Assembly: GCA_001443025.1 (NCBI GenBank) | Contig: LEKP01000003.1 | Coordinates: forward strand, 86,652 to 150,651 | Origin: Parcubacteria bacterium GBS-2 | GTDB taxonomy: Bacteria > Patescibacteriota > Minisyncoccia > Minisyncoccales > GBS-2 | DNA length: 64,000 bases | Reading direction: 5' to 3' | Part shown: positions 1 through 64,000 of the stretch, piece after piece | Layout of the letters: each line of letters opens with the position of its first letter | How positions within the stretch are numbered: the stretch's first letter is position 1 | Notes under the pieces: generated by a model | Database searches by the model: none | What the model saw: only the letters and a program-made list of their open reading frames with translations | Told to the model about the DNA's origin: nothing | Program-made: the position numbers and the translations under genes

Positions 1-241
1 CCGAATGATCCTTAAAAATTTTTAAATTCTCCTCTGCTAACTTTTTAAAATCTTCAAGATAACCTGCCTTCAAAGCAGGAGAACCGCAACACTTTTCAAG
101 CTCTGAAAGCTCAATAAAATCAATGCCAATCTTTCTCAAAATTTTCTCATACTTTTCTTTGAGCTCTTTGGCAACAAACTTTGTTAAACACCCTGGATAA
201 TACAACGTATTTCCCCCTAAAATTTTCTCAAAAATTTTCAT
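1..241 (-). CDS. CCG-type cysteine-rich Fe-S oxidoreductase subunit (GlpC/LutA/HdrD-like), N-terminal part only; the gene runs off the window
   Basis: Reverse ATG at 239-241. Own translation: MKIFEKILGGNTLYYPGCLTKFVAKELKEKYEKILRKIGIDFIELSELEKCCGSPALKAGY..., which has the YPGC...CCG pattern of the CCG domain. Confidence 0.45.
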   Translation of the reverse strand, partial: MKIFEKILGGNTLYYPGCLTKFVAKELKEKYEKILRKIGIDFIELSELEKCCGSPALKAGYLEDFKKLAEENLKIFKDHS

Positions 242-450
242 AATAACTTTAGTATTACTTTTATTATTATCCTCAAAATCAAAAAAATCAGCTTCTTGGC
301 TAATTTTAATTTAATCTTTCCCAAAGGTCAATTTTTCTCAATTAATTCCCTGCCCTGAACCGTGCTTTGCTCTGGTTTAAAGCTCAACTTTTTGCTTAGC
401 TTTTTCTAATAATTTTTTTGCTTTTTTGCGAGATTCGTGGAATTTCTTGT

Positions 451-3400
451 TCAAATTTTAACATACTCCTTAAATAAATTTTCAGCTTGAAAATAAAGAA
501 GTTCTGTAAATTGATTAATTTGTTGGACAGGAATTTTTCTTTTTGCCAAAAGTAACTTTATTTTTGCTTTTATTCTTGATTTTATGATTTCGTTGTTTGT
601 CCAATCTATTGTCAAATCCCTCCGAATTTCTTTTACTAATTCTTTAACAAGCGATTTAATTTCTCCATTTCTGAGAGCAATTTTTTCTTGTGTGGCTATA
701 GCATCATAAAAAGCCAATTCTTCTTCAGTTAATCCTGTTTCTTTTCCTTCAATTTCTTTTTTCTTTAATTCTTTTGCTAATTCAATAAGTTTTTCGATTA
801 CTTTTGTTGCGCTGATAACTCTGTTTTCGTACTCTTCTATTATTTTTTCTAATCTCTCCATTAGTGATTTATATCTGAATAAATTTTTTCTCATTCGCAA
901 TTGCAATTCATCTCGCAAAAGCTTCTCTAGGGTTTCAATTGCCAGATTTTTGTATTCCATTTTTTGAATTTCTTCCAAAAATTTTTCATTCAAAATCGAA
1001 ATTTCCGCTTTTTCTTTTCCTCTTAGGGCAAAAATATCAATTACACCTTCTGCGGTAATACTTTTTGCAATTAATTCTTTCGCTTTCATTTCAATTTCTG
1101 GCTCTATTCCTTCTACTGCTCTTATTGTAGTTCTTTTAATCAAATTACTTCTAATCGCTCTAAAAAATTCAATTTCATCTTTAATTTCATAAGCCTCTTT
1201 GTGTGGCATTGCAAATTCAAAAAATCTAATTAAAAGTTGAGATTCTTTTAAAAATCTTTTTTTCCTTTCCTCATCAATTACTCCAGTTTTTGGATTAGTT
1301 ATAACTGAATTAATCGCTTTCTCTAATAACCTTGCCAAATTTTCCCCTTCTAAATATTTCCATTTTGAATAATCAATTCCAACAAAAAAAGATTTCACTA
1401 TGTCATATTTTTCTTTCATTTTTTCAATTATTTTTTGGAGCGGAATTAAAGCTTCAGTTTGAATCTTTCTATCATAAATACTTAATGTTTTCCTTAAATC
1501 ATCGGCAATTCCAATATAGTCAACAATTAACCCTCCTAACTTTCCTTTAAACACTCGGTTTACTCTCGCTATTGCTTGAAACAAAGTATGATTTTTCAAT
1601 GGTTTATCAAAGTACATTGTTGTCAAACAAGGAATATCAAAACCAGTCAGCCACATATCGCACACGATAACCATTTTTAAAGGATCGTCTGGATCTTTAA
1701 ATCTTCTTTCTATTTCTTCCTTTCTTATTTCTTTTTGAATTTCATTTTTAAATTCTTCTGGTTTTGAAATTACAACTGCCATCTCTGGAGCCCCAGGAAT
1801 TTTTGAAAGGATTTTATACATTTCTACCGCTACTTTTCGACTAATAGTGCAAACCATCGCCTTACCCCCTTCTTTCCGGTTGTTAAAATGCTCTATAATG
1901 TCTTTTGCGATTTTTTCTAATCTATCTTTTGCAGAAATTGCTTGTTCTAATCTAGCCAATTTCTTTTTTAACGCTTCTTTTACTTCAAAATCAGCGCCCA
2001 CCTCTTCCATTAACTCATCAAACTTTTCATCAATCCACATATCAGTCAAATGTAAAGGAACTAATCTTGCTTCATAATAGATCGGAACAATAGCTTCGTC
2101 CTCAATCCCCCGGCTCATCGTGTATTGATGAATATAATCTCCAAAAACTAACCTTGTATCCCTGTTTCTCAAACTAATTGGAGTAGCAGTAATTCCTAAA
2201 AAAGAAGCATTTGGCAAAGCTCTTCTGGCATTACCTGCCAATTTTGCATACTCTGAACGATGCGCCTCATCTGCAATTACAATAACATTGTTTCTTTTAC
2301 AAAGTGGTTCAAATTCTTCTCTCGAAAATTTTTGAATTGTAGTAAAAATTAACTCTGCCCCTGCTGTTTTTAATTTCTCTTTCAAATCCTTTATACTTTC
2401 TGCCTTTTTCGTGATTGCTTTATAACCACATCTCAAAAATGTCTTGTAAAATTGTTCGTCTAAATCGTTTCTATCAGTTAAAAATACAAAAGTCGGGCTT
2501 GAAAGTTCGGGTAATTTTTTTGCCTTATTCACATAAAAAACCATTGATAAAGTTTTCCCGCTACCTTGAGTGTGCCATAAAACCCCAATTCTTCCGTCTC
2601 CTTTTGGTTTTAATGCCTTTAATGTCGCTTCAATTGCTTTGTTTACTCCAAAGTACTGATGATACATGCAGATCTTTTTCGTATATTTTGTTACCTGTTT
2701 TTCAGAATCTGCCTCAAAAACAATAAAATTCTCAATAATATCTAAAATTCTTCTTTTTTGAAAAATTCCTTTTACTAAAACCTCCAACTCAGACACTCCT
2801 TCTCTTTTTTCTCTCTCTTCCTCAATTTCTCGCCATTTTTTAAACCATTCAAAAGAAGAGGAAATCGTTCCATATTTTGCTTCAGTTAAATCAGAAATTA
2901 CTAAAATTTGATTGTATTTAAAAAGTTCTGGAATATCTTTTTTATATTCTTGTAACTGCTCAAAAGCACTTTTAATCGTTGCTTCCTCAATCGTTGGATT
3001 TTTCAGCTCAAAAACTGCAATCGGAATTCCATTTATAAAAACTACAACATCTGGTCTTCTCATTCTCTCTTTTCCTCTAACCGTGAATTGATTTACAACT
3101 AAAAATTCATTGTTCAAATAATTTTGAAAATCAAAAACTTTCACTAAATCTCCCTTTCTTTTTCCACCCTTTTCCTTAAATTCAATTTTTACCCCCTCAG
3201 TCAGCATTCGATAAATTTCTCTATTTGCAATTTCCAGGTTCGGGTGAGAAAAACTTAAAAGTTTGTTTATTGCTGTCTCTATTGCTTCCTCTGGCAATCC
3301 TTGATTAATCCTGATTAATGCCCTTTTTAATCTTTCAACTAAAACCACATCTTGAAAATTAGGATCTTTCCTTTCTGGCATTATTCCATTAAAAGCAATA

Positions 3401-3489
3401 TCTGGCCCAAATTTATACTCGTATTCAAGATCTTTAAACCAATCAATTACGGATTGCTCGGTTATGGTTTGTTCAATTATTTTTCTCAT
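451..3489 (-). CDS. hsdR: Type I restriction enzyme R subunit (HsdR)
   Basis: 1012 aa. SF2 helicase motifs TQGSGKTLS (I), DEAHRS (II), GITATP (III), QAIARVNR (VI). 4-nt overlap with the upstream gene. Confidence 0.9.
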   Translation of the reverse strand: MRKIIEQTITEQSVIDWFKDLEYEYKFGPDIAFNGIMPERKDPNFQDVVLVERLKRALIRINQGLPEEAIETAINKLLSFSHPNLEIANREIYRMLTEGVKIEFKEKGGKRKGDLVKVFDFQNYLNNEFLVVNQFTVRGKERMRRPDVVVFINGIPIAVFELKNPTIEEATIKSAFEQLQEYKKDIPELFKYNQILVISDLTEAKYGTISSSFEWFKKWREIEEEREKREGVSELEVLVKGIFQKRRILDIIENFIVFEADSEKQVTKYTKKICMYHQYFGVNKAIEATLKALKPKGDGRIGVLWHTQGSGKTLSMVFYVNKAKKLPELSSPTFVFLTDRNDLDEQFYKTFLRCGYKAITKKAESIKDLKEKLKTAGAELIFTTIQKFSREEFEPLCKRNNVIVIADEAHRSEYAKLAGNARRALPNASFLGITATPISLRNRDTRLVFGDYIHQYTMSRGIEDEAIVPIYYEARLVPLHLTDMWIDEKFDELMEEVGADFEVKEALKKKLARLEQAISAKDRLEKIAKDIIEHFNNRKEGGKAMVCTISRKVAVEMYKILSKIPGAPEMAVVISKPEEFKNEIQKEIRKEEIERRFKDPDDPLKMVIVCDMWLTGFDIPCLTTMYFDKPLKNHTLFQAIARVNRVFKGKLGGLIVDYIGIADDLRKTLSIYDRKIQTEALIPLQKIIEKMKEKYDIVKSFFVGIDYSKWKYLEGENLARLLEKAINSVITNPKTGVIDEERKKRFLKESQLLIRFFEFAMPHKEAYEIKDEIEFFRAIRSNLIKRTTIRAVEGIEPEIEMKAKELIAKSITAEGVIDIFALRGKEKAEISILNEKFLEEIQKMEYKNLAIETLEKLLRDELQLRMRKNLFRYKSLMERLEKIIEEYENRVISATKVIEKLIELAKELKKKEIEGKETGLTEEELAFYDAIATQEKIALRNGEIKSLVKELVKEIRRDLTIDWTNNEIIKSRIKAKIKLLLAKRKIPVQQINQFTELLYFQAENLFKEYVKI

Positions 3490-4346
3490 TGCGGTTTATA
3501 ATAATATCTTTTTGAAATTTCCCAAATTTTGAGAAAGTTACTATTGAAATATTCAATTTTTAATGAGATTTGAGGATTGTTAATAAATCTTCCTACGCGA
3601 TTAATTGCGTTTATTGTAGACATTAAAAAAACTGCAAAAAATCTTCCTTTTTTGTTTTTATTATCTTCTATAACTCCCTTAATTATAAATGGATCTCCAT
3701 GTATAAGGTGCGAAAGTAACGAATAAACAATTTTTAATTTATTTTCGTCTAAAAAAGGTAATGGTTTGATATTTTCTAAAAATTTATTGTATAACAAATT
3801 TGTATAACCATTTATTCTTTTGATTTTTTCGAAATTAAAATTTCTCAAACAATCCTCAATCATTTTCTTTTCCCTTTCGTCTAATCTATTTACTTCTTCT
3901 CTGTATAAATCATTAGTATATTGTTTCCATCGTTGATTATCTTTCCCCAAAATCAAGTAATCTATAAGTACCCGCAACAAACGAATTCTATGTTCTAACT
4001 CAGAATTTAAAAATGGAGAAAAGTGAGTATCTATATATTTAAAACTAAATTCGTAAATAGTTCGAAGTGAAAAATCAAGAAGAAAAGTGTTGTTGTTAGA
4101 AAATTGTAAAATATTTTTTAATAAAGTGAGAAATGAATCCAAGATAACTATATGAAAACATTCAAATAGTATTCGGTGTTGATAAAGTGGTTTCAATATC
4201 CCTATTTTCGTAGTTATCCATCCACTTTTTATCTCGGAAGGAGAAACAGCTGAATAAACACTGTCTTTTTTTAAAACATCTAATTCTTCCTTTAACAACT
4301 GTATAATTTTATCACAATATGTTAAAATTTCTTCTTCACTATTCAT
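3486..4346 (-). CDS. Hypothetical all-helical protein embedded between hsdS and hsdR
   Basis: 286-aa ORF. ATGA-type 4-nt overlaps at both ends (4343-4346 and 3486-3489). I recognise no family motif. Confidence 0.6.
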   Translation of the reverse strand: MNSEEEILTYCDKIIQLLKEELDVLKKDSVYSAVSPSEIKSGWITTKIGILKPLYQHRILFECFHIVILDSFLTLLKNILQFSNNNTFLLDFSLRTIYEFSFKYIDTHFSPFLNSELEHRIRLLRVLIDYLILGKDNQRWKQYTNDLYREEVNRLDEREKKMIEDCLRNFNFEKIKRINGYTNLLYNKFLENIKPLPFLDENKLKIVYSLLSHLIHGDPFIIKGVIEDNKNKKGRFFAVFLMSTINAINRVGRFINNPQISLKIEYFNSNFLKIWEISKRYYYKPQ

Positions 4347-5560
4347 ACCCTTATTTCTCCGCTCATTAATTTTGGTAAAAGCAAATCACGTAGAGTGGCT
4401 AAAGTTTGGTTTTCTTTTCTTATTTCGTCAATTTTTTCAATCATTGGTTGAATCATCTCGCTAAATTTTAGTGCTAATTCTGGCGGAGGAACAACAAACT
4501 TTTGAGCGGCAAATTCCGGCCAATGACCTTTATAATCGCTCATTTTGATTTTATCTTTTGTTAAATAGAAAACAAAGGTCGTGGGGTATCCATTTATTCC
4601 GACATATGGAATCACATTTTGAATACAAGAAAAATTAAAAGTAACTAAACGATAATAGCAAGTATGATTTGAAAAAACTGCAACTGGATTTTTTACGCTT
4701 GCTTTTACATCTGGCTCTCCATTATGATAACCTATAATCCCTGACTGTCCTTGATCTAATATTGGCACTTTGCCCGTGGGTAATGCTGTTTTATTGTCAT
4801 ATCTTTTACCCACTGGCAATCTCTTCGTAATTTCCATTATATTTTTTACCCCCCATCCCTCCGGAATTTTGCCTAATTCTGAATCTACGAATTTTACTTT
4901 TTCCCAACCTGGAAATCTAAATTTTACAAACCACTCCTTAAAAATTTCCTGTGCCATTTGCTCCAAAGTTTTAATAATTTTATTATTCAACTCAATCTTA
5001 TCATCAAAAGCAGAAAGAATATCAGCAATCCGTTTTTGTTCGCTTGGGTCTTCGGGAATTGAAAGTTCGATATTAGCAAGATCGCTTTTACGCAGATTAT
5101 TAATATTAGTTCCTTCTACTATTTCTTGAAGTTGATTTTTATAATTAGACGAACGAAGATAAAGATATAAGTATCTAGGTTCAATACTTTTTGGTCTTAT
5201 ACAGTACATAAAAGCGCCAAAGGATAATTGCTGATCAATTTGATATATTCTTGCGATTTTACCAACTAATTTTTTATTACCACTTGAAGCCACCACTACA
5301 ATATCATTTGTACGTAATTTTTGTTCGTCAGAAATTTTTGAATCTATCACATACATCAAATCATCAAGATTAAGGATTCCATTTTCTTTTATATTATTTG
5401 CACGAAGAATTGGTGTTCCTCCTTCAAACCATCTTAAACTTCTTTCTTCTTTACTGAAAGAAACGCCCCTAATTATATCCGCTACCTCCCCCAACCTCAC
5501 CTTCCGCCATCCTTTGGGTAAATTGTTTTGGTTTTTGTGTTTCATATTTGAAACATTCAT
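4343..5560 (-). CDS. hsdS: Type I R-M specificity subunit (HsdS), two target-recognition domains
   Basis: 405 aa. Central conserved helix SEQKRIADILSAFDDKIELNNKIIKTLEQMAQEIFKEWF and C-terminal LATLRDLLLPKLMSGEI. An alternative start lies at 5545. Confidence 0.85.
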   Translation of the reverse strand: MNVSNMKHKNQNNLPKGWRKVRLGEVADIIRGVSFSKEERSLRWFEGGTPILRANNIKENGILNLDDLMYVIDSKISDEQKLRTNDIVVVASSGNKKLVGKIARIYQIDQQLSFGAFMYCIRPKSIEPRYLYLYLRSSNYKNQLQEIVEGTNINNLRKSDLANIELSIPEDPSEQKRIADILSAFDDKIELNNKIIKTLEQMAQEIFKEWFVKFRFPGWEKVKFVDSELGKIPEGWGVKNIMEITKRLPVGKRYDNKTALPTGKVPILDQGQSGIIGYHNGEPDVKASVKNPVAVFSNHTCYYRLVTFNFSCIQNVIPYVGINGYPTTFVFYLTKDKIKMSDYKGHWPEFAAQKFVVPPPELALKFSEMIQPMIEKIDEIRKENQTLATLRDLLLPKLMSGEIRV

Positions 5561-5597
5561 GATTGTCCCACTTTTCGACTTGACATAAAATTTTGCT

Positions 5598-5661
5598 ATA
5601 ATAAAAGTGTAGGCAAATGCCTACTAATCACGCGGCCCGCGAAAGCGGGTTTTCGCTTTTT
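5598..5661 (+). ncRNA. Candidate small antisense RNA in the hsdM-hsdS spacer
   Basis: Plus-strand TTGTCC (5563-5568), 17-nt spacer, TAAAAT (5586-5591). Hairpin GTAGGC-AAAT-GCCTAC (5609-5624), then hairpin CCCGC-GAAA-GCGGG (5636-5649) followed by TTTTCGCTTTTT. Confidence 0.3.
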
Positions 5662-5807
5662 ATATAAGTTCTTTTTCCTCTATAAAATTTCCCAAAATCA
5701 ATATATAAATCTTTTATTTGATGCAACTCTTTTGAAACCATTCCTCGTACACCTACAACGTAAATTCTTTTTTTATATTTAATTTCGATTAAATCACTAA
5801 ACTTCAT
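5628..5807 (-). CDS. Small 59-codon ORF directly after the hsdM stop (possible gene fragment)
   Basis: ATG at 5805-5807, 1 nt after the hsdM stop. Own translation MKFSDLIEIKYKKRIYVVGVRGMVSKELHQIKDLYIDFGKFYRGKRTYIKSENPLSRAA, stop at 5628-5630. Below the ORF-track length cut-off; no family recognised. Confidence 0.2.
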   Translation of the reverse strand: MKFSDLIEIKYKKRIYVVGVRGMVSKELHQIKDLYIDFGKFYRGKRTYIKSENPLSRAA

Positions 5808-5808
5808 G

Positions 5809-7785
5809 TTAAAACCCTAATCTTTTCAAATTCTCCCTTATCTTCTCTTCCAATTCTCGACCTTGTCTAAAATATTCTTCCAATTCTGCTTTCAGTTTTT
5901 TCATTTTTTCTTCAAAAGGTATCCCATCATCTGGTGGCGGAGCTACTCCAACATATCTTCCAGGAGTTAAAACATAACCATTTTTTCTTATTTCTTCTAT
6001 TGTTGCGCTGTAACATAAACCCAGAATATTTTTGTAACCTTCGCCGAAATTCTCATTCCACAATTTTTGAATTTCTAAATTAATTTTTAACAACTCCTCT
6101 AATTCTTTAACTCTTTCTTCGATTTTTTTCTTGGTTTCTTTGTTGCGCAAATTAGTATTTAAAACTGAATTTAGTTCTTCAATTTCTTTTTCATATTTGT
6201 CTTTTAATATCCTCAATTCATCTTTTGTTTCTTCTATTACATTTTCACCCCGCCAAAGTTTTGCAATGGAAGAAATATAAATTATTTGGTCTTCGGTAAA
6301 TTCAACCTGCTTTCTTGAAATCGGTCTAAAAATTTCCCTTGCATCAATGAATAAAGTTTCGCCTGTCCGATTTCTAAATCTTCCATCTTTTTTGTTTTTA
6401 GTTAGAAACCACAAAGAAACCGGAAGCGAAACATTATAAAAAAGTTTTGGCGGGCAAGCGATTATTACATCTACTAAATCATCCTCAATAATCCTTTTTC
6501 TAATTTCACCTTCTCTTCCCCCAACTGCCAAAGCACCATTTGCCATAACAAAGCCTGCCATTCCATTTGGTGCTAAATGATAAATAAAGTGTTGAATCCA
6601 CATAAAGTTGGCGTTGCTGTCTGGAGGAATTCCATATTTCAATCTTGGGTCTTTTGGATCTATTTGATCTGCGCCCCATTCTGATTGATTAAACGGAGGA
6701 TTAGTGATAACAAAGTCTGCTCTTAAATCTGGGAATTGATCATCTAAAAGTGAATTTTTACCACCCCTAATATCCCCAACAATTCCTCTAATTGCTAAAT
6801 TCATCATACAAAGACGCCAAGTATTAATATTGAGTTCTTGCCCATAAAAACTAATTTTTGAAGGATCTTTTTTGTGAATTTCCAAAAATTTTGCGCTTTG
6901 AATGAACATTCCACCAGTTCCACAGGCAGGATCAAAAACTCGGCATCCTTCAAAGGGCTCCAAAATCTCAACTAAGAGTTTAACAATCGGGCGAGGGGTA
7001 AAAAATTCCCCACCACGTTTTCCTTCTGCAGAAGCAAATTGTCCTAAAAAGTACTCGTAAACACGACCTAATAGATCTTTTTCTTCGTACTCTCTATGGT
7101 CGAATTTTATTTTTGAAAAAATGTTTATAAGATCGCTTAATACATGGGGTTCCAAAGGAGTTTGAGCATAAATTTTTGGAAGGATATCTTTCAAAACTGG
7201 ATTTTCTTTTTCTATTTCTTCCATCGCTTCGTCAATTTTCTTTCCAATATCTGGAGTTAGAGAAAATTTTTGTAAATATTCCCATCTTGCTTTTTCTGGA
7301 ATATAAAAAATGCCCGCACTTTTGTATTGGTCTTTATCTTCGATAATAAATTTGCGGGCACTTTCATCTGGAACATAAAACTCTTTGTTATTAGGATCGC
7401 TTACCCATTCTTTTAACAATTCCCTTCTTTGATAAAAAGCGTCAGAAACATACTTTAGAAAAATTAAACCCAAAACAATATATTTGTAATCGCTAGGATC
7501 GAGACTCCCTCTTAATTTATCAGCTGCTTTCCATAGTTCTTTTTCAAAATCAATATCTCTTGCTGGTTTTGAGCTTAGTTCTAAAATTCTTTTTGTTGCC
7601 AACTTCTGTCTTTCTTCAATAAGTTTTTTTATTTCATCTGGCAGCTTATCTTTTGGAATTAAATAATCTCTACCTCGAGCAATCGCTGGAATTTCCCCAG
7701 ATTTAATCCGCTTGAAAATCGCTTGCCTCGTAACTCCTAAAATATTCGCTAATTCCTTAGTGGTATAGTAGTCCGTTTCTGCCAT
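5809..7785 (-). CDS. hsdM: Type I R-M N6-adenine DNA methyltransferase (HsdM) with an N-terminal excisionase-type HTH
   Basis: 658 aa. Motif I FDPACGTGGMF and motif IV NPPFNQSEW; HsdM_N-like LWKAADKLRGSLDPSDYKYIVLGLIFLKY. The first ~50 aa read TTKELANILGVTRQAIFKRIKSGEIPA. Confidence 0.9.
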   Translation of the reverse strand: MAETDYYTTKELANILGVTRQAIFKRIKSGEIPAIARGRDYLIPKDKLPDEIKKLIEERQKLATKRILELSSKPARDIDFEKELWKAADKLRGSLDPSDYKYIVLGLIFLKYVSDAFYQRRELLKEWVSDPNNKEFYVPDESARKFIIEDKDQYKSAGIFYIPEKARWEYLQKFSLTPDIGKKIDEAMEEIEKENPVLKDILPKIYAQTPLEPHVLSDLINIFSKIKFDHREYEEKDLLGRVYEYFLGQFASAEGKRGGEFFTPRPIVKLLVEILEPFEGCRVFDPACGTGGMFIQSAKFLEIHKKDPSKISFYGQELNINTWRLCMMNLAIRGIVGDIRGGKNSLLDDQFPDLRADFVITNPPFNQSEWGADQIDPKDPRLKYGIPPDSNANFMWIQHFIYHLAPNGMAGFVMANGALAVGGREGEIRKRIIEDDLVDVIIACPPKLFYNVSLPVSLWFLTKNKKDGRFRNRTGETLFIDAREIFRPISRKQVEFTEDQIIYISSIAKLWRGENVIEETKDELRILKDKYEKEIEELNSVLNTNLRNKETKKKIEERVKELEELLKINLEIQKLWNENFGEGYKNILGLCYSATIEEIRKNGYVLTPGRYVGVAPPPDDGIPFEEKMKKLKAELEEYFRQGRELEEKIRENLKRLGF

Positions 7786-7791
7786 TAAATA

Positions 7792-7820
7792 AAGTTAACA
7801 AATTAAAAACATCTTGTCAA
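7792..7820 (-). promoter_or_regulatory. Candidate sigma70-type promoter of hsdM (leaderless geometry)
   Basis: Minus strand: TTGACA (7820-7815), 17 nt, TAACTT (7797-7792). The ATG follows 6 nt after the -10 element. Confidence 0.4.
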
Positions 7821-7854
7821 GTTTACCATGGTTAACCAAATTAAATATTTTCCC

Positions 7855-7880
7855 ACAAAAAATTGGCTTTTTCAAGCCAA
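7855..7880 (-). terminator. Rho-independent terminator after the Trx/DsbD-like gene
   Basis: Minus strand TTGGCTT-GAAA-AAGCCAA followed by TTTTTTGTGGG. Confidence 0.55.
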
Positions 7881-7957
7881 AATTTGTTTAAATTACAAGA
7901 TAAAATCTTGTCTTAGATATCGTAAAAACCAGAAATTTAGTGTTGATTAGCCAGAAT

Positions 7958-9475
7958 TTACATCCAGCCTTTAAATAGAGCGATGGATAAAAAGAGTAAA
8001 ATTAGGCCGGCCATCAATCGCATGTACCTTCTAAAGTTCAATCTCCATTTTTCAACTTTGTCTACTTGGGTCCAGGCAAAGGCAACGGCAGCGATAATGA
8101 TTAACAAAGGAACAACGAAAAAGAGATTGTACCAGATTAAGTATGGAATGTAAGCGCCAGCTCTTTCAGCCAAAATAGTGGTGTAAACTAAAGGAATTCC
8201 AACAGTGCAAGGAAGCTCAACCAAAGAAGCCAAAAGAGCTAGCAAAATTGCGGAAGGAATTGTTCCTCGTTTAATCAATTTTTCAATCGTTGGCTTTGCG
8301 CTCTCTGGAATTTCCAAAGAAATACCTTTTCCGTATGCAAAAAAATCTTTGATTAAAATCAAACTGGCAAGAAAGGCGAAAGCAGAAATTGCAATTTTTA
8401 TTTTTTGAATAAAACCAATTAAAGAAATTAAATTGATCATTCCCAGCATAAAAAGAAAATAAACAACAAAAACGCCAAAAGTGAAAACTAAACCTACTTT
8501 TATTGCTCTATTTTTTGAACCAATAGCCAAAAGATAAGTAAGCAAAAAAAGCAAAACAGAAAACATACACGGATTAATTCCGTCTGCCAACCCCAAAATT
8601 ATACCCAAAAAGAATAAAGAAGACTGAGAAGAAATTTTGATTTCTTTTCCAAAAAATGAAATTTTGAATTCCTTTTTTTCTTCAGGAATAAAGGTAGAGG
8701 GTTTTGGAATTTGCTTTAGAGTTTGCTTTATTTCATCAACTGGACAAGGACAACCTTCTTTTTGACATCGCAAAATAACTTTTTCAATGTTTTCCCTGAT
8801 TGATTGATCACCTATTAAATAAGTGTCCCCCAAAAAAACCATTGGAAAACCAGAAAAAGAAATCCCGTAAAATTCTTGAAGTTTTTGGTAAAGCTTTAAA
8901 TCTTCTTCACTTTCTGAAACATTGTAAACTTTAAAATCAATTTGATGTTTTTTTGCTACCTCTTTAAGGAAACTTTCTAAGTTTTGGCATTGTGGACATT
9001 TATCTTTTACAAAATAATGAATGCAAATTTCTGTTTTTCTTTGAGGTTTTTCTTCCCATTTATCAATCCCACCTACTGCCAAAATTTCTGCTGGTGAAGG
9101 ACAAGAAGTTTGAAGACATTTTTGAATTAAATTTTCAATTTCTTTTCCGGTAGTTTCTTTTGATCCAAAACCAACAATAAAATTTTTGCCAATAAAAGTC
9201 ATTGGAACCCCTTCTGGTTGAGTATTGTAAGCCTGTGCAATTTTTTGGAAAAGTTCTCGATTCTCTTGACTATAATAAACCTCAAACTCTTTTATCTCCA
9301 ATTGAGGATATTTTTGCTTTAATTCTTCCAAAAACGGTTTCTCTTTTGCGCAGTGAGGACAACCCTGACCCCAGAAAAAATAAATCTCAATTTTTTCAGT
9401 GGCTAAAACTTTTTTTTGAGAGAAAATAGATAAAAAAAAGAGAGAGACTAACAAAAATAAAATTTTCTTTTTCAT
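7958..9475 (-). CDS. Secreted double thioredoxin-fold protein fused to a DsbD/CcdA-like membrane thiol-transfer domain
   Basis: 505 aa with a signal peptide. Two CxxC Trx motifs (GCPHC, KCPQC), each followed by a C-x4-C-P-x-P element. C-terminal multi-TM domain with NPCMF and ELPCTVG cysteine motifs. Confidence 0.7.
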   Translation of the reverse strand: MKKKILFLLVSLFFLSIFSQKKVLATEKIEIYFFWGQGCPHCAKEKPFLEELKQKYPQLEIKEFEVYYSQENRELFQKIAQAYNTQPEGVPMTFIGKNFIVGFGSKETTGKEIENLIQKCLQTSCPSPAEILAVGGIDKWEEKPQRKTEICIHYFVKDKCPQCQNLESFLKEVAKKHQIDFKVYNVSESEEDLKLYQKLQEFYGISFSGFPMVFLGDTYLIGDQSIRENIEKVILRCQKEGCPCPVDEIKQTLKQIPKPSTFIPEEKKEFKISFFGKEIKISSQSSLFFLGIILGLADGINPCMFSVLLFLLTYLLAIGSKNRAIKVGLVFTFGVFVVYFLFMLGMINLISLIGFIQKIKIAISAFAFLASLILIKDFFAYGKGISLEIPESAKPTIEKLIKRGTIPSAILLALLASLVELPCTVGIPLVYTTILAERAGAYIPYLIWYNLFFVVPLLIIIAAVAFAWTQVDKVEKWRLNFRRYMRLMAGLILLFLSIALFKGWM

Positions 9476-9489
9476 TTTTTTATTTTACT

Positions 9490-10260
9490 TTACCTTAACT
9501 TTTTCAAAATTATTGAAATCAAAAAAATTAAAAAGCTAGAAATAACAATTAAGGGACCTGCTGGAAAGTTTGTGATTTTAAAAAGGAAAATTCCAAAAAT
9601 GGCAGCTAAAACTCCAAAAAGAGAAGATAAAATTTTAAAAGTTTTTAAGCTTTTGGAAAAATTTCTGGCTGAAGCCGCTGGCAAAGCAGTGAGACCTGCT
9701 ACCAAAAGCCCACCAACAAACTTTACACCCAATGCCACAATAGCTGAAATTGAAAGAAGGTAAAGAAATTGGTATTTTTTCAAATCAATTTTTTCTGCTT
9801 TTGCCAAATCCTCTGAAATTGAAATTAAAGTTAGCTTTGAATAAATTCTTTGAACCAAAAAGAGAACAAAAAGAGAGATTAAAACAATAATTAAGCTTTC
9901 TACTCTTCCAATTTTTGAAATATCGCCAACTAACGCCTCTTCAATTTCGTGTTCTGATAGAAACAAGAAAGTAACCGCTAAAGAAACAGAAAATAAAATT
10001 GCAATGATCGTTTCTGTGGGAAGTTTTGTTTTTTGTTCAAAAAACCAAATTAAAATTGAACCCAAAAATAAAAACAAAAAAGCTCCCAGAGAAATATCTT
10101 TTTGAAAAATTAAAGCTAAGGCAACCCCTGGTAATGCCAAATGAGAGAGAGGATCAGCAACAATCGTCATCTTCCTTGAAAGCATTAAAGACCCCAAATA
10201 TCCCGCTACCCCTCCAACAAAAATTGCTGAAATTAAAATTTCAAAAAAATTAACGGTCAT
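9490..10260 (-). CDS. znuB: Metal (Zn/Mn-type) ABC transporter permease, ABC-3 family
   Basis: 256 aa, multi-TM. N-terminus FEILISAIFVGGVAGYLGSLMLSRKMTIVADPLSHLALPGVALA is typical of ZnuB/TroC permeases. Confidence 0.75.
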   Translation of the reverse strand: MTVNFFEILISAIFVGGVAGYLGSLMLSRKMTIVADPLSHLALPGVALALIFQKDISLGAFLFLFLGSILIWFFEQKTKLPTETIIAILFSVSLAVTFLFLSEHEIEEALVGDISKIGRVESLIIVLISLFVLFLVQRIYSKLTLISISEDLAKAEKIDLKKYQFLYLLSISAIVALGVKFVGGLLVAGLTALPAASARNFSKSLKTFKILSSLFGVLAAIFGIFLFKITNFPAGPLIVISSFLIFLISIILKKLR

Positions 10261-11143
10261 GAAGGTATCTTTTGTTTTCTTTTATATATCTTTTAACAAA
10301 CCAATTAAGGAAAATGAATTCATCTCTTTTAACTTGAGAGCGCTCTAGAGCATTATAATAAGAATTTCTATCTTTGTAGGAAATGTTCAAAAGGGGGTAT
10401 TGGTATTTGTTCAAAACAAAATTCATCATTAATCTTGAAATTCTACCGTTTCCATCTGCAAAAGGATGAATAGTAACAAATTTTAGATGAACCAAGCCTG
10501 CCAGTTCTACAGGATGCAAAAAATTTTTATTTTTTTGATACCACTTAAAAAAATCTCTCAGCATCGGATAAATCTCAACTGGATAGGGTGGTTGAAATTT
10601 GCTCCCAGAAATTCTTACTTGAAAATTCCTTATTTTTCCTGCAATGTCAGGCTTTGTTTGCTCAAAAAGTTCTTTGTGCCATTTCAAAACTAAAGACAAA
10701 GAAAGATCTTTTTTAAGCTCAAGCATTTCTAAAAAAATCTTTTTGTGAGCCTCTGCTTCTTTGATATCATGCACTGGTTTTCCTTTTGGGGCAATCCCTC
10801 TTTCTAACAAATCTGCAGTTTCTCTTAGAGTTAAAGTAGAGCCTTCGATTCTTTGAGTGTCATAAGTAAATTGAATGGAGAAAGTTTCAATTTCTTTTTC
10901 TCTTGCTGATGGTGGCATTTTTTTCAATTCTTTCTGATAATTTTCCTTAATTTTTTCTAAAATTTTCTCCCATTTCTCCTTGAAAATTTGCTGAAAAAAT
11001 TTTCTTTTGATCTCTTCGATGTTTTCTGGAATTTTCTTTCCCAAATAAAGCGCTTTCTTTTCTACTTTTTTCCCTTTTCTTATTGTGTGTTCCAAATAAA
11101 AATAAGTTTCTCTTCCTTTAATTTTTTTTCTGATAGTAACCAT
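10250..11143 (-). CDS. fic: Fic-domain protein (AMPylase family) with an intramolecular inhibitory motif
   Basis: Fic core motif HPFADGNGRISR. N-terminal TQRIEG matches the (S/T)xxxE(G/N) inhibitory motif. 11-nt overlap with the znuB start. Confidence 0.85.
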   Translation of the reverse strand: MVTIRKKIKGRETYFYLEHTIRKGKKVEKKALYLGKKIPENIEEIKRKFFQQIFKEKWEKILEKIKENYQKELKKMPPSAREKEIETFSIQFTYDTQRIEGSTLTLRETADLLERGIAPKGKPVHDIKEAEAHKKIFLEMLELKKDLSLSLVLKWHKELFEQTKPDIAGKIRNFQVRISGSKFQPPYPVEIYPMLRDFFKWYQKNKNFLHPVELAGLVHLKFVTIHPFADGNGRISRLMMNFVLNKYQYPLLNISYKDRNSYYNALERSQVKRDEFIFLNWFVKRYIKENKRYLHDR

Positions 11144-11195
11144 ATTACCACTACAAATTTATCAAAATTTAAAAATTTTGCAAATTGTAGGGGTA

Positions 11196-11921
11196 TCAAT
11201 GTCCATGATAATGCTCATAAAATTTTATCTCTTGCCCATAAAGTTTTGATAAAATTTCTGGAGTTACTACTTCTTGTGGTTTTCCTTGACATACCGGACA
11301 TTTATTCAAGCAAATGACATAATCTGAAAATTTGAAAACAACGCTTAAGTCATGAGTAACTAAAATAATTGTTAAATTTTTTTCTTTCTTCAATTTTTCT
11401 AAAAGTTGATAAATTGTTTCCTCGCCTGAAATATCAATTCCAGTTGTTGGTTCGTCAAAAAGTAAAACTTCAGGTTCTCCAATTAAAGCCCAAGCCACCA
11501 AAATTCTTTGGTACTGCCCTGAAGAAATTTCCCCTAAATTTTTCTTTAAAAAGCTTTCCTCAAAACCAACTAGTGTTAAAACTTCTTTAATTTCTTTTTC
11601 GTTTTTTGTTTTTAACCTGAAAAATTCCTCGATCGAGATTGGAAAATCCTTGACAAAGGGTACTCTTTGTGGCACATACCCTATTTTTATTCCTTTTTTC
11701 CATTCAATTTTTCCTTCAAAAGGAAAAATGCCAAGTAAAGTCTTAAGTAACACTGTCTTTCCTGCTCCATTTGGTCCCAAGATCGTTAAAACCTCTCCCC
11801 TTTTCACTTCAAAAGATAAATTACAAATAATTAACTCATCATCTAATTTCACATTCAAATTTTCAACTTTCAAAATCGTTTCCATAGTTTTATTTAACCA
11901 CAACCTGGACAAATTGAACAT
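11196..11921 (-). CDS. znuC: Metal ABC transporter ATP-binding protein (ZnuC-like); the likely true start is METILKV at 11885
   Basis: Walker A GPNGAGKT, signature SSGQYQR, Walker B LLLFDEPTTGID. Confidence 0.85.
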   Translation of the reverse strand: MFNLSRLWLNKTMETILKVENLNVKLDDELIICNLSFEVKRGEVLTILGPNGAGKTVLLKTLLGIFPFEGKIEWKKGIKIGYVPQRVPFVKDFPISIEEFFRLKTKNEKEIKEVLTLVGFEESFLKKNLGEISSGQYQRILVAWALIGEPEVLLFDEPTTGIDISGEETIYQLLEKLKKEKNLTIILVTHDLSVVFKFSDYVICLNKCPVCQGKPQEVVTPEILSKLYGQEIKFYEHYHGH

Positions 11922-12112
11922 GTACCACCAGAACAGCTTCCGCTTCCTTTACTAGAGGGTCCCTTTGGTCGCCACTCATTACATTCTGTATTGCACTCTG
12001 GACATTTTGCCACTAATTTAAAACAGTACCCAAAAACAGAGCTTTGCCACTCTTTCTTTTGACCCTCTGCTTCAAAAAATTTATTGCAATTTGGACAGTA
12101 AAATTTCTCCAT
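11894..12112 (-). CDS. Small zinc-ribbon protein with a Cys/Gly/Ser-rich tail (FmdB-like)
   Basis: 72 aa. CPNC...CPEC zinc ribbon, then KGSGSCSGGTCSICPGCG at the C-terminus. Confidence 0.5.
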   Translation of the reverse strand: MEKFYCPNCNKFFEAEGQKKEWQSSVFGYCFKLVAKCPECNTECNEWRPKGPSSKGSGSCSGGTCSICPGCG

Positions 12113-12144
12113 TTTTAAAATAAAATTTCAAGGTTTTATTATTA

Positions 12145-13140
12145 CTATTTTTTGATTAAACCTATCTCTTTTAGAAAAATTTCCCAGTCTTTTGGTGTAT
12201 ATTTAAGTTTATTTATTGGTACCAGGTAACGAGTTTCTCGAACCTTCCCTAAATATGGAAGCATCTTTCCCTCTTTAACTGGTTTATGTTCAGATGTTTT
12301 GAAATAACCATTAATGAATCCTTTAAGTTTTGTTTGAATTTCTCCGCACTTATAGTTTTTAATTCTAGTTCTCATTTCTTGCAAATAATTTTTAAATCTC
12401 TTGTCTGTTGGTGGAATTTTTACTTGTGCAAAATCAAGAAGTCGTGAAAATCCACAAACCTCTATAAAAAATTGCAAAAGAATAGGCTGGGGGACAGAAC
12501 ATTTTACGCTTATTCCATAATCATATCCTATGCCCGCTTCTGCCCAAACACCGGTTAAAGAAGGTGAAGTTTTTATACTTACTCTTTTGTCAGCATTTAC
12601 AATATCATTTCGATATTTTTCAATTTGTGTTGAAATTTCCCAATCTAATTCAATTTTTGTAAAAAACTTCTCTTTAAAAAATTTCTTTACCATTATTTCC
12701 CCCAATTTTCCTACAAACTGATCTATCAAAATTGATTCAAAAGTTCTTCGTCTTTCTCTAAAACCTTTTTGAGTAATCGTAGCTTTCGTGCCTCCCTCAA
12801 ACATTTGATATGTGATTTCTATGCAAAAAATTAAAAGTCTTACTATATCTTCCTCTCCTATGTTTACAATAATCGTGTTTGGTAAAAGTTTTTCATCAAT
12901 CCATTTTAAAACATTGTCGTTTCTTATAAATAATTTTCTTTTCTTTGTCTCGGTTACGTTAAAATCATTTACTCTGCAAGCAGAAAGGAGTAATTCTCCA
13001 AGCTCATCGAATTCAAAAATTATTCCATATTTTTCTTTGATAAACTCTACGAGCGATTGAATATATTTGTACTCTTTCTTTTTAAACTTCGAAGGACTAT
13101 TTAAATCAGTTTGTGAGAGAAAGTTTCCTTTTGAATTCAT
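12145..13140 (-). CDS. Putative type II restriction endonuclease (partner of the adjacent methyltransferase)
   Basis: 331 aa. 4-nt overlap with the MTase gene. Possible PD-(D/E)xK-like ELD...x19...SIK. Assignment rests on context. Confidence 0.45.
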   Translation of the reverse strand: MNSKGNFLSQTDLNSPSKFKKKEYKYIQSLVEFIKEKYGIIFEFDELGELLLSACRVNDFNVTETKKRKLFIRNDNVLKWIDEKLLPNTIIVNIGEEDIVRLLIFCIEITYQMFEGGTKATITQKGFRERRRTFESILIDQFVGKLGEIMVKKFFKEKFFTKIELDWEISTQIEKYRNDIVNADKRVSIKTSPSLTGVWAEAGIGYDYGISVKCSVPQPILLQFFIEVCGFSRLLDFAQVKIPPTDKRFKNYLQEMRTRIKNYKCGEIQTKLKGFINGYFKTSEHKPVKEGKMLPYLGKVRETRYLVPINKLKYTPKDWEIFLKEIGLIKK

Positions 13141-14462
13141 TTTTGTTTTTTTAGGACTACTAAATGTTCTGTTTTAATTCGACTATCTTTCATACCTGAA
13201 GCAGGGTTGACTTTCGATTCAAACATAACCCGCGACAGAATTTTATCTACAAATGTTACTTCATGACTCCACCCGAATTCTTTCAGATGTTCTACGATTA
13301 TTTCATCAATGGGAATGGGGTTGTTTCTTACTTTTGCTGGCCCAACAAAAATACACATGTAATTTTCAACCTTCTCACCAAGCCTGGAAAAGCAAGAAAG
13401 GATTGCGTGAAAATACTGATCATAAAGAGATCTCAAGTGTTTTTCTTTGATTTTTTTTCTGTATTCAAAAAATGTCGAAGAATAAATCTTAATCTTTGGT
13501 ACTTCTCTGTAAGGTATTTCTTTATTACTGAGATTTTTTATGTACGCTTCGCTATAGCCTAACCAAAAAAGCTCAAGTTTAGTTGATCTTATATATTCTT
13601 GAGCCTGTAAGTAAGGAGGAGAAGTTATTAAAATATCCACTTTCTTGTCAAGCTCTGCAGTTAAAGTATCAATACCTGCTTTCACTTCATATTCTACTTC
13701 CTTTGGGGAAAGCTTTTCATACTCAACAAGTTTATTATAAAGCGAAAAAATTTCCTGCTTTAACATTCGGTAGAACACATTTTTCCAATTTCCTTTTAAT
13801 AAAGTTTCAATTTTTTTCCTTGAATATTTAGACCTATATAATTTGTGAACTTTTTCGTCACTCCAGCTGAAATATTTTGTTACTTTTAAAAGAGGAATAA
13901 GCAAGAGATATTTTTTTTCTTTCTCTTTTTCAGAGTGCACAAAGCCCCATGCTTTAGAAAGGATCGGAAGAAATTGTTCTGGAAACCAGTAATTTAAATT
14001 GCTCCAAGAAGGAATGAACTCTTTATTGGAATTCTTAATACAATCAATGAGATCCAATAACTCATTCACTTTCATTTTTGGTCGTCCTAATGTAGCGGTA
14101 TCATGAATGATGTTTAATATCGGATTTAAATCCCATAATTGGTAATTATAACCATAAACTTTAGCAGTCAAACCTGCAGTTCCATATCCAGCAAAGGGAT
14201 CGAATATTCTCATTCCAGGAACACCATACTTTTTTAAAACAAAGGCAATTACCTGAGGAATAAATTTGGCTGGATACTTATAAATAGAAAATACTCCATA
14301 TGTAGTATAAGGAATTTCTGGAATCGTATTTCGAAATAATACGGAAATTTTTTTCCCGTTTTGAAAACTTTCTGCGTTATTTTGTTGAGGTTCCGAAGTA
14401 ATCTCTTTAATATTAGAAAATTTTAGATTCAATTGAGAGTTTTTAAGTTTTTCATAATCCAT
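13137..14462 (-). CDS. DNA methyltransferase (N6-adenine or N4-cytosine), motif order I then IV
   Basis: 441 aa. Motif I IFDPFAGYGTAG (aa ~86) and motif IV ITSPPYLQAQEY (aa ~280). Confidence 0.8.
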   Translation of the reverse strand: MDYEKLKNSQLNLKFSNIKEITSEPQQNNAESFQNGKKISVLFRNTIPEIPYTTYGVFSIYKYPAKFIPQVIAFVLKKYGVPGMRIFDPFAGYGTAGLTAKVYGYNYQLWDLNPILNIIHDTATLGRPKMKVNELLDLIDCIKNSNKEFIPSWSNLNYWFPEQFLPILSKAWGFVHSEKEKEKKYLLLIPLLKVTKYFSWSDEKVHKLYRSKYSRKKIETLLKGNWKNVFYRMLKQEIFSLYNKLVEYEKLSPKEVEYEVKAGIDTLTAELDKKVDILITSPPYLQAQEYIRSTKLELFWLGYSEAYIKNLSNKEIPYREVPKIKIYSSTFFEYRKKIKEKHLRSLYDQYFHAILSCFSRLGEKVENYMCIFVGPAKVRNNPIPIDEIIVEHLKEFGWSHEVTFVDKILSRVMFESKVNPASGMKDSRIKTEHLVVLKKQK

Positions 14463-14590
14463 AATTTTCGAACGAATAGATAGAGTTGATTCTTTTATTG
14501 TATCAAAAATACAAAAATATCAAAAATTGTAAAAATAAATATATAAAACCCGTAATATTGTGAAAAATTCAAGATTTTCAGTAGATCTTT

Positions 14591-14869
14591 TTAAGGTTTT
14601 AAAATTTTTATTGCCTTTCCCTCAATTAAGGCCTTGGCAACTTTTTTTCTGGCAGAGGTTAAAATTCGACAAAGAGTGGCTTGGGAAATTTTCATTCTCT
14701 TTGCTGCCTCAATTTGGTTTAGTCCTTCCAAATCGCAAAGTCTTAGAGTTTCAATTTCATCCAAAGATAACTCAACTTCATCTAACATTGAAAGGGGGAC
14801 TGCTCTCGGTTTAAAATAAACTGCTTTTGGATCGAATTGAACCCTTCTTGGTTTAATGGGTCTTACCAT
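14591..14869 (-). CDS. DUF134 (UPF0251) putative DNA-binding protein
   Basis: MVRPIKPRRV...FKP...LSLDEIETLRLCDLEGLNQIEAAKRMKISQATLCRIL, a sigma region-4-like HTH typical of DUF134. Confidence 0.8.
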   Translation of the reverse strand: MVRPIKPRRVQFDPKAVYFKPRAVPLSMLDEVELSLDEIETLRLCDLEGLNQIEAAKRMKISQATLCRILTSARKKVAKALIEGKAIKILKP

Positions 14870-14870
14870 A

Positions 14871-15908
14871 TTATTCTCTAGTTAAATGAATTTTACAATT
14901 TGGGCAAATCAAACTTGAGCAAGGAACTCCAGGTTGATGTTCAACTCTATAGCCACATTTTTTGCAAACACAATATCCCCCGGGTCCTCTGCCTCTAAAT
15001 CTCCTTCTCCAACAAAAACCTTTTTTGAAACCAAAAGCTACAAGAGGAGGTTTATAAAAACCAGTTTCAACTTCGTGGCTTTTAACTTGAATTGCAACAT
15101 AAACTAAGTTTTTAATTTCTTTCATTAATCTTTCTCTTAAATTTTCTGAAATTTTTGTTGCGGTCTCAACGTCCAAATTTCTTGGCAAATTTATTTCCAA
15201 ATTGGCAGTAAAAACAGAACCCTTCTTTTGAGTTTTTAAATCTGAAATTTCAATCCCTTGAGATTTTACAATCTCTTTTATTTTCTCTTCAACTTCAGGC
15301 GGGGCTGAAACATCAAGTAAAGAATCGATGGCTTCTTTTCCAATTGAAAAAGATTCTTTAACAATATAAAGACCGATTAAAAAAGCTAAAATTGAATCGG
15401 TAAAAATCCAATATTTATTCAAAACTAAACCAGCAAAAACTGCCAAGGATGCAAAAACATCAATTCTTGAATGAACTCCATCTGAAATTAAAGCAACCGA
15501 ATTTTCTTTTTTCCCAAAATGAATTTTTAATCTTGCCATTATTTCATTCAAAATTGCAGAAAATCCCATAACTGAAAGTGCCAAAATTGGAAGTTGAATC
15601 GCTGTTGGATTCTTAAATTTTTGGTATGCCTCAAAAATTATCCAAATTCCAGTAAAAAACAAAATTAAAGTAATCAAAAATCCTGCCAAAACCTCAAATT
15701 TAAAATGGCCATAAGGATGCTTTTTGTCAGCTGGCTTTTTTGAAATTTTAATCCCTAAAAATGAAATCAAAGAAGAAAAAATGTCTGCCAAGGAATGAAA
15801 ACCCTCGGCTAAAACAGCAGTTGATTTTGATAAAATCCCCGCAGAAATTTTTATTCCAGCCAAAATAACATTTGCCAATACCGAAATTTTCGCAATTTTT
15901 TCTTTCAT
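14871..15908 (-). CDS. Cation diffusion facilitator (CDF) transporter with an Arg/Gly linker and a C-terminal C4 zinc-ribbon tail
   Basis: HSLAD and HSRID (HxxxD) motifs in the TM helices. Tail reads RRRFRGRGPGGYCVCKKCGYRVEHQPGVPCSSLICPNCKIHL. Confidence 0.85.
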   Translation of the reverse strand: MKEKIAKISVLANVILAGIKISAGILSKSTAVLAEGFHSLADIFSSLISFLGIKISKKPADKKHPYGHFKFEVLAGFLITLILFFTGIWIIFEAYQKFKNPTAIQLPILALSVMGFSAILNEIMARLKIHFGKKENSVALISDGVHSRIDVFASLAVFAGLVLNKYWIFTDSILAFLIGLYIVKESFSIGKEAIDSLLDVSAPPEVEEKIKEIVKSQGIEISDLKTQKKGSVFTANLEINLPRNLDVETATKISENLRERLMKEIKNLVYVAIQVKSHEVETGFYKPPLVAFGFKKGFCWRRRFRGRGPGGYCVCKKCGYRVEHQPGVPCSSLICPNCKIHLTRE

Positions 15909-16834
15909 AAAATTTTTTCAATTATTTTCTCAAATTTTTTTTGAAGTTTGGGGTTTATTTTTGCTATTGGCTTCATTTTTAAAGTAGATTTTAAAAAATC
16001 CTTATGGTAGGGAATTTTCCCCAAAATTTCAATTTTATTTTCTTTGGCGAACTTTTCTATTTCTTTTGAAAAATTTTTTGCTAGATCGAATTTATTAATA
16101 ACAATTCCGTGTTGAATTTTAAAATGATTTGCTAAATATAAAACTCTTTTTAGGTCAAAAAGGGCAGAAGGTGTGGGTTCTGTCACTGCTATAATATAAT
16201 CTGTTCCGACTAAAGAAGCAATCACTGGACATCCAATTCCAGGGGCAGAATCTATAATCATAATTTCTGCTTTTATTCTCTCTCCAATTTCATCGGCTAC
16301 TTTTCTTACTTCATTCACTACTTCTCCAGAAGAAAGTTCTCCTAATTTCAGTTCGCTTGAAACCAAATCGACATTATAATTTTTTCCAACAAAAATTTTC
16401 CCAATTTCTTTTTTGCCTTCTTTTATTGCTCCGAAAGGACAAGCCAAAACGCAGGCTTTACAACCAATACAAGAATCTTTCAAGAAAGCGGGATATTTTC
16501 CTTTGACAAAAACGATGGCATTTTGCTTGCAAACTTTTGCGCACTCTCCGCATTTTTTGCATTTTTCAAAATCAAATTTAGGAATGAACTGAAAAACTTT
16601 TTTGAATTCTTTTCTTTTTATTGATAACAACAAATGGCAATTTGGACATTCTGCATCGGCATCAACCAAAATTGTCTTTTTGCTTTTCGCAAATTCCACT
16701 GCCAAAGAAGTTGCCACCATCGACTTTCCCACTCCCCCTTTCCCTCCATTAACTGCTATTTTCACCCCCACACCAAAATAGGCAACCTTGGTGTTATTTA
16801 ACGAAGTCAATTCTTGTTTGGTGTGGGGGTTCAT
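15905..16834 (-). CDS. MinD/ParA-type P-loop ATPase with an inserted 2x[4Fe-4S] ferredoxin domain
   Basis: Deviant Walker A GKGGVGKS. Cluster motifs CKKCGECAKVC and CIGCKACVLACP. Confidence 0.8.
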   Translation of the reverse strand: MNPHTKQELTSLNNTKVAYFGVGVKIAVNGGKGGVGKSMVATSLAVEFAKSKKTILVDADAECPNCHLLLSIKRKEFKKVFQFIPKFDFEKCKKCGECAKVCKQNAIVFVKGKYPAFLKDSCIGCKACVLACPFGAIKEGKKEIGKIFVGKNYNVDLVSSELKLGELSSGEVVNEVRKVADEIGERIKAEIMIIDSAPGIGCPVIASLVGTDYIIAVTEPTPSALFDLKRVLYLANHFKIQHGIVINKFDLAKNFSKEIEKFAKENKIEILGKIPYHKDFLKSTLKMKPIAKINPKLQKKFEKIIEKIL

Positions 16835-16837
16835 AAT

Positions 16838-17173
16838 TTAAAAAATATCTTCTTTTGATAATTCTTTTAATTTGTTTTCTTCAAATTTTTTAAGATTTTC
16901 TAAAATCGTGCCTTCAATTGCTTTAAAAACTTTAATTTTATAATTTTTAAATTTTTCAAAAGCCCTCGGTCCCAAACTGAAAACAATAACTACATCGACA
17001 TTTTGTCTTTTTAAAAAATCTGGCGGAAGTCCTTTCCCCTTGAGCTCTGGATTTTCGAAAACCTCAAAAATTTCTTTTTCAGTATCGAAAATCAAAAAAT
17101 TCTTTGCTCTTCCAAAATGCAAAGCCACCTTATCTTCTAAATTGTTTCCGTCAGTAGCGAATGCTATTTTCAT
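16838..17173 (-). CDS. NifB/NifX-like (dinitrogenase FeMo-cofactor binding fold) protein
   Basis: 111 aa. MKIAFATDGNNLEDKVALHFGRAKNFLIF... is the typical family N-terminus. Confidence 0.75.
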   Translation of the reverse strand: MKIAFATDGNNLEDKVALHFGRAKNFLIFDTEKEIFEVFENPELKGKGLPPDFLKRQNVDVVIVFSLGPRAFEKFKNYKIKVFKAIEGTILENLKKFEENKLKELSKEDIF

Positions 17174-17508
17174 TCGAATTTTTCCAATTTTCCTTGAATA
17201 AATTTCTCAATTATTTCTTTTACTTTCCCTTCTCCCTGATAAACCTCAATATTAAATTGTCTTAAAACATCGAAGGCCCTTGGTCCAATATTTTTTGTGA
17301 TTACTGCTTTCACATCCTTTTCGGCCATCAATTGAGCGGCGAAAATTCCTGCCCCTCCTGTTCTTTTTTCAGCTTCATTTTCAATTGCTTCAAAACTTTT
17401 AATCTTTCCGTTCTCAATCGCGACAATGAGAAAATAGGGACACCTGGCAAACACTTCGCTTACTGTGTCTTCTAAACTTTTTCCGTTTGCTGAAATTGCA
17501 ATTTTCAT
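17170..17508 (-). CDS. NifB/NifX-like protein, second paralog
   Basis: 112 aa. MKIAISANGKSLEDTVSEVFARCPYFLIV...GGAGIFAAQLMAEKDVKAVI. Confidence 0.75.
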   Translation of the reverse strand: MKIAISANGKSLEDTVSEVFARCPYFLIVAIENGKIKSFEAIENEAEKRTGGAGIFAAQLMAEKDVKAVITKNIGPRAFDVLRQFNIEVYQGEGKVKEIIEKFIQGKLEKFE

Positions 17509-17738
17509 TTTTTCTTTTCTAATTCTTTCAATCTTTTCTCAATTGCCTTCATTTCTTCCTTTAAAGCTTTAAGTTCATCCAAAAGCATTTCTTTTTCTTC
17601 TTCGGGAGTAATTTTCTCAAAATATTCAGGAAATGCCCACCAACCCCTCGGCAACCAAGGATATCGCCAGCATCTCCACCAGTATTTTCTAAATTCTGGA
17701 TAGGCCCACCAAGGACCTCCTCCCATTCCCCAGGGCAT
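17505..17738 (-). CDS. DUF5320-like small protein (Gly/Trp-rich N-terminus, coiled-coil C-terminus)
   Basis: MPWGMGGGPWW... then EEKEMLLDELKALKEEMKAIEKRLKELEKKK. First gene of the coupled operon. Confidence 0.55.
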   Translation of the reverse strand: MPWGMGGGPWWAYPEFRKYWWRCWRYPWLPRGWWAFPEYFEKITPEEEKEMLLDELKALKEEMKAIEKRLKELEKKK

Positions 17739-17840
17739 AGTTTTTAAATTTTTTATAATTTTGACCTTTTTATTATGAATATATATTCAAAATAAAACTG
17801 TTTGTCAAGAGAGAAATTCTAATTCTAAATTTGTGTTTTT

Positions 17841-17849
17841 TGGTAAAAT
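17841..17849 (+). promoter_or_regulatory. Extended -10 element of murB (leaderless geometry)
   Basis: TGgTAAAAT, with only 5 nt (AAAAG) before the ATG at 17855. Confidence 0.4.
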
Positions 17850-17854
17850 AAAAG

Positions 17855-18784
17855 ATGCTCAAGATAAAAGGAGAGGTTCCCTTAAAAGATCATACAATTT
17901 TTAAAATCGGAGGGCCGGCTCGCTATTTTTTTGTTGCCCAAAATGAAAAAGATTTAAAAAATGCAATTTTGTGGGGAAAAAAGAAAAAAATTCCTTTTTT
18001 TGTTTTGGGTGGAGGAAGTAATGTTTTGTTTTCAGATGAGGGTTTTAGGGGGCTTGTAATAAAACTCCGCAATACGCAATACGAAATACGAAATACTAAA
18101 ATAACTGCTGAGGCGGGAGTTCCACTGCAAAAATTAGTTTTTGAAACAGCAAAAAAAGGACTCTCTGGGCTTGAAAATTTAGCAGGAATTCCAGGAACTT
18201 TGGGAGGTGCAATTTGGGGAAATGCTGGTGCTTTTGAAAGAGAAATTGGAGATTTAGTTGAAGAAGTTAAAATTTTAAAAATTGAAAATTGCAAATTGCA
18301 AATTGCAAAATTAAAGAAAAAAGATTGTAAATTTGGATACAGAGACAGTATTTTTAAAAAAAGAAAAAATTGGATAATTTTAGAAGCGACTTTGAAACTA
18401 AAAAAAGGAAAGAGGAAAGAAATTGAAAAAAAAATAAAAGAGATTTTGAAATTGAGAAAAGAAAAACAACCCCTTGAATTTCCTTGTGCAGGTTCTGTTT
18501 TTAAAAATGTGCTAATAGAAACAGTTCCCCGAAAAATCCAGGAAAAATTCAAAGAAAAAATAAAAAATGGATTTTTGCCAGCTGGTGTTTTAATTGAGGC
18601 TGCGGAATTAAAAGGCTATCAAATTGGTGGGGCAAAGATTTCAGAAAAACACGCAAATTTTATCGTAAACATTGGAAACGCAAAGGCAAACGATGTAATG
18701 CAGTTGATAGAAAAAATAAAAAAAGAGGTTAAGAAAAAATTTAGAGTTCAACTCGAAGAGGAAATTAAGTTAGTTGGTTTTTAG
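17855..18784 (+). CDS. murB: UDP-N-acetylenolpyruvoylglucosamine reductase
   Basis: 309 aa. FKIGGPARYF, FVLGGGSNVL, GIPGTLGGAIWGNAGA, FGYRDSIF, AGSVFKN. The only plus-strand gene in the window. Confidence 0.85.
   Translation: MLKIKGEVPLKDHTIFKIGGPARYFFVAQNEKDLKNAILWGKKKKIPFFVLGGGSNVLFSDEGFRGLVIKLRNTQYEIRNTKITAEAGVPLQKLVFETAKKGLSGLENLAGIPGTLGGAIWGNAGAFEREIGDLVEEVKILKIENCKLQIAKLKKKDCKFGYRDSIFKKRKNWIILEATLKLKKGKRKEIEKKIKEILKLRKEKQPLEFPCAGSVFKNVLIETVPRKIQEKFKEKIKNGFLPAGVLIEAAELKGYQIGGAKISEKHANFIVNIGNAKANDVMQLIEKIKKEVKKKFRVQLEEEIKLVGF
18068..18102 (+). repeat. Heptanucleotide tandem array A (5 units) inside murB
   Basis: CGCAATA CGCAATA CGAAATA CGAAATA CTAAAAT. Encodes RNTQYEIRNTK. Confidence 0.8.
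18277..18311 (+). repeat. Heptanucleotide tandem array C (5 units) inside murB
   Basis: AAAATTG AAAATTG CAAATTG CAAATTG CAAAATT. Encodes KIENCKLQIAKL. Confidence 0.8.
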
Positions 18785-20049
18785 TTTTCTAATTCAACTA
18801 GAAAGTAATTTTTCTTTCCTTTTCTAATTACAAAGTATTTGCCATGCAGAGCATCTTTTTTTGAGAATTTCTTTTCTTTGTCCTCAACTAACTCTTCATT
18901 AACATTAATTCCTTTTTGTTGGATTAACCTTTTGGCTTCGCTTTTTGAACTAACTACTCCTCCTTCTTTTAAGAGATCCAAAATGGTGATTTCTTTTCCG
19001 ATAGATATTTTCTTTGTCGGGACATCAAAAAGCGCTTCCTTTATTTCTTCTTCTTTCAATTCTTTGACTTTTCCGTAAAACAACAATTCTGAAATTCTTT
19101 CCACTTTTTTTAATTCTTTTTCTCCGTGGACCATTTTTGTTAATTCTCTCGCCAAAACTTTTTGGGCTTTTCTTTCTTTGGGGTTTTCTTCCATTTCTTT
19201 TTCGATTTCCTCAATTTCTTCTTTTGAAAGAAAAGTAAAATATTTTAAAAGCTGAATTACATCTCGGTCATCGGTGTTGATTAAATACTGGTAAAACTGA
19301 TAAACTGGGGTTAAATTTTTGTCCAAAAAAATCGCTCCTTTTTCTGTTTTTCCAAATTTCTTTCCTGATTTTGTCAAAAGCAAAGGAAGAGTAAATCCAA
19401 AAACCTCTACTCCTTTTATTTTCTTTATAAGTTCTATTCCGCAAACGATGTTTCCCCATTGGTCAGATCCTCCAATTTGAAGTTGGCAATTTTCTTTTTC
19501 ATAAAGCTTCAAAAAATCGATTGCCTGCAAAATCATATAAGAGAATTCGCAAAAGGAAATTCCGGTAGTTGAAATTCTTTCTTTAACCCATTCTTTAGAG
19601 ATCATTTGAGAAACTTGAAGATATTTTCCATAATCTCTTAAAAAAGAAATTAAATCAATTTTTGAAAGCCATTCAAAATTGTCTAAAATTTTTGCTGGAT
19701 TTTTTTTGGTTTTAAAATCCAAAATTTTCTCAAATTGCTTTTTGAGTCTTTCTCCCCATTCTTTAACTTTCTCTACCGGGTTCAAAACCCTTTCTTTTGT
19801 CTTTCCTGAAGGATCTCCGATCAAGGCAGTCCCTCCCCCAACCAATGCGATAGGGTGGTGACCAAAAATCTGAAATCTCCTTAATGTCAAAAGAGGAACC
19901 AAATTTCCCAAATGCAAAGATGGAGCTGTAGGATCAAAACCACAATACAAAACAATTTTTTCTTTTTTTAGCTTTTCCTTCAATCCTTTTTCGTTGGTTA
20001 TTTGATAAATCAGTCCTCTAAATTTTAGATCTTCAAAAATATCTTGCAT
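18781..20049 (-). CDS. tyrS: Tyrosyl-tRNA synthetase
   Basis: HIGH-type motif SLHLGN, KMSKS-type KFGKT, C-terminal S4 domain. Confidence 0.9.
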   Translation of the reverse strand: MQDIFEDLKFRGLIYQITNEKGLKEKLKKEKIVLYCGFDPTAPSLHLGNLVPLLTLRRFQIFGHHPIALVGGGTALIGDPSGKTKERVLNPVEKVKEWGERLKKQFEKILDFKTKKNPAKILDNFEWLSKIDLISFLRDYGKYLQVSQMISKEWVKERISTTGISFCEFSYMILQAIDFLKLYEKENCQLQIGGSDQWGNIVCGIELIKKIKGVEVFGFTLPLLLTKSGKKFGKTEKGAIFLDKNLTPVYQFYQYLINTDDRDVIQLLKYFTFLSKEEIEEIEKEMEENPKERKAQKVLARELTKMVHGEKELKKVERISELLFYGKVKELKEEEIKEALFDVPTKKISIGKEITILDLLKEGGVVSSKSEAKRLIQQKGINVNEELVEDKEKKFSKKDALHGKYFVIRKGKKNYFLVELEN

Positions 20050-20061
20050 TTTTTAATTGTA

Positions 20062-20847
20062 TCAAGACTTTAATTTTCTGAAAATTATTAAAAACCCAGT
20101 GTGAGCTACCATTCTATCTTTTGGTCTTAAAGCAATTTTTCTTTTTTGCCATTCTCTTTGCAAAGTTTCAAAAATTCCTTCTAAAACAAAATCTTTTGAA
20201 AATTCTTTTTCTACTTTTTCAGTTAATTCAAAAACTTGAAGAATGGTTGGTAACCAACAAGCCAAAATCCCTCCTTCTTTTAAAACTTCTTTAACTTTTT
20301 TGAGATAATTCCATGGATCTGGCAAATCCAAAATTACTCTGTCAAAATCTTTTTCCTCAATTTCTGCCAAATTTTGTCTTTTCAAAGTCAAACTTTTTAT
20401 TTCTTCAATCCTTTTTTGATAGAATTCTTCAATGTTTTTCTTTGCATTTTCAACCATATCCTCTCTCTCATCAATCGAAATTACTTTTCCTTTTTCCCCT
20501 ACTGCCCTAATCAAATATAAAGTCAAAGCTCCAGAACCAGTTCCTGCTTCCAAAACTTTTGCCCCTTCAAAAATATCTGCCAAAACTAAAATTTGTCCAA
20601 CATCTTTTGGATAAATAATTTGGGAAATCCTTTTTAATTTTTTTAAAACAAAATCTCTTAGAGTTGGTTTCAAAATCAAAAGTTCCTCACCCTTTGAAGA
20701 AACAATTGTTTGCCCTGCTCTCTTTTTTAGAATTTCATCGTGCAAAATTTTCCCTTTGTGAAAAGCAAAAACCCCTCCTTTTTTAAGCGTAAAAAGATAT
20801 TTCTTTCCTTTTTTATCTTCAAGTAAAATCAATTCCCCTTCTTTCAT
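20062..20847 (-). CDS. trmI: tRNA (adenine58-N1)-methyltransferase (TrmI/GCD14 family)
   Basis: IIYPKDVGQILVLADI..., SAM motif VLEAGTGSGALTLYL, DLPDPWNYL. Confidence 0.8.
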   Translation of the reverse strand: MKEGELILLEDKKGKKYLFTLKKGGVFAFHKGKILHDEILKKRAGQTIVSSKGEELLILKPTLRDFVLKKLKRISQIIYPKDVGQILVLADIFEGAKVLEAGTGSGALTLYLIRAVGEKGKVISIDEREDMVENAKKNIEEFYQKRIEEIKSLTLKRQNLAEIEEKDFDRVILDLPDPWNYLKKVKEVLKEGGILACWLPTILQVFELTEKVEKEFSKDFVLEGIFETLQREWQKRKIALRPKDRMVAHTGFLIIFRKLKS

Positions 20848-21791
20848 TTTTTGATCGTTGCCTTAATTTTCTCTTTTAATTTACAAAAATTGCAAATTTC
20901 TGCCACTGTTAAATAACCGCATTTTTGACAAGAGAAAAGTTTTTCAGGTTTTTCTTTTCCAAAAATTCTTTTCCTTTTTAAAAACCCTTTGTAAAAATTC
21001 AAAGCAGAAGATGGCATCTCATTTTCTAAATCTTCGATAATTCTTTTAAATAAAACATAAGTTCCCCCTCTTAACGGACAGCGCTCTTTTAAATAAGGTA
21101 ATTTTAAAATATCGCAAAAAAGTTTTGTTTCTCTTTCAAAACAAAGTGTCAATGGTTTTGCTCTCTTTTTTAAGGATTCTTCTTCCCTCAAAACTGGAAA
21201 CTGCCTTTTAATGAATCCTTCTTGCCAAAAGATCAAAGATTTCAAAAGAGAACCTGCTTCATCGTTTAGAGTGTGGCCGGTAACGATTACATCAAAATCT
21301 TTTGCCTCCCTGTTTAATAAATATCTCTTTATCATTCCACAAACTCCACAAATTTCTTTTTTTGAAATTTTTGCAGCTAACTTTACATCAACTTCAATCT
21401 CGTCTTTAAAGTTAAGAATTTTCAATGGCAAGTTTTCCTTTCTTGCAAACTCTTCAACTACTTTTTGAGATTTTTCTGAATAATCGTTTTCTTTAATTTG
21501 GCAGTTAATATGAAACAAAGTAATGTTGTATCCCAAGTCTTTCAAAGCTTTTGCCAAAGCAGTAGAATCCTTGCCACCAGAAATTGCCACTGCAATTTTA
21601 TCTTTTTCAGAGAACATTTTAAATCTTTCAATCGTTTCCTTTATCCTTTTTTTGAAAAAATCCAAAAAGCAATCTAAACAAATCTTTAAATTATAACTTC
21701 TCAAATGTACCCCCTCTTTTACTTTCTGGCAAATTCTGCATTTTAAAATTTTTGTTTTCTCAACCATTTTTGATTGAAAATTTAACGTCAA
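20844..21791 (-). CDS. ttuA: PP-loop tRNA 2-thiolation enzyme, TtuA/Ncs6 family
   Basis: N-terminal CxxC...CxxC, PP-loop AISGGKDS, CGVCG plus CPL Fe-S ligand candidates, C-terminal CQKCG...CNFC. Confidence 0.75.
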   Translation of the reverse strand: MTLNFQSKMVEKTKILKCRICQKVKEGVHLRSYNLKICLDCFLDFFKKRIKETIERFKMFSEKDKIAVAISGGKDSTALAKALKDLGYNITLFHINCQIKENDYSEKSQKVVEEFARKENLPLKILNFKDEIEVDVKLAAKISKKEICGVCGMIKRYLLNREAKDFDVIVTGHTLNDEAGSLLKSLIFWQEGFIKRQFPVLREEESLKKRAKPLTLCFERETKLFCDILKLPYLKERCPLRGGTYVLFKRIIEDLENEMPSSALNFYKGFLKRKRIFGKEKPEKLFSCQKCGYLTVAEICNFCKLKEKIKATIKK

Positions 21792-22686
21792 TTTTATCCC
21801 TTGCTTTTTTCGAATATTTTAAAATTAACTCCTTTGCTTTTTCTAAAATTTCGTTTGGGATTTTAGCCTGATAAGATCTAATCAGGGCTGTAGGGCCTGG
21901 ATAATTTTTCATTTTTATTATAAGGTCGCCATTTCTCTTTAAAGTTTCGAGTTTTAAATTTTCTTCATAGTTCCTTCCGATTATTATTTTTACATTACCT
22001 TCCCAAAAATGCCTTCCTAACTTTAAAGTTTCTACATCGTTCCCATTAAATCCTGGATATTTTTCCAAAAGATCTCTTAATTTTTTTCCAAATTCCAAAT
22101 CGGTCAAAATGCAACCTCCAGAAGGTTGAGGATACCATTTTATTTTAAATTTTTTTGCAAGTTCAATTTGCTTTTTTCTTGACCTTCCTTGAATATCAAA
22201 AAGTTTTTCTCTTTTTACCAATCCTTTCTTTTCTGGAATCGTTGGCTCTAAAAGTTTTGCAGAAAGTGGCCTTAAAAGATAACCTTTTAAAGAACTTTCT
22301 CTCTCAACTATATTTAAAGCTCCTCTAGTTTGTGAAAATGGTCTTTCTCCCAAAACTTCTCCTGTCGCTACAAAATCGAATTTTTCTTTTTCCATTATTT
22401 CTTTCGCTTTCTTTAACATCAAAATGTGACAATCCAAGCAAGGATTCATTGAGACTCCCCAACCAAATTTTGGTTTTTTCACAATTTCCAAATGCCCTTT
22501 TGAGATATCTTCAATTCTTAAATTCAGTCCATTTTCTTTTGCAGATTTTTGAGCAATCTCTGGCCCGAAAAAATAAGATTTAAAAAAAACAGGAACTACC
22601 TCTATTTTTTGTTCCTCTAAAATTTTGCAAGTCAAAATCGAATCTAATCCTCCAGAAAACAAAACTAAAGCCTTAACTTTTCCCAT
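21760..22686 (-). CDS. PP-loop ATPase, ThiI-like tRNA sulfurtransferase catalytic domain (no THUMP domain)
   Basis: LFSGGLDS PP-loop, NPCLDC, TGEVLGERPFSQT resembling ThiI TGESLGQVASQT. Confidence 0.6.
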   Translation of the reverse strand: MGKVKALVLFSGGLDSILTCKILEEQKIEVVPVFFKSYFFGPEIAQKSAKENGLNLRIEDISKGHLEIVKKPKFGWGVSMNPCLDCHILMLKKAKEIMEKEKFDFVATGEVLGERPFSQTRGALNIVERESSLKGYLLRPLSAKLLEPTIPEKKGLVKREKLFDIQGRSRKKQIELAKKFKIKWYPQPSGGCILTDLEFGKKLRDLLEKYPGFNGNDVETLKLGRHFWEGNVKIIIGRNYEENLKLETLKRNGDLIIKMKNYPGPTALIRSYQAKIPNEILEKAKELILKYSKKARDKIDVKFSIKNG

Positions 22687-22695
22687 TAGTAAATT

Positions 22696-23106
22696 TTATC
22701 TAATTTGAATTGTTTTTGCAGTGAGATATCCTTCAGTCGTTTGTTCTCCAGACACTAAAACTTGTTTTCCAATTTCAATGTCTTCAATATTTCCCTCTAC
22801 AGATTTTAGAATTTGAGTAGATTCTGCAACAAAAACTATTTTTGTGCTTCCGTCTGGCAATTTTATCGTTAAACTCTTTTCATCTTTTGATATAACCTGA
22901 CCTGATAAAAATCCTACTCCTTCTCTTTGCCTTTGAGGAATCTCTCCTCTTTGGAATGTTTGTCCTCTTTGTTGAAAAATTTCTCTCATTTTCTCTGGCG
23001 TCAAATTTTTCAATGCCTGCGATTGTCCGTATTTCATTCCACCAAAAAATCCTCCAGTTCCTACAACGATTAAGGCAATTAAAATCAAAATTAAATTTTT
23101 TTTCAT
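22696..23106 (-). CDS. Membrane-anchored/secreted small beta-rich protein (DUF5666-like)
   Basis: 136 aa. N-terminal TM segment, then ...LTIKLPDGSTKIVFVAESTQILK...IGKQVLVSGEQ... Confidence 0.5.
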   Translation of the reverse strand: MKKNLILILIALIVVGTGGFFGGMKYGQSQALKNLTPEKMREIFQQRGQTFQRGEIPQRQREGVGFLSGQVISKDEKSLTIKLPDGSTKIVFVAESTQILKSVEGNIEDIEIGKQVLVSGEQTTEGYLTAKTIQIR

Positions 23107-23158
23107 AATTTTTGGAAAGTTTTCAAACGACCTTTCAAATTTTTAGTTTTAAGCTTCA

Positions 23159-23186
23159 ATTTTGACCTTTGACTTTTGAGTTTTGA
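23159..23186 (-). repeat. Heptanucleotide tandem array B (4 units), intergenic
   Basis: Plus strand ATTTTGA CCTTTGA CTTTTGA GTTTTGA. Shares the 14-nt TTTTGAGTTTTGA(+1) core with the array inside eno. Confidence 0.75.
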
Positions 23187-23190
23187 GTTA

Positions 23191-24402
23191 TTATTCGTAT
23201 CTTAGGGCCTCTATTGGATTAAGTTTTGCTGCTTTTTGAGCTGGCCAATAACCAAAGAAAATTCCGATTGCAGTACAAACTGAAAAAGCCAAAAAAATGG
23301 AAAAAAGAGAAATTTGAGTTGGAATTTGGGCAAATTTTGAAACTCCTAAAGAAATTAACCAGCCCAAAAAAATTCCCACAATCCCACCAAAAACTGTCAA
23401 AAGAACTGATTCTGCCAAAATTTGAATTAAAATTTCTCTATTTTTTGCTCCGATTGCCTTTCTCAAACCAATTTCTCTTGTTCTTTCAGTGACTGAAGTT
23501 AGCATCATATTCATAATTCCAATTCCACCAACTACTAAAGAAATTCCAGCGATAGCTGCTAAAAAAATTGTCATTGTATTTGTAACTTGAGTTAAAGTAG
23601 ATAAAATATCCTCTTGGGAAATAATGGCAAAATCTGGATTTTGAGGATCGACTCGATGTTTTTCTGCTAAAAGTAAAGTTGCTTGCTGTTGAATTTGAGA
23701 TAACAATTCTTTTTTTTCACCTTTAATTAAAATCAAGTTTAAATATTCTGATTTTGCTAAAACTTTTTTCATTGTGGTAATTGGAACAAAAACCATGTCA
23801 TCTGCCACCATTCCCATCACCCCTCCTTTTGGCGCTGCTACTCCAATAACTTTAAAATTTATCCCAGAAATTCTCACTGTTTTTCCAATAGCTTCCTCTT
23901 CTCCAAAAAGATCGTTGGCAATATTTTTTCCCAAAACCGCTACTCTTGAATTGTTTCTCATTTGTTCTTCGTTAAAAGTTGAACCTGCTTCAATCGAAAT
24001 TTCTCTTACCGCAAAAATCTCAGGACTAGCTCCAATAATACTCGTTCTGGTGTTGTTTCCGTTTGGAGCTACAATTTGAAGGGTTCTTTGAATTATTGGA
24101 ACAACATCAACTACTCCTTCAATCGTTTTTAAAACATTAACATCTTCTTCTTTTAAAGTTTGAGCTGTTCCCCTACCCATGAAAACTGCTCCAATTCTAG
24201 TTCCCCCTGGCATTACTGTTAATACATTCGATCCCAAACCTTGAATGCTTTGAGTTATCTCAAATTTTGCTCCTTGACCAATAGATATCATCGCAATCAC
24301 AGAAGCAATTCCAATCACAATGCCCAAAATCGTCAGACCGGATCTGACTTTATTTGCTGATAATGCAAATATTGCTTCGTTTAGCACATCAATTAATTTC
24401 AT
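23191..24402 (-). CDS. ABC transporter permease, MacB/FtsX family
   Basis: 403 aa. N-terminal TM, large extracytoplasmic domain, C-terminal FtsX-type 3-TM bundle (ERTREIGLRKAIGA). Confidence 0.8.
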   Translation of the reverse strand: MKLIDVLNEAIFALSANKVRSGLTILGIVIGIASVIAMISIGQGAKFEITQSIQGLGSNVLTVMPGGTRIGAVFMGRGTAQTLKEEDVNVLKTIEGVVDVVPIIQRTLQIVAPNGNNTRTSIIGASPEIFAVREISIEAGSTFNEEQMRNNSRVAVLGKNIANDLFGEEEAIGKTVRISGINFKVIGVAAPKGGVMGMVADDMVFVPITTMKKVLAKSEYLNLILIKGEKKELLSQIQQQATLLLAEKHRVDPQNPDFAIISQEDILSTLTQVTNTMTIFLAAIAGISLVVGGIGIMNMMLTSVTERTREIGLRKAIGAKNREILIQILAESVLLTVFGGIVGIFLGWLISLGVSKFAQIPTQISLFSIFLAFSVCTAIGIFFGYWPAQKAAKLNPIEALRYE

Positions 24403-24406
24403 AAAT

Positions 24407-25120
24407 TTATTCTTTAATCAATTTTAAAGATTTCGCCTTTTCTCGTGGCGCATCCTCAACAATGTGACCATCTCTTAAAGCAATGATTCTTTTTGCATAT
24501 TGGGCAACATAAAGCTCGTGAGTGACGATGATCAAAGTATGACCTTTTTTATTCAACTCAATTAACGTTTCTAAAACAGCATCTCCGGTTTTCGAATCCA
24601 AATTTCCTGTGGGTTCGTCTGCTAAAATCAATTTTGGATTGTTTACTAGAGCTCTGGCAATTGCTACTCTTTGTTGCATTCCGCCAGATAATTGATTTGA
24701 TAAATGAAACCAGAAATCTTCTGGAAAGGCAGCTGCTCTTAAAGCACTTTTAACCTTCTCTTCCCTTTCTTTTTTTGATAAGCCCTCGTAAATTAGTGGC
24801 AATTCCACATTCTTAAAAACAGTAGCTCTTGGCAATAAATTATACATTTGGAAAACAAAGCCAACTTTCTTTTTTCTAATTTCCACCAGTTCATCTTCAG
24901 ATAATTTTGAAACTTCTTTTCCTTCAAAAAAATATTGGCCAGAACTTGGAGTGTCTAAGCATCCTAAAATATGCATCAAAGTTGATTTTCCAGAGCCGGA
25001 AGGACCGATAATGGCAACGAATTCTCCTTCATTAACAGAAAAAGAAACCCCTCTTAAAGCCCAAGTTTCAACTTCATTTTTGTAAACTTTGGTAATGTTT
25101 TTACATTCAATCAATTTCAT
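24407..25120 (-). CDS. ABC transporter ATP-binding protein (MacB/LolD-like)
   Basis: GPSGSGKST, LSGGMQQRVAIARAL, ILADEPTGNLD. Confidence 0.9.
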   Translation of the reverse strand: MKLIECKNITKVYKNEVETWALRGVSFSVNEGEFVAIIGPSGSGKSTLMHILGCLDTPSSGQYFFEGKEVSKLSEDELVEIRKKKVGFVFQMYNLLPRATVFKNVELPLIYEGLSKKEREEKVKSALRAAAFPEDFWFHLSNQLSGGMQQRVAIARALVNNPKLILADEPTGNLDSKTGDAVLETLIELNKKGHTLIIVTHELYVAQYAKRIIALRDGHIVEDAPREKAKSLKLIKE

Positions 25121-26817
25121 CTTCTTTGAGTCGCTGGCATTCCCATTCCTGGAATTTGAATTCTAAACTGATTTTGGGTTTGGGTTGTTTGAGTTTGTTG
25201 AGAAATTTTTGAAGAAATAACAATATCTCCTTCTGAAATTCCAAATAAAATTTCTGTCATTGTATCGTTTGAAATTCCCACTTCAACTGATTGATTTTTA
25301 ATTTTGACTTCTTTTGGCAAAACTATAGAGGTTCCAATTTTTAATTTATTTTTGATTTCTTCTGGCGCTTCTATTAATTGAACATAGCGTAAATTACCTT
25401 CAGACTTGATTGCGCTGTTTGGCAAAGTCAAAACATCAACTTTCGCCTCAACAATAATTTCAGCAGTGACCGACATTCCGGGTTTTATCCTTTCGTCATC
25501 TGAATCTAAAGCAATTTTCACTCCATAACTTGTTACTCCTTGGCTAACCGTCCCAACTGTATCGACTTCGATTACTTTTCCTGTTAAAGTTAAATCTGGC
25601 AAGGCATCAAAAGTCAAAATTGCTTTTTGATCCATTCTCATCTTTGCAGCATCGATTTCATTTAAGGTGATTTCAGCAATTTTTTGTTTTGCAACAATGA
25701 TCGCTAAAACCGTGACACTTGAAACTGTATCACCTTCTTTAACTTTGACATCAGAAATTATTCCATCAAAAGGAGCATAAATTGAACAATTGGCTAAATC
25801 TTCTTTAGCATCTGAAAGGGCGTCTTCTTTCTTTGTCAAATTGTCTTGAGCATTTTGGATTGCTAACTCAGCATCCCTAATTTGCAAAGGAGAATTTTTT
25901 TCAAGATCATCGATAGTATCTCTAATTTTCTTTAAAGATGAATTAATAGAAGAAATTGTGCTCTCAAAATTTGAAATTTGAGAGGCTTGAGAATTCGTTA
26001 TTGAAAGAGGAATTGGAGGAATAAGACCTTCTTTTTCAAGAATTTTCAAATACTCAGAAATGAGGTTTGAAGTTTGCCTCACTAAATCCAAAAGTGAATT
26101 TGAAAAATCATAGGTTCTCCAAAGTAAATCTTTAATTTGCTCTCTTGGTGAGTCTTGGGTAAGCTTCCAGTATTCTCTTTGTAGAATCTCAAAATTGTCT
26201 TTTAACGGATAAAATCTATCCTCTGCCTTTTCTGTCCAGTAGGACAACGGGTTAGTTTCTCCTTGAAAAGTCCTAATTGAGCGTACAAAGTAAATATAAT
26301 AATCAAGGTCTGTTTCTCGATCGCTATAATTTTTCGCTTTAAAAATTAATTCTAAGTTTGCAATTAAAGAATTTAAATTTTCGTAACTTTCAACTAAGGT
26401 ATCGAGAGCATTTTTGAAGGCGGTTTCTTTAGAATTTTCTAGATCTCTTTTTAACTTCTCATAATTGTCTTGTGCCTTCAAAAGCGTATCTTTTGCATCT
26501 CTTAATGCAATTTGAGCGTCACGAACTGCCCTTTCTTTTGGTTCTCTGTCCAATTCAAACAAAAGTTGACCTTTCTTTACTTCTTGGTTTTTCTCCACAT
26601 AAATTTTAACTATTTCCCCTGAAACTTTTGGCTTAATATCTAATTGATCTTCTGGGGAAATTTGACCTGAACCTGATACTGAAACTAAAATTGTTCCTCT
26701 TTGAACTTGAGTTAGAACATAGCGAGTTGTCTCTTTCTTTTTGAAAAATTTTGCAAAACTAAAATAACCTACTAAAACAAAAACTATTAAAATGGCAATT
26801 AAAATTTTTTTATTCAT
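25117..26817 (-). CDS. HlyD/MacA-type periplasmic adaptor (membrane fusion protein) with a long coiled-coil insert
   Basis: 566 aa. N-terminal TM, lipoyl/barrel motifs (PKVSGEIVKIYVEKNQEVKKGQLLFELD; APFDGIISDVKVKEGD). Q/T-rich C-terminus. Confidence 0.75.
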   Translation of the reverse strand: MNKKILIAILIVFVLVGYFSFAKFFKKKETTRYVLTQVQRGTILVSVSGSGQISPEDQLDIKPKVSGEIVKIYVEKNQEVKKGQLLFELDREPKERAVRDAQIALRDAKDTLLKAQDNYEKLKRDLENSKETAFKNALDTLVESYENLNSLIANLELIFKAKNYSDRETDLDYYIYFVRSIRTFQGETNPLSYWTEKAEDRFYPLKDNFEILQREYWKLTQDSPREQIKDLLWRTYDFSNSLLDLVRQTSNLISEYLKILEKEGLIPPIPLSITNSQASQISNFESTISSINSSLKKIRDTIDDLEKNSPLQIRDAELAIQNAQDNLTKKEDALSDAKEDLANCSIYAPFDGIISDVKVKEGDTVSSVTVLAIIVAKQKIAEITLNEIDAAKMRMDQKAILTFDALPDLTLTGKVIEVDTVGTVSQGVTSYGVKIALDSDDERIKPGMSVTAEIIVEAKVDVLTLPNSAIKSEGNLRYVQLIEAPEEIKNKLKIGTSIVLPKEVKIKNQSVEVGISNDTMTEILFGISEGDIVISSKISQQTQTTQTQNQFRIQIPGMGMPATQRR

Positions 26818-27307
26818 AGAATTTTATCCCTTTAAAACTGGTTTTTGGCGGAAAAACCCGAATTAATTTTGCTTCAATTTGACCTTTATCGTTTGGAGAC
26901 CCAATAATAACTATTATATCACCAACTTTCAAATCTGAAACTTTAATATCTCCTCTGCCTAATTTAATAACTGTCTTTTCTGTTACTACAATAACCTTTT
27001 CAATATTTCCCCTTCCCTTAACAACCAAATTATTTCCTTCGATTTTAATGATTTCTCCAACTGTACCATGTCCCTCTATAAATTCATCAAGGGACGGTAA
27101 AGGTGGCATTCTCCAACTTCCTAAAAATCCAACTTTTGGTCCGGCAAACATTCTGTGATAATTTTCTGCCCAGCGATAAGAAAATTTTGCTTTCCTTTCG
27201 CCAACTAAAACTCCCAAACCAAATACCAAAACAATCACAATAATTGCGAGTAATCCTACAATAATCCACTTTAAAATGTCATGTTTTTTGTTTTGTTTTT
27301 CTTCCAT
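26810..27307 (-). CDS. Membrane-anchored DUF5666-like protein
   Basis: 165 aa. TM segment, then GTVGEIIKIEGNNLVVKGRG...VGDIIVIIGSPNDKGQIEAKLIRVF. Confidence 0.5.
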   Translation of the reverse strand: MEEKQNKKHDILKWIIVGLLAIIVIVLVFGLGVLVGERKAKFSYRWAENYHRMFAGPKVGFLGSWRMPPLPSLDEFIEGHGTVGEIIKIEGNNLVVKGRGNIEKVIVVTEKTVIKLGRGDIKVSDLKVGDIIVIIGSPNDKGQIEAKLIRVFPPKTSFKGIKFYE

Positions 27308-27310
27308 GTT

Positions 27311-27724
27311 TTATTTGCGAATTAAATAGGCCAAAAATAATCCTTTTCTGTAAAGAAAGAGACGGATACTAAAGAGAAAAAGAATAAGACTGGCTATAAA
27401 AAATATAATTGCTGTCACTGGTAAAGATTCAAGGATCGCCAAGCTAAAATCCTGCCAGAGAGTAAGAAAAATTCCAAAATCAGAAATTGCAGTAGAAACA
27501 AAATAGAGAATGCCAGAATTTTTCGCTTGAATTATTAAAACCTTAAAAGAAAGAGGTGTTGTAATAGTAGAGATAATCAAAAGAAACAAAAATCCAAACA
27601 ACAATCTTTTTGTTTTTTGCAGTTCCTGTTCTCTTTTGATCGCTAAAATAATCCGATCGAAAAGTCCCGGAGGTGGCTCCGGGCCTTGGAGTTCTTTAAA
27701 AGATTTTTTATAATCCTTTTCCAT
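27311..27724 (-). CDS. Small membrane protein, anti-sigma-factor-like architecture
   Basis: 137 aa. Short cytoplasmic N-terminus followed by TM segments. Context only. Confidence 0.4.
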   Translation of the reverse strand: MEKDYKKSFKELQGPEPPPGLFDRIILAIKREQELQKTKRLLFGFLFLLIISTITTPLSFKVLIIQAKNSGILYFVSTAISDFGIFLTLWQDFSLAILESLPVTAIIFFIASLILFLFSIRLFLYRKGLFLAYLIRK

Positions 27725-27731
27725 TTTTTAT

Positions 27732-28217
27732 TTAAAATCCAAACCAACCTCTACCAAAACCTTTCCAATGACCCCTGAAAATTCTTTTTTCTTCTTGATT
27801 TTCCAACCACTTTTTCATCGCTTCAAACCTTTTGTCTGCTTGTTCTTGAGTAATTATCTCTTTTTCAACTAATTTCTGGAGTTGATTTTTTAACTCTTCC
27901 AACCTCTTTTCTTTCATCCTTTTTTGAACATCCTCTTTGCTAATATTTTCTGCCTCCATCATCTCTTTTAGTGTTTTTCCTTCTGCCCAATAATTCTTTA
28001 CTTTCTCAACACTAATTTGTAAAAGATCCGCCCACTCCTCAAACATTTTCTTCATTCTATCTGCCCAATCGTCTAAATTTATTCTACCAAAACCCCATCC
28101 CCAAAAACCAAAACCTTTTGCCTCAACCGGATTTGCCATTAATATTCCAAGAGCCAGAACCGGTAAAATCATTGAGATTAAAAAATTCTTTAACATATTT
28201 TTTATTTTTCTCTTCAA
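27732..28217 (-). CDS. Secreted helical protein (DUF2680-like) with Gly/aromatic-rich ends; likely start at the internal ATG (MLKNF...)
   Basis: Signal peptide ...LGILMANPVEA. GFGFWGWGFGR and FRGHWKGFGRGWFGF termini. The ORF-track start is TTG. Confidence 0.45.
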   Translation of the reverse strand: MKRKIKNMLKNFLISMILPVLALGILMANPVEAKGFGFWGWGFGRINLDDWADRMKKMFEEWADLLQISVEKVKNYWAEGKTLKEMMEAENISKEDVQKRMKEKRLEELKNQLQKLVEKEIITQEQADKRFEAMKKWLENQEEKRIFRGHWKGFGRGWFGF

Positions 28218-28253
28218 AATTCAATCGACCTTTCTCTATATACTAATACGAAA

Positions 28254-28285
28254 AAGGGGTGCCTTTTGGTGCACCCCTTTTTGAA
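28254..28285. terminator. Bidirectional rho-independent terminator
   Basis: AAAAA-GGGGTGC-(8 nt)-GCACCCC-TTTTT. Confidence 0.6.
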
Positions 28286-28299
28286 AGCTTTTAATTTTT

Positions 28300-28677
28300 T
28301 TAACCACTTACCCAAATCAACCAAGCGCCCAAAAGAATACCTATGATTAGCAAAATTTTCATTAGCATTGCATTAGTTCCAATTTTTTCTGTCCATTTTT
28401 GAGCCAATTCTGTAAAGCCAATACCAATAATTCCTTTAATTAAAGCAATCCAGCCAAAAATAGTAATTAACACTCGCCAATCTTTCACCCAAAGATTGTG
28501 AAAAATTAAAGAAAACAAACCAAGTATCAAACTTAAATAACCAAAAACTATTACTGCATCTTTATTTTTTGCTAATTCAATCATCTCTTGCAAAGATTTC
28601 TTTCTTAAAAGATAAATCAAGCAAGAAATTACCATAAACCAACCCCAAAATTTTGCTAAAATAATGCTAATTTCCAT
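28300..28677 (-). CDS. Small integral membrane protein (about 4 TM)
   Basis: 125 aa, hydrophobic throughout. Confidence 0.5.
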   Translation of the reverse strand: MEISIILAKFWGWFMVISCLIYLLRKKSLQEMIELAKNKDAVIVFGYLSLILGLFSLIFHNLWVKDWRVLITIFGWIALIKGIIGIGFTELAQKWTEKIGTNAMLMKILLIIGILLGAWLIWVSG

Positions 28678-28759
28678 ATTTTGATTTTTTATTTAAAGCG
28701 ACCTTTTTCTGGCAACGTCAAACGTTGCCAGTTTATTTTTGTTTTAAAGATCGAGCTTT

Positions 28760-29650
28760 TTATTGTAGAACCTGAGAAAGACATTGATTGAATGAGTTCA
28801 CTTGAAAATTATATTGATCAATTAAATTTTTTGTTTCCTCAATTAGATTATTATATTTTAACACCAATTCATTGTATTGATCAATTTTTCGTAAAACTTC
28901 TTCTCTTTGCCATCTCCTTAATGTTCTGATTTCAGACCTCAAAATTGATAATTCTTTTTGAAGTTCTAAAATTTGCTTTTCATTTTCCTCGATTTTTTCT
29001 TTCAAAGATAAATCTGGCTTTTTACAAAAAGAAGAGGGCAAACCAAAATGTTGAACCGCAATCCAAACTTCCTTTCTTTCAAAAATTCCTTTTTTTACCG
29101 CAACTCCAATTTCTTGATATTTTTCATTCAAAATATTTTCTCTGTGACCTGGACTTTCCATCCAAGCCAAAACTAAATCTTCATCAGAAGAAAAATTTCC
29201 CATTGCTAAGTTTTCACCGATCAATAAAAAATCGTATCCGAATTTTTTTGCTAAATCTGAAACTCCTTCTCCAGAAGGTGAGTAATGAGAAAAATATTGA
29301 TTTTCAAACATATCTTCAACTTTCGCCAAAGCACTTTTGTTTAAAAGTTGATTTTCTTTTAAAGGCGCCAAGCCATACTTTTCTCTTTGTTTGTTTGTCC
29401 ATTCAATTATTCCTTCTTTGGTTAAAATTACTTCTGGCTTTTCTTCTCGAATAACTTTCAATGGAGGAGGGGAAATTTCTTTTTCTTCTTGGACAACTTC
29501 TGGAACTTTCGCCACTTCTTCAATTTTTTGAGGAAGGTTTTTAATTTCTGGAATTTGTAAAGTAAAAATTCCTCCTATTTTTGGCCAAAAATAAAAAATA
29601 AAAAAACCCAAAAGGGTTAAAAACAAAAGAGAAAATAAAAATTTCTTCAT
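28760..29650 (-). CDS. CAP/SCP (YkwD-like) domain protein with an N-terminal TM and a C-terminal coiled coil
   Basis: NQYFSHYSPSGEG..., AWMESPGHRENIL, EIGVAV. Confidence 0.75.
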   Translation of the reverse strand: MKKFLFSLLFLTLLGFFIFYFWPKIGGIFTLQIPEIKNLPQKIEEVAKVPEVVQEEKEISPPPLKVIREEKPEVILTKEGIIEWTNKQREKYGLAPLKENQLLNKSALAKVEDMFENQYFSHYSPSGEGVSDLAKKFGYDFLLIGENLAMGNFSSDEDLVLAWMESPGHRENILNEKYQEIGVAVKKGIFERKEVWIAVQHFGLPSSFCKKPDLSLKEKIEENEKQILELQKELSILRSEIRTLRRWQREEVLRKIDQYNELVLKYNNLIEETKNLIDQYNFQVNSFNQCLSQVLQ

Positions 29651-29657
29651 GAAAAAC

Positions 29658-30190
29658 TCATTTCGAAATTGATTTTTTCAATTTGGCAATTGCTCTTTTA
29701 TGTCTGCTTTTTACGGTATTTATTGGCTCTTCTAAAATTTCAGAAATTTCTCTAAAGTTTAAACCGAAATTATAGTGCAAATCAATTACTTGTCTCATTT
29801 TAAATGGAAGCTTTTCTATTTCTCTTTTTAATTTTTCAAACAAGCTTTCCTTTTCTAATTTTTCAAGTAAAGAAGGGTTGAAATCGACTATAATTTCTAA
29901 ATTATCTGCGTTCAAGATTAAATTTCTCTTTTTTCTTCTTAAGAAATCAAAGCAAGTATTTTTTGCGATGGTGAAAAGCCAATTTTCAAAATTTTTATCT
30001 TTTTTGAACTTTCTTAGTTTCTCCACATTTTCAAAAATGTTTCTTGAGTTAAATCTTCAGCATCTTGTTGGTTTTGAACATAGCTAAAAATGAAGCTATA
30101 GATTGGTTTTAAATATTTCAAAATTAAAAATTCTAAAGCTTTTTCATCCCCATTTAAATATTTCTCTATGAGTTTTTTATCTTCTTCCAT
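29658..30190 (-). pseudogene. ECF (sigma-70 family) sigma factor split by a 1-nt frameshift
   Basis: Frame 1 (30190-30014): MEEDKKLIEKYLNGDEKALEFLILKYLKPIYSFIFSYVQNQQDAEDLTQETFLKMWRN*. Frame 2 (30026-29658): (V)EKLRKFKKDKNFENWLFTIAKN...region 4 HTH. The joined reading ...FLKMWRNLRKF... is canonical region 2. Confidence 0.65.
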
Positions 30191-30214
30191 GATTGAATTT
30201 TATCACTTAATTTT

Positions 30215-31303
30215 TCAACCGCAAATTATTCCACCTCCTAAAACTTCCTCTCCTTTGTAAAAAACGACTGACTGGCCTGTAGTGATTGCCCTCTGTGGCT
30301 TTTCAAAAACAACTTTGTAGATTTTATTTTTGATATTTGCACATTTTTTCGAATGTGAAAATGCCGAACGAATAGTTGCTTCAGCAAAATCTGTTTTGTA
30401 GCGAATTTTTGCCTTAACCCTCAGTGGAAATTTTGGCTCATTTCCTGAAATCCAGTTTACATTTTTACAAAACAACTCCTTCTTTAAAAGATCTTTTTCG
30501 TTTTTTGTAACAATTAAAAGATTTCTCTTTAAATCTTTGCCAACTACCCACCATGGACCACTAGAAAGTCCAATTCCTTTTCTTTGACCTATTGTATAAA
30601 ACCAAAAACCACTATGCTCGCCCAAAACTTTTCCTTTTGTATCTACAATTTTCCCTGGTTTTTCCTTTAAATACCTTTTCAAAAAATCGTTAACCGTCCT
30701 TTCAATAAAGCAAATTTCGACTGATTTTTTTACTTTTAATACTGGCAATTTGAATTTTCTTGCCAAATTTTCAACTTCTTCTCTTGTATAATTTCCAATC
30801 GGAAATAAAATTCTTTTTAATTGCCTTTGATTTAGCATCCACAAAAAATAGCTTTGATCTTTTCTTTTGTCTTTAGCTCTTGAAATCGCGAATTTGTGGA
30901 AGTTTTCACGAATTTCTTTTTTCCTTACATAATGGCCAGTAGCGATAAAATCAACGTTAAACTTCATTGCTTTTTCCAACATTAAGCCAAATTTTATTTC
31001 TTTGTTGCAAAGAACGCAGGGGTTTGGGGTATTACCTGCTTTGTATTCTTTCAAAAAATAATCGATAATTCTCATTTTAAATTCTTTTTCTAAATCAAAA
31101 ACTAAAAAAGGAATTTTTAAAATTTTTGCAATTTTTTTTGCTCTCTCTTTCCCCTCTTTAAATCTTGCTAAGTTTGTCAATTTCATAAAAGCTCCAATTA
31201 CTTCAAATCCATCTCTCTTCAAAAGAGCAGCAGCTACTGAAGAATCAATTCCTCCAGACATTAAAACCAAAACTTTTTTCATATTTTTAAAAATCCAGAG
31301 CAA
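30215..31303 (-). CDS. mnmA: tRNA-specific 2-thiouridylase
   Basis: PP-loop VLMSGGIDSSVAA, NPCVLCN, ATGHY. Confidence 0.9.
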   Translation of the reverse strand: MLWIFKNMKKVLVLMSGGIDSSVAAALLKRDGFEVIGAFMKLTNLARFKEGKERAKKIAKILKIPFLVFDLEKEFKMRIIDYFLKEYKAGNTPNPCVLCNKEIKFGLMLEKAMKFNVDFIATGHYVRKKEIRENFHKFAISRAKDKRKDQSYFLWMLNQRQLKRILFPIGNYTREEVENLARKFKLPVLKVKKSVEICFIERTVNDFLKRYLKEKPGKIVDTKGKVLGEHSGFWFYTIGQRKGIGLSSGPWWVVGKDLKRNLLIVTKNEKDLLKKELFCKNVNWISGNEPKFPLRVKAKIRYKTDFAEATIRSAFSHSKKCANIKNKIYKVVFEKPQRAITTGQSVVFYKGEEVLGGGIICG

Positions 31304-32202
31304 ATTAGATCGATTGCCTCTTTTTCTGTTAATCCTCTCATTCTCAAGTAAGTCAATTGCTCTTCAGAAATTTTTCCGATTGAGGCTTCATGGGTAATTT
31401 GAGCTTCTTTCGTCTGGCAAATTAGAGCGGGAATTAAAGAAATTTTTGACTTTTTATCAACGATCAATCCCTGACAATCTAAATGTCCTTGAGATTTTGC
31501 GCTAGCTAAAATTGCACTGTTTATTATTATTCTCGAATTTTTCCTTGCCAATGCCCTCACTCTGAGTACTCCTTGAGAATTTTTTCCCTCGAGAAAAATA
31601 GCTTCTTCAACTTTTATTCTCGAATTTACTCCATTCAAAACTACATTCACTTGACAGGCTGCATTTTCTCTTAATCTTAGAGTCGTTTTTAATCTCAAAT
31701 TTTCAGGAGGCAACAGATTTTGATAATTGTAAATTACTTTTGAATTTTTCTCTAAGATAAACTCATAATCTGGATTTACAAAATCCTTCTCTCCCCATTT
31801 GTGAATATGGTTGTATTCCAGCAGGGCTCCTTCTTTTAGCAAAATTTTCCCTTTTGCAAAATGAGTTCCGTGTAAAAGTTTTTTTGCTGCATTGCAAAGA
31901 ACGTTGGCAATAACTTTTATTCCTCTTTCAACAATAAGTAAATTTTGAAGGTTTTGGGAAGTTTTTTTACTCGCAATAGTAATGCAAGTTGTCAAAGGAA
32001 AATCTGTTTTTTCTTTTACCCAAACAAAATATCCCTCTTTTGGTTTTTCTTTAAAAATTTCTCTTGCAATCTTATATTTCTCAAAAGCCTCAGATGAAGT
32101 TAAAATTTCAACTCCTTTTATGTTTAAAATTTGTAAGACTTTATGGTCTCTTTGCCAAAAATTAAATTTTCCTGAAGCATTCTTTGCACTTTTCATAGCC
32201 AT
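31279..32202 (-). CDS. sufD: SufB/SufD family Fe-S assembly protein (short, SufD-like)
   Basis: C-terminal THEASIGKISEEQLTYLRMRGLTEKEAIDLICSGF is typical of SufB/D. Confidence 0.7.
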   Translation of the reverse strand: MAMKSAKNASGKFNFWQRDHKVLQILNIKGVEILTSSEAFEKYKIAREIFKEKPKEGYFVWVKEKTDFPLTTCITIASKKTSQNLQNLLIVERGIKVIANVLCNAAKKLLHGTHFAKGKILLKEGALLEYNHIHKWGEKDFVNPDYEFILEKNSKVIYNYQNLLPPENLRLKTTLRLRENAACQVNVVLNGVNSRIKVEEAIFLEGKNSQGVLRVRALARKNSRIIINSAILASAKSQGHLDCQGLIVDKKSKISLIPALICQTKEAQITHEASIGKISEEQLTYLRMRGLTEKEAIDLICSGFLKI

Positions 32203-32875
32203 ATTTTTTAATCGTTTTCAGGACCTTTTCAAAATCTTTACTTTGACAAACGATTTTTCCATCTAGCATTACCGAAACTAAATTTGGCCTCAAATAATTT
32301 AAAATTTCTCCTGAATGAGTAATTAGTAAAATTGAAACTTTTTGTTTTAAAAATCTTTCTTTTATTATTTTGGCTACTTTTTCAACTTTTTTGATATCTA
32401 GCCCTGAATCTATTTCGTCCAAAATAGCCAATTTTGGTTTTAAAGCTAAAACTTGAATTAATTCTGATATTTTCTTTTCTCCCCCAGAGAAATCAACATT
32501 AATTTCTCTTTCTAAAAGATTCATTCCTTCTTCAATTTCGATTTTTTCTTTTGAGATTTTTTCTAATAATTTAGAAAACCTTACCCCTTTTATTGAAGGA
32601 GGGGTTTGCCAAGCTAGGGCAATCCCCATTTCTGCTCTTTTTTCTGGAGGTAACTTTGTAATATCCTTTCCTAAAAATAAAATTTTGCCTCCGCTTATTT
32701 TATACTTTGGATTTCCCATGATCACCTGAGCAAAAGTGCTTTTCCCTGAAGCATTGGAACCCAAAAGAGCTTGAATTTCCCCTTTTTTTATCTCGAAATT
32801 TACTCCTTTCAAAATTTCTTTCTTCTCTGCACTAATTCTCAAATTTTTTATCTTCAATATAATTTTCTGCACCAA
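32162..32875 (-). CDS. sufC: Fe-S cluster assembly ATPase SufC
   Basis: Walker A GSNASGKST, FSGGEKKISELIQ, LAILDEIDSGLD. Confidence 0.85.
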   Translation of the reverse strand: MVQKIILKIKNLRISAEKKEILKGVNFEIKKGEIQALLGSNASGKSTFAQVIMGNPKYKISGGKILFLGKDITKLPPEKRAEMGIALAWQTPPSIKGVRFSKLLEKISKEKIEIEEGMNLLEREINVDFSGGEKKISELIQVLALKPKLAILDEIDSGLDIKKVEKVAKIIKERFLKQKVSILLITHSGEILNYLRPNLVSVMLDGKIVCQSKDFEKVLKTIKKYGYEKCKECFRKI

Positions 32876-32940
32876 AATTATTTTATCAAATTAAAAAATT
32901 CCTGGAAAAACCAGTTTTAAATTTGGAGTGAATTAAAAAA

Positions 32941-33126
32941 TTATCCTTCTTCAATAGCCCCCACAGGGCATCCTTCTTTTGCTTCTTTTATACAATCTTT
33001 ATTTTTTTCAAAATTCGCTCCCTCTTTAACTTGAGATTTTCCATCTTCTCCTAATTCAAAAATTTCAGGACACACCGAAACACAATAACCACAACCTATG
33101 CATTTTTCTTTGTTTACTTTTACCAT
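32941..33126 (-). CDS. Small single-cluster ferredoxin
   Basis: 61 aa. CIGCGYCVSVCP ... CPVGAI. Confidence 0.8.
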   Translation of the reverse strand: MVKVNKEKCIGCGYCVSVCPEIFELGEDGKSQVKEGANFEKNKDCIKEAKEGCPVGAIEEG

Positions 33127-33131
33127 GACTT

Positions 33132-34214
33132 TTATTTTATTCGCTTTTTTGCAATTTCCATAGCGACCTTTCTAGGGTTTTCTTTTTTCTTGACGCTTTC
33201 TTTCACCACTAACCGAGTATTCTTTTTGATTTTTTCTTCAACTATTCTGAACATTGTTTTTTCACTATATCCTTTCCACTCACAATATGAAGAAATTACC
33301 CCTCCTGAATTGGCAACAAAATCAGGTAAAACAAACACTCCTTTTTTGAAAAATTCTTCTTCTATTTCTTCTCTCATTGGAATGTTTCCTCCTTCGATAA
33401 TGATTTTTGCTCTTATTTTATCTTTGTTTTGTTCATTAATGACATCTGTTACCGAGGCAGGTATTAGAATATCTACGTCTAAACCCCAAAAATCTTCTGG
33501 TTGAATTCTCTCTCCTTTTGGACATTCTTTCAAAGGTAAAGGTTTTCCTTTCTTTATCATTTTTGCTATTACGTTGTGGTCAAATCCATCTCTTTCATAA
33601 ATAGTGGCGCTCAAGTCAGCCAAAGCCACTATCTTAGCTCCCATTTTTGAAAGAAAATAACATGCAAAGTATCCAACGTTACCGAACCCATGGATAGAAA
33701 TTTTTGCTTTTTTAATATCCAGACCTAATTCTTCACAAACTACTTTGGTGGCTATTGCTACTCCAAAACCAGTACTTCCTAATTCATGAGGAAGTCCTTT
33801 TAATCTTTTAGGCTTTCCTGTTGCGGTTTTTAAGTTTCCGGTTATTCTAACGAACCACTCCATTTCTCTCTCTCCAGTGTTCACATCAGGACCTGCAATA
33901 TAGTATTTTGGGCAAAAAGGAGCAATTTTTTTGGCAAAGGATTGAACGAATTTTTTCTTCAACTCATCGGATCCTCCAGGCCAAACAATCCCAGCTTTAG
34001 CCCCCCCAAAAGGAAGATCAACCATTGCGTTTTTAAAGGTCATTGCTCTAGCTAACCGAAAAACCTCTTCAAGGGTAACGGTTTTTGTCATTCTAATACC
34101 TCCCTTTCCTGGACCTCTTCTTAAATTATCTATGACTAAAAACCCCTGCATCCCAATTTTAGGATCATAAACCTCAATTAGATATTCTGGACCGATTGAA
34201 TCTTTTTGGATCAT
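33132..34214 (-). CDS. Glu/Leu/Phe/Val dehydrogenase family enzyme
   Basis: GPGKGGIRM catalytic-Lys motif. GFGNVG Rossmann motif. Confidence 0.8.
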   Translation of the reverse strand: MIQKDSIGPEYLIEVYDPKIGMQGFLVIDNLRRGPGKGGIRMTKTVTLEEVFRLARAMTFKNAMVDLPFGGAKAGIVWPGGSDELKKKFVQSFAKKIAPFCPKYYIAGPDVNTGEREMEWFVRITGNLKTATGKPKRLKGLPHELGSTGFGVAIATKVVCEELGLDIKKAKISIHGFGNVGYFACYFLSKMGAKIVALADLSATIYERDGFDHNVIAKMIKKGKPLPLKECPKGERIQPEDFWGLDVDILIPASVTDVINEQNKDKIRAKIIIEGGNIPMREEIEEEFFKKGVFVLPDFVANSGGVISSYCEWKGYSEKTMFRIVEEKIKKNTRLVVKESVKKKENPRKVAMEIAKKRIK

Positions 34215-34255
34215 GTATTTTAATTTTTTGTAGTTTATAAAAACCTTTCAACAAT

Positions 34256-35455
34256 TTAACAAACTGTAAATTTTCCCTTTACAATATCCATTTGAATTTT
34301 TCGCAAATTATTCAACTTTTCATCAACTATTTCATAAATCTTATCTTTTATTTGATTGAAATTTTTAGCAATCACTTTTGCACTGACAACTTGAGGTTGA
34401 TCCAAAGGTTTCCCAATTTGACTTAAAATCCTTACTGAACATTCTTTGACTCCTGAAATTTTGCCGACTTCTTGCGCAATCAAGTGAGCCAAAATTTGAT
34501 AAAGTTTTCCAGGGTGGTTAATATTTTTTCCAGCTGGAGCCTCCAAAGACATTTCACGACAAGGAGTAATCAATCCTGACACTCTGTTTCCTCTTCCAAC
34601 TTGTCCATCATCTCCTTGTTCTGCAGAAAGGCCCAAAACTGTAAGATAAATTTCGCCTTCTTCTTTTGCATTAGGATTGTCTAAAGTGTTGTGCTCTATT
34701 TTTATTTTTTTGAAATTTGAAATTTTACTCACATACTTTTCAATTTCCTTTTTCACAATTTCTCTTTTTTCAAAATAATCTTTTGGATTTTTTATATATT
34801 TGTCAATGTAAGCTCCAGGAATTGTCAAAATTATTTCATCCTTTTCTCTCAAAGTCATAACCTTAATATCTGTTCCAAAAAAGGGGTATTTTTTCAAAAA
34901 TTTGGGTGAGTTTAAAAAATTGGCTACTTTTAAAGTTAAAATCTCTGCTCTTGAATAAGGACCGTAACCAATTCCAAAGGAAGTATCGTTAGCTAAGGCA
35001 ATTTCTTTACTTCTTTTGAAGACTTCTTGTAAGTTTGCTGCTCCTGGTTTGTAATCGATAAAAATTTCAAAGTTTTGGGTGATGTTTTTTGATAAACTAA
35101 CAATTCCCTTTAAGCGCTCTTTGATTGCTTTTTCTGCGATTTTTTTAACAGGAATTTTTAGCTTTCCTACCCTATCAGTTGCCCTTCCTGCGACAATAAT
35201 TTTTATTTTTTCTAAAATTTTCCCTCCTCCAAATTTTGGCTGAGATCTCCCTGCAACCAAAAGCCCTTTGTCTAAATTGTGGTGTAAAACTTTTCCAAAC
35301 TTTCTCACATAATATTGACTTAAAGCACAAGAAACTGATTCGCAAACTAAATCACAAATTGTATCTGGATGACCAATCCCTTTCCTTTCCACAATTTCAA
35401 TCTCTCTTTCTTCAATTGGTAGAAAATCGCCTTTTTCAACAACGATATTCCTCAT
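34256..35455 (-). CDS. Archaeal-type S-adenosylmethionine synthetase
   Basis: 399 aa. MRNIVVE...EIVERKGIGHPDTICD...VLHHNLDK, as in archaeal MAT and unlike bacterial MetK. Confidence 0.8.
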   Translation of the reverse strand: MRNIVVEKGDFLPIEEREIEIVERKGIGHPDTICDLVCESVSCALSQYYVRKFGKVLHHNLDKGLLVAGRSQPKFGGGKILEKIKIIVAGRATDRVGKLKIPVKKIAEKAIKERLKGIVSLSKNITQNFEIFIDYKPGAANLQEVFKRSKEIALANDTSFGIGYGPYSRAEILTLKVANFLNSPKFLKKYPFFGTDIKVMTLREKDEIILTIPGAYIDKYIKNPKDYFEKREIVKKEIEKYVSKISNFKKIKIEHNTLDNPNAKEEGEIYLTVLGLSAEQGDDGQVGRGNRVSGLITPCREMSLEAPAGKNINHPGKLYQILAHLIAQEVGKISGVKECSVRILSQIGKPLDQPQVVSAKVIAKNFNQIKDKIYEIVDEKLNNLRKIQMDIVKGKFTVC

Positions 35456-36165
35456 AAATATTTTCGGTATTTTATATTTGTGAACTCTTGACCTTCTTTA
35501 ACAATTTCCTCAACCTCTTTTTCTTTAAACGGAGTAAAAGTTTTTCTAGAAATCGTGCTGTTTTTTTGATAGTTTTGCAAATAATAAATTTTTGCTTCTT
35601 GAATTTCTTTGCAAATTTCTAAAATGTCTTCTTTTTTGTGAAATTCTTTCATTACTGTCGTTCTAAGTTCGTAATCGACTTTGCCCGAAAGTAAAATTTT
35701 AACAGATTTTTTAATGTTTTCAAACATTCTTTTTGTCAAAATTCCTCCAGTAATCTCTTTGTATTTTTTAAAATTGTCCAATCTGTGCTTAATATCCATT
35801 GCTACATAATCTACCAACTTTTTATCAATCAAATATTTTAACATTTTTGGGTTGGTTCCATTAGTTTCTAGCTCGACTAAATATCCCAACTTTTTTATTT
35901 TTTTTATAAAATCTGGAAGATCTTCATTAATCGTCGGTTCCCCTCCAGAAATTGCTACCGCTTCCAAAAAATTCTTTCTTTCTTTCAAAAAAGAAAAAAT
36001 TTCTCGCTGAGGAATTTCTTTTTGATTCTCAATTTTCTCTGGCAAAACTAAATGGGGTACATAACAGAAACAACAACGAAGATTGCACCCTCCTAAAAAA
36101 ACTACGGCAGAAATTCTGCCAGGATATTCAATCAGGCTTTGCTTTTGAAGTCCTAAAATTTTCAT
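35452..36165 (-). CDS. nrdG: Anaerobic ribonucleotide reductase activating radical-SAM protein
   Basis: CNLRCCFC (Cx3Cx2C), GGEPT. 4-nt overlap with nrdD. Confidence 0.85.
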   Translation of the reverse strand: MKILGLQKQSLIEYPGRISAVVFLGGCNLRCCFCYVPHLVLPEKIENQKEIPQREIFSFLKERKNFLEAVAISGGEPTINEDLPDFIKKIKKLGYLVELETNGTNPKMLKYLIDKKLVDYVAMDIKHRLDNFKKYKEITGGILTKRMFENIKKSVKILLSGKVDYELRTTVMKEFHKKEDILEICKEIQEAKIYYLQNYQKNSTISRKTFTPFKEKEVEEIVKEGQEFTNIKYRKYL

Positions 36166-38279
36166 TTCAAAACTGCTTCTTTAATTTTAAATTCCTTCCT
36201 TTGTTTGAATTCTTGTTGTTTCCCTAAATTCCATTGCTGGACCGGTCTGTAATAACCAACTATTCTTGAATAGACTTCGCAGGGTTGCTTTATTGTGCAT
36301 TTTGGGCAGAAAAAGTGTTCTCCTGGAATGTAACCATGGACAGGGCAAATTGAAAAAGTTGGAGTGACAGTAATGTAAGGAAGTTTGAAATTTTCAAAAA
36401 TTTTTCTAACGAGCCTTTTTACTCCCTCCTCGCTTTGCATCCTCTCTCCCAAAAAGATGTGAAGAATTGTTCCTCCTGTATATTTACACTGAATTTCGTC
36501 TTGGAGTTTTAGGGTCTCAAAGAGATCATCAGTATAATTTACTGGAAGTTGAGTTGAATTGGTGTAATAGGGAATTTTTTTGGTACCGGCTGTAATAATG
36601 TCTGGATATTTTTCTTTGTCTTTTAGGGCAAGGCGATAGGCAGTTGATTCTGCGGGTGTAGCCTCCAAATTATAAATATTCCCGGTTTCTTTTTGATATT
36701 TCACTAACCTTTCTCTCATAAAGTCTAAAACCTCCAAAGCAAACTTTCTCCCTCTCTTCGTTGCAATATTTTCTTCCATAAAGTTTAACAAGCATTCATT
36801 CATTCCAACAAGGCCAATAGTTGAAAAGTGATTTGCCCAGTATTTTCCTCTCATTTGTTTTATGTCTTGCAAATAATACCTTGAATAAGGATAAAGCCCT
36901 TTTTCGATGAAATTTTCCAAAACTTTTCTTTTAATTTCTAAACTTTCTTTTGCCAAATCCATAACTTTTGCCAATCTCTCGAAAAATTCTTTTTTTGTTT
37001 TCGACAAATAACCAATGCGTGGTAAATTAATCGTAACTACGCCAATTGAACCGGTTTTTGATCCTGCTCCAAAAAGTCCTCCACCACCTCGATTATAAAG
37101 TTCTGTAAGATCAAGACGAAGCCTACAACACATTGAACGAACATCTTCAGGTCTCATTTCAGAGTTAATATAGTTTGCAAAATAATTTGTTCCATACTTT
37201 GCTGAAGCTTCGAAAATTCCATTGAAGGCTGGTTCTTCCCAAGGAAAATCTTTTGTAATGTTGATTGTTGGAATTGGAAAGTGAAATGGTCTTCCTTTTG
37301 CATCACCTTCCATGTAAACTTCATAAAGTGCTTTATCAAAAATTTTCATTTCTTCCTCAAATTCAGAATAGGTTTTATCTTGTGGTTTTCCTCCGATAAT
37401 TACTGGTAATTTTGCGTAAACTGGAGAAGGTTTTAAATCTAAAGTGATATTTGAAAAAGGAGTTTGAAAACCTACTCTCGTTGGTATTGCCATATTAAAC
37501 AAAAATTCTTGCAAAGCCTGTTTTACTTGCTGATAGTTCAAATTGTCGTATCTGATAAAAGGCGCCAAAAGAGTATCAAAGTTTGAAAAAGAAACAGCCC
37601 CTGCACATTCACCCTGCAATGTATACAAAAAATTAACGCACTGCATCAAAGCAGTGTTGAAATGTTTTGGTGGTTTTGATTCTATTTTTCCTGGCACTCC
37701 TCCAAACCCCTTCATTAAAAGATCGTACAAATCCCACCCCATGCAGTAAGTGGATAAAGCATCCAAATTGTGGATGTGAAAGTCTCCAGATTCATGGGCT
37801 TCTCTAATTTCTGGAGGGTAAATTTTGTTTAGCCAATATTTCTTAACAATATAAGAGACTCCGTAATGATTCAAACCCTGCAAAGAAAAAGCCATGTTAG
37901 CGTTCTCTTGTACTTCCCAATCTAATTTTTCAATGTATTGGTCTAATCTGTCGACTGCCTCCTCTGAGACTTTAATCGCTTCTCTAATTCTTCTTCTTTG
38001 CTCTCTGTAGAGGATATAAGCTTTCGCCGCTTTTACCAATCCCTCTAAAATTAAAACTTCTTCAACGATGTCTTGGATTTGTTCTACATGAGGAATTTCG
38101 CCTTTTTTAAATCTTCTGTTTAAAATTTGGACAACTTTGTTAGAAAGCCTTTTTGCTTTCTTTCCATCTCCTTCTCCAGAAGCAGTTAAAGCTTTAAAAA
38201 TTGCTTCTGTAATTCTGTTTTGATCAAAAGAAACAATGGAGCCGTCTCTTTTTTGAACTTTTTCAATTTTATTTTTCAT
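36162..38279 (-). CDS. nrdD: Class III anaerobic ribonucleoside-triphosphate reductase
   Basis: N-terminal ATP-cone. C-terminal Zn site CPVHG...CPKC and glycyl-radical motif RIVGYYRPV. Confidence 0.9.
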   Translation of the reverse strand: MKNKIEKVQKRDGSIVSFDQNRITEAIFKALTASGEGDGKKAKRLSNKVVQILNRRFKKGEIPHVEQIQDIVEEVLILEGLVKAAKAYILYREQRRRIREAIKVSEEAVDRLDQYIEKLDWEVQENANMAFSLQGLNHYGVSYIVKKYWLNKIYPPEIREAHESGDFHIHNLDALSTYCMGWDLYDLLMKGFGGVPGKIESKPPKHFNTALMQCVNFLYTLQGECAGAVSFSNFDTLLAPFIRYDNLNYQQVKQALQEFLFNMAIPTRVGFQTPFSNITLDLKPSPVYAKLPVIIGGKPQDKTYSEFEEEMKIFDKALYEVYMEGDAKGRPFHFPIPTINITKDFPWEEPAFNGIFEASAKYGTNYFANYINSEMRPEDVRSMCCRLRLDLTELYNRGGGGLFGAGSKTGSIGVVTINLPRIGYLSKTKKEFFERLAKVMDLAKESLEIKRKVLENFIEKGLYPYSRYYLQDIKQMRGKYWANHFSTIGLVGMNECLLNFMEENIATKRGRKFALEVLDFMRERLVKYQKETGNIYNLEATPAESTAYRLALKDKEKYPDIITAGTKKIPYYTNSTQLPVNYTDDLFETLKLQDEIQCKYTGGTILHIFLGERMQSEEGVKRLVRKIFENFKLPYITVTPTFSICPVHGYIPGEHFFCPKCTIKQPCEVYSRIVGYYRPVQQWNLGKQQEFKQRKEFKIKEAVLK

Positions 38280-38299
38280 GATGATTCAATTTTATTTTT

Positions 38300-39487
38300 T
38301 TAAAAGCCTTTTGTCAATGTAAAAATCTTTTTCATTAAATCGATTTGTTTTAAAATTCCAAATTTCCCCTTTTTGCATTCTCTTTCTGAAAATTTTTCGC
38401 AGCCATTCCGCTTTCCTCCATAAATCAAAATTGGGTTTGGAAGTTTAGAATGGTTTTTTTTCAAAGAAGAAGTGGAATGGTCACCAGTAATTACAATCAA
38501 AACATCTTTTAAATTCAAAAGCTGAGCTAAATTTTGATCTATTTTTTCAATAAACTCCTTTTTTTCTAAAAATTTTCCATCTTCTGCTAAATTGTCGCAG
38601 GCCTTAATATGAAGAAAAATAAAATCGAAATTTTTAATTTCCCTTTTTACTGTCAAAAATTTTCCTTTTAAATTTGTGTTCACTGTTCCGTTGGCGCCCC
38701 CAACTTTTATTTCTTCCATTCCCAAATATTTTCCAATTCCCTTGTACAAGGTTCCTCCAGCAATAAACCCTGCCCTCAGGCCATACTTTTCTTTAAAAGT
38801 CTTGATTTTTTTGAACTTTCCAGCGCCCCTCAACAAAATATAGTTTGCAGGCAACCTTCCTTGTTTTATTCTTTTTTTATTTTTTGGATGGTTTTCTAAA
38901 ATCGTTCTTGCCTTTTCTAAAAATTCTTCCAAAATTTTAACCATTCTTTTTTGTCCTTTTATTCTCAAAACTTTAATTCCAACTTTTTTTGGATCGTTTG
39001 AAGAAACCTTTGCTGAAAGATTTTTTCCTCTAAAAATTATTCCAATTCTGTGACCAAAAGCTTTCCTTACAATTACTTTCACTCCCTTAATTTTGATTTT
39101 GTTTAGGCTCTCGATCAAATCTTCAGTATCTTCGATTCTTTCTGCTCTTCTATCAATCACTATTAAATTCTCATCAACAGTTGCAAAATTTCCTCTTAAA
39201 CAAACGTCACCTTTTTTAATTTTTTCCCCGATTCCCAAAACTTCCAAAACTCCCCTTCCTGGGCTTGATTTTTTAGGATTGTAGCCAAAAATTGCCAAAT
39301 GAGTATCTTCTGAAGTTGGTAACTTTCCTTTTTCACGCCAAGGTAAAACCAGTCCACAAATTCCATTTTTTGCTAAAAAATCAAAATTTGGAGTATTAGC
39401 TGCCTCCAAAGGAGTTTTCCCTGATAGCGCTGGAATTGGCTCATCTCCCAATCCATCAATCACAATTAAAATTATCTTTTTTGACAT
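38300..39487 (-). CDS. apgM: Cofactor-independent phosphoglycerate mutase, archaeal type (ApgM)
   Basis: IILIVIDGLGDEPIP...GKTPLEAANTPNFDFLA...TGDHST. ATG at 39485-39487 is preferred over the GTG at 39493. Confidence 0.85.
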   Translation of the reverse strand: MSKKIILIVIDGLGDEPIPALSGKTPLEAANTPNFDFLAKNGICGLVLPWREKGKLPTSEDTHLAIFGYNPKKSSPGRGVLEVLGIGEKIKKGDVCLRGNFATVDENLIVIDRRAERIEDTEDLIESLNKIKIKGVKVIVRKAFGHRIGIIFRGKNLSAKVSSNDPKKVGIKVLRIKGQKRMVKILEEFLEKARTILENHPKNKKRIKQGRLPANYILLRGAGKFKKIKTFKEKYGLRAGFIAGGTLYKGIGKYLGMEEIKVGGANGTVNTNLKGKFLTVKREIKNFDFIFLHIKACDNLAEDGKFLEKKEFIEKIDQNLAQLLNLKDVLIVITGDHSTSSLKKNHSKLPNPILIYGGKRNGCEKFSERECKKGKFGILKQIDLMKKIFTLTKGF

Positions 39488-39490
39488 TTT

Positions 39491-39524
39491 CACATTTGAT
39501 CAATTACGCAAATGTGCAAATATC
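39491..39524 (-). repeat. 34-nt palindromic intergenic element, copy 1 (eno stop to apgM start)
   Basis: Minus strand GATATTTGCACATTTGCGTAATTGATCAAATGTG. 32/34 identical to copy 2. Confidence 0.85.
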
Positions 39525-40788
39525 AAATTTTGGAACCTTGTAACTCTTCTTCGATTCTTAACAAACGATTATACTTTGCCACCCTTTCTCCTCTTGCTGG
39601 AGCTCCCGCTTTGATAAAATCTGCGCAAATCCCCACTGCAAAATCTGAAATGAAATCATCTGTTGTTTCCCCAGATCTATGAGAAACCATAATTTGCCAA
39701 CCAAAAGATTTTGCCAATTTTACTGCCTCGATTGCTTCGGTTACAGTACCAATTTGATTAATTTTGACGATGATCGCATTACACAGATTTTTTTCTTTCG
39801 CCATTTTTATTCTTTTTGGGTTAGTAACTATTAAATCATCACCAACGATTAAAACTTTTGACTTTTGCCTTTTGAGTTTTGAATTAAAATGACCCCAACT
39901 TTCAAAATCATCTTGAGCAAACGGATCTTCAATTCCTTCAATCGGATATTTTTTAACTAATTTGAAATAAAAATTAGCCAGTTCTTTTCCAGAAAATTTT
40001 CCAAATTTTGTTTTGTATTTTTTTCCATCAAAAAATTGAGAGGCAGCTACATCCAAAAAAATTGAAATTTTCTCTTGATAATTCAAGGTTTTAGCTGCCT
40101 CCAAAATTAATTTTATTGCAGTTTCTGGATCTTTAATTGGCGGTGCAAAACCTCCCTCATCTCCCAAATTGGTGGCTAATTTTCCGTATTTTTTTGAAAT
40201 AATCTCCTTTAATTTATGGTAAATTTCGACACCAAATCTCAAATTTTCAGAAAAACTTTTCTCTTTTGGACAAATCATGAATTCTTGAAAATCTAATTCG
40301 TTTCCAGCATGAACACCCCCGTTGATAATGTTAAAAGAAGGTCTGGGTATTACGTATTTCGTATTGCGTATGTCGTATAACGATCGGATGTATTTGTAAA
40401 GGGGAAGGTTTTTTGCCTTTGCTCCTGTCTTGCAAACTGCCAAAGAAACTGCACAAATTGCATTCGCTCCCAAATTTGATTTATTTTCTGTTCCATCCAA
40501 TTCAATTAAAACTTGATCAATTTCTTTTTGTTTTGTTACATTAAAGCCCTTTAATTTTTTTGAAATAATTTCGTTTACATTCTTTACTGCTTTTTTTACT
40601 CCTTTTCCAAAATATCTCTTTCCCCCATCCCTTAACTCCACTGCCTCGTATTTTCCTTTAGAAGCCCCTGAAGGAACTGAAGCCAAAAATTTTCCAAAAT
40701 CAGTTTCCAATTCCACCTCAATCGTTGGATTTCCCCTCGAATCTAAAATTTCCCTTGCTTTAATTTTTTTAATTTTTAAAGTTTTCAT
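39523..40788 (-). CDS. eno: Enolase
   Basis: MKTLKIKKIKAREILDSRGNPTIEVEL..., VGDDLIVTNP, SHRSGET. Start at 40788 is preferred over the ORF-track 40836. Confidence 0.9.
   Translation of the reverse strand: MKTLKIKKIKAREILDSRGNPTIEVELETDFGKFLASVPSGASKGKYEAVELRDGGKRYFGKGVKKAVKNVNEIISKKLKGFNVTKQKEIDQVLIELDGTENKSNLGANAICAVSLAVCKTGAKAKNLPLYKYIRSLYDIRNTKYVIPRPSFNIINGGVHAGNELDFQEFMICPKEKSFSENLRFGVEIYHKLKEIISKKYGKLATNLGDEGGFAPPIKDPETAIKLILEAAKTLNYQEKISIFLDVAASQFFDGKKYKTKFGKFSGKELANFYFKLVKKYPIEGIEDPFAQDDFESWGHFNSKLKRQKSKVLIVGDDLIVTNPKRIKMAKEKNLCNAIIVKINQIGTVTEAIEAVKLAKSFGWQIMVSHRSGETTDDFISDFAVGICADFIKAGAPARGERVAKYNRLLRIEEELQGSKI
39855..39882 (-). repeat. Heptanucleotide tandem array B (4 units) inside eno
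   Basis: Plus strand CTTTTGA CTTTTGC CTTTTGA GTTTTGA. Encodes KLKRQKSK on the minus strand. Confidence 0.8.
40347..40382 (-). repeat. Heptanucleotide tandem array A (about 5 units) inside eno
   Basis: Coding strand ATACGAC ATACGCA ATACGAA ATACGTA ATACC. 19 nt (ATACGCAATACGAAATACG) are identical to the murB array. Confidence 0.8.
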
Positions 40789-40816
40789 AGTGTGAAAAGA
40801 ACAATCTTTCATAATT

Positions 40817-41377
40817 TTAATATTCAAATCCGCCAACTACCCATTCCATTTCGTTTTGCCAATTTCTATTGGGACAGCTCCAACCGGGACTTTGAGGATG
40901 GGGTCCGTTGCTTGTTTCCATATCTACAATACCTAAAACAAAGTATGCACCCCGAGAAGGATCACAACCGTAACTTCCTGCCGGGTAGCGATAATAGCGA
41001 TAAGTATACCCTCCGCAGGTTCCTGTACCAATTGGGTCTCTGGGGACACTACTCATTAAACCTTCGTCCACCAATGGTTCAATAAAGGGTTTTCCGTCTC
41101 CATCATTGTCTACAGTCGAAGTATCCCAACAGCCGCATCCCCCCTCACATTCTCCATAGGCTGAGGTTGGGCCTGGATACCTTTCATACTTATCATAATA
41201 TAACTGAAGAGCTGTTAAAATTTGCCTCATATCAGATAATCTTCTTGCGTCCCTGGTTTTGGCTCTTGCTCCTTTTAAACTCACCAAAACAATCGAAGAC
41301 AACATTCCAATTACCGCAATGGCAACTAAAAGTTCAATTAAGGTGAATGATTTTCCTTTTGTTTTTAATATTTCCAC
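40817..41377 (-). CDS. Type IV pilin/pseudopilin-like protein
   Basis: Prepilin N-terminus ...KGKSFTLIELLVAIAVIGMLSSIV. Cys-rich globular part with a DNDGDG motif. GTG start. Confidence 0.75.
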   Translation of the reverse strand: MEILKTKGKSFTLIELLVAIAVIGMLSSIVLVSLKGARAKTRDARRLSDMRQILTALQLYYDKYERYPGPTSAYGECEGGCGCWDTSTVDNDGDGKPFIEPLVDEGLMSSVPRDPIGTGTCGGYTYRYYRYPAGSYGCDPSRGAYFVLGIVDMETSNGPHPQSPGWSCPNRNWQNEMEWVVGGFEY

Positions 41378-41408
41378 ATTTGATCAATTGCGCAAATGGG
41401 CAAATATC
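41375..41408 (-). repeat. 34-nt palindromic intergenic element, copy 2 (trxB stop to pilin start)
   Basis: Minus strand GATATTTGCCCATTTGCGCAATTGATCAAATGTG. Confidence 0.85.
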
Positions 41409-41421
41409 GATTTTTAATTTT

Positions 41422-42354
41422 TTAAGGTTTTAGTTTTTGCAAATAATCGTAAGCAGATAAAGCTGCTTTTGCCCCTTCTCCGCAGGCAGTGATTATTTGC
41501 TTGTATTTTCCGACATTACAATCTCCAGCAGCAAAAAGACCCGGAGTCTTAGTTGCCATTGTTTCAAATTCAACAATAATTTCTCCTCTTTCGTTAAACT
41601 CAACTAAATCCTTAACGAAAGAGGTTGCGGGGATGTTGCCAATCTCAATAAAAACTCCATCTACTGAAAGTTCTTTTAATTGTTGTGAAACTAAATCTTT
41701 GTAAACAAGAGAGTTAACAAATTTTTCTCCTCTTATTTCTTCAACTTTTGCATTCAAAATTATTTCTACTTTCCCAGTTTTTTGAGCCCTTTCTTGATTT
41801 TCTTTTTCTGCTCTGATTTGACTTGAAAATTCTAAAATGTATATCTTTTTTGCGTATTCTGCCAAAAGAATTGCTGTTTCAAATCCAGCATTTCCTCCGC
41901 CAATCACTGCTACTATTTTATCTTTAAAAAGAGGGGAATCGCACAAAGGACAATAACTCACTCCTTTTCCTAAAAATTCCTTTTCTCCTTTTACCCCCAA
42001 ACTTCTTGGGTTTGCTCCAGAAGCAACTATCACTGTTTTTGAAAAAAATTCTTTTTGGGCCGTCACTTTTACTCTAAAAATTTCCTTTTCCTTTTTTATT
42101 TCCACCACTTCTCCCATTTCAATTTCGATTGGGTACTTTTTCAAATGAGAAACGAATTTTTCGATTAGATCTTGACCTGAAATTTCAGGAAATCCTGGAA
42201 AATTCTCAATTTTTACAACCTTTCGATTCACTTGGCCTCCAAAATCTTTTGTTATCATCAAAGTTTTCAACTTTTGCCTTAAAGCATAAATTCCAGCAGT
42301 AATTCCTGCTGGTCCTCCTCCGACAATTATTAAATCGTAAATTTTCTCTGTCAT
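41422..42354 (-). CDS. trxB: Thioredoxin reductase
   Basis: DLIIVGGGPAGITAG, redox CPLCD, GGGNAGFE, AAGDC. Confidence 0.9.
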   Translation of the reverse strand: MTEKIYDLIIVGGGPAGITAGIYALRQKLKTLMITKDFGGQVNRKVVKIENFPGFPEISGQDLIEKFVSHLKKYPIEIEMGEVVEIKKEKEIFRVKVTAQKEFFSKTVIVASGANPRSLGVKGEKEFLGKGVSYCPLCDSPLFKDKIVAVIGGGNAGFETAILLAEYAKKIYILEFSSQIRAEKENQERAQKTGKVEIILNAKVEEIRGEKFVNSLVYKDLVSQQLKELSVDGVFIEIGNIPATSFVKDLVEFNERGEIIVEFETMATKTPGLFAAGDCNVGKYKQIITACGEGAKAALSAYDYLQKLKP

Positions 42355-43226
42355 ATTTCTTTTAAAACCTCAGGAATTGCCTCAATGACATCTGTTGCAG
42401 TTAATCCATCTTTAAATTTTTGAGCTGCAATTTCTCCTGCCCTTCCGTTCAGATAAACTCCTGCTTTTGCTGCCAAAAAAGGATCTATTTTTCTTGCCAC
42501 CAATGCACCGCAAATTCCAGCTAAAGTATCCCCAGTTCCTCCAACTGCCATGTAAGGAGATCCTGCTTCACAGAAAGCAACTTCTTTACCGTTTGTTACA
42601 ATATCTGGTTTTCCTTTGAGTAAAATCACAGTTTTTAACCTTTCTGCCTCTTCACGAGCAATTTTTATTTGATCTTCCAATGGCAGTTGATAAACTTTTC
42701 TCCCCGTTAAAACAAAAAACTCATAAGCGTGAGGAGTGAAAAGAAATTTTTTCCCAGGGATTATTTCTGGTTTTTTCGCAACAGCATAGATTGCATCTGC
42801 ATCGATAACTACTGGAACATCAATTTTTGAAAGATATTCAATTATTGCCTCTTGGGTTTCTTTTGTCCTTCCCATTCCTCCGCCAATAACCACCGCAACT
42901 TTTCCTTCTGCGACCAATTTTGCAGATTCTGTCATTTCAAAAAGAATTGGTAAATGCTTTTTTGTCAGCCATTTTCCTTCTAAAGGATAAGCTGCCAAAT
43001 TTGGAGAAAAAGATGCAATAATGTCTGCTGCCCTTTTTGGAGTAATGATTCTGACCATTCCAACTCCAGATCTAAAAGCAGCCATTCCAGCTAAAGCTGG
43101 AGAACCAGAATAAAAGTCAGAGCCTCCAATGACAATCAAAAGCCCAAAATCGTATTTTTTAAAATATTTCTCCTTTGGTCTCTCTGGAAAAGTTTCTTTT
43201 AAGATTTCTTTTGTTATTTTCTCCAT
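42351..43226 (-). CDS. nnrD: ADP-dependent NAD(P)H-hydrate dehydratase (YjeF C-terminal family)
   Basis: GGSDFYSGSPALAG..., GGTGDTLAG. Confidence 0.8.
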   Translation of the reverse strand: MEKITKEILKETFPERPKEKYFKKYDFGLLIVIGGSDFYSGSPALAGMAAFRSGVGMVRIITPKRAADIIASFSPNLAAYPLEGKWLTKKHLPILFEMTESAKLVAEGKVAVVIGGGMGRTKETQEAIIEYLSKIDVPVVIDADAIYAVAKKPEIIPGKKFLFTPHAYEFFVLTGRKVYQLPLEDQIKIAREEAERLKTVILLKGKPDIVTNGKEVAFCEAGSPYMAVGGTGDTLAGICGALVARKIDPFLAAKAGVYLNGRAGEIAAQKFKDGLTATDVIEAIPEVLKEI

Positions 43227-43239
43227 GTTTTAAATTTTG

Positions 43240-43311
43240 CTGCGGGGCCTGGATTCGAACCAGGACTTGTGGCTTCAGAGGCCACCTGCCTACCAATTAG
43301 CAGACCCCGCA
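43240..43311 (-). tRNA. tRNA-Gln (anticodon CUG)
   Basis: Manual cloverleaf: TGCGGGG/CCCCGCA acceptor with a U1-A72 pair and G73, anticodon arm GTGGC-CTCTGAA-GCCAC, T arm CCTGG-TTCGAAT-CCAGG. No encoded CCA. Confidence 0.85.
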
Positions 43312-43317
43312 ATGAAA

Positions 43318-44214
43318 TTAATACTGCCTAAATTTAATTAAATCCTTTATTTTGTAAACTTCCTCCTTTCTTGAAATTTGGATTTTGTCTTTACTCTTGT
43401 GTGGGTGAAAACCTAAAATCTTCAATGCCTCAAAAACACTTTTAAGCAACGATTCATTCCTATTGGCAAATAAAAATTTGTAAGTGTAAGTTGGCTTATG
43501 TATACAGAAACTTCCTTCAGCTTCATACAGTCCACGGAGATATCTTTTGAGATAATGCTTATTTTTAAAAATCCATCGAGGGGTTTCTATTTTCTGATCT
43601 TTTCGTTTCCCAAGGGGAATTCCTAATTTTTTACTTAAATCTTTCATATAGAGCGAGATTGCGATACAATTCGATTCTTTTCTTTTGTATACCTTAGGTT
43701 TTTTCTTTAAAACTTTCTTAATCAAATGAGAGTATCTTTTTATAAACCCTGAGTTTCTCGAATTTGAAAGAAGAACAAGGCGTTCAGTTCGAGGAAATTT
43801 TTCCAAAGATCCGTCGCCTAAAATCACTCCAATTAGTTCTGCTAAGTCTCCATTCTTTTGAACAAATAAATCAACCCTCTTTGAGACAGATCCTCTTTCC
43901 TTTTCCTTTAATTTTTTCCGCCACTTCGCAAAATTATCTATCTTTTTCTTTTTAAAGGTTGTTGAAATTTTTGCAACACTAGGATGAGTTTCTTTTGTAA
44001 ATCCTTTATTCCAAGGAGGTGGTCTTTTCTTTAAACTTTCTTTCCATTTCATATACCGTGGATCGTCTTTCGGCAAGAGATTTGGGAGAAGAAAACCGCA
44101 ATTTTTTGTTCCAAATCTTTTGGTATATTTTTTAAGAGTCCATTTATGAACCGAAGCTAAATGGGTGTTTGTTATAATTTTAAAGTGCTTTCCGCAGAGT
44201 TTACATTTGACCAT
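43318..44214 (-). CDS. Free-standing LAGLIDADG homing endonuclease with an N-terminal CxxC...HxxxH zinc finger
   Basis: Two LAGLIDADG motifs, LIGVILGDGSL and YLRGLYEAEGSF. N-terminus CKLCGKHFKIITNTHLASVH. Confidence 0.85.
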   Translation of the reverse strand: MVKCKLCGKHFKIITNTHLASVHKWTLKKYTKRFGTKNCGFLLPNLLPKDDPRYMKWKESLKKRPPPWNKGFTKETHPSVAKISTTFKKKKIDNFAKWRKKLKEKERGSVSKRVDLFVQKNGDLAELIGVILGDGSLEKFPRTERLVLLSNSRNSGFIKRYSHLIKKVLKKKPKVYKRKESNCIAISLYMKDLSKKLGIPLGKRKDQKIETPRWIFKNKHYLKRYLRGLYEAEGSFCIHKPTYTYKFLFANRNESLLKSVFEALKILGFHPHKSKDKIQISRKEEVYKIKDLIKFRQY

Positions 44215-44220
44215 TCTTCA

Positions 44221-44229
44221 ATTATATCA
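44221..44229 (-). promoter_or_regulatory. Extended -10 (TGaTATAAT) of the LAGLIDADG gene, leaderless geometry
   Basis: Minus strand GTGATATAAT, then 6 nt (TGAAGA), then the ATG at 44214. Confidence 0.45.
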
Positions 44230-44243
44230 CGAACTTTAAAAAT

Positions 44244-44266
44244 CTATCACTAGACGACCCCGCAAC
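44244..44266 (-). repeat. Decayed duplicate of the first ~23 nt of tRNA-Gln
   Basis: Minus strand TTGCGGGGTCGTCTAGTGATAG versus the tRNA 5' end TTGCGGGGTCTGCTAATTGGTAG. 10 nt are exact and about 18/23 match overall. Confidence 0.7.
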
Positions 44267-45166
44267 CTAAATTTTCAAAAACCTTCTTATCGCAATTAAA
44301 CTTGGAATCGTTCCTAATAAAATTCCAGCAAAAATTTGAATTAAAATCAAGGCTTTCAAATTTGAGTGGAAAACTTCAAAAAGATTTAACCCTTCAAATA
44401 AAATTGAGATTTTTGGTGAGAGAAAGTAACAAGATAATGAGACTATTAAAAGAGAAAGTAAAGCTGATAAAATGCCAGCAAAAATTCCTTGAACTAAAAA
44501 TGGCCCTCTGATGAACCAGTTTGAGGCACCGACCAACTTTTGAACTGAGATTTCTTCTTTAAAATTGATAATGGACAATCTGGTAGTGTTAAAAACAACA
44601 AAAACCGAAATTAAAATCAAAATCAGAGAAACCAAAATGCCTCCTTTTTCTAAATTTGTGCTCAAAGAAAATATTCTTTCTATCAACGGCTTTCTCTCTA
44701 AATAATCGATTTTTTCAATGAGCTCTTCTTTTTCTTTTAGATAAAAAAGTAATTCTTCATACTGGCTGGGTTCTTTTGCTTTAATGCTCAAAGAAGCCAA
44801 AAAAGGATTTTCTCCTATTTCTTTTAAAGCTTCCATTAAAATCGGATTTCTCTGATGTCTCCTTTCAAACTCTTTTAACGCTTCTTCTTTCGAAACAAAA
44901 TCAACTTTAAATTCTGGATTTTTAGAGATTTCTTCTTTGATTTTTAAAATTTCATCTTCTGGCGCTTCTTCTTTAAAGTAAACAGAGACATCAGCTTTTT
45001 CTTTTAAAGAGAAAATTAAAAATTGACTAGTTTTTCTGAAAATAAACAAAAAAGAAATTAAAGAAATTGCAATAAAAAGAATTGATACTGAAGTTAGAAA
45101 GATCTCTCCATCTCTCGTGATTGTTTTAAATCCATATTTAATTGTTCTTTTGAATTGGGTAATCAT
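44267..45166 (-). CDS. ftsX: Cell-division ABC permease-like protein FtsX
   Basis: 299 aa. TM1, extracytoplasmic domain, 3 TM. 4-nt overlap with ftsE. Confidence 0.8.
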   Translation of the reverse strand: MITQFKRTIKYGFKTITRDGEIFLTSVSILFIAISLISFLFIFRKTSQFLIFSLKEKADVSVYFKEEAPEDEILKIKEEISKNPEFKVDFVSKEEALKEFERRHQRNPILMEALKEIGENPFLASLSIKAKEPSQYEELLFYLKEKEELIEKIDYLERKPLIERIFSLSTNLEKGGILVSLILILISVFVVFNTTRLSIINFKEEISVQKLVGASNWFIRGPFLVQGIFAGILSALLSLLIVSLSCYFLSPKISILFEGLNLFEVFHSNLKALILIQIFAGILLGTIPSLIAIRRFLKI

Positions 45167-45855
45167 AAGACAAATTTCCCTTTTTTTTCGTCTCTAACTA
45201 TTTCTCCTTTTTCCAAAGTAATTACCCTCTTTCCTAAAATATCAACGATATTTTTGTCGTGAGTTGCTAAAATTATTGTCGTTCCCATTTGATGAATTTT
45301 TTGAAAAATTTTGAGAATGTCCAAAGTGTTATAAGGGTCTAAGTTTCCAGTTGGTTCATCTGCCAAAATTACTTTTGGTCTTGAAATTAATGCTCTAGCA
45401 ATTGACAATCTTTGCTTTTCCCCTGCTGATAGTTCGCTCGGAAAACTCTCTGCTTTTTCGTTCAAGCCAACAATTTCTAAAACTTTTGGCACATCTCTTT
45501 TTATCTCTTCATCCAAAAAACCGATAACCTCCATCACATAGGCTAAATTTTCAAACGCTGTTTTTGTCGGTAAAAGTTTATAATCTTGAAAAACAACTCC
45601 AATTTCTCTTCTCATTCTTGAAATTTCTCCGTCTTTCATTTTGGTAATATCCTTTCCCTCAAAAAAAATTTTCCCCTCAGTGGGTTTTTCTCCAGCAAAG
45701 ATTAATTTCAAAAGGGTGGTTTTCCCCGCTCCGGATTTTCCAACTATTAAAACAAACTCTCCCTTATCGATTTCAAAAGAAACGTTCTTTAAGGCAAAAA
45801 TTTTTTGTTTGTTTTTTGTCTCAAAAATTTTAGTTACGTTTTGAAATTTTATCAT
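45163..45855 (-). CDS. ftsE: Cell-division ATP-binding protein FtsE
   Basis: GKSGAGKTT, LSAGEKQRLSIARAL, ILADEPTGNLD. Confidence 0.9.
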   Translation of the reverse strand: MIKFQNVTKIFETKNKQKIFALKNVSFEIDKGEFVLIVGKSGAGKTTLLKLIFAGEKPTEGKIFFEGKDITKMKDGEISRMRREIGVVFQDYKLLPTKTAFENLAYVMEVIGFLDEEIKRDVPKVLEIVGLNEKAESFPSELSAGEKQRLSIARALISRPKVILADEPTGNLDPYNTLDILKIFQKIHQMGTTIILATHDKNIVDILGKRVITLEKGEIVRDEKKGKFVL

Positions 45856-46898
45856 ATTTTATTTCTGCCTCGATAAAATCGTCTAAATTCCCTGCAAAGA
45901 CTTCTTCAACATCTTTTTTCTCAACTTTTGTTCTTAAATCTTTCACAAGTTTGTACGGATCTAAAACATAATTTCTAATTTGATTTCCCCAAGAGGGTTC
46001 TATTTTCTTTCCCTTCAATTTTTCAATTTCCTTTTCTTTTTCTTGTTCCATCAATTGATTTATTCTTGCCATCAAAAGCTCGAGTGCCTTTTCTTTATTT
46101 TGGGCTAAAGATCTTTCCGTTTGGCATTTTACAGTGATTCCAGTTGGTAAATGAGTAACCCTCACTGCGGTCATTCTTTTATTTACATATTGTCCTCCAG
46201 CTCCCGAAGCTTTCATATATTCAAATTCCAAATCAGAAGGATTTATCTTAATTTCTTCTTTCTTTATCTTTGGTAAAACCTCAACTAAGACAAAAGAAGT
46301 ATGTCTTAACCCCTTTGCAGAAAAAGGAGAAATTCTTACCAATCTATGTACTCCTCTTTCCCCTTTTAAAATTCCGTAGGCATACTTTCCCTTAACTTCC
46401 AAGGTACAACTTTTTATCCCAATTCTTCCTTCTGGTCCTGGTTCTCCAAAAGATTGATCCAAAATTTCAATTTTGAATCCCTTCTTTGTAAGATATCTTT
46501 GATACATCGAAAGTAAAATCGCAGCAAAATCTTGAGCATCCTTTCCTCCCTGCCCTGCTTCAATGATTAAAATTGCATCTTCTTTGTCATATTTCCCGCT
46601 CAAGAAAAATTCTTTTTCTCTTTGTTCTATTTCTTTCTCCAATTCTTTCAACTCATCCTCTGATTTGACACTTTCGATCTCTAAATTTAATATTTCAAAA
46701 TCTTCAATCTCATCTTTAAGTTTTTTGTATCTTCTTGAAATTTCTTCTGCTTTTTCTTTATCTACCCAAAAACCCTCTTTTTCCATTTCCTTTTTTAAAT
46801 TTTCAATTTCCTTTTTCTTTTTCTCAATTTCAAAGACAGTCCATTAAAAATCGAACTCTTTTTTTTAATTCTTCAATTTTTGATTGAATTTTTTCCAT
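45830..46898 (-). CDS. prfB: Peptide chain release factor 2, with a programmed +1 frameshift at CTT TGA (46835-46830)
   Basis: Frame 0: MEKIQSKIEELKKRVRFLMDCL then TGA. Skipping T46832 continues EIEKKKKEIENLKKEMEKEGFWVDKEKA... into the 45830-46786 ORF. SPF and GGQ motifs are present. Confidence 0.9.
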
Positions 46899-46899
46899 G

Positions 46900-46970
46900 A
46901 GCCGCCCGTCGGACTTGCACCGACACCTATCGCTTACGAAGCGATTGCTCTTCTTTTGAGCTAGGGCGGC
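46900..46970 (-). tRNA. Non-canonical tRNA-Thr (anticodon CGU)
   Basis: GCCGCCC/GGGCGGC acceptor, anticodon arm ATCGC-TTCGTAA-GCGAT, T arm GTCGG-TGCAAGT-CCGAC. The D loop AAAAGAA lacks GG and the T loop has G at position 55. Confidence 0.55.
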
Positions 46971-47139
46971 ATCTAGGAAGGGGTGACAGACCGATCGATC
47001 TTTTTAAGATGATCGGGCGCCATGGAGGGGGAACCTAGGTTCCCCCTATGGAGGGTGAGCCGAAACCCCATGTGAAATTTTCACGATGGGGTGCCAGCAT
47101 AAAGTGCTGGGGAGGCTCACCCTAGGGGTGTAGGGTGCA
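46971..47139 (-). ncRNA. Unassigned GC-rich structured RNA between two tRNAs
   Basis: Nested stems: GGGTGAGCC/GGCTCACCC enclosing CCAGCA-CTTTA-TGCTGG and CCCCAT...ATGGGG; then GGGGGAACCTAGGTTCCCCC and CCGATCATCTT-AAA-AAGATCGATCGG. GC content is far above the flanks. No ORF. Confidence 0.4.
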
Positions 47140-47211
47140 AGCGGGTGAGGGGAATCGAACCCCCACTTCGACCTTGGGAAGGTCGCGTACTAGCCTTTAT
47201 ACTACACCCGC
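47140..47211 (-). tRNA. tRNA-Gly (anticodon CCC)
   Basis: GCGGGTG/CACCCGC acceptor, D loop AAAGGCTA, anticodon arm CGACC-TTCCCAA-GGTCG, T arm GGGGG-TTCGATT-CCCCT, U73. Confidence 0.9.
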
Positions 47212-47212
47212 A

Positions 47213-47572
47213 TTATTTTTGGAAAAAATTGATTATCCTTTGCCAAATCGTTTCTGATTTTTCTTCTTTCTCTTCTTGTTCTCTAATCTTTTTTATTACA
47301 ATCGCCTCTTCCCCTTCTTTTACATATCCTTCTTCCCTTGCCTTTTCTTCCCAGTAACTTTCACTTTTTGCCTTTGAGATTGCTTTTTTTAATTCTTCAT
47401 TCCTCTTTTCCAAAATTTGAAGTTCTGTTTGCAATTTTTCAATTTCTTTGTTTAAATCTCTTCTTTTAGTTTCGATTCTTAAATTTGAAATTGCCAAAAA
47501 AATTATTAGAAATGTCGAAATCAAGAAAAGAAAAATTTGAAATTTCTTTTGATCTTCTCTTTTTATTCTCAC
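47213..47572 (-). CDS. Septum formation initiator-like (FtsB/DivIC family) protein
   Basis: 119 aa. N-terminal TM, then a coiled coil (LNKEIEKLQTELQILEKRNEELKKAISKAKSESYWEEKAREEGYVKEGE). GTG start. Confidence 0.6.
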   Translation of the reverse strand: MRIKREDQKKFQIFLFLISTFLIIFLAISNLRIETKRRDLNKEIEKLQTELQILEKRNEELKKAISKAKSESYWEEKAREEGYVKEGEEAIVIKKIREQEEKEEKSETIWQRIINFFQK

Positions 47573-47592
47573 ATTTCATTCTAACAAAAAAG

Positions 47593-48048
47593 CCCAAAAG
47601 TAGGTAGTAGGCCGGATTCTGTTTCTACGCCACCATCTGTCTGGGCCAGAGATTTCTCCCTGGCTCAAGCGTGCTCAGAGAAATCGGAGGCAACACCCCA
47701 ATTTCTCTCGCACTTGCACCCCGCAGGGATTTAGCCGTTTCACCCTCCCCTTTGCAAAAATTTGCTTATAGGGAGGCTATCCCCCCAGATGTATATCTGG
47801 GGGGACCCCCAAGGGTTACCCCTTGGAGCGTCTCTGTTCGCACCCCTCACCTCACGGTGGCCGGGCGTTACCCGGAGCGTTTCCCCCAGATGTACATCTG
47901 GGGGAAGGTGTCCGGACCTTCCTCCCCCCACCATTCTTTGTTTAATAAACCCACTTCTCAATAAATACCTTAATTCAAAAACTTAATTTTTTATTACTTC
48001 TTTATTCCCCAAAAAATGGTGGGGGGCGGTGGCGCCCCTACTTTTGGG
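47593..48048 (-). ncRNA. rnpB: RNase P RNA (bacterial type) with an enlarged AT-rich P3
   Basis: Minus strand GAGGAAGGUCCGGAC (P4 5' half), CCGGGUAACGCCCGG (P8), ACAGAAUCCGGCCUAC (P4 3' half). P1 pairing CCCAAAAGUAGG/CCUACUUUUGGG. Confidence 0.85.
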
Positions 48049-48086
48049 CAGTTGGAATTTTAACAAATTCAAATATTTTTGTCAAA

Positions 48087-48521
48087 TTAAAAAAGCGGTT
48101 TTCCTAAAGAATTTAAAGTTTGATTGACTAATTTATCTGCCTCTTTATTTTTCTCCCTCGGGATCAATTTGAATTTTACTTTTTTAAAATCTAATTTTAA
48201 ATTCCAAAGTTCTAAAAAAAGAGACTGAAGGTTTTTTTCTAAGATCTTGTATTTCCCGTTCATTTGATTTACCAAAAGTTCAGAATCCGATCTTATTTCG
48301 ATTTCAGTCTCCTTTGCTAATTTTTTCCCAAAAATGGCCTTAAATTTCTTTAAGGCAAAAATTGCTGCTTTGTATTCTGCTTCATTATTTGTCAATTTTC
48401 CTAAGTACTCTGAAAATTTTTTAAAGCAATTTTTCTTTTCATTACAAAATAAAACACCAACTGCTGCAGGACCCGGGTTTCCTCTCGCCCCTCCATCAAC
48501 ATAAATTATTATTTTCTTCAT
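48087..48521 (-). CDS. rnhA: Ribonuclease HI
   Basis: YVDGGARGNPGPAA, NNEAEYKA, RSDSELLV, KEADKLVN (DEDD residues). Confidence 0.8.
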   Translation of the reverse strand: MKKIIIYVDGGARGNPGPAAVGVLFCNEKKNCFKKFSEYLGKLTNNEAEYKAAIFALKKFKAIFGKKLAKETEIEIRSDSELLVNQMNGKYKILEKNLQSLFLELWNLKLDFKKVKFKLIPREKNKEADKLVNQTLNSLGKPLF

Positions 48522-49638
48522 AATTTTTTATCAGACATTCCTTAAATTTTTCTAAATTCTCGTTCTTTATCCTAAAGCCTGAAGCAGAAGGATGACCTCC
48601 GAAAGAAATTAATAATTCTTTGCATTTTTTCATCCATTCAACACTATCTATTCCAGGTGGTACTCTAACTGTCCCTTGGCTTTCATTTTCAAAGATTTTA
48701 TAAATAAAGGTTGGTTTTTGATATTTTTGACAAAGTTGAGAAGCAACAATTGAAATTACGCTAAAATTCCACTCTTTACTTCCCTCAAAAATTATTTTGT
48801 CTTCTCTCTTAATTTTCTCCTCAATAAAGTTCAAGATCTTTTCAACTTCTTTTTTCCTTTCTTTGCTTTTCTTAATTAATTTTTCTACTAATTCTTCCAC
48901 TTTTCTAAAATCTGATTCTGTAAGTATTCTATAAGAAGCGGGTAAGTTATTTTCCACATCTCTTACGTTCAAAATCGAAATTACTTTAGTAATCTCCTTT
49001 GGTAACTCAAAAATTTTAGAAAAAACTTGAAAAGCTGGCCTCCAAGAATTCTTAAGATAAACCAACCCTTCTTCTGTCAAAACCTTATTTTCCCCAACTT
49101 GAGGCATCATATCTGCTAAAGTAGCTAAAGCCACTAACTCTAAAAAGTTTTTTCTTAGAGGACTAGTCATTTTTTCTCCTAACATTTTCTCTGCCAATTT
49201 AAAAACTATTCCAACAGTCGCTAGATCTTTAAAGGGGTATTGGTCGTCTCTTTGTTTTGGATCGACTATGATGTCTGCTTTAGGTAATTCATCCAAAACT
49301 TGGTGATGATCGATTACAATTACGAAAAATCCATAATTTTTTGCAATTTCTATCTCTTTAAAATTTGAAATTCCACAATCTAAGGAAATAAAAAGAGCGG
49401 GCGAAAATTTCTTAAGCGAAATTAAGCCTTTTTCAGAAATCCCGTATCCCTCAACTTCTCTCTCTGGAAAATAAACTGCATCAATTTTTCCACCCAAGTT
49501 TTTGATTGTTTCCTTCAAAATAATAACAGAGCATACTCCGTCTAAATCGGAATCACCATAAATTAGAATTCTTTCCCTTTTTTTAATTGCTTCAAGAATT
49601 CTTTGTGCAGCTTTTTCTAAATTTTTAATTTCCATCAT
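48496..49638 (-). CDS. DHH/DHHA1 family phosphoesterase (short RecJ-like)
   Basis: IYGDSDLDGVCS, VIDHHQV, GGHPSASGF. Confidence 0.7.
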   Translation of the reverse strand: MMEIKNLEKAAQRILEAIKKRERILIYGDSDLDGVCSVIILKETIKNLGGKIDAVYFPEREVEGYGISEKGLISLKKFSPALFISLDCGISNFKEIEIAKNYGFFVIVIDHHQVLDELPKADIIVDPKQRDDQYPFKDLATVGIVFKLAEKMLGEKMTSPLRKNFLELVALATLADMMPQVGENKVLTEEGLVYLKNSWRPAFQVFSKIFELPKEITKVISILNVRDVENNLPASYRILTESDFRKVEELVEKLIKKSKERKKEVEKILNFIEEKIKREDKIIFEGSKEWNFSVISIVASQLCQKYQKPTFIYKIFENESQGTVRVPPGIDSVEWMKKCKELLISFGGHPSASGFRIKNENLEKFKECLIKNYEENNNLC

Positions 49639-50671
49639 ATTTTAAAGCCTCTAACCCTGGCATCCTTTTCCCCGCTAAAAATTCAAGCATTGCTCCTCCT
49701 CCGGTCGAAACAAAATCGAATTTTTTCAAAAGAGAAAATTTATTTAAAAATTCAATTGTATCTCCACCTCCTACAACAGAAAAAAGTTTTCTTTTTAATC
49801 TCCCAATTTCCTTTGCAATTTCCAAAGTCCCTTTCTGATACTTTTCATCTTCAATTTTCCCAAGAGGTCCTGCCCAAAACAATGTTTTTGCGTTTTTAAT
49901 CTTTTCTTTAAAAATCTCTATGGTTTTTGGATCAATATCCAATGCATCTTTATCTTCCAAAGGAAAAATCACTTTCTCAATATTTTTTACTTTAATTCTT
50001 CCTTCTTTTATTTCATTTGCCACTAAATTTCCAACCAAAACCCAATCCGCATACTTTGTAAAATTTTCGACTACCTTTGCTTTATCTTCAACTTTTTTTC
50101 CTCCGATTATTACCACTAATGGCCTTTTGGGTTTTTTTAAAATTTTCGAAAGGGTCTTCACTTCAGACACCAAATTAGGGCCTGCAAAAGAAGGAAGATA
50201 TTTTGTAATTTTAGTTACAGAAGCTTGATTTCTATGACAAACTGAAAAAGCGTCGTTAATAAACACTTCTCCCAAACTTGCTAAATTTTTAGCAAAGTTT
50301 TCATCCCCTTCTATCTCTCCCTTGTAGAACCTAATATTTTCTAAAAGCAAAACTTCGCCTTCTTTCATTTTATTTATTTCCTCTTTTACTTTTTCTAGTT
50401 CAATCGGTCCAATAATTTTTTTTCTCAAATATTTTTCAAGAACTTTTTTTACAGGCCTTAAGGAAAATTCTTCCTTGAATTCTCCTTTTGGTCTTCCCAA
50501 ATGAGAAATTAGAATTATTTTTGCTTTTTTCTTAATTAGTTTTTTAATCACCGGAATTTCAACTTTAATCCTGTAATCATCCAAAATTTTCCCTCCCTCA
50601 AGCGGAACGTTAAAATCGACTCTTAACAAAATCTTTTTTGATTTTAGGTTTAATCTATTTATTTTTTTCAT
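49625..50671 (-). CDS. pgk: Phosphoglycerate kinase (short form)
   Basis: LLRVDFNVPL, SHLGRPKG, GGGDTIEF, GGGAMLEFL. Confidence 0.85.
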   Translation of the reverse strand: MKKINRLNLKSKKILLRVDFNVPLEGGKILDDYRIKVEIPVIKKLIKKKAKIILISHLGRPKGEFKEEFSLRPVKKVLEKYLRKKIIGPIELEKVKEEINKMKEGEVLLLENIRFYKGEIEGDENFAKNLASLGEVFINDAFSVCHRNQASVTKITKYLPSFAGPNLVSEVKTLSKILKKPKRPLVVIIGGKKVEDKAKVVENFTKYADWVLVGNLVANEIKEGRIKVKNIEKVIFPLEDKDALDIDPKTIEIFKEKIKNAKTLFWAGPLGKIEDEKYQKGTLEIAKEIGRLKRKLFSVVGGGDTIEFLNKFSLLKKFDFVSTGGGAMLEFLAGKRMPGLEALKYDGN

Positions 50672-52226
50672 TTCTCTTTAAGATTCTTTCTAAGACCTTT
50701 TTTACACTTTCAACATCAACGAATTCCTTTTTCTTGGGTTTTTCTTCCCTTGGTCTAAGGGAAGATAGAGAAATTGTATCTTCTTTTTCAACTTTTTTCA
50801 AACAGTCTTTACAATAAATTTTCTTGGAAGAATTAGGGGGAAAAGGAACTTTTATTTTCTTTTCGCATTTTACGCACCGAACCTCATACAAAATTTGAGT
50901 CCTTGGCCGAGAAGGTAAGGTTTGGATTTGAGTCCCTGCCCATTTTTCTATTTTTTGTTCGATTATTTCCTTTGGAGTTCCGTATCTTTCTCTCGAAACT
51001 TTGACAATTGTCTCTTTATAAGATTTCGAGGGTTTTTCCATTTTTGGAAGAGTAACTGCAGAAAAAGGACTACTCGTTATTCCGTCAATCATCAATTTGA
51101 CGCAAACATGATACTTTTCAAGATTAATCAAGTCTTCAACTGTAAATTCTGGTTCAAATTCTCTTATTAAAAATTCTGCATCTTCTGCACCAATCCTAAA
51201 AACGATTATTGTCCCAACATTTCCAAAAACTGCATCTCTAACTCTTGTACTTTTGCCAAAGGGAGTCATTTCTTCTAATTGAGCAAGATATTGATGAGCT
51301 AAAACTAAAGATAATCTATACTTCCTCGCCTCAGATAAAATACTGACAAATGCTTCCGTTGCAAAATTTTGAAATTCATCAACATAAAGGAAAAAGTCTC
51401 TTCTTTCTTCTTCAGGAATATCCACTCGGGACATAGCTGCCAATTGCAATTTGGTTATCAAAAGAGCTCCCAATAACCTTGAATTGTCTTCTCCGATTTT
51501 ACCTTTTGAAAGATTAGCAATTAGAATTTTCCCCTCGTCCATTATTTTCCTCATATCAATTTTTGATTTAACTTGACCAATAATATTTCTGATTAAAGGG
51601 TTAGAAATAAATTGACCGACTTTGTTTTGAATGGCAGCCGTCGCTTCAACTTCGTACGATTGCGTATACCTCGCAAACTCATTTACCCAAAAAGATTTAA
51701 CCACCGGATCGGTAATTTTTTCAACTACTTTTTTTCGGTATTCCGGATCTGCCAACATTCGATTAATAGATAAAAGGGTAGTATTAGGATATTCCAAAAG
51801 GGCCAAAATCGTGTTGTTTAAAATGTATTCCATTCTTGCTGACCAAACATCCGGCCAGATCTTTTTGAAAACTCCCATCAATCCTGCAGCAACCAAATGT
51901 CTGTGTTCTGGGGTTACTCTTTCCATAACATTAAATGCGATCGGAAAGTCAATATCTGCAGGGTTAAAATAAACGACATCGTTGATTCTGCTTTTTGGAA
52001 TGTAATCTAAAAGTTCCTCCGCCGCTTCACCATGTGGATCGATAAATCCTATTCCTCTCCCTGCTAAGATATCTTGAATTGCCATATTCTCAAGCAAAAC
52101 AGTTTTCCCCATCCCTGTCTTACCAATAACGTATACATGACGTCTCCTATCATCTAATTTTATCCCGAAGCGCTTTCTTTGATTTCTAAAAATAGTCTCT
52201 CCCAAAATTGTAATGTCTTGTTCCAT
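50655..52226 (-). CDS. VirD4/TraG/HerA-like P-loop ATPase without an N-terminal TM, with a C-terminal zinc ribbon
   Basis: Walker A GKTGMGKT, Walker B FFLYVDEFQNF. C-terminus CVKCEKKIKVPFPPNSSKKIYCKDC. Confidence 0.7.
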   Translation of the reverse strand: MEQDITILGETIFRNQRKRFGIKLDDRRRHVYVIGKTGMGKTVLLENMAIQDILAGRGIGFIDPHGEAAEELLDYIPKSRINDVVYFNPADIDFPIAFNVMERVTPEHRHLVAAGLMGVFKKIWPDVWSARMEYILNNTILALLEYPNTTLLSINRMLADPEYRKKVVEKITDPVVKSFWVNEFARYTQSYEVEATAAIQNKVGQFISNPLIRNIIGQVKSKIDMRKIMDEGKILIANLSKGKIGEDNSRLLGALLITKLQLAAMSRVDIPEEERRDFFLYVDEFQNFATEAFVSILSEARKYRLSLVLAHQYLAQLEEMTPFGKSTRVRDAVFGNVGTIIVFRIGAEDAEFLIREFEPEFTVEDLINLEKYHVCVKLMIDGITSSPFSAVTLPKMEKPSKSYKETIVKVSRERYGTPKEIIEQKIEKWAGTQIQTLPSRPRTQILYEVRCVKCEKKIKVPFPPNSSKKIYCKDCLKKVEKEDTISLSSLRPREEKPKKKEFVDVESVKKVLERILKRNEKNK

Positions 52227-52229
52227 ACC

Positions 52230-53612
52230 TTATTTGGTTGATAATTCTGGTGGAGGCCCAACTTTTTTGGCTTCCACTCTTGGAACTGTTGGTAGATAAA
52301 CTTTAATTGGAAAGTGAAAAATAGTTGCTAGTTCTTCACTGCTCAAAATCAATATTGACCTTCTCCCAGGGGGAATTCTATAACCAAAAAGTGTCAAAAA
52401 CTTTATAAAAGGAGGGGGTTCTCCGACGAAGTTCCATGGAAAAAAAGAGGGCACTCTTTCAATATAATCTCTTAATCTCTGTCTTTTTCTAAGATAAAGC
52501 CTTCTCTCTTTAAGCCAATAATGAATCCTAGCTCTTGTTGCTCCAAAAAACATTATAATGTTTAAATTTCTAGCACTAAAGGTTGGTGTAAGATATCCTC
52601 TATAAATGAAAGCGTTCCCAAAATTATACGGTTGGTCTTTTCTACAAATATAAATAGATCTCATCCAACAAACGAAGTTATTCTTCTGAGTTTTTCTTTC
52701 TATTGCATGAAGAGTTTCTTTTTCCTCTGGCGTCATTCTCAACTCAGGGGCTATTATTTCCAATGGTTTTTCTCCTTTTTTCGGTTCTTCCATAGGGAAA
52801 AAGATTTTGAAAAATCCTTTAACAAAACTAAACAATTCATCCATTAGCATATTGATTAATCCTTTTGGTGGAGGGGGTATTTCTCTCTTCGTTAATTTAA
52901 GGATTTCCTTTTTTGCCTCCCCCAACCAAGGAAGCTGAGAGTCAATAAAAGGAAGACAAACTATTTGAAACCAAAGTTGTTCTCCAGATTTTAACTGAGA
53001 AAGATTTTCTAAAAGGTTGTGCATTGGATCTAATCTCTTTTCTTCTATCGCTCTCTTTTCCTCCTCAGGTCTTTCAATAAACATCGTGTAAGTCTTAATC
53101 GGAAAATGATCTGGCTTCACAAACGTGTAATCTTCCGCATTCAAGTCCCATTTTTCATTAGGGATATCTTTAGGGATTTTTTGAGTATAATCTTCAACAA
53201 GCGTAATCTCTGCGTCAGGATACTGAGAATAAATTGCAGACTCCGCTGATCTCCTAAAGACATCAGGGATTCTTAAAAAAAAGTGTATTTTTCCTCCAAA
53301 AGAACAAATCTCAAAAGAAAACCAGCCAGCATAACCTAAAGGAAAAGCTCCCCTACACCACCTTTCTCTCCAATTGGGATCATCAAGAAGGCCGTAGAAA
53401 AGATTATAAAGCTCTTCCATAGCAGAAAATGGTTTAACAATTTCTTTTGGGGGTTTTATTTCGAGAAAAATCCAATTGAAGGTTTTTTTGTAAAAAACTT
53501 CCCATCTCATCCACCAAAAATAAAAAAACCTGGCAATGGGAAAAAAAAGAAGAGGAAAGAAAAACCACCACCAGTTTTTACAAATTTGAGTAATGAAAAA
53601 GGAAATTTCCAT
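52230..53612 (-). CDS. Hypothetical membrane protein (Trp/Phe-rich N-terminal TMs plus a large soluble domain)
   Basis: 460 aa. 3-nt gap to the ATPase gene. No motif recognised. Confidence 0.55.
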   Translation of the reverse strand: MEISFFITQICKNWWWFFFPLLFFPIARFFYFWWMRWEVFYKKTFNWIFLEIKPPKEIVKPFSAMEELYNLFYGLLDDPNWRERWCRGAFPLGYAGWFSFEICSFGGKIHFFLRIPDVFRRSAESAIYSQYPDAEITLVEDYTQKIPKDIPNEKWDLNAEDYTFVKPDHFPIKTYTMFIERPEEEKRAIEEKRLDPMHNLLENLSQLKSGEQLWFQIVCLPFIDSQLPWLGEAKKEILKLTKREIPPPPKGLINMLMDELFSFVKGFFKIFFPMEEPKKGEKPLEIIAPELRMTPEEKETLHAIERKTQKNNFVCWMRSIYICRKDQPYNFGNAFIYRGYLTPTFSARNLNIIMFFGATRARIHYWLKERRLYLRKRQRLRDYIERVPSFFPWNFVGEPPPFIKFLTLFGYRIPPGRRSILILSSEELATIFHFPIKVYLPTVPRVEAKKVGPPPELSTK

Positions 53613-53613
53613 G

Positions 53614-53943
53614 TTAAAAAATAAAAACTTCTCTTAAATAATTTACCAAAAGTGGGGAAAGTTTTAAGACAAGCTGGGCCAAAGCTAAACCAACAACTCC
53701 ACTGAAAAGAAAAATAAAGGTGTGAAAAATACTGACTAAAAGTCCAATAATAAATTTTAAACCACCTTCTGGATACCATTCATTCGCCCAATAAGTACAG
53801 AGTAAAAACAAAACCAAAAAATAAACAAACATTGAGAAAAATAAAAGACGCATCCCAAAATCAAACGGTGCAAAAAGAAAAACTAAAAAAGAGCAAACTG
53901 TTACAATTTGAAGAGTTTTTTCCCCAACTAAATCAAGTTTCAT
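53614..53943 (-). CDS. Small integral membrane protein
   Basis: 109 aa, 3-4 TM. 1-nt spacing or overlap with both neighbours. Confidence 0.45.
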   Translation of the reverse strand: MKLDLVGEKTLQIVTVCSFLVFLFAPFDFGMRLLFFSMFVYFLVLFLLCTYWANEWYPEGGLKFIIGLLVSIFHTFIFLFSGVVGLALAQLVLKLSPLLVNYLREVFIF

Positions 53944-54905
53944 TAAATTTCAGCAGTTTTGATTCTGTATCTTCCTTTTTCATCTCTTTCAAAATATCTT
54001 GCTAAATTTACCAAAACAGTATTTGTTTTTACGATTCTTTGCTTTTTAATTCGCTCAAAAATTTCTTCCTTTGTTAAAGGACCTTCTTCTTTCAAAATTT
54101 TAAAAATCACATCTTTCACTTCGCCAGGAAAATATCCCCATTCTTTCAAAGCATAAATTCCTCTTCCAATCAAAACAAACCTTCCATCTTTTATTAATTC
54201 ATTGTGAACGCTCTTTAAATTTGCTCCTTCAATATACCTTACTACCTCGGTAAAATGTAAAGGTTTTTGAAATTCTTTAAATACTAAATAGATTTTATCT
54301 CCCAAATTTTTCGGATTTATCTCCGGCCAATCTATCAATCCATAAAGTCCTTTTTTGTTTTTTTGAATTTTCTTTGAAATTTCTAAAAACCCTTCTAAAA
54401 TTTTTTCGTTTATTTTTATTTCCGAAGCAATTTCTTTCAAATCCATAGGTTCTTTTTTCTTTCTTAGTATTTTAATGACCGAAGAAATAATATTTTTAAC
54501 TTTTTCTAACGATTTGCGATTGGTCATCCAACACGAAAAAAAGTTTTCGTTTTGCTTGATCCTTATAAATCTTTCGTCCAAACTTAAAAGAAAAAATAAT
54601 TCATTTTTTTCTTCTCCTCCTAATTCCTCAAGCAATCTTTCTTCTTTCCTGATCCCTCCAACTTTTTTAAAGTAATCCAAAAATTTTTTGAAGACATCCT
54701 GATATTTTTCTAATTTCCGCCTTATCTTCGCCAATGCTGTTTCTTCAATTTGTCTAACTCTCTCTCTTGTTATACCAAAACTATCTCCAATGGATTGAAG
54801 CGTCTCTTTTTCTTTTTTTTCTAATCCAAATCTTCTTACAATAACTTCTTTTTCTCTATCTTTTAAATCTGAAATTAAATCTCTGCAGATTTTTTTCAGA
54901 GTCAT
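53943..54905 (-). CDS. Sigma-70 region-4 HTH protein with C-terminal HARE-HTH-like domains
   Basis: KEVIVRRFGL...ETLQSIGDSFGITRERVRQIEETALAKIRRKL. Later IGRGIYALKEWGY and GRYRIK winged-helix-like segments. Confidence 0.6.
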   Translation of the reverse strand: MTLKKICRDLISDLKDREKEVIVRRFGLEKKEKETLQSIGDSFGITRERVRQIEETALAKIRRKLEKYQDVFKKFLDYFKKVGGIRKEERLLEELGGEEKNELFFLLSLDERFIRIKQNENFFSCWMTNRKSLEKVKNIISSVIKILRKKKEPMDLKEIASEIKINEKILEGFLEISKKIQKNKKGLYGLIDWPEINPKNLGDKIYLVFKEFQKPLHFTEVVRYIEGANLKSVHNELIKDGRFVLIGRGIYALKEWGYFPGEVKDVIFKILKEEGPLTKEEIFERIKKQRIVKTNTVLVNLARYFERDEKGRYRIKTAEI

Positions 54906-54936
54906 TTTTCTATTTAATCAAATATAAAAATTTTTG

Positions 54937-55836
54937 TCAAGATTTTTTATTTTTAAACCTCTCTCTTAAGGTCACTAATAAAGGAGTGGCTAAAAAGATT
55001 GAAGAATAAGTACCAAATGAAATGCCTAAAATTAAAACCAAAGAAAAATATTTCAAACTTTCACCTACTAAGAAAAAAATCGTAATTAAAGGAAAAAGAG
55101 TGGTTAAGGAAGTATTTATCTGTCTAGTCAAAGTTTGGTTGATTGCCTCATCGGCAACTTGATAAAGACTCTTTTTGGGAAACTTTTGAACAATTTCTCT
55201 AACTCGATCAAAAACTACTACGACATTGTTAATCGAATAACCAATGATAGTTAAAAAGGCAATCACTAAAGGAATAGAAAATTGGACATTTTGATTTCTT
55301 CCTAGAAAAGAAAAAACTCCCAAGGGCAAAATCAGATCATGTAAGAGACAAAAAATTACTACTAAAGCACATTGCCAAGCAGGAATGGTTGGGGAGAGAT
55401 TTTTAAACGCAATTGAAATGTAAATAATAATCGCACAAATAGAAAGAATTGTAATCAAAAATGCTTTTTCTTTTAATTCCTTACTGATAATAGGACCGAT
55501 TGTTTCAGACTGGACTTCTCTTAATTTTCCAAATTCTTTTAATTTTTCAATAGTTTTCTCTTTCAGATCTGGGTTAAGTTCTTTAGTCCTTAAAATAATT
55601 TCATTTTCTCCTGCAGGTTGAATCATAAATTCTTTTAATTCCAACTCAAAAAGGCTTCTCTCCAAATCTCTGATTTCTGGTCTTCTTTCTAAATACTCAA
55701 TTTCCAAAATCGTCCCGCCTGTAAATTCAATGGAAAAATTTAATTTAAAAAGGAACAAAGAAAAAATAGAAGCCAAAGTCGCCAAAAAAGAAATTGAATA
55801 AAAAATTCTCCGATATTTGGAAAAGGGAATTACCAT
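54937..55836 (-). CDS. secF: Protein translocase subunit SecF
   Basis: 299 aa, SecD/F 6-TM topology. 7-nt overlap with secD. Confidence 0.85.
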   Translation of the reverse strand: MVIPFSKYRRIFYSISFLATLASIFSLFLFKLNFSIEFTGGTILEIEYLERRPEIRDLERSLFELELKEFMIQPAGENEIILRTKELNPDLKEKTIEKLKEFGKLREVQSETIGPIISKELKEKAFLITILSICAIIIYISIAFKNLSPTIPAWQCALVVIFCLLHDLILPLGVFSFLGRNQNVQFSIPLVIAFLTIIGYSINNVVVVFDRVREIVQKFPKKSLYQVADEAINQTLTRQINTSLTTLFPLITIFFLVGESLKYFSLVLILGISFGTYSSIFLATPLLVTLRERFKNKKS

Positions 55837-57122
55837 AAGATTTTTACTCTTGCCAATCTGGTATTAACGAATGTTTGCAAAAATTTATTTGTCACAACTA
55901 TTGCAGTAAACATTGAAACAAAAATTCCCAAAATCAAACTTATAGCAAATCCTCTTACAAAACTCGTTCCGATAAAAAAGAAAATAAAAGCCACTAATAA
56001 AGTCGTCAAATTCCCATCTCTAATCGCGGGCCAGGCTCTTTTAACTCCTTCTTCCAATGCCTCTTTTAGATCTTTTCCGCCTTTCAATTCCTCTCTCATT
56101 CTAGAAAAAATCAAAATGTTAGCATCAACTGCCATTCCTAAAGAAAGTAAAAAACCCCCTATTCCTGCCAGAGTCAAAGTAAAGGAAAATAACTTAAACA
56201 AGGCAAGAACAAAAAACAAGTAAAGAGTCAAAGATAAAGAGGCAATAATTCCAGGTAACCTATAAAACAAAATCATAAAAATTACAATTGCTAAAAATCC
56301 AACGATGCCTGCTTTAAGCGAACGTTCAAGAGAAATTTTCCCTAAGGTTGGCCCGACGCTTTTTTGAGAAATTAAAGTAATCGGTGCTGGAAGAGCACCA
56401 GCGTTCAAATTTCTTGCCAACTCCCTCGCCTCTTCAATTGTAAAATTTCCGGTAATTTGAGCTTTACCTCCTGAAATTTTTTCTCTCACAATTGGGCTGG
56501 AAATCATCTTTTGATCGATAAAAATTGCAAGATGTTTCCCAATGTTTCTCTGCGTTAATTCTTCAAAAATTTTCGCTCCTTCTTCATCAAATTCCAAAGT
56601 CACTACTACCTCTGAAGTCATTGGATTCATTTCCACATCTGCTCTTTTTAGATATCTTCCAGTTAAAGAAGTGGGTTTAAAAAGTTTTTCTAACTCCTCT
56701 TTCGAAATTTCTTTTTTTTCTGAAACTTTATAAAAATCTTCGCTTTCTTCCCTAAACTCTAAATAAGGAGTTTTCCCTATTTCTTTAATTGCCTCATTTG
56801 GATCAATTTCCCCAGAAAGCTCTACAATTATCCTCTCTCCTCGAACCTGAATTAATGGTTCTCTTACTCCAAAAAGATTTACTCTTCTTTCAAGAATATC
56901 TTTCAATCCTTCCATTACCGATTTTTTTTCTTTCTCTTCAATTTGTGAAAGATCTGCTTGATAAACTAAATGAACACCTCCTTGTAAATCTAGCCCTAGT
57001 TTAAAATCCTTTTTTGGAAATTTTGGTAAATTCAAAATCTGCGGAAAGGAAAAATTAAAAGCTAAAAAACCCAAAAGAAGAATTGTTAAATTAAAAAGGA
57101 GCGTTTTATTTTTTTCATCCAT
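55830..57122 (-). CDS. secD: Protein translocase subunit SecD (start at internal ATG 57122, 2 nt after the secA stop)
   Basis: LGLDLQGGVHLVY, periplasmic P1 domain, C-terminal SecD/F TM bundle. Confidence 0.85.
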   Translation of the reverse strand: MDEKNKTLLFNLTILLLGFLAFNFSFPQILNLPKFPKKDFKLGLDLQGGVHLVYQADLSQIEEKEKKSVMEGLKDILERRVNLFGVREPLIQVRGERIIVELSGEIDPNEAIKEIGKTPYLEFREESEDFYKVSEKKEISKEELEKLFKPTSLTGRYLKRADVEMNPMTSEVVVTLEFDEEGAKIFEELTQRNIGKHLAIFIDQKMISSPIVREKISGGKAQITGNFTIEEARELARNLNAGALPAPITLISQKSVGPTLGKISLERSLKAGIVGFLAIVIFMILFYRLPGIIASLSLTLYLFFVLALFKLFSFTLTLAGIGGFLLSLGMAVDANILIFSRMREELKGGKDLKEALEEGVKRAWPAIRDGNLTTLLVAFIFFFIGTSFVRGFAISLILGIFVSMFTAIVVTNKFLQTFVNTRLARVKILW

Positions 57123-59571
57123 ATTTTGGCCAACAACATTTTTTATACTTTTTCCCAGACCCACAAGGGCATGGCTCGTTCCTTCCTATTTTTTTCTTAA
57201 AATTCTTGCTTTCAAAAGAATTATCTCTTTTTTCTAATTTTAAACTAATTACTGCCTTAACAAAAGTAGAATTTAAGGTTTCAAAGAAATTTTTGAACAT
57301 TAAGTTCCCTTCCTTTTTATACTCAACGAGAGGTTCCTTTTGTCCATAAGCCCTCAGTGAAATAGAATCGCGCAGATATTCCATATTCTCTAAATGGTTT
57401 ATCCAAAGACTATCTAAAATCCTCAAGTAAAGGTATTTTGAAATTTCTAAAATTCTCTCTTTCCCAATTTCCTCTTCCTTTTTTTCAAAATCTTCTTTTT
57501 TAACGCCTTCCTTTTCAAGTATTTCAATAATCTTCATCCTCCAGCGAGAAGGATCCAATTCGAGAATCTCCTTTCTTTGTTTATAAACTCTCTCTCGGTG
57601 TAAATTCAACACGCTGTCATATTCTAAAAGATGTTTTCTTAAATCAAAATTAAAACCTTCAACTCGTGCCTGAGCCTCGTCGATTGCTTTCGAAACAATT
57701 TTTGATTCAATTGGATGATCTTCTGGAATGTTCAATGTTTCCATCAAAGCCTTTATTTTTTCTCCTCCAAAAATTCTGATTAATTCGTCCTCTAAAGAAA
57801 TAAAAAATTGCGAAGATCCTGGATCCCCTTGCCTCCCTGCTCTCCCTCTCAATTGATTGTCAATTCTTCTCGCTTCATGCCTTTCTGTGCCGATAACGTG
57901 CAGTCCTCCAAGCTTTTTAATTTTTTCATATTCTTCTTTATTTTGCGGGTTTCCTCCCAAAATTATATCCACCCCTCTTCCTGCCATGTTTGTCGCTACA
58001 GTCACTGCTCCGAGTTTTCCAGCTTGAGCTATAATTTGTCCTTCTTTTTCATGATGTTTTGCATTCAAGACTTGATGGGGAATTCCTTCTTTTTTCAAGA
58101 GCTTAGATAAATATTCATTTTTTTCTATTGATCTTGTTCCAATTAAAATCGGTTGTCCTAAAGCATGCCTTCTTTTAACTTCTTCAACTATTGCTTTAAA
58201 TTTTGCTTTCTCTGTTTTGAAAATTTTATCTGGTAAATCAACCCTAATCATTGGTTTGTTTGTAGGAATGATCACAGTTTCTAATCCATAAACTTCTAAA
58301 AATTCTTCAGCAGAGGTTGCCGCAGTTCCTGTCATTCCAGCCAATTTTTTGTATTTTCTGAAATAATTTTGAAAAGTGATTGAAGCTAGAGTAATCGTTT
58401 CTCCTTTGACTCTAACTTCAGGATGCCCTCTAATATGCTCTTTTGCTTCCACTGCCTGATGTAATCCTGCAGACCATCTTCTCCCAGGAAGCAATCTTCC
58501 TGTGAATTCATCGACGATAATTATTTCTCCATTCTTGATTACATAATCTCTATCTAAGGCAAAAAACTCTTTTGCTCTGATGGCATTTTCCAATTTATGA
58601 ATCGTCCTAAAATCTCCTTCTGCCCAAGGATCCCTTTTTAAGATTGAAATAACTTTTTTCTCGCCTTCTTCTTTCCAATTGAAAAATTTTTCTTTTTCAT
58701 TCACTGTGTAATCTTTATCTCTTTCTAGTCTTTCGGCAATTTGGGCAAAAAAATAGTATTCCTCCTCTGCTTCCCTCGCAGGAGAAGAAATTATCAAAGG
58801 AGTTCTTGCCTCATCTATCAAAATTGAATCCACTTCATCCACAATAGCATAATAGTGCCCTCTTTGAACGATGCTTTCTAAAGAATAAGCCATATTGTCT
58901 CTTAAATAATCAAACCCAAATTCATTATTTGTCCCATAAGTAATATCAGCCAAATACGCTTCCTTTCTTGTGCAAGGTCTTAAAAAATCTTCAACAACAT
59001 AAAAAGACCCAAGTTCATCTCTAAGTTTCTCTTTTTCTTCAGGGGGCTTTTTATAATCGGGATCGTACAAAAAAGATTGATCATGATTTATACAACCAAC
59101 TGAAATCCCTAAAATATGATAGATTTGTCCCATCCAAACCGTGTCTCTTCTGGCTAAATAATCATTAACCGTGACCAAATGACATCCTTTTCCTACAAGC
59201 GCATTCAAATAAAGAGGCATTGTCGCAGTTAAAGTTTTTCCTTCACCAGTTTTCATTTCAACAATTTTCCCTTCATGTAAAGCAATAGCTCCCATTATTT
59301 GAACATCAAAATGGCGCTGTCCCAAAGTCCTTTTTGCAGCCTCTCTGACCAAAGCAAAGGCTTCTGGCAAAATATCATCTAAAGTTTCTCCTTTTTTTAA
59401 TCTTTCTTTAAACTCAAAGGTTTTTTCTTTTAGTTTTGCATCAGGAATTTTTTCAAAATCTTTTTCTAAAGAGTTTATTTTTTCAACCAAAGGTTGAATT
59501 TTTTTTAAATATCTTGCATTAGGATCACCAAAAATTTTATTTAACCTAAACATACTTTTTATTTTAATCAA
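57115..59571 (-). CDS. secA: Preprotein translocase ATPase SecA
   Basis: 818 aa. MKTGEGKTL, DEVDSILIDEARTPLIIS, TNMAGRGVDI. C-terminal SEC-C Zn motif CPCGSGKKYKKCC. Confidence 0.95.
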   Translation of the reverse strand: MIKIKSMFRLNKIFGDPNARYLKKIQPLVEKINSLEKDFEKIPDAKLKEKTFEFKERLKKGETLDDILPEAFALVREAAKRTLGQRHFDVQIMGAIALHEGKIVEMKTGEGKTLTATMPLYLNALVGKGCHLVTVNDYLARRDTVWMGQIYHILGISVGCINHDQSFLYDPDYKKPPEEKEKLRDELGSFYVVEDFLRPCTRKEAYLADITYGTNNEFGFDYLRDNMAYSLESIVQRGHYYAIVDEVDSILIDEARTPLIISSPAREAEEEYYFFAQIAERLERDKDYTVNEKEKFFNWKEEGEKKVISILKRDPWAEGDFRTIHKLENAIRAKEFFALDRDYVIKNGEIIIVDEFTGRLLPGRRWSAGLHQAVEAKEHIRGHPEVRVKGETITLASITFQNYFRKYKKLAGMTGTAATSAEEFLEVYGLETVIIPTNKPMIRVDLPDKIFKTEKAKFKAIVEEVKRRHALGQPILIGTRSIEKNEYLSKLLKKEGIPHQVLNAKHHEKEGQIIAQAGKLGAVTVATNMAGRGVDIILGGNPQNKEEYEKIKKLGGLHVIGTERHEARRIDNQLRGRAGRQGDPGSSQFFISLEDELIRIFGGEKIKALMETLNIPEDHPIESKIVSKAIDEAQARVEGFNFDLRKHLLEYDSVLNLHRERVYKQRKEILELDPSRWRMKIIEILEKEGVKKEDFEKKEEEIGKERILEISKYLYLRILDSLWINHLENMEYLRDSISLRAYGQKEPLVEYKKEGNLMFKNFFETLNSTFVKAVISLKLEKRDNSFESKNFKKKIGRNEPCPCGSGKKYKKCCWPKYG

Positions 59572-59592
59572 TTTTTTAAAAAGCGGAAATTT

Positions 59593-59620
59593 AAAAATAA
59601 AAAAGAAGGGGGGGCCCTCC
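59593..59620 (-). terminator. Rho-independent terminator of the small high-GC gene
   Basis: Minus strand GGAGGG-CCCC-CCCTTC followed by TTTTTTATTTTT. Confidence 0.55.
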
Positions 59621-59636
59621 GATTTTAAAAAGAGCT

Positions 59637-59979
59637 TTATGAAATTAATTTTTGTATGGAAACACCCGAGGCGTCAAGAAGATTGATTTCAGCTTTTTCT
59701 CGGTTTAATTCTATTTTTTTTCCTCCCGAGAGATCGACTAAATTGAATTTTCCCACCAGTTCCAGATGAAGATCGTGGGCCTCGCTTGCATCAACTATAA
59801 TGGCCATGCCTTCAACTCTTACCCATCCAGATGTTTTGGAAAGGTCGACTCGGTTAAAAGCTCCTTTGATGACGAATGGTTTTTCTTTCTCTCCAAGTGT
59901 TCTCTCGCTGTAATCCCTGTTCTCCAATCTCCTTAGCAGTTTACATAGTTCTTCTATTTTTTTATCTTTTCTTTTTTCA
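59637..59979 (-). CDS. Hypothetical small beta-rich protein. The 96-codon ORF (59637-59927) probably starts at GTG 59979 and is joined by a -1 shift on an A7 run
   Basis: The ORF-track TTG start has its SD only 1 nt upstream. Upstream, GGAGGTGAGGAGG precedes GTG AAA AAA GAA AAG ATA AAA AAA TAG. A -1 shift at A AAA AAA reads ...IEELCKLLRRLENRDYSER... in the main frame. Confidence 0.5.
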
Positions 59980-60012
59980 CCCTCCTCACCTCCTTTCTAA
60001 AGATCATAGAAT

Positions 60013-60041
60013 ATTATAATCCAAATTTTAAATTTTGTCAA
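60013..60041 (-). promoter_or_regulatory. Consensus sigma70 promoter
   Basis: Minus strand TTGACA (60041-60036), exactly 17 nt, TATAAT (60018-60013). Confidence 0.7.
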
Positions 60042-60078
60042 GTCCAGCAAAGTAACGAAAAATCTGAAGAAAATTACC

Positions 60079-60954
60079 TTAAAATTGCTTCTCAAAAACA
60101 ATTCCCAAAATTTTAGAGATTAATTTTGCTGCCAAATAATTTGGATAAAATAATCCAGGAATTGGGGACAATTCAACTACATCAAAACCTAAAATCTCTT
60201 TTTCTTTTGCTACTTCTTTTACAATTTCTAAAATATTTTCAAAAAATAATCCTTCTGGCTCTGGGGTTCCAACGGCTGGCATGATTGAAGGATCTAGTAC
60301 ATCTAGATCGATAGTTAAATAAACTTTCTCTGCTAAGAAATCTAAAATTTCTTTTTTTTCATAATTTCTTTTGTAAAAAACTTTAACTTTTTTTGTTTTA
60401 TTTATGAAATTGAATTCCTCTTTTGAGATTGCTCTCACGCCAACCTGGCAAATTTTAATTTTCAAATCACCAACAATTCTTCTAGCAAAAGTTGCATGGT
60501 GGTATTTTGTTCCCTCAAATTCATCTCTTAAATCAGAGTGAGCATCAAACTGTAAAACTGAAAATTCATTTTTAAAAAATGTTTTGAAAGCCAAAACCGC
60601 TCCCAATGTTAAGGTGTGTTCTCCCCCTAAAATTACTGGGAATTTTTTATTTTTTATGATTTTCTCTACCGCTTTTTTAATCTGAAAAACCGCCTCTTTT
60701 GGAGAGTTTTTGGTTAAAGATAAAAAAGGTAAAGTAAAAATTCCAATCTTTGAAATGTCTTTTTTTAAATCTTCATCGAAAAGCTCAACATTTCTCGAAG
60801 CTTCAATGATTGCCTTAGGTCCCTCTTTTGTCCCTCCTAAATTGAAAACCGTTGCCTCAAAAGGAACTGGTAAAATCCAGACTTTAGATTTTTTCGGATT
60901 TTGATTCTCCAAACTTAAAAAATTGAAGGGTGATTCTTCTTTAAAAAGGTTCAT
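60079..60954 (-). CDS. speB: Agmatinase / ureohydrolase family enzyme
   Basis: GGEHTLT, DAHSDLR, DLDVLDP Mn-binding motifs. Confidence 0.85.
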   Translation of the reverse strand: MNLFKEESPFNFLSLENQNPKKSKVWILPVPFEATVFNLGGTKEGPKAIIEASRNVELFDEDLKKDISKIGIFTLPFLSLTKNSPKEAVFQIKKAVEKIIKNKKFPVILGGEHTLTLGAVLAFKTFFKNEFSVLQFDAHSDLRDEFEGTKYHHATFARRIVGDLKIKICQVGVRAISKEEFNFINKTKKVKVFYKRNYEKKEILDFLAEKVYLTIDLDVLDPSIMPAVGTPEPEGLFFENILEIVKEVAKEKEILGFDVVELSPIPGLFYPNYLAAKLISKILGIVFEKQF

Positions 60955-61969
60955 CGAAAATCTCTTCTAAAAATTTTGGAGGTTTCCTTTTAAAATCTCC
61001 AACTCTATCTGCTAAGGCATGGCAAATTAAAGGAAAGGCAATGGTAGCATCACAATAGCATTGAACATTATTTCCTTGTCTTGCTTCTTTTCCCCAAGAA
61101 ATTGCTTCTTCAAAAGTAGCTCCTGATAACCCGCCCCACTGGGGAGAATCGGTTGTAATTTGAATCGCAAAAGAATGAGGATAATCTAGAGTCTCTCCTT
61201 TTATTACCCCTTTTTCTGCCGCAATCATTTGAATGAAATCTTTTGGAACTCCTCCACCAATGAAAACCGCTCCAGTTTTTTTGCTCTTTTCTCCAATCAG
61301 AGTTATTTCATAAAAATCTTTGGTCTGGTCTAAAATAATATGTTTTTTATGATTTCTTTTTGCTAAAACTAAAGCAATTCCATATTCTGAATCAACCAAG
61401 GCTGGGCAAAAAACATGAACTTTCTTTTTGTAGGCTGTAGCCAAAAGACAATCGATTTTTCTTTCTGCCAAAAATTTTCCAAAAAGCCAACAAAACTCTC
61501 GTGTAGAATAGGGATAATTTTCTTTTAAAGAAAGAGCAAATTTTTTAATTAAATCAGTCATCTTTCGATATTTTTGACCATCGGTAAAGACATCATAGTA
61601 TCTAAAAATTTTTAATTTCCAAAGTTCTTCGTCATTGACTAGCCAGTGTCCCTGATAGTATCCGTGTAAAGTATCTTGAATGTCTTCTGAAATATTAGCT
61701 CCGGTAGGAACTAAAACATCAATGTATCTTTTTTCCATCAACCATTTAACCAATTTCCATTGACCGGTAGTTGACATTGATCCTGCAAATCCAAAAAATA
61801 TTGTCGTCTCTTTGTCTCTAATCATTTTTTCAAAAACATCAACAGCCTCTCCCAATTTTCTTCCTTGAAATCCAGTTTTTGACATTTCTTCCAAGAGCTG
61901 AAGAATTGATTTCCCTTTTTTAACTTCAATCGTTTTTAATTTTTTTGAAAGATATTTTCTTTTTTTCAT
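60941..61969 (-). CDS. Deoxyhypusine synthase-like protein (start at ATG 61969, ATGA overlap with the pdaD stop)
   Basis: [11 protein letters not shown] motif. EEAISWGKE matches the DHS catalytic-Lys region (EAVSWGK). Confidence 0.8.
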
Positions 61970-62508
61970 GGAATAAAAACTGCAGCCGCCACAACACAAG
62001 TCCAAAGACCGTCTTTATGACCTTCTGCAGTTTGAGTGATATTTGTAGTATAAACAATTTTTTCTGACATTTTAAAAACCTTTTCTCGTTCATCCCAAGC
62101 AGAATCTGGATCAAAGACAATTCCCAAAGTAGATGCTAACATTGAGGCCGCTAAATCTTCAGCATATTCTCCTGCTTTTTCTTGAGTCTGACCGAAAGAG
62201 TGATGCTCTGCAATGTAACCATACTGATTTTTATCGGCGGGAATTGCACAGCCAATCGAAGCTGCAATTAATCTATTCGGTTCATTAGTTGCGTTCTTTG
62301 AAATTACCGTAAAAACGATTTCTCCAGGTTTTAAATATTTCAACCCTTCTTCCTTAGAGATTTTTTTACAGCCTGGGGGCAAAATTGAAGAAACCGAAAC
62401 TAAATTGAATTTTGAAATTCCAGCTTTTTCTAGAGCCAACTCAAAAGACTGTAAATAATTTTTGTGAACCCCAACTCCTTTTGTCAAAAAGAAATAACGT
62501 GGAACCAT
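61966..62508 (-). CDS. pdaD: Pyruvoyl-dependent arginine decarboxylase
   Basis: [26 protein letters not shown]...[11 protein letters not shown] (self-cleavage Ser-Ser site). Confidence 0.85.
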
Positions 62509-62560
62509 TGGATTTATTTTATTATCTTAATTATCTTAAAACAAAATCACTAGTCAAGAT

Positions 62561-63145
62561 TCACAAAAGCTTGGCCTTCTTTATCGCTTTAGCCAATCTT
62601 ACAATATTTCTTCCTAAAATTTCTAATTCTTCTCCTTTCCAAGTTCCCTTCCCTCCCTCATCAAAAAAGGGAGATGCAAAAGGTGGAATGACACATCCCA
62701 TTTCATTAAAAACAGAAATTAAATAATGAGAAACTTCTTCTCCACCAGATTCTTGAGCAGGAGAAACAGCAGCAAATATTTTCTCTTCCAACAAGAACCC
62801 GTTATTTTCGAGAGAAGTCAATCTATCAATAAAGTTTTTAACCAAACCAGAAACTGAAAACCAATAGGAAGGACAACCTAAAACTATTCCTTGAGCTTTA
62901 AGTAAAAGAGGGTAAATTTTTTCCATGTCGTCTTTTTGTTTACAGGGAAAAGTACAACTTTTGGGAGAAGTAGAATAACAACCAAGGCAGGGTAAAATTT
63001 TAAAATCTATCAAATGAATCAATTTTACCTCTGCCCCTTCTTTCTCCGCTCCTTTCATTACTTTTTTTAAATATTTGACAGTCCTTCCAATTTTTCTTGG
63101 AGATCCGTTAATAAAAAGAATAAAAGGTTTCATGATCTTGAACAA
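62561..63145 (-). CDS. Flavodoxin-like FMN reductase / iron-sulfur flavoprotein family
   Basis: ILFINGSPRKIGRT; Cys cluster CLGCYSTSPKSCTFPC. Confidence 0.7.
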   Translation of the reverse strand: MFKIMKPFILFINGSPRKIGRTVKYLKKVMKGAEKEGAEVKLIHLIDFKILPCLGCYSTSPKSCTFPCKQKDDMEKIYPLLLKAQGIVLGCPSYWFSVSGLVKNFIDRLTSLENNGFLLEEKIFAAVSPAQESGGEEVSHYLISVFNEMGCVIPPFASPFFDEGGKGTWKGEELEILGRNIVRLAKAIKKAKLL

Positions 63146-63969
63146 AGATGAATTTTTGGAGTGTAGTATTTTGTTTTAAGATTCAATTTTTTAAACTTTC
63201 TCTCAATTTCCTTAAATGGAATTTTGCTAAAATCGAAATCTTTTGATCCAAAAAAGAAAACATGTTCGCTCATTGGAAAACAATCAACGAAAGCAGAATG
63301 CAAAACAAAGAATGGGAAACTTTTTTCCATTTTTCTTCTCAGATTCGTCGAAAATTTTTCTCTGAGGTAACCTGCTTGCATGGAAACTATCCCTCCTTTA
63401 TTTAAGGCATTCAAAATTCTTTGATAAAATTTCTTTTCCCAAAGAGAAAGAGATGGTCCCTTTGGATCGGTTAAATCCTCAATTATTACATCAAAAAAAT
63501 TTTGATATCTTTCCAAAAATTTGAAGGCATCTTCATTGAAAATTTTTAATCTTTTATCCCTGAAAGATCCGGCTGAAACAGAGGGTAAATATTTTTTAGA
63601 AACCTCAATCACTTTTTTATCAATATCAACCAAATATATTTCTTTCACTGGATGCTTTGCCACTTCCCTTAAGCATCCTCCATCCCCTCCTCCAATTATT
63701 AAAACTCTCTTTGGATTTTTGTGGTAAAACATCGCTGGGTGAACTAGCATTTCATGATAAATGTATTCAAACTTTGTCGAAAGCTGAACAACACCGTCTA
63801 AAACTAAAATTTTCCCAAATTCTTCGTTTTCAAAAATCTCAATTTTTTGGAATTTACTTTTCCCAGAGTAAATTTCTTTCTCAATCAAAAACCCCCAAGT
63901 TGACTTTTGAGGTTCTCCTGGCAAGAAATCTTCAAAAAACCATTTTCTGCCCAAAAATTTTTTTATCAT
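63130..63969 (-). CDS. speE: Polyamine aminopropyltransferase (spermidine synthase family)
   Basis: VLIIGGGDGGCLREV, VDIDKKVIE, IIEDLTDP. Confidence 0.85.
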   Translation of the reverse strand: MIKKFLGRKWFFEDFLPGEPQKSTWGFLIEKEIYSGKSKFQKIEIFENEEFGKILVLDGVVQLSTKFEYIYHEMLVHPAMFYHKNPKRVLIIGGGDGGCLREVAKHPVKEIYLVDIDKKVIEVSKKYLPSVSAGSFRDKRLKIFNEDAFKFLERYQNFFDVIIEDLTDPKGPSLSLWEKKFYQRILNALNKGGIVSMQAGYLREKFSTNLRRKMEKSFPFFVLHSAFVDCFPMSEHVFFFGSKDFDFSKIPFKEIERKFKKLNLKTKYYTPKIHLCSRS

Positions 63970-64000
63970 TTTATCTTTCCTCTAGTAATAACGAAAATTT

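Follow-up and report, generated by a model that had tools for sequence, protein, structure and literature searches.

A putative iron-sulfur buffering and metal efflux operon with a candidate autorepressor in an ultra-small bacterium

The window analysed here, a stretch of 64,000 nucleotides of DNA, contains an operon whose nearest characterised relatives are the ORP complex of Desulfovibrio (PMC6345978, PMC8359166), IssA of Pyrococcus furiosus, which stores iron-sulfur as thioferrate (PMC5524996), and the YiiP/FieF exporter; to call such a neighbourhood functionally uncharacterised, as the original prediction did, is therefore an overstatement. Like the operon, the ORP complex comprises single-domain NifX-fold proteins and MinD-type ATPases with two [4Fe-4S] ferredoxin motifs, and both are anaerobe-specific and operon-clustered (PMC6345978). 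In D. vulgaris the complex is tied to cell morphology, not to storage (PMC8359166); loss of orp expression leads to morphological defects and MrpORP is found at the cell pole (PMC6345978, PMC8359166). The operon here lacks the Mrp::NifX two-domain protein, encodes a single ATPase where ORP has the Orp3/Orp4 pair, and has a promoter of sigma-70 type that carries a DUF134 palindrome, whereas ORP is controlled by sigma-54/OrpR/IHF with the site GGGCGYRTTTTGCGCCC (PMC8359166). Its CDF exporter and Cys6His module are additions that are undescribed for ORP. With IssA it shares the IPR003731/PF02579 globular domain, and MTH1175, a tail-less IssA-type protein assigned to the IssA clade, was used to model IssA (PMC5524996). 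The cationic, aromatic and Gly/Pro-rich chemistry of the IssA tail is also found in the operon, but on separate polypeptides (the N-terminal half of the DUF5320-type protein and the CDF linker) and not on the NifX-fold proteins, for which thioferrate binding is putative. No CDF or DUF134 partner has been described for IssA.

The transporter, the regulator and the Cys6His module have counterparts of their own. YiiP/FieF (structures from S. oneidensis and E. coli) and MamB/MamM have the same six-TM core and cytoplasmic dimerisation domain as the CDF protein here, which differs from them in equivalog scores far below the cutoffs and in a transport site A of HD-HD instead of DD-HD. It also has an extra cationic linker and Cys6His module at its C-terminus, replaced by a NifX domain in one locus (L092). 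The three-helix HTH core of DUF134 superposes on ECF sigma region 4 and the DeoR HTH at 0.6-1.0 Å over 40-50 residues. Unlike an ECF sigma factor, DUF134 has no sigma region 2, carries extra N- and C-terminal beta strands, is predicted to target a 20-bp palindrome over the -10 box instead of the -35 element, and in some members is fused to a Cys6His module. Multi-copy Cys6His-type modules occur in large proteins, not encoded in the window, that also have PDZ, trypsin-like protease, NifX and magnetochrome domains; they recall magnetosome proteins of the MamE, MamP and FmpB type, and FmpB of D. magneticus RS-1 has magnetochrome, PDZ and NifX domains (PMC4287615). Among the copies read in such large proteins, P0374 has both Cys28 and Cys45 replaced, whereas the canonical module of P0458 has lost only Cys28, and we regard the relationship as a lead and not as a claim of membership.

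Gene content of the operon

Six open reading frames occupy positions 14591-17738 of the minus strand, with junctions of -4, -4, +3, -4 and +1 nt as read from the sequence: three ATGA overlaps, a 3-nt gap (TAAATTATG) and a 1-nt gap (TAATATG). The 3-nt gap precedes the ATPase gene and is conditional on ATG 16834 being the start; a restart of translation at GTG 16765 would widen it to about 72 nt. No terminator-like site was found at any of the operon's gene junctions, and the single one within the CDF gene is within chance expectation. The six-gene minus-strand operon originally predicted is thereby confirmed in its coordinates and junctions (overlaps of 4 nt, gaps of at most 3 nt), and the Pfam domains assigned to the six genes were all found.

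The first gene (17505-17738, minus strand) encodes a DUF5320-type protein of 77 aa that matches PF17253 at 31.9 bits (Pfam cutoff 27), although only over profile positions 38-99, which form the coiled-coil C-terminal half. W, R, G and P abound in the N-terminal 42 residues, which include 9 W, 16 aromatic and 6 cationic ones and have a pI of 9.4, and orthologues are present in three loci (L085, L096, L097). The next two genes encode NifX-fold proteins with Nitro_FeMo-Co (PF02579) domains. Protein A (112 aa, 17170-17508, minus strand; 81 bits) has a single Cys, within the motif FARCPYF, and its best solved relative is MTH1175 (1EO1, E = 5e-25); the D. gigas orange protein 2WFB matches at 8e-10. 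Protein B (111 aa, 16838-17173, minus strand; 76 bits) has no Cys and matches the same two structures at 4e-13 and 3e-4. Both proteins and the ATPase give partial matches to the MrpORP model.

The MinD/ParA-type P-loop ATPase (15905-16834, minus strand) combines CbiA/ParA with two Fer4 motifs (Pfam), the 2x[4Fe-4S] ferredoxin domain being an insert, and its translation contains GGKGGVGKS, CKKCGECAKVC and CIGCKACVLACP. No solved structure with this architecture of ATPase and inserted ferredoxin was found. The protein is 309 aa long from ATG 16834, or 286 aa from GTG 16765, and immediately 3' of that ATG the window carries a 69-nt in-frame hairpin insertion relative to a 92%-related contig. The inserted element (16761-16833, minus strand) consists of 65 nt at 16765-16829 with a TGAA duplication on its flanks; it has 13-bp terminal inverted repeats (CCCCCACACCAAA), folds as RNA at -28 kcal/mol (z = -4.1) and is missing from L085 in the alignment.

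The CDF gene (14871-15908, minus strand) has Cation_efflux and ZT_dimer domains and a C-terminal tail that matches no family. Residues 1-279 (15072-15908, minus strand) form the core of six TMs and a cytoplasmic dimerisation domain, with a TIGR01297 score of 245 bits (cutoff 82). The top equivalog models are MamB (153), FieF (150), MamM (147) and MntE (144), each below its own cutoff, and the nearest PDB entry is S. oneidensis YiiP (1e-29). Transport site A, H38/D42/H146/D150, is HD-HD like that of Zn-selective ZnT-type CDFs, as opposed to the DD-HD of YiiP. A cationic, aromatic and Gly-rich linker spans about residues 280-305 (14994-15071, minus strand); over the 33 residues 280-312 the pI is 11.0, and 8 of them are cationic, 8 aromatic and 7 Gly. 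This linker and the N-terminal half of the DUF5320-type protein have the composition described for the IssA tail, a resemblance that is compositional only. The C-terminal 40 residues (306-345; 14874-14993, minus strand) form a zinc-ribbon-like Cys6His module without a Pfam or NCBIfam match, modelled by AF2 at a pLDDT of about 88, for which Foldseek returned nothing stronger than weak matches to zinc-ribbon and rubredoxin-like folds. Its residues C313, C315, C318, H324, C330, C335 and C338 are invariant across 100 stand-alone homologues. The last gene (14591-14869, minus strand) encodes a DUF134/UPF0251 HTH protein of 92 aa, which matches PF02001 at 86.9 bits.

Co-conservation and fusions across genomes

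Gene-neighbourhood statistics show that the neighbourhood recurs outside this genome: in Patescibacteria and DPANN archaea, and on one Brocadiia and one Thermococcus-like contig. A lack of such co-conservation would have refuted the original prediction, which this result leaves standing. Among 21 species-level loci of the tail-bearing CDF from Patescibacteria and DPANN archaea, DUF134 adjoins the transporter in 16, compared with 0 of 59 tail-less CDFs (Fisher p = 8e-13). Of the 21, 12 contain NifX or MinD-Fer4 and 13 contain DUF5320, and neither DUF134 nor NifX was found at any of the 59 tail-less loci. Gene order is identical in six loci (L085, L004, L009, L013, L020, L097) and permuted in DPANN archaea. 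Because the order recurs and DUF134 is so associated with this CDF, the arrangement is more than chance. The CDF inside the neighbourhood is no one-off: a dedicated subfamily with the Cys6His tail accompanies DUF134 and NifX/MinD-Fer4. When loci were sampled from the DUF134 side, DUF5320 was present in 3/3, the CDF in 2/3, and NifX with MinD-Fer4 in 2/3.

The exporter, the regulator and the NifX proteins have one Cys6His module in common through fusion. DUF134::module fusions occur in L012, L021 and L022, NifX::module fusions in L022 and L092, and a CDF::NifX fusion of 445 aa in L092; direct fusion of the CDF to NifX is confined to one lineage, on the Thermococcus-like contig. The module also stands alone in six loci (L012, L024, L088, L091, L092, L096), and a Methanomassiliicoccales cluster additionally contains NifU_N and a DUF59-type FeS_assembly_P gene. 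The metal or metallocluster trafficking or storage role originally proposed is supported by the CDF::NifX fusion and by the company that the tailed CDF keeps with NifX/MinD-Fer4.

The modules of the cassette are nevertheless separable, so that they do not have to work as a single machine. Five loci have CDF-DUF134 and neither NifX nor ATPase (L006, L016, L025, L087, L095), NifX, ATPase and DUF134 occur without the CDF in L096, and the NifX and ATPase genes look truncated in L005. In L087, whose CDF is 84% identical, only CDF-DUF134 stands behind this promoter with its palindrome, and the genes that come next are ArsR, thioredoxin, ArsP and ABC-3. The four upstream genes of the operon are facultative.

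The operon also adjoins an ABC-3 importer of the Zn/Mn/Fe type. The region 9490-12112 (minus strand, Pfam; membership at lower confidence) is probably an ancestral downstream extension of the operon that insertions have since broken up. On the minus strand it encodes a Cys-rich protein of 72 aa (11894-12112), an ABC ATPase (11196-11921) and an ABC-3 permease (9490-10260), with a Fic gene (10250-11143) inserted between the last two. The 72-aa gene directly follows DUF134 in L002, the DUF134 stop overlaps the start of the ABC ATPase, with the ABC-3 permease next, in L097, and L087 has the same set.

Promoter, palindrome and DUF134

The promoter of the operon has a -35 hexamer TTGACA (17803-17808, minus strand, read from the sequence) and a 17-nt spacer to TATATA. 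The candidate operator is a strandless 20-bp palindrome at 17773-17792, TTATGAATATATATTCATAA = TTTTGAATATATATTCATAA, whose core 14-mer (17776-17789) includes the -10 hexamer TATATA (17780-17785). Because the core doubles as the -10 hexamer, its conservation partly reflects promoter function. At up to 2 mismatches it is the sole site within the 64-kb window; exact copies of the 14-mer number 7 across 374 kb of related loci and 0 across 993 kb of loci with control CDFs, and TGRRTRTATAYYCA occurs 15 times where 0.03 are expected. A PWM, derived from the very sites that it scores, detects the site in 23/32 sources with DUF134 compared with 3/66 without. The same promoter precedes the six genes in the window and in L085, and CDF-DUF134 alone in L087.

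Across bacteria and archaea, the palindrome lies upstream of the clusters almost only where DUF134 is present. It covers the -10 box in bacteria, at a constant 10-12 nt from TTGACA in more than 12 loci, and lies just downstream of BRE/TATA in archaea, often as a tandem pair. On the GC-rich Brocadiia contig, TTGACA-17-TATAAT overlaps TGAACATATGTTCA directly upstream of the DUF134 gene. Two loci (L007, L015) have the palindrome and no DUF134 gene within 10 kb. The DUF134 protein also gives sub-threshold Pfam matches to Sigma70_r4 and Sigma70_ECF, and although a sequence search found no solved relatives, helices 36-83 of its AF2 model (pLDDT 82) can be overlaid at 0.6-1.0 Å on both ECF sigma region 4 and the DNA-binding domain of DeoR. 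Given that the palindrome over the -10 box recurs almost only alongside DUF134, this sigma-region-4-like HTH protein is likely an autorepressor; the palindrome, the HTH-like model and the DUF134::Cys6His fusions lend in silico support to the regulatory role first proposed for it.

Proposed function and competing explanations

We put at about even chances a reading in which the six genes, as one sigma-70-type transcription unit, serve to buffer and hand over iron-sulfur or metal-sulfide material in the cytoplasm, are coupled to a valve for metal efflux, and are repressed by the product of the last of them. The gene content and operon structure, the conservation of the cassette in Patescibacteria and DPANN archaea, the module shared through fusion and the palindrome that accompanies DUF134 are computed results; the steps that follow are inferred. 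The two IssA/ORP-type NifX-fold proteins, with at most one Cys, would hold anionic Fe-S species non-covalently. The DUF5320-type protein, probably oligomerising through its coiled coil, may supply in trans the cationic, aromatic and Gly-rich segment that elsewhere is IssA's own tail, and the Orp3/Orp4-type MinD ATPase would use ATP and two [4Fe-4S] clusters to load, unload or reduce the NifX-held material. Surplus divalent metal would be exported by the YiiP/FieF-type CDF, whose cytoplasmic Cys6His module may be a metal or cluster sensor or a docking site. The metal handled or exported would be Fe or Zn; our best guess is Fe(II), against which stand the HD-HD site A shared with Zn-type CDFs and the ABC-3 Zn/Mn/Fe importer next door. 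A DUF134 dimer is predicted to sit on the 20-bp palindrome, covering the -10 box and transcription start, and to let go on a metal or cluster signal, which, as DUF134 in the window has no Cys6His domain of its own, may be relayed through the module of the transporter.

The strongest competitor, a reading we hold distinctly less probable at roughly one chance in four, is that two independent modules share only a promoter: a self-contained CDF-DUF134 cassette that exports zinc or some other thiophilic metal and regulates itself, possibly with the ABC-3 importer, and an unrelated DUF5320/NifX/NifX/ATPase passenger block of ORP type that was repeatedly gained or lost. It would explain why L087 has the promoter and palindrome directly ahead of CDF-DUF134 and then ArsR, thioredoxin, ArsP and ABC-3, and why NifX and ATPase are missing in L006, L016, L025 and L095, the CDF in L096, and intact NifX and ATPase genes apparently in L005; the Zn-type HD-HD site, the zinc-ribbon-like fold of the module and the translational coupling of DUF134 to the ABC ATPase in L097 fit it as well. 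However, the CDF::NifX and NifX::module fusions physically bind exporter, module and NifX together, the module occurs in CDF-less clusters with NifX, ATPase, NifU and DUF59, none of 59 tail-less CDFs is found with these genes, and the top CDF equivalog models are linked to iron or manganese, with ZitB at 82 bits only. It is rather improbable, by comparison, that the palindrome is the box of another regulator encoded elsewhere, such as Fur, Zur or PerR, with DUF134 as, for example, a sigma-region-4-like adaptor or activator. In favour of this, the inverted repeat is AT-rich and has the composition of Fur-family boxes, its sole control-locus match (15.4 bits, L058) has a Fur/PerR homologue 4 kb away, L007 and L015 have the site and no DUF134 within 10 kb, and the nearest fold to DUF134, sigma region 4, is normally a -35-contacting monomer. 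Yet Fur-family query sequences, which did find the control homologues, found none in the 64-kb window or any DUF134 locus; Fur-family boxes have a 7-1-7 geometry, whereas the site here is 7-0-7; and the site goes with DUF134 in bacteria and archaea alike, also in a GC-rich genome, where it is immediately upstream of the DUF134 gene.

An ORP-type complex for cell division or morphology, as proposed for Desulfovibrio, with the MinD-like ATPase as positioning factor and the CDF incidental, seems more doubtful still. The MinD/ParA class and Orp3/Orp4 architecture of the ATPase count for it, as do the shape defects on orp loss and the polar MrpORP of D. vulgaris (PMC6345978, PMC8359166), but none of the loci examined couples the cassette to a cell-division gene, the partners that recur have to do with metals (CDF, Cys6His module, NifU, DUF59, Mrp, rhodanese, ABC-3 importer), and the division link in Desulfovibrio is itself called a hypothesis (PMC8359166). 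Least credible, to the point of being nearly negligible, is a role of the NifX-like proteins in maturation of a nitrogenase-type cofactor. The Pfam name Nitro_FeMo-Co and a weak partial match of protein B to TIGR02663 nifX (22 bits) point that way, against a nifX cutoff of 112 bits and closest relatives (MTH1175, IssA-type and ORP proteins) that occur in contexts without nitrogen fixation. In line with the original remark that no nitrogenase genes are in view, none of the eight NifD/K- or NifH-sized ORFs tested in the rest of the window encodes a Nif protein or nitrogenase. Nitrogen fixation is not known from the host lineages, whose genomes are very small.

The combined buffering and efflux reading would apply to an uncultivated, very small bacterium, and to a cassette that is common to ultra-small bacteria and archaea.

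The operon and its neighbourhood

ORF calls and Pfam searches on the window place six minus-strand ORFs at 14591-17738. In order of transcription they encode a DUF5320 protein (17505-17738; PF17253, 31.9 bits against a cutoff of 27, covering profile positions 38-99 only and thus the C-terminal coiled-coil half alone), NifX-fold proteins A (17170-17508, 112 aa) and B (16838-17173, 111 aa; Nitro_FeMo-Co PF02579, 81 and 76 bits), a P-loop ATPase (15905-16834; CbiA/ParA with two inserted Fer4 motifs), a CDF transporter (14871-15908; Cation_efflux PF01545, 167 bits, and ZT_dimer PF16916, 32.6 bits) and DUF134 (14591-14869; PF02001, 86.9 bits against a gathering score of 27). Read from the sequence, the gene junctions are three ATGA overlaps, one 3-nt gap and one 1-nt gap. 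A terminator scan of the operon found no terminator-like site at any of them, and the sole coding-strand site of this kind lies inside the CDF gene, within chance expectation. The domains, the tight junctions and the lack of a junction terminator together confirm the six-gene, tightly coupled operon of the original prediction. An Rfam scan of the whole window at gathering thresholds returned three tRNAs only, with no NiCo, Mn or other riboswitch before the operon, and riboswitch control was rejected on this result.

Compared with L085, a related locus with a 92% identical CDF, the window has a 69-nt in-frame insertion directly after the ATPase start codon. The inserted element (16761-16833) is 65 nt long, ends in GC-rich inverted repeats of 13 bp (CCCCCACACCAAA) and comes with a duplication of 4 nt, TGAA; it is absent from L085, has no second copy elsewhere in the window and folds into a hairpin predicted at -28 kcal/mol (z = -4.1). 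In this it resembles a miniature inverted-repeat element. Should translation restart at GTG 16765, the ATPase junction would be about 72 nt rather than 3 nt.

We surveyed neighbourhoods with a CDF profile scan, one genome per species, which gave 21 loci whose CDF bears a C-terminal tail (the Cys6His module described below) and 59 loci with an ordinary CDF; six-frame ORFs of all surveyed loci were then searched with the window proteins. The tail-bearing loci belong to Patescibacteria or DPANN archaea, save one bin labelled Chlamydiota and one labelled Bdellovibrionales. DUF134 adjoins the tail-bearing CDF in 16 of the 21, NifX and/or the MinD-Fer4 ATPase occur in 12 and DUF5320 in 13, whereas neither DUF134 nor NifX was found in any of the 59 ordinary-CDF loci, a few of which give short matches, confined to ferredoxin domains (Fisher p = 8e-13 and 5e-9, tail-bearing against ordinary loci; the former is for the DUF134 association). 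These statistics across species indicate that the CDF is a true member of the DUF134/NifX/ATPase/DUF5320 neighbourhood. Of three loci sampled starting from DUF134, one has the order DUF5320 - CDF - DUF134, L096 has DUF5320 - module - NifX - ATPase - ATPase - DUF134 without a CDF, and L097 has DUF5320 - NifX - NifX - ... - ATPase - CDF - DUF134 - ABC - ABC-3. L087, a locus with 84% CDF identity, has solely CDF-DUF134 behind the same promoter. The core pair of the cassette is CDF-DUF134. L005 is from Patescibacteria bacterium UBA6257; between its DUF5320 and CDF genes (2186-2680), NifX is matched over only 38 residues and the ATPase over only 126, which suggests that the ORP-like genes are decaying while CDF-DUF134 is kept.

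The operon lies in a window of 30-35% G+C. It is flanked upstream by murB (divergent), tyrS and tRNA-modification genes. Downstream come R-M genes and the gene of a small Cys-rich protein, then an ABC-3 type transporter interrupted by a Fic gene, and a type I R-M system. Near-identical contigs (99.6-99.9% over the CDF-DUF134 genes) come from JGI samples GBSSSed77C and GBSCSSed77C, prefixes that we take to mean Great Boiling Spring sediment at 77 °C; the nearest named CDF and DUF134 homologues are from the Patescibacteria group, Minisyncoccia and Kuenenbacteria. A type II R-M-like pair at 12145-14462, consisting of a 441-aa methyltransferase (PADLOC MTase_II, 6e-26) and a 331-aa protein without a family match, stands between DUF134 and the 72-aa Cys-rich gene; it is an insertion, since its two flanking genes adjoin in the related locus L002. 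Further on, a Fic-domain gene at 10250-11143 (PADLOC PDC-S04/SoFic, ~1e-30) separates an ABC ATPase (11196-11921) from an ABC-3 permease (9490-10260). The region looks like an insertion hotspot for defence genes (the R-M pair, Fic and the type I R-M system at 451-7785).

The small Cys-rich protein has 70-72 aa and two CPxC motifs, and is encoded at 11894-12112 in the window, 2543-2761 in L002, 8443-8658 in L087 and 1159-1371 in L097. It ends in a Cys-rich CSGGTCSIC in the first three and in CPLC in L097, matches no Pfam or NCBIfam family, and is found near CDF, DUF134 and ABC-3 genes in each of its loci; it could be a metallochaperone or metallothionein-like. A different insertion is seen in L001 (1-3783), a contig from the same sample type with a CDF protein 100% identical to that of the window. 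At the junction equivalent to 15908, a TOMM-like cluster is inserted between ATPase and CDF; it encodes a precursor of 69 aa rich in Cys and Gly, together with YcaO, nitroreductase-like and GNAT proteins. The contig start repeats 137 nt (94% identical) that run from the 3' end of the ATPase gene into the initial ~60 nt of the CDF gene. Elsewhere in the window we noted an archaeal-type S-adenosylmethionine synthetase (34256-35455; PF01941, 475 bits) and, at 50655-52226, a coupling-protein domain of TrwB-like type that includes a treble-clef zinc finger.

The CDF transporter and its Cys6His module

The transporter belongs to the CDF superfamily (TIGR01297, 245 bits against a cutoff of 82) and is of the YiiP/FieF exporter type, with YiiP as its best PDB match (1e-29). 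Its best NCBIfam equivalogs are MamB, FieF, MamM and MntE, all scoring below their cutoffs (153/350, 150/420, 147/350 and 144/500, respectively). Alignment to S. oneidensis YiiP gives transport site A as H38/D42 and H146/D150, an HD-HD site that differs from the DD-HD tetrad of TM2 and TM5 in YiiP. A cationic linker (pI 11) is followed by a Cys-rich segment, GPGGYCVCxxCGYxxxHxxGVPCxxxxCPxC, whose conservation extends over its entire length in the 120 best homologues.

This tail, a module of about 40 residues (306-345), is not covered by any Pfam or NCBIfam model. A search with a tail profile returned at least 1,861 clusters at 90% identity, most of them 'hypothetical proteins' of 45-80 aa; at 50% identity the clusters number 2,346 for an E limit of 1e-3 and 846 for a limit of 1e-10. 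Nine positions (C28, C30, C33, H39, C45, C50, P51, C53 and R59) are invariant in 100 stand-alone members and the window tail. AlphaFold models residues 25-60 as a small beta-hairpin knuckle domain (pLDDT ~88), for which Foldseek gives weak matches (E >= 0.6), all to zinc-ribbon or rubredoxin-type units: the MCM zinc ribbon, the adenylate kinase lid, desulforedoxin and rubrerythrin.

The module stands alone in six related loci (L012, L024, L088, L091, L092 and L096), and is fused to DUF134 in L012, L021 and L022, to NifX in L022 and L092, and to the CDF in the window. L092, a contig annotated as Thermococcus sp., also encodes a 445-aa CDF::NifX fusion with a W/R/G-rich C-terminal tail. Taken together, the CDF::NifX and module fusions argue that the exporter, the NifX-fold proteins, the regulator and the module may act in concert.

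Large proteins from outside the window (P0365, P0366, P0369, P0371, P0374, P0458 and P0477; 290-1430 aa) hold two to five Cys6His-type modules each, together with PDZ, trypsin-like protease, NifX, rhodanese or magnetochrome domains. Cys28 and Cys45 are both replaced in P0374, and Cys28 alone in the canonical module of P0458. Compared by domain make-up alone, their architecture is reminiscent of MamE, MamP and FmpB (PMC4287615). Two of these proteins come from MAGs of Candidatus Riflebacteria, a phylum reported to contain magnetotactic bacteria (PMC7602337).

DUF134 and a palindrome over the promoter

The promoter upstream of the first gene consists of TTGACA, 10 nt and then TTTTGAATATATATTCATAA at 17773-17792, the single such palindrome in the window, with the -10 hexamer TATATA at its centre (TTGACA-17-TATATA). 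We located it by alignment; a simple consensus scan missed it because TATATA breaks the scan's position-6 rule. The exact 14-mer core has seven copies in 374 kb of related loci and none in 993 kb of control loci, and the degenerate site TGRRTRTATAYYCA has 15 copies against 0.03 expected and occurs once in the controls. A PWM with the consensus TTATGAATATATATTCATAA finds sites of at least 14 bits in 23 of 32 DUF134-encoding sources against 3 of 66 without DUF134 (p = 3e-12); the sensitivity figure is circular, the PWM having been built from the same sites, but this does not affect the specificity figure. Nine sources were missed: short fragments lacking the promoter, the locus L006, and the Thermococcus-like contig, which has another palindrome (TGCATATGCA).

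In bacterial loci the site always lies 10-12 nt after TTGACA and covers the -10 box and the transcription start, and in DPANN loci it closely follows a BRE/TATA-like element and is often doubled, the two tandem copies being spaced by 22-33 bp. Repressors typically occupy positions of both kinds. On a GC-rich Brocadiia contig, the sequence immediately preceding the DUF134 gene contains TTGACA-17-TATAAT with TGAACATATGTTCA overlapping it, which argues against a purely compositional origin of the palindrome. That the site might be a Fur-family box instead we regard as a minor possibility: the two are similar in composition, but Fur-family operators are 7-1-7 inverted repeats and the geometry here is 7-0-7, and searches of the window and of every DUF134 locus gave no Fur or PerR homologue.

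In its AlphaFold model (pLDDT 82), DUF134 is built around a core of three helices, which can be superposed to within 0.6-1.0 Å on ECF sigma region 4 and on the DNA-binding domain of DeoR. Close homologues are named 'predicted DNA-binding protein (UPF0251 family)' by JGI. A sequence search gave no homologous solved structure, and a literature search for DUF134/UPF0251 (COG1342, PF02001) gave incidental mentions and no functional work. In the Thermococcus-like contig L092, the stretch between the divergent DUF134 gene and the cluster (850-931) is without the consensus site and contains TGCATATGCA and a second TGCACA-containing repeat, and the operator-region site of L012 is intermediate in form (TTATGTGCATATGCTCATTA); to judge from these variants, the operator may have drifted together with its regulator.

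Downstream of the palindrome lies the motif AAAGGTCR, which we considered as an operon-specific leader hairpin and rejected, because the hairpin is not conserved and the motif precedes unrelated genes. It has 14 copies in the window against 5.8 expected (among them 17762-17769, 23128, 28226, 28699 and 33164) and occurs in 11 related bacterial loci; several copies are intergenic, 20-35 nt upstream of start codons and immediately behind -10-like boxes. It would seem to be a motif spread through the genomes of these bacteria, in leaders or close to transcription starts, and is not confined to the operon.

Relation to ORP and IssA, and possible function

The closest solved relative of NifX-fold proteins A and B is MTH1175 (5e-25 and 4e-13), which has been treated as an IssA-type protein (PMC5524996); ORP of D. 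gigas (2WFB) is more distant (E = 8e-10 and 3e-4). Both proteins end without a tail and have at most one Cys, which favours non-covalent binding of an inorganic species. A nitrogenase-cofactor reading was rejected: TIGR02663 nifX scores 22 bits against a cutoff of 112, and eight NifD/K- or NifH-size ORFs elsewhere in the window are housekeeping or mobile-element proteins with no Nif protein among them, in agreement with the earlier remark that no nitrogenase genes are in view. The ATPase translation contains CKKCGECAKVC and CIGCKACVLACP; the gene is present once in the window and twice in the related loci L020, L022, L024, L088 and L096. A Methanomassiliicoccales cluster combines module, NifX and ATPase with Mrp, NifU_N and a DUF59-type FeS_assembly_P gene. 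The DUF5320 protein starts with a W-rich MPWGMGGGPWW, common to L085, L092, L096 and L097, where the family form is MPRGDGTGP...GRGxGYC, and its N-terminal half has 9 W, 16 aromatic and 6 cationic residues among 42 (pI 9.4). For DUF5320, COG1149 and COG1433, our literature search found incidental mentions only.

In the Desulfovibrio ORP complex, the MinD-type ATPases Orp3 and Orp4 carry two [4Fe-4S] motifs, the NifX-fold protein Orp8 binds a Mo/Cu-sulfide cluster non-covalently and MrpORP serves as an Fe-S carrier (PMC6345978); expression is confined to low redox potential (PMC8359166). The operon shares with D. vulgaris ORP a MinD/ParA ATPase with two [4Fe-4S] ferredoxin motifs and single-domain Nitro_FeMo-Co proteins like Orp8. 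However, it contains no two-domain Mrp/NBP35::NifX fusion like MrpORP (Orp9), NF041136 (MrpORP) being matched only partially (43, 41 and 64 bits against a cutoff of 450). The ORP genes have a sigma-54 promoter, the enhancer-binding protein OrpR and the palindrome GGGCGYRTTTTGCGCCC, in contrast to TTGACA-17-TATATA and an AT-rich palindrome here, and the operon adjoins no EBP gene (its neighbours are murB and R-M genes). Lacking MrpORP and sigma-54/OrpR control, the cassette is not a member of the D. vulgaris ORP type; by analogy, it is best described as a putative system that works like ORP and IssA outside that type. IssA of Pyrococcus furiosus, likewise of NifX fold, keeps a store of iron and sulfide in the form of anionic thioferrate with the help of a tail that is cationic, aromatic and Gly-rich, and it is able to rebuild [4Fe-4S] ferredoxin (PMC5524996). 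The window's NifX-fold proteins contain a globular IPR003731/PF02579 domain, possibly of the IssA clade, but lack the tail that IssA bears on the same polypeptide; a comparable chemistry occurs in trans, in the N-terminal half of DUF5320 and the CDF linker, a likeness that is compositional only.

The reading we favour, to which we give about an even chance, is that the cassette would be a module for buffering and handing over Fe-S or metal sulfide, linked to an efflux valve and under autorepression by DUF134. It draws on the relatedness to ORP and IssA, the low Cys content, the tail-like composition, the Fe-S partner genes and the YiiP/FieF-type CDF. The HD-HD transport site, as in Zn-selective CDFs, the separability of the modules across loci and the ABC-3 importer that is co-operonic in L097 point to the main rival, in which CDF-DUF134 would be an independent Zn-type efflux cassette; we consider this rather unlikely. 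A third reading, which we think improbable, sees in the cassette a minimal system, able to move horizontally, with which ultra-small, host-dependent bacteria and archaea would store or biomineralise iron sulfide, with Cys6His as the common currency and transporter-coupled control by DUF134. A MamB/FieF-like exporter, an IssA-type NifX, a cationic coiled-coil DUF5320 scaffold and an ATP-driven Fe-S ATPase would then share one inorganic Fe-S polymer, and the Cys6His module would be a redox-active or cluster-binding unit that tethers the NifX proteins to the transporter. The transporter-borne module would control the DUF134 repressor by direct contact, and this transporter-coupled transcription control would operate unchanged on bacterial and archaeal promoters.

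Our literature search found no description of a dedicated CDF subfamily, of the Cys6His module and its fusions, of a DUF134 palindrome conserved across Bacteria and Archaea, or of a split arrangement of an IssA-like tail. The storage, movement and detoxification of iron and sulfide in strict anaerobes are poorly understood; to our knowledge, no function has so far been assigned to the Desulfovibrio ORP complex, and IssA is the only Fe-S store known. The cassette connects both with an exporter in the membrane and with a regulator of its own, in organisms whose minimal genomes retain few dispensable genes. It also offers three handles for further work. One is a predicted 20-bp operator for the DUF134/UPF0251 family, for which no function has been published; another is the 40-residue Cys6His module, which comprises about 2,300 sequence clusters and is covered by no database model; the third is a set of natural fusions (CDF::NifX, DUF134::module and NifX::module) that predict contact partners. 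Should DUF134 recognise one and the same site in bacteria and archaea, protein and site would form a compact regulator-operator pair able to function in both transcription systems.

Follow-up and report, generated by a model that had tools for sequence, protein, structure and literature searches.

Heptanucleotide tandem arrays in essential enzyme genes and intergenic DNA of an uncultured Parcubacteria bacterium

The 64,000 nucleotides of DNA analysed here (the whole stretch is referred to as the window) contain five tandem arrays with a period of 7 nt: two in murB, two in eno and one between genes. They belong to a lineage-wide heptanucleotide repeat habit which is not special to murB and eno. 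Their periodicity exceeds chance, has its origin in the DNA, and persists at orthologous positions of related genomes with units that are specific to each lineage. We think it likely that the arrays are heptanucleotide SSRs which arose when strands misaligned in the course of replication or repair, in a lineage of Parcubacteria prone to 7-nt repeats, and were then filtered by the reading frame and by what the protein tolerates. The source of the DNA is an uncultured Parcubacteria (Nealsonbacteria-like) bacterium.

Arrays were scored by counting self-matches at lag p, with a threshold of at least 21 in 28 nt, for periods from 4 to 15, and block-wise dinucleotide shuffles served as the null model. 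Local shuffles of this kind predict 0.26 period-7 arrays in the window against the five observed, and none of the other periods gave more than one array in the same scan. With the threshold raised to at least 22, four period-7 arrays were observed and 0.06 expected. The lag-7 self-match scores of the five arrays range from 21 to 26 of 28, and TRF assigned period 7 to each of them, with 3.9–4.9 copies and 84–91% matches. As in heptanucleotide long SSRs, units of a constant 7 nt follow one another head to tail, and the excess goes beyond that predicted by composition and is specific to the unit length. The first-pass annotation had held that such repeats are not due to chance, and in this it was correct: they are commoner than in shuffled sequence.

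The gene murB (17855..18784, + strand), the sole real long ORF on the + strand within the window, specifies a UDP-N-acetylmuramate dehydrogenase of 309 aa. The identification rests on Pfam domains PF01565 and PF02873 in an identical public protein, on relatives named MurB, and on matches to MurB structures in the PDB. Array 1 of murB (18068..18102, + strand; CGCAATA CGCAATA CGAAATA CGAAATA CTAAAAT; 25/28 self-matches) encodes RNTQYEIRNTKI, and its position and units are exactly as earlier described. Array 2 (18278..18312, + strand; AAAATTG AAAATTG CAAATTG CAAATTG CAAAATT; 26/28 self-matches) encodes KIENCKLQIAKL; it too is real, but had been placed one base off, at 18277-18311. In a confident AlphaFold model the peptide of array 1 comprises a loop and a beta-hairpin (E76-79/E82-86) and that of array 2 a beta-hairpin (E135-144/E147-154). 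The proposal that the arrays had been inserted into murB did not survive codon alignment with distant orthologues and PDB entry 4pyt, which rules insertion out: the encoded residues are those of normal hairpins, with no net change in length relative to distant orthologues and the MurB structures. Orthologues of less than ~50% identity are of equal length at the array sites and lack the periodicity. Both arrays had further been assigned to segments that are variable among MurB proteins; site 1 is indeed variable at a broad scale, but its peptide QNTQYEIRNT is well conserved within the clade.

The eno gene (39523..40788, - strand) specifies an enolase of 421 aa when read from the ATG at 40788, in agreement with identical public proteins of 421 aa, and contains PF03952 and PF00113; the ORF list had started it at an upstream TTG at 40836. 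Array 1 of eno (40348..40382, - strand; sense CGTTATA CGACATA CGCAATA CGAAATA CGTAATA; 22/28 self-matches) encodes SLYDIRNTKYVI, which in the AlphaFold model forms the end of helix 130-138 and the surface loop 139-148. Array 2 (39854..39884, - strand; sense TCAAAAC TCAAAAG GCAAAAG TCAAAAG T; 21/28 self-matches) encodes NSKLKRQKSKV, which the model places across the last part of helix 295-307, a loop and the first part of strand 313-316.

The fifth array (23160..23188, - strand; read on the + strand as TTTTGAC CTTTGAC TTTTGAG TTTTGAG TT; 23/28 self-matches) is intergenic. It begins just 3' of the stop codon of a MacB/FtsX-type permease gene (23191-24402), and the start of the next gene, at 23106, follows at a distance of ~55 nt. 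CAAAAGN/CTCAAAA units are common to this array and eno array 2; these two arrays were absent from the first-pass annotation. Two related loci (L005 and L007) possess arrays at a corresponding distance downstream of murB, their orthology being by position only.

Had the periodicity been incidental, orthologues might have shown the same residues without repeat structure; related Parcubacteria instead hold period-7 arrays at the same positions of murB and eno, composed of different units. At murB site 1 the unit is CGNAATA in the window, ATGCAAA in four perfect copies in L013, CTAAATA in L017, ATTGAAA in L019 and NNNAATT in L024; in L008, L010 and L014 ATTCAAA occurs ~7 times, with 12 additional nt. 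The units at murB site 2 are AAAATTG, GTTGGAA, TTGGAAG/CTCAAAG or AAAGGTT, depending upon the orthologue. The close relatives compared for eno share 83-88% aa identity with it. At eno site 1 the window and L132 have five NNNATAC units, L133 has units of the ACNTACA type, and L131 has four perfect copies of GACTTAC. Five units are present at this site in the window, L131 and L132, whereas L130 and L050 have eight (+21 nt, +7 aa), the longer protein alleles being P0139, P0142 and P0145; relatives differ in copy number by whole units, as is the case for heptanucleotide long SSRs. At eno site 2 (TCAAAAN, TCTAACN, CTTCCNN or AACTTAC) the length of the slot is constant, and no single-unit change in length was seen inside genes among the relatives compared.

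The mean number of mismatches between units is lower within an array than between positional orthologues at eno site 2 (1.37 vs 3.40), murB site 1 (1.12 vs 2.22) and murB site 2 (1.77 vs 2.60), distances which are not corrected for phylogeny. That units resemble their neighbours more closely than their positional equivalents in other genomes amounts to concerted evolution. When two eno relatives differ in array allele, their array slots have usually diverged 2-4 times as far as the remaining gene (28-56% at eno site 2, vs 12-17% for the rest). In some comparisons the array is the better conserved part: between the window and L007, 2 of 48 nt differ at site 2 vs 19.5% elsewhere, which fits recombination mosaicism, though selection acting on the DNA sequence would be another reading. 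Unit turnover, concerted evolution and the +21-nt alleles bear out the earlier suggestion of a repeat-generating process acting on DNA. That it is active at present was also claimed, but three assemblies of the same species showed no difference in their enolase array peptides.

The habit extends well beyond these genes. Loci of related Patescibacteria (855 kb) contain 79 period-7 arrays vs at most 20 for any other period, and that maximum of 20 is the period-14 harmonic. By comparison, 810 kb of non-CPR loci contain two period-7 arrays, and 309 kb of low-GC non-CPR control loci contain none; among the loci sampled, therefore, the arrays are restricted to this lineage. Outside the anchor genes murB and eno a hand tally gave roughly 20 arrays in ORFs, scattered over many unrelated housekeeping genes, and 14 between genes. 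The array-bearing genes include those for MurB, enolase, TIM, MnmA, PheS and SecD, and murB, eno and TIM each carry a pair of arrays within the single gene. An array length of 32-39 nt was considered as a fixed size, and is largely an effect of the detection threshold.

Our preferred scheme would begin with a seed of two or three units, from which misalignment by whole units would copy units onto their neighbours and so homogenise the array. Within genes, selection would pass only those outcomes in which the length is unchanged or alters in 3-unit steps (21 nt, 7 codons), the unit is free of stop codons in all three frames, and the resulting peptide, periodic in 7 residues, occupies a surface hairpin or loop that tolerates it. 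Because of this selection, arrays would last long in fixed "slots" of essential enzymes, their unit sequence drifting and being re-homogenised. The preference for 7 bases may reflect the length of DNA in the polymerase active site, as the literature proposes. We infer slippage or conversion as the molecular event, and likewise occasional exchange between arrays at different loci. It should be added that homogenisation at constant length requires conversion-type or paired +21/-21 events, neither of which was directly observed, and that slippage alone leaves the exclusivity of period 7, the pairing of arrays within genes and the unit variants common to different loci unexplained.

Several other explanations have to be weighed against strand misalignment. 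It is scarcely credible that chance low complexity or an artefact of assembly accounts for the arrays, even though the genome is AT-rich (33% GC) and derives from a metagenome assembly. The shuffles, with the other periods as internal controls, rule out chance, independent NCBI, JGI and ENA assemblies hold the same arrays, and orthologous positions are kept across dozens of metagenomes. Protein-level selection for hairpins with a 7-residue repeat, the nucleotide periodicity being a by-product of AT-biased codon usage, is very improbable. The peptides are periodic in 7 residues and lie in hairpins and loops, and a strand plus a two-residue turn, at ~7 residues, would suit beta-hairpins; a 7-residue repeat, however, requires a periodicity of 21 nt rather than 7, arrays are also held by intergenic DNA, and low-GC non-CPR genomes do without them. 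When the same peptides were resampled with synonymous codons, the observed nucleotide periodicity was almost never equalled: for murB array 1 the score was reached in 0/20000 trials (p<5e-5), and the corresponding p values are 0.013 for murB array 2, 4e-4 for eno array 1 and 0.002 for eno array 2. Rare codons (ACG, CGC, CGA, CTC and ATA) are used where the unit demands them, as noted for murB array 1 and eno array 1. Since resampling and codon rarity both rule out an origin in the protein, the period-7 signal is a property of the DNA; a stretch of 19 nt that murB and eno read in different frames points the same way. A functional phasing, in which the arrays would bind a factor able to read DNA or RNA in a 7-nt register with low sequence specificity, selection keeping the periodicity, is quite improbable. 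Candidate factors would be cold-shock-type OB-fold proteins, one per heptamer, or omega-repressor-type RHH proteins polymerising on heptads, and a role for cold-shock proteins has been suggested for TAACTGA heptamer repeats (PMC4679880). The survival of arrays in orthologous places across deep divergence, despite their changing units, the retention of an intergenic array in one and the same gene interval of the window, L005 and L007 (again with orthology by position), and the arrays that are more conserved than their gene are all consistent with it. Against it, four of the five window arrays lie within coding sequence at positions set by protein structure, the non-anchor arrays are spread across many unrelated housekeeping genes, orthologues free of arrays are functional enzymes, and no single sequence-specific binder fits units that differ among arrays. 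An omega/RHH heptad operator, which would show a single heptad consensus throughout and sit in promoter or centromere regions, is ruled out by the different unit families (CGNAATA, CAAATTG and CAAAAGN) and the intragenic location of 4/5 arrays. So is a structured RNA or DNA element: the fold stability of the arrays gave no signal against shuffled controls (z -1.58 to +0.49), and an Rfam search of the window had three tRNAs as its sole matches, with none at the arrays.

Copying of arrays between loci, whether by ectopic gene conversion or template switching with the arrays as homology or by a dedicated templated mechanism, is unlikely. It would seed new arrays and overwrite old ones, and can coexist with slippage. 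A 19-nt identity, ATACGCAATACGAAATACG, between murB array 1 (18072-18090, + strand) and eno array 1 (40353-40371, - strand) is exact and had 0 matches in 100 shuffles. The first-pass annotation had reported this identity together with an IRNTK peptide common to the two genes; both genes do encode IRNTK, but the shared 19 nt are read in different frames, as TQYEIR in murB and IRNTKY in eno, and the IRNTK of murB comes from the next units. It was right that the sharing exceeds chance, for it also exceeds the null for independent arrays: two independent stop-free units would be expected to share at 0.0014 (same unit) or 0.019 (at most one mismatch), so that ~0.2 sharing pairs are predicted among the 10 array pairs of the window, and two were seen. 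Further afield, murB array 1 of the window and the eno array of L130 have 29 nt in common, including the AABB order CGCAATA CGCAATA CGAAATA CGAAATA; murB site 1 of L009 shares 20 nt with its own mnmA array ~4.5 kb away; and the AACNTAC unit family (AACTTAC, AACTAAC and AACCTAC) occurs in the eno genes of L133 (site 1) and L050 (site 2). At least 14 nt are shared in 6/46 array pairs from different sites of the same locus vs 38/1352 pairs from different loci. On the other side, units have to be A-rich and stop-free in three frames, for which only 45% of composition-weighted heptamers qualify, and convergence is plausible because the space of allowed units is so small. At eno site 1 the unit follows the conserved Leu-Tyr codons beside it (CTT TAC with GACTTAC in L131; elsewhere TTA/CTA TAC with NNNATAC), which argues for a local origin. 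The "chimeric" array of L009 can also be derived by homogenising units present in relatives, and the loci are not phylogenetically independent. A diversity-generating retroelement was rejected on its template/variable repeat pair: within the window array sequence recurs nowhere but in other arrays, and the variation is not adenine-specific, variable unit positions showing C, G and T and the invariant A's persisting. It is decidedly unlikely that the clade owns a lineage-specific mechanism beyond generic slippage which creates and phases 7-nt arrays and moves units between genes. This could be a property of a replication or repair enzyme, or templated copying, and the candidate moves would be murB to eno, murB to mnmA, and eno site 1 to site 2. 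If real, such a mechanism would act as an inbuilt editor that alters surface hairpins and loops of otherwise conserved housekeeping proteins.

To return to heptanucleotide SSRs formed by strand misalignment, over-representation of such repeats in bacteria, mostly intergenic, has been known since 2007; according to Mrazek et al. (2007), as reported in PMC4692102 and PMC4679880, they are the most abundant class of long SSR in many bacteria, an excess for which slippage tied to the polymerase footprint was the suggested cause. What is new here is that arrays lie within essential genes and persist at orthologous positions, and that unrelated loci have units in common. With the prokaryotic long SSRs of Mrazek, Guo and Shah (2007), as they are described in those two papers, the arrays share tandem 7-nt units, a period-7-specific excess, a patchy distribution across lineages, a proposed origin in slippage, and low copy numbers, four units being the mode in Xanthomonas. 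In that survey, by the same accounts, intragenic units tend to be multiples of three and heptamers are mostly intergenic, whereas here many arrays lie in essential enzyme genes, in orthologous codons across the clade, with constant length or 3-unit change. Our literature search found no report of such arrays for Patescibacteria/CPR, and a 2025 cross-kingdom STR survey (PMC12699852) mentions neither heptamers nor Patescibacteria.

Families built on a single heptamer include the cyanobacterial STRR, GGGAATC in Xanthomonas and GGGGA(T/C)T in Nostoc (PMC4692102), and TAACTGA in marine Beggiatoaceae (PMC4679880). These resemble the present arrays in being scattered in the genome (2-26 units), in differing in sequence and length between related species at the same (intergenic) sites, and in having no assigned function. 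Each, however, has one dominant genome-wide motif and is mainly intergenic, the G-rich ones being proposed to form G-quadruplexes; the arrays of this clade employ dozens of A-rich units with no G-quadruplex potential and are mostly coding. Contingency loci such as the tetranucleotide and heptanucleotide SSRs of Haemophilus (PMC2651432, PMC8262952) are likewise SSRs with slippage-type changes in copy number and may lie in reading frames. They toggle the frame or promoter strength of surface and virulence genes and vary between strains, whereas the hosts here are essential cytoplasmic enzymes, no state other than an in-frame one is seen, and the enolase arrays do not differ among three assemblies of one species. 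A phase-variable locus is ruled out, the ORF being open through both array slots in every allele examined, with no variation among those same-species assemblies. AT-rich genomes such as that of Plasmodium carry cryptic simplicity and low-complexity insertions which are mostly trinucleotide-based and variable in length. Here, as there, slippage-derived simple sequence would be tolerated in surface loops of conserved enzymes of an AT-rich genome, but the arrays are built of 7-nt units, in slots that are no insertions and scarcely vary in length.

The clade offers a natural experiment on a repeat process in essential genes, where the frame permits only 3-unit steps or conversion. As a consequence the arrays stay in fixed, alignable slots across many genomes, so that unit turnover, conversion tracts and exchange between arrays can be measured from public metagenomes, and they could help to test the "polymerase footprint" idea. 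In most comparisons of different alleles the array slots evolve 2-4 times faster, and in a correlated way, and can thereby distort alignments, phylogenies and scans for selection in CPR housekeeping genes.

Self-matches at each lag were counted in 28-nt windows for periods 4 to 15, with dinucleotide-preserving shuffles within 500-nt blocks as the null. At a threshold of at least 21/28 matches the window contains five arrays of period 7, at most one of each other period, and a shuffle expectation of 0.26; at least 22/28 matches leaves four arrays of period 7, none of any other period, and an expectation of 0.06. A 21-nt scan gave matches at period 7 only. The excess is real and restricted to unit length 7, and the first-pass annotation was right to place these arrays beyond chance.

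Two arrays lie in murB (17855-18784, plus strand), a 309-amino acid ORF whose identical public protein carries PF01565 and PF02873 and whose relatives are named UDP-N-acetylmuramate dehydrogenase in the databases. Array 1 (18068-18102, plus strand; CGCAATA twice, CGAAATA twice, CTAAAAT) agrees exactly with the first-pass annotation in sequence and position, while array 2 (AAAATTG twice, CAAATTG twice, CAAAATT) was correctly read and starts one base further to the right, at 18278-18312 (plus strand). The 19-nt identity reported between the murB and eno arrays is exact, with none expected by chance; the peptide IRNTK, attributed to it in both genes, is encoded one unit onward in murB, the shared nucleotides being read in different frames. 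A second array in eno (39854-39884; gene at 39523-40788, minus strand) and an intergenic one (23160-23188) are additions to those previously named. The G+C content of the window is 33%.

The periodicity belongs to the DNA level and not to the protein level. Each array peptide was back-translated 20,000 times under the codon usage of the window itself, and the resulting sequences attained the real array's period-7 score 0 times for murB array 1, 264 times for murB array 2, 8 times for eno array 1 and 41 times for eno array 2. At site 1 of both murB and eno the codon sets are about 3 SD rarer than typical, and the arrays use codons with low genome-wide shares: ACG (11% of Thr), ATA (19% of Ile), CGC and CGA (3% and 6% of Arg) and CTC (3% of Leu). 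A tRNA-Thr gene with anticodon CGT (46899-46970, minus strand) reads ACG, the rare codon which ATACG-type arrays need.

Period-7 arrays are a trait of the lineage. Loci of related Patescibacteria (855 kb; individual loci are given L numbers here) contain 79 of them at a threshold of at least 22/28 matches, 68 being distinct, as against no more than 20 for any other period, that figure being the period-14 harmonic. At the same threshold, the non-CPR loci that the search also retrieved (810 kb) yielded two, and their low-GC subset (26-42%; 309 kb) none. Units in relatives are varied, the sense strand usually being rich in A. For arrays outside murB and eno a hand tally placed roughly 20 within ORFs and 14 between genes; intergenic DNA is thus over-represented, given a non-coding share of 13%. 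Other hosts are the genes for triosephosphate isomerase, MnmA, PheS, a YggS-like protein and SecD. Triosephosphate isomerase (slots at L018 4334-4368 and 4465-4503, and L028 7574-7611) repeats the murB and eno pattern, its second slot holding GCTAAAA-type units in L018 and four AAGTGTC units in L028. Arrays often occur in pairs within single genes, as in this one. Inverted pairs, in which the second array is roughly the reverse complement of the first, were seen inside pheS (L030 897-976) and in intergenic DNA (L090 20781-20873). Of the arrays seen in relatives, the longest is intergenic (L063 6526-6584, AATGAGT/GATGAGT about eight times), and the most perfect (L037 7556-7606, five perfect ATCGACT) lies inside a YggS-like gene. 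The relatives form a dense gradient; those with names are MAGs of Candidatus Nealsonbacteria, Parcubacteria or Patescibacteria, some being tagged "Saccharibacteria" by an automated pipeline.

In a codon alignment of 27 orthologous murB loci, most relatives, to a protein identity as low as about 50%, have period-7 arrays in both slots, and the units differ. Site 1 carries CGNAATA (window, L001-L007, L012), about seven copies of ATTCAAA adding 12 nt (L008, L010, L011, L014), four perfect ATGCAAA (L013), ATACTAA/CTAAATA (L015, L017), ATTGAAA (L019) or NNNAATT (L024). Site 2 carries AAAATTG/CAAATTG (window, L001, L005, L007), the series GTTGGAT, GTTGGAA, GTTCGAA and GTTAGAG (L002, L004, L006, L008-L010), TTGGAAG/CTCAAAG (L012, L014) or five copies of AAAGGTT (L011). 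More distant orthologues in the alignment are equally long and lack the periodicity, and the PDB MurB 4pyt can be aligned across both regions with gaps of just 2-3 residues; the murB arrays therefore occupy ordinary residues, and the earlier suggestion that they are insertions is ruled out.

At eno site 1 only the nearest relatives, whose proteins are 83-88% identical, carry an array; in L051 (74%) the region is equally long and free of repeats. Five NNNATAC units occur in the window and in L132, ACNTACA-type units in L133, four perfect GACTTAC units in L131, and eight units in L130 and L050, a gain of 21 nt or seven residues which is also found in proteins P0139, P0142 and P0145. The unit tracks the codons of the flanking conserved Leu-Tyr (CTT TAC with GACTTAC, TTA/CTA TAC with NNNATAC), and this agreement points to local seeding of the site 1 arrays. 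At site 2 the slot is of constant length in relatives with enolases 83-88% identical, where its units are TCAAAAN, TCTAACN, CTTCCNN or AACTTAC, and more distant Parcubacteria carry four AACTACA (L064), GCAAATT twice and GAAAATT twice (L057), TTCAAAG (L056) or AATTTCT (L053); orthologues without an array are three residues shorter there. Between genomes with different array alleles site 2 diverges by 28-56%, compared with 12-17% in the remaining gene sequence; the spread at site 1 is broader (12% to 52%).

The units of a single array resemble one another more closely than they resemble positionally equivalent units in other genomes, which is concerted evolution. Mean mismatches per unit, kinship being ignored, are 1.37 within arrays and 3.40 between positional orthologues at eno site 2, 1.12 and 2.22 at murB site 1, and 1.77 and 2.60 at murB site 2. 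Visible signatures are an A to T change in every unit at eno site 1 of L131 and an A to G change at the same position of all units at murB site 2. Enolase array peptides were identical in all three same-species assemblies, indicating turnover between species rather than between strains. Among related genomes murB is a recombination mosaic: relative to the window, L003 is identical over residues 197-309 but diverges by 33-42% at codons 2-30 and by 42-49% around residues 132-146, where it has a different site 2 allele, and L007 diverges by 20-40% in parts of the gene and by just 2-4% around site 2; L005 was also compared. From these alignments array alleles appear to pass between lineages by homologous recombination as well, so that some seem "more conserved" than their gene.

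Units are also shared between loci. The window murB array and the L130 eno array have 29 nt in common (CGCAATACGCAATACGAAATACGAAATAC), the murB and mnmA arrays of L009 have 20 nt, AACNTAC units occur both at eno site 1 of L133 and at eno site 2 of L050, and CTCAAAA/GTCAAAA units are found in the intergenic array as well as in window eno array 2. At least 14 nt were shared by 6 of 46 pairs of same-locus arrays at different sites versus 38 of 1352 different-locus pairs. Two independent stop-free units fall within one mismatch with p = 0.019; for the window's ten array pairs about 0.2 sharing pairs are expected and two were observed. Such sharing suggests that arrays exchange sequence or that individual genomes favour particular units, and is proof of neither, since permissible units are few and the loci are themselves related. 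Copying between arrays by a dedicated process is an improbable source of the repeats, and selection for phased binding is more doubtful still. A seven-residue protein repeat would demand just 21-nt, not 7-nt, periodicity, and selection at the protein level is effectively excluded. So is an artefact; the window MurB and enolase proteins occur unchanged in public assemblies, one of them represented by a 175-kb NCBI contig.

The best-supported account is that these are heptanucleotide SSRs of slippage-type origin which were then filtered. Whole-unit misalignment in replication or repair would generate and homogenise them, and a frame filter would keep array length unchanged or alter it in 21-nt steps. 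A no-stop rule and structural tolerance would also filter in-gene arrays. In-gene units must be stop-free in all three frames, as about 45% of composition-weighted heptamers are, and a 7-nt repeat running through all three frames gives a peptide with a 7-residue period. In the MurB AlphaFold model (pLDDT 88.5) array 1 forms a loop and the hairpin 76-79/82-86, and array 2 the hairpin 135-144/147-154; in the enolase model (pLDDT 87.6) array 1 runs from the last part of helix 130-138 through loop 139-148, and array 2 from the last part of helix 295-307 through a loop into the beginning of strand 313-316. Together, a short strand and a turn of two residues make up about seven residues, which may explain the tolerance of hairpins. 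We can only infer what happens at the molecular level and why the unit is seven; the one published proposal found, in PMC4692102 and PMC4679880 (both citing Mrazek et al. 2007), is that 7 nt corresponds to the DNA segment within the polymerase active site. According to the same papers, heptanucleotide repeats are over-represented in bacteria, single-motif families are known (STRR, GGGAATC, TAACTGA), and in-gene repeats usually have units in multiples of three. No report from Parcubacteria or the CPR was found in the literature searched. The present arrays differ from those described in lineage, in the diversity of their units, in lying inside essential enzyme genes, in occupying fixed orthologous slots, where units turn over in concert and change in number by threes, and in the sharing of units between loci.

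Of 59 ORFs listed at a minimum length of 120 amino acids, murB is the sole credible one on the plus strand; plus-strand ORF 28945-29454 and minus-strand ORF 17923-18552, inside murB, have the appearance of antisense shadows, and every remaining ORF is on the minus strand. Should genes be oriented with replication, murB would be the only head-on one. Upstream of it, on the opposite strand, is a compact cluster (15905-17738, minus strand) encoding a 77-amino acid Trp-rich DUF5320 protein (17505-17738) and, from reading the translations, two proteins of about 111 residues (16838-17508) and a 309-residue protein with P-loop and Cys-rich ferredoxin-like motifs (15905-16834). Directly upstream of eno is a type IV pilin-like gene (40817-41377, minus strand) with the N-terminal methylation motif PF07963 and a Cys/Gly/Tyr-rich C-terminal half, its 3' end overlapping the TTG-extended eno ORF call. 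The anaerobic ribonucleotide reductase NrdD (36162-38279, minus strand; 704 amino acids) is free of an intein; its orthologues at L131 6496-9260 and L133 12497-16276 are 1259-1288 amino acids long with Intein_splicing and LAGLIDADG matches.

Follow-up and report, generated by a model that had tools for sequence, protein, structure and literature searches.

A LAGLIDADG endonuclease cassette that probably resides within the tRNA-Gln(CUG) gene of a Parcubacteria bacterium

The ftsX/tRNA-Gln(CUG) locus and its nuclease

The stretch of DNA analysed here (the window) comprises 64 kb from Parcubacteria bacterium GBS-2, apparently of hot-spring origin. Within it, a nuclease ORF sits between ftsX and the tRNA-Gln(CUG) gene, with all three on the minus strand (Table 1). 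The positions of the ORF, ftsX, the tRNA gene and a repeat of the tRNA 5' end, as given in an original prediction made from the letters of the window alone, were reproduced using ARAGORN, Rfam, Pfam and direct inspection of the sequence. The cassette is ~950 bp in length and holds one ORF only, the LAGLIDADG gene. Residence in a self-splicing intron or intein is typical, albeit not obligatory, for LAGLIDADG enzymes; this ORF is free-standing with its own promoter, and a search of positions 42000-48000 against Rfam returned no intron RNA family, in agreement with the lack of intron context described previously. A search for terminators between ftsX and the ORF, and between the ORF and the tRNA, gave none, and the 6-nt spacer that separates the ORF from the tRNA leaves no room for a separate tRNA promoter or terminator. 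The gene downstream encodes a Carb_kinase-family protein (NAD(P)H-hydrate dehydratase).

Table 1. Positions of features at the ftsX/tRNA-Gln(CUG) locus, numbered from the first letter of the window.
Feature	Position	Strand	Evidence
ftsX, upstream flank of the insertion site	44267-45166	minus	Pfam FtsX_ECD and FtsX; empty-site comparison
ftsX stop codon TAG	44267-44269	minus	
Putative displaced, partly decayed tRNA-Gln 5' fragment	44243-44265	minus	10-mer repeat; match to 23-mer consensus; equivalents in other loci
-35-like GTGATA, within the displaced fragment	44245-44250	minus	Sequence/promoter scan
Extended -10 TGATATAAT	44221-44229	minus	Sequence and promoter scan
Predicted free-standing LAGLIDADG homing endonuclease gene (298 aa, stop codon included)	43318-44214	minus	Pfam; homologues; alignment; AlphaFold
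N-terminal CCHH zinc finger, aa 2-37	44104-44211	minus	Pfam ROS_MUCR below cut-off; CCHH conservation
Double LAGLIDADG catalytic core, aa 119-298	43321-43860	minus	PDB profile; Foldseek; residue conservation
6-nt spacer TTTCAT, ORF stop codon to tRNA +1	43312-43317	minus	Sequence
Functional tRNA-Gln(CUG)	43239/43240-43311	minus	ARAGORN (CTG anticodon); Rfam tRNA, 58.9 bits; D-arm comparison
First ~25 nt of the working tRNA, the putative copy restoring the gene beside the ORF	43287-43311	minus	

Pfam assigned a LAGLIDADG_3 domain to residues 223 to 284 of the ORF product (E 8e-7). Two motifs, LIGVILGDG (containing D134) and LRGLYEAEG (containing E233), were both aligned by a PDB profile with the I-DmoI residues D21 and E117 (E 9e-4). 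The structure predicted by AlphaFold (pLDDT 85.9 overall, and about 90-97 for residues 119 to 298) possesses the tandem alpha-beta-beta-alpha-beta-beta-alpha fold of the LAGLIDADG core, which forms the C-terminal end of the protein. When this model was submitted to Foldseek, the best matches were I-DmoI, I-AniI, the bI3 maturase and PI-PfuI, with I-DmoI aligning at an E value of 4e-8 and a TM score of 0.64-0.67. The catalytic D and E are invariant in all 27 aligned homologues. GDG is conserved in each of the best 120 matches and EAEG in 118 of them. D134, E231 and E233 are invariant. WhiA was recovered as a weak Pfam match only (20.5 bits against a cut-off of 23.2) and was ranked lower among the fold matches. 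Judged by its sequence and predicted fold, the 298-aa protein is an I-DmoI-like double-motif LAGLIDADG enzyme that keeps both catalytic acidic residues.

The double-motif identity had been recognised in the original prediction together with an N-terminal zinc finger, and this too was recovered: a ROS/MucR-like finger spans residues 2 to 37, with a Pfam ROS_MUCR score (18.8 bits, E 2e-3) under the 25.4-bit cut-off. The CCHH ligands (C4, C7, H18 and H23) are invariant in all 24 aligned homologues that bear the domain and were found in 99 of the 120 top matches. The finger is an optional module, since many homologues begin at residues 42 to 68. A suspected NUMOD3-like motif (WNKGxTKETHPSVxKIS) in the N-terminal region produced no Pfam match at E ≤0.1 and is not claimed. 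A search of PHROGs yielded no match to phage families and no relative of the LAGLIDADG family was found in viral contigs, leaving a phage vector without support.

The extended -10 element of the nuclease gene, TGATATAAT, stops 6 nt short of the ATG, at the distance originally predicted, and scored 10 of 12 matches, with TG, in a promoter scan. This geometry is conserved across the family. At 53 of 58 homologous loci, 44 of them with the TG extension, a TAnnnT sequence precedes the initiating codon by 5-9 nt, compared with 11% of random ATGs. The nuclease mRNA is therefore expected to be leaderless. The tRNA would be co-transcribed with the ORF. In related loci the spacer between the two is 0-16 nt, and the ORF runs into the tRNA in about nine of them. 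Candidate promoters within the 3' end of the ORF (TTTACA-16-TAAATT, or a Tyr-stop TATTAA) occurred at chance level and at an inconsistent distance from the tRNA, and were rejected.

Directly past ftsX lies a second copy of the tRNA 5' end. The 64-kb window contains just two copies of the 10-mer GACCCCGCAA (43303-43312 and 44256-44265), and no repeat of it is expected on the basis of 100 dinucleotide shuffles. On the minus strand the upstream copy reads TTGCGGGGTCGTCTAGTGATAGA (44243-44265). It spans the acceptor 5' strand and the D-arm (tRNA positions -1 to about 23), placing its pseudo +1 position 2 nt past the ftsX stop. Similarity to the window's own tRNA is weak past the first 10 nt. The upstream copy matches 20 of 23 positions of the family-wide tRNA-Gln 5' consensus TTGCGGGRTCGTCTAAYGGTAGG, a level of agreement reached nowhere else in the window and not expected by chance, and is closer to the commonest tRNA-Gln allele of LAGLIDADG-free sites than to the window's own tRNA. 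The uniqueness of the 10-mer and the match to the consensus both corroborate the decayed 5' copy of the original prediction. The ORF is consequently flanked by a working 5' part (43287-43311) and a displaced remnant (44243-44265). The latter is best read, from its sequence and position, as a non-functional leftover of the 5' part of the recipient tRNA.

Occupied and LAGLIDADG-free tRNA-Gln loci

Homologues of the nuclease were identified in 59 genomes of Parcubacteria and Microgenomates, in every case 0-16 nt upstream of tRNA-Gln(CUG). The linkage holds even where the upstream neighbour is not ftsX. We first favoured a vertical, domesticated gene pair on account of this universal linkage and a degree of conservation equal to that of FtsE. 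This was overturned by an ftsX-anchored metagenome sample, in which 52 of the 57 scorable ftsX/tRNA-Gln loci were without a LAGLIDADG gene and five possessed one. At most of the 52 LAGLIDADG-free loci the tRNA begins 0-8 nt past the ftsX stop. A single 5' copy was present in 51 of these 52 sites, and the lone exception holds a GIY-YIG nuclease gene. Related genomes thus differ in the presence or absence of the gene at one defined genomic site.

The original prediction, according to which a mobile unit had inserted at the tRNA gene and regenerated its 5' end, had called for exactly this comparison of empty with occupied sites and is supported by it. Relatives without the LAGLIDADG gene mostly carry one tRNA right after ftsX, and the upstream pseudo-repeat that would have counted against insertion was encountered only at the GIY-YIG locus. 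Neither is the enzyme a catalytically decayed protein fixed everywhere, the D and E being kept and the gene being present in 5 of 57 ftsX/tRNA-Gln loci. Among contigs of the window's own species no presence/absence polymorphism was seen, the gene being present in all eight recovered; an exact search with the FtsX protein gave one further occupied contig, and a record search with the downstream Carb_kinase-family protein returned no entry. About five of the 59 nuclease copies are degraded. On this comparative evidence, the LAGLIDADG family is recurrent at tRNA-Gln(CUG) across Patescibacteria and not a one-off.

Occupied and LAGLIDADG-free sites differ in the D-arm of the tRNA. Of the 52 tRNAs at LAGLIDADG-free sites, 25 contain the 14-nt core GTCTAAYGGTAGGA without a mismatch, versus 2 of 59 working tRNAs at occupied sites (Fisher 2e-8), although P values overstate the evidence here because the empty sites derive from the ftsX-anchored metagenome sample and the occupied loci from a different collection, and the samples are not phylogenetically independent. 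Loci L087 and L096 are examples of target-type LAGLIDADG-free alleles, in which the ftsX-tRNA junction includes TGCGGGGTCGTCTAATGGTAGGACGGATGCC. The D-arm of the window's working tRNA, TCTGCTAATTGGTAGGCA, is unlike this proposed target core. Such a difference may render the occupied allele immune to the enzyme. However, a target-like D-arm is found in the working tRNA of two to seven occupied loci (L034 and L038, for example), so simple D-arm immunity is not the whole story. Furthermore, the LAGLIDADG-free loci nearest to the window by FtsX share the D-arm of the window's working tRNA, and the identity of the imported copy in the window is consequently ambiguous.

An equivalent displaced fragment is recognisable in 49 of 62 occupied loci, where fragment and working tRNA differ in sequence and most fragments contain the target-type core. 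In a within-locus comparison, the fragment was nearer to GTCTAAYGGTAGGA than the working tRNA in 36 loci, with the opposite true of 15 (sign test 0.005). In its acceptor part, the fragment agrees with the tRNA of the same locus at 6.35 of 8 positions and with those of other loci at 6.18 of 8, a difference that is not significant (p 0.13) and so does not settle whether the fragment is the native copy. The D-arm core of the fragment lies at a fixed distance of ~19 nt from the -10, overlapping the -35 region. About a dozen loci retain this core without an acceptor-like part, suggesting that the fragment is under selection and is not purely a relic.

Small GIY-YIG nuclease genes were found to occupy the same spot at tRNA-Gln with the same 5' duplication, leaving a displaced fragment with a different junction. 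The working tRNA at these loci keeps the target-type D-arm, which ties the D-arm change specifically to the LAGLIDADG gene.

Mean pairwise identity is the same for the nuclease (0.57) as for FtsE (0.58), a result that prolonged vertical inheritance with purifying selection could explain, and near-identical nuclease genes were not seen in divergent hosts among the loci compared. The nuclease tracks its host in the close pairs L021/L023, L036/L048 and L010/L012. In the host-close pairs L017/L063 and L035/L050, FtsE identity is 0.85-0.86 and nuclease identity only 0.65-0.67. The nearest neighbour agrees between nuclease and host proteins in only 10 of 30 cases. Like the degraded copies, these discordances count in favour of a homing life cycle.

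Homing into the tRNA gene and alternative explanations

We consider it likely that the locus represents a free-standing LAGLIDADG homing endonuclease cassette residing inside the tRNA-Gln(CUG) gene. The cassette would encompass ~955 bp (about 43287-44242) and supply its own promoter, a leaderless ORF and a replacement for tRNA-Gln positions 1 to about 25. The enzyme is predicted to recognise the uninterrupted tRNA-Gln(CUG) gene at a site that would include the D-arm core GTCTAAYGGTAGGA and probably continues beyond position 24/25 as far as the anticodon stem. Extra DNA contacts may come from the zinc finger and from the helical N-terminal region. We infer that the uninterrupted gene is cleaved and acquires the cassette when the break is repaired from an occupied allele. 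The 5' part native to the recipient would thereby be stranded upstream as a non-functional fragment directly past ftsX, and the copy beside the ORF would restore a complete tRNA whose divergent D-arm would protect the occupied allele from being recut. The tRNA would be transcribed through the ORF and then freed by RNase P. The displaced fragment, which overlaps the -35 region of the cassette, may be retained as a promoter or operator element.

A different explanation of the same locus, which we judge unlikely, is that the gene encodes a domesticated, vertically inherited and immobile LAGLIDADG regulator, binding to the tRNA-like element of the promoter that drives it, possibly also to the tRNA gene, and thereby controlling an operon of nuclease and tRNA-Gln(CUG). 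The conservation of the protein at the level of FtsE and its tracking of the host in close pairs would fit such a role, as would the fixed placement of the upstream D-arm core over the -35 region, a tRNA without room for its own promoter and the failure to detect recent transfers or strain-level polymorphism. I-TevI, a homing endonuclease that represses its own promoter via an operator resembling its homing site, provides a precedent. Yet the presence of the gene at only 5 of 57 ftsX/tRNA-Gln loci implies that the tRNA does not depend on it. The catalytic residues are invariant, in contrast to WhiA, and degraded copies exist. Even between host-close genomes the nuclease genes are divergent and differ in N-terminal architecture. 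An unrelated GIY-YIG gene gives rise to the same duplicated architecture at the same site, which indicates a mechanism of insertion rather than a LAGLIDADG-specific operator.

It is also conceivable, if improbable, that the upstream fragment itself belongs to the mobile unit, in which it would act as an operator or as a left homology arm that travels along, and that fragment, promoter and ORF insert together exactly at the 5' boundary of the tRNA. The fragments resemble one another more than the adjacent tRNA, their acceptor part does not match the tRNA of the same locus better than those of other loci, and LAGLIDADG-free sites of the window's clade have the D-arm of the working tRNA and not that of the fragment. 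Against these points, the fragment starts where the tRNA +1 starts in empty sites (2 nt past the ftsX stop, compared with 0-8 nt), GIY-YIG insertions also leave a displaced fragment, with a different junction, and the sequence of the fragment is that of the commonest natural allele at LAGLIDADG-free sites, as displacement of a target allele predicts. A chance repeat or ordinary spacer beside a stationary gene, or the remnant of a tRNA-targeting integrase island, is scarcely credible: the repeat is short (ten nucleotides), and integrases that restore the end of their target classically use tRNA genes, but the 10-mer and 23-mer consensus matches have no counterpart elsewhere in the window and are not expected by chance, 49 of 62 related loci contain the same fragment, the cassette encodes the LAGLIDADG protein as its sole ORF and no tyrosine or serine recombinase, and the duplication involves the tRNA 5' end, with no direct repeats derived from the 3' end.

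Comparison with known homing systems

The proposed homing cassette most closely recalls the mobile endonuclease ORFs (mORFs) of fungal mitochondria, which bring a substitute for one end of the host gene and displace the original end, as in the hybrid genes atp6 of Allomyces macrogynus and atp6, atp9, cox2 and nad3 of Glomus (PMC3630166). On the proposed reading, both settings have a LAGLIDADG or GIY-YIG ORF that interrupts a host gene with neither intron nor intein involved, a replacement gene end that adjoins the ORF, and a native end that persists as a displaced, unexpressed duplicate. The inserted copy differs in sequence from the native one, the ORF is patchily distributed among relatives, and ORF-free relatives possess a single copy (PMC3630166). 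The present case differs from the mORFs (PMC3630166) in belonging to a bacterial chromosome (Patescibacteria) as opposed to a fungal mitochondrion, in targeting a tRNA gene instead of a protein-coding gene, in replacing the 5' rather than the 3' end, and in using the same site phylum-wide. Moreover, mORFs are often fused in frame with the host gene (PMC3630166), whereas the ORF described here is unfused and is preceded, right at the start codon, by a promoter of its own.

The protein shares with I-DmoI, a monomeric archaeal rRNA-intron enzyme, its fold, both catalytic motifs and a conserved structural RNA gene as the predicted target. Identity between the two is about 20%, and the window gene, known here from its sequence and predicted fold, is free-standing rather than intron-encoded and adds an N-terminal region of ~118 aa with the optional CCHH zinc finger. 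The Seg and Mob proteins of T-even phages are free-standing endonucleases of intronless homing, with SegB located in the T4 tRNA gene cluster. Their genes adjoin the target and spread by break repair with co-conversion of flanking markers, and the occupied allele is protected by sequence differences. The window gene likewise is free-standing and adjoins its putative target, and it would spread and be protected in a comparable way. Unlike the window enzyme, the phage enzymes are of the GIY-YIG or HNH type, and their genes lie between other genes without splitting a gene or regenerating its end.

LAGLIDADG genes are also reported to occur in rRNA insertions of Candidate Phyla Radiation bacteria (said to be described by Brown et al. 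in 2015), where they reportedly lie in intervening sequences of 16S and 23S rRNA that are removed from the RNA. The phylum, the nuclease superfamily and the targeting of structural RNA genes are common to both, but the tRNA-Gln cassette involves no intervening sequence, the tRNA being restored through duplication of its 5' part. WhiA-type domesticated regulators have lost the catalytic acidic residues, possess a C-terminal helix-turn-helix and are uniformly and vertically present. The window protein instead keeps the catalytic residues, ends with the LAGLIDADG core and is patchily distributed.

Homing endonuclease genes are thought to survive in essential genes mainly by means of self-splicing introns or inteins. 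Neither is involved in the present case, where a tRNA gene on a bacterial chromosome appears to have been colonised by a cassette that would supply a new tRNA 5' part and a promoter. In the literature searched, gene-end replacement was not described for tRNA genes or for Patescibacteria; as far as could be found, the described cases are all from fungal mitochondria, where the 3' ends of protein genes are replaced (PMC3630166). The comparative data also provide a concrete predicted recognition sequence along with natural alleles that are putatively susceptible or resistant, making the enzyme directly testable. With its I-DmoI-like core joined to zinc-finger and helical DNA-binding modules, it is potentially useful as a new meganuclease scaffold.

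More tentatively, and with more doubt than conviction, tRNA-Gln(CUG) could be viewed as a phylum-wide battleground on which two or more unrelated nuclease families, LAGLIDADG and GIY-YIG among them, replace the 5' end. The unusual diversity of the D-arm in this essential tRNA would then be driven by escape from cleavage, and the displaced half-site would serve, after co-option, as the promoter or operator through which the nuclease now also sets tRNA expression. If true, this would constitute a step from parasite to regulator. For annotation, the tRNA-like fragments and short nuclease ORFs that occur beside tRNA-Gln in reduced genomes now become explicable.

The ftsX/tRNA-Gln locus with and without the nuclease gene

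On the minus strand of the window, the genes follow the order ftsE, ftsX, a 298-aa LAGLIDADG ORF, tRNA-Gln(CTG) and a Carb_kinase-family gene. The coordinates of the original prediction were borne out on reading the minus-strand sequence, as was its claim of a direct repeat of the tRNA 5' end. Within a window of 32.6% G+C, the G+C-rich 10-mer GACCCCGCAA (0 expected in shuffled sequence) occurs at two sites only, 43303-43312, over the tRNA 5' end, and 44256-44265. The ftsX-ORF junction reads TAG (the ftsX stop), G, TTGCGGGGTCGTCTAGTGATAGA, TTTTTAAAGTTCG, TGATATAAT, TGAAGA and ATG, and the ORF-tRNA junction reads TAA (the ORF stop), TTTCAT and then TGCGGGGTCTGCTAATTGGTAGGCA..., the tRNA itself. 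The extended -10 had also been placed correctly at 6 nt from the ATG, where it is the top site of a promoter scan (10/12 matches plus TG). Pilin-like genes with an N-terminal methylation motif (type IV pilin/pseudopilin) sit a few kb downstream of the tRNA, here and in locus L001, and bear no relation to the nuclease cassette.

Metagenome contigs were sampled by FtsX alignment, yielding 80 loci of which 57 were scorable for a tRNA-Gln(CTG) downstream of ftsX. The LAGLIDADG gene was absent from 52 of the 57 and present in 5; it is also present in L099, outside the 57, on a contig that stops before the tRNA. The tRNA begins 0-8 nt past the ftsX stop in most of the 52 LAGLIDADG-free loci (examples among L067-L146 are L067, 2810-2816, and L105, 5395-5398). 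In the window, a partly decayed copy of the tRNA 5' end (the displaced fragment) has its pseudo +1 at 2 nt past the ftsX stop, exactly the tRNA start position of empty sites. A second, upstream tRNA-5'-like copy was found in only one of the 52, and that locus, which holds a GIY-YIG gene, is not truly empty. This comparison, which the original prediction had called for, favours an insertion.

These bacteria widely share the order tRNA-Gly(CCC), tRNA-Thr(CGT), prfB, ftsE, ftsX, tRNA-Gln(CTG), and tRNA-Gln(CTG) without the nuclease gene is probably transcribed as the tail of a prfB-ftsE-ftsX message. The window's prfB shows a classic programmed +1 frameshift, in which a short upstream frame (MEKIQSKIEELKKRVRFLMDCL) stops at CTT TGA and carries on in the +1 frame into a 318-aa ORF.

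Positions of features in the window and in individual loci (L-numbers)
Feature	Sequence	Positions	Strand	Remark
ftsE	window	45163-45855	minus	
ftsX	window	44267-45166	minus	stop TAG 44267-44269
298-aa LAGLIDADG ORF	window	43318-44214	minus	
tRNA-Gln(CTG)	window	43239/43240-43311	minus	
Carb_kinase-family gene	window	42351-43226	minus	NAD(P)H-hydrate dehydratase
prfB frameshift region	window	46830-46900	minus	CTT TGA about 46830-46835
prfB 318-aa ORF	window	45830-46786	minus	
RNase P RNA	window	47593-47939	minus	bacterial class A
Pilin-like genes	window	40817-41377	minus	
Pilin-like genes	L001	7784-8854		
GIY-YIG gene	L103	about 5413-5740		between ftsX and tRNA-Gln(CTG)
GIY-YIG gene	L107	about 5404-5720		between ftsX and tRNA-Gln(CTG)
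GIY-YIG gene	L130	about 3083-3335		between ftsX and tRNA-Gln(CTG)
Hairpin-interrupted fragment	L103	about 5425-5490		
Hairpin-interrupted fragment	L106	about 5295-5365		
Hairpin-interrupted fragment	L128	about 5410-5520		

The tRNA-Gln(CUG) partner and its displaced 5' end

Among species-representative genomes, a scan recovered the gene at 59 loci, distributed over Parcubacteria (Jorgensen-, Campbell-, Nealson-, Niyogi-, Yonath-, Nomura-, Portnoy- and Vogelbacteria) and Microgenomates (Woese-, Roizman-, Ames-, Beckwith- and Shapirobacteria). Wherever the contig reaches beyond the nuclease gene, a same-strand tRNA-Gln(CTG) follows, with 0-16 nt between the ORF stop codon and tRNA +1. Upstream of it lies ftsX in many Parcubacteria and other genes in other lineages; thus, the constant partner of the nuclease gene is the tRNA. 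In about nine loci (L021, L023, L026, L049, L051, L055, L056, L061 and L065) the ORF has no stop before the tRNA and its frame enters it; in some it terminates at a TAA or TAG in the D-loop region, and in L051 it remains open beyond the entire tRNA. If RNase P cleaved such transcripts, the mRNA would be left without a stop codon.

In 25 of 52 loci, sequence 30-75 nt upstream of the ORF matches tRNA-Gln from position -1 to about 24, a stretch comprising the acceptor 5' strand and the whole D-arm (p<0.02 against shuffles), and a core-based criterion places the displaced fragment in 49 of 62 occupied loci. The fragments are mutually similar, with the consensus TTGCGGGATCGTCTAATGGTAGGA followed by AAAA, and are closer to this consensus than to the complete (working) tRNA of their own locus. 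Of the 23 positions of the family consensus, the window's fragment shares 20, a match found nowhere else in the window; the working tRNA there gives none within 3 mismatches.

An exact 14-nt D-arm core, GTCTAAYGGTAGGA, is present in 25/52 tRNAs at LAGLIDADG-free sites against 2/59 working tRNAs at occupied sites (Fisher 2e-8), P values here being descriptive since the two samples come from different collections and are phylogenetically non-independent. The same core occurs in 13 of 56 upstream regions without mismatch, in 26 at 1 mismatch and in 35 at 2, compared with 0.4-2.4% of random windows. When fragment and working tRNA are compared within each locus, the fragment is the nearer to the core 36 times, as near 5 times and farther away 15 times (sign test 0.005). 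This distribution is as expected if the core belongs to the recognition site of the enzyme. Susceptible alleles would then be common in uninvaded genomes, the displaced piece would be the invaded allele, kept, and the nuclease-adjacent tRNA would carry a different D-arm with compensating changes. D-arm immunity is, however, an incomplete account, as the working tRNA is target-like in a few occupied loci (L034, L038).

The acceptor part of the fragment, where recognisable, is often of another tRNA-Gln allele type than the working tRNA (L009, L016, L017 and L050, for example), and when tested against tRNAs was no closer to that of its own locus than to others. About a dozen loci keep the D-arm core but have lost the acceptor part. 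The kept core falls in the -35 region, and the window's -35-like GTGATA lies inside the fragment, observations that suggest a secondary role in the promoter or as an operator. I-TevI provides a precedent for such a role.

Five LAGLIDADG-free loci with longer ftsX-tRNA gaps carry a small (~80 aa) GIY-YIG gene at the same spot; three copies are intact (L103, L107 and L130; Pfam PF01541, E 1e-15 to 8e-17) and two, those of L095 and L106, have degraded. Directly downstream of ftsX, L103, L106 and L107 have a displaced tRNA-Gln 5' fragment, as does the ORF-less L128. Duplication of the 5' end is thus tied to the way nuclease genes invade this tRNA rather than to any one protein. The working tRNAs of these loci retain the target-type D-arm, which ties the D-arm change to the LAGLIDADG gene in particular. 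Judged from sequence, a second putative homing-endonuclease family uses the tRNA-Gln site with the same architecture. Displaced fragments in GIY-YIG and ORF-less loci are broken by G+C-rich palindromic insertions of 25-40 nt, such as TTGCGGGATCGTC[cctcggccgtagcccgttaggctacagcctacgggcgagg]CTAATGGTAGGAC, which may be small mobile hairpin elements.

The nuclease, its expression and its inheritance

Pfam analysis of the 298-aa protein identified LAGLIDADG_3 at aa 223-284; a ROS/MucR zinc finger matched aa 2-37 below the threshold. A profile of 27 homologues matches I-DmoI over both motifs, aligning LIGVILGDG to the D21 motif and LRGLYEAEG to the E117 motif. The AlphaFold model (mean pLDDT 85.9, and >90 across aa 120-298) has I-DmoI as its top PDB match (Foldseek E 4e-8, TM 0.64-0.67), followed by I-AniI, bI3 maturase and PI-PfuI. 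D134, E231 and E233 are invariant in the homologue alignment; GDG is present in 120/120 and EAEG in 118/120 top homologues. The finger, found in 99/120 top matches, has invariant CCHH where it exists (24/24 in the alignment). The family is compact (36 representatives at 50% identity with E 1e-30 or better) and comes in three lengths, ~295 aa (with finger), ~260 aa and ~232 aa.

TAnnnT precedes an in-frame start by 5-9 nt (usually 6) in 53 of 58 loci, with a TG extension in 44; the corresponding values for random ATGs are 11% and 2%. In most Parcubacteria about 19 nt separate the fragment's GGTAGG from the -10 downstream of it, giving a left junction of GGTAGGAAAA, about 19 nt and TGnTATAAT. 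The junction differs in Microgenomates and a few other lineages (L051, L055, L057, L058, L061, L065, L041, L020), where a D-loop-like TGGTA is joined directly to TAAT, forming an extended -10 (TGGTATAAT) 5-9 nt before the start. Searches of the ftsX-ORF-tRNA region revealed neither a terminator nor a convincing promoter for the tRNA alone. From these signals we infer a leaderless mRNA, with the tRNA co-transcribed with the ORF and released by RNase P, whose RNA is encoded in the window. That RNA, apparently a reduced form, matches end to end at 87.5 bits, short of the Rfam gathering score of 100, with several helices short or absent.

Pairwise nuclease identity correlates moderately with that of FtsE (r 0.38, against 0.85 for FtsE and FtsX), at the same mean level (0.57 and 0.58). 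The nearest neighbour by nuclease is that by host proteins in 10 of 30 cases. Among close host pairs, L021/L023 (0.91 vs 0.92) and L036/L048 (0.86 vs 0.88) match, whilst L017/L063 and L035/L050 have FtsE identities of 0.85-0.86, nuclease identities of 0.65-0.67 and differing N-terminal architectures. About 5 of 59 nuclease copies are frameshifted, truncated or interrupted. These data indicate vertical descent at short range and independent gains, losses and allele replacement at longer range, a pattern that fits the homing endonuclease cycle of invasion, decay and loss. No recent transfer was found in the nuclease/host comparison, nor presence/absence polymorphism in the window's species, nor copies on viral contigs.

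A proposed route of homing

We propose that the enzyme cuts target-type tRNA-Gln(CUG) genes at a site that probably spans the D-arm/anticodon stem junction, since the fragment extends to position 24/25. An occupied allele serving as repair template would offer left homology through the displaced fragment, and in close relatives through the upstream flank as well, and right homology through the 3' part of the tRNA; promoter, ORF and new 5' part would thereby be copied into the broken tRNA gene. Alternatively, a repair event that draws both homologies from the donor's working tRNA would generate resistant empty alleles, which may account for LAGLIDADG-free sites with non-target D-arms, including the window's closest. 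Given such possible resistant alleles, the native copy in the window may be either the displaced fragment or the 5' part of the working tRNA.

Literature searches on LAGLIDADG with Patescibacteria or tRNA-Gln, and on tRNA gene duplication together with free-standing endonucleases, brought up no account of such a cassette. The closest described system is a fungal mitochondrial mobile endonuclease ORF that carries a foreign C-terminal gene segment and displaces the native segment downstream (PMC3630166, which summarises the Allomyces atp6 case). The tRNA-Gln cassette is its mirror image: here the 5' end is replaced, the host gene is a bacterial tRNA gene, and the cassette has its own promoter.
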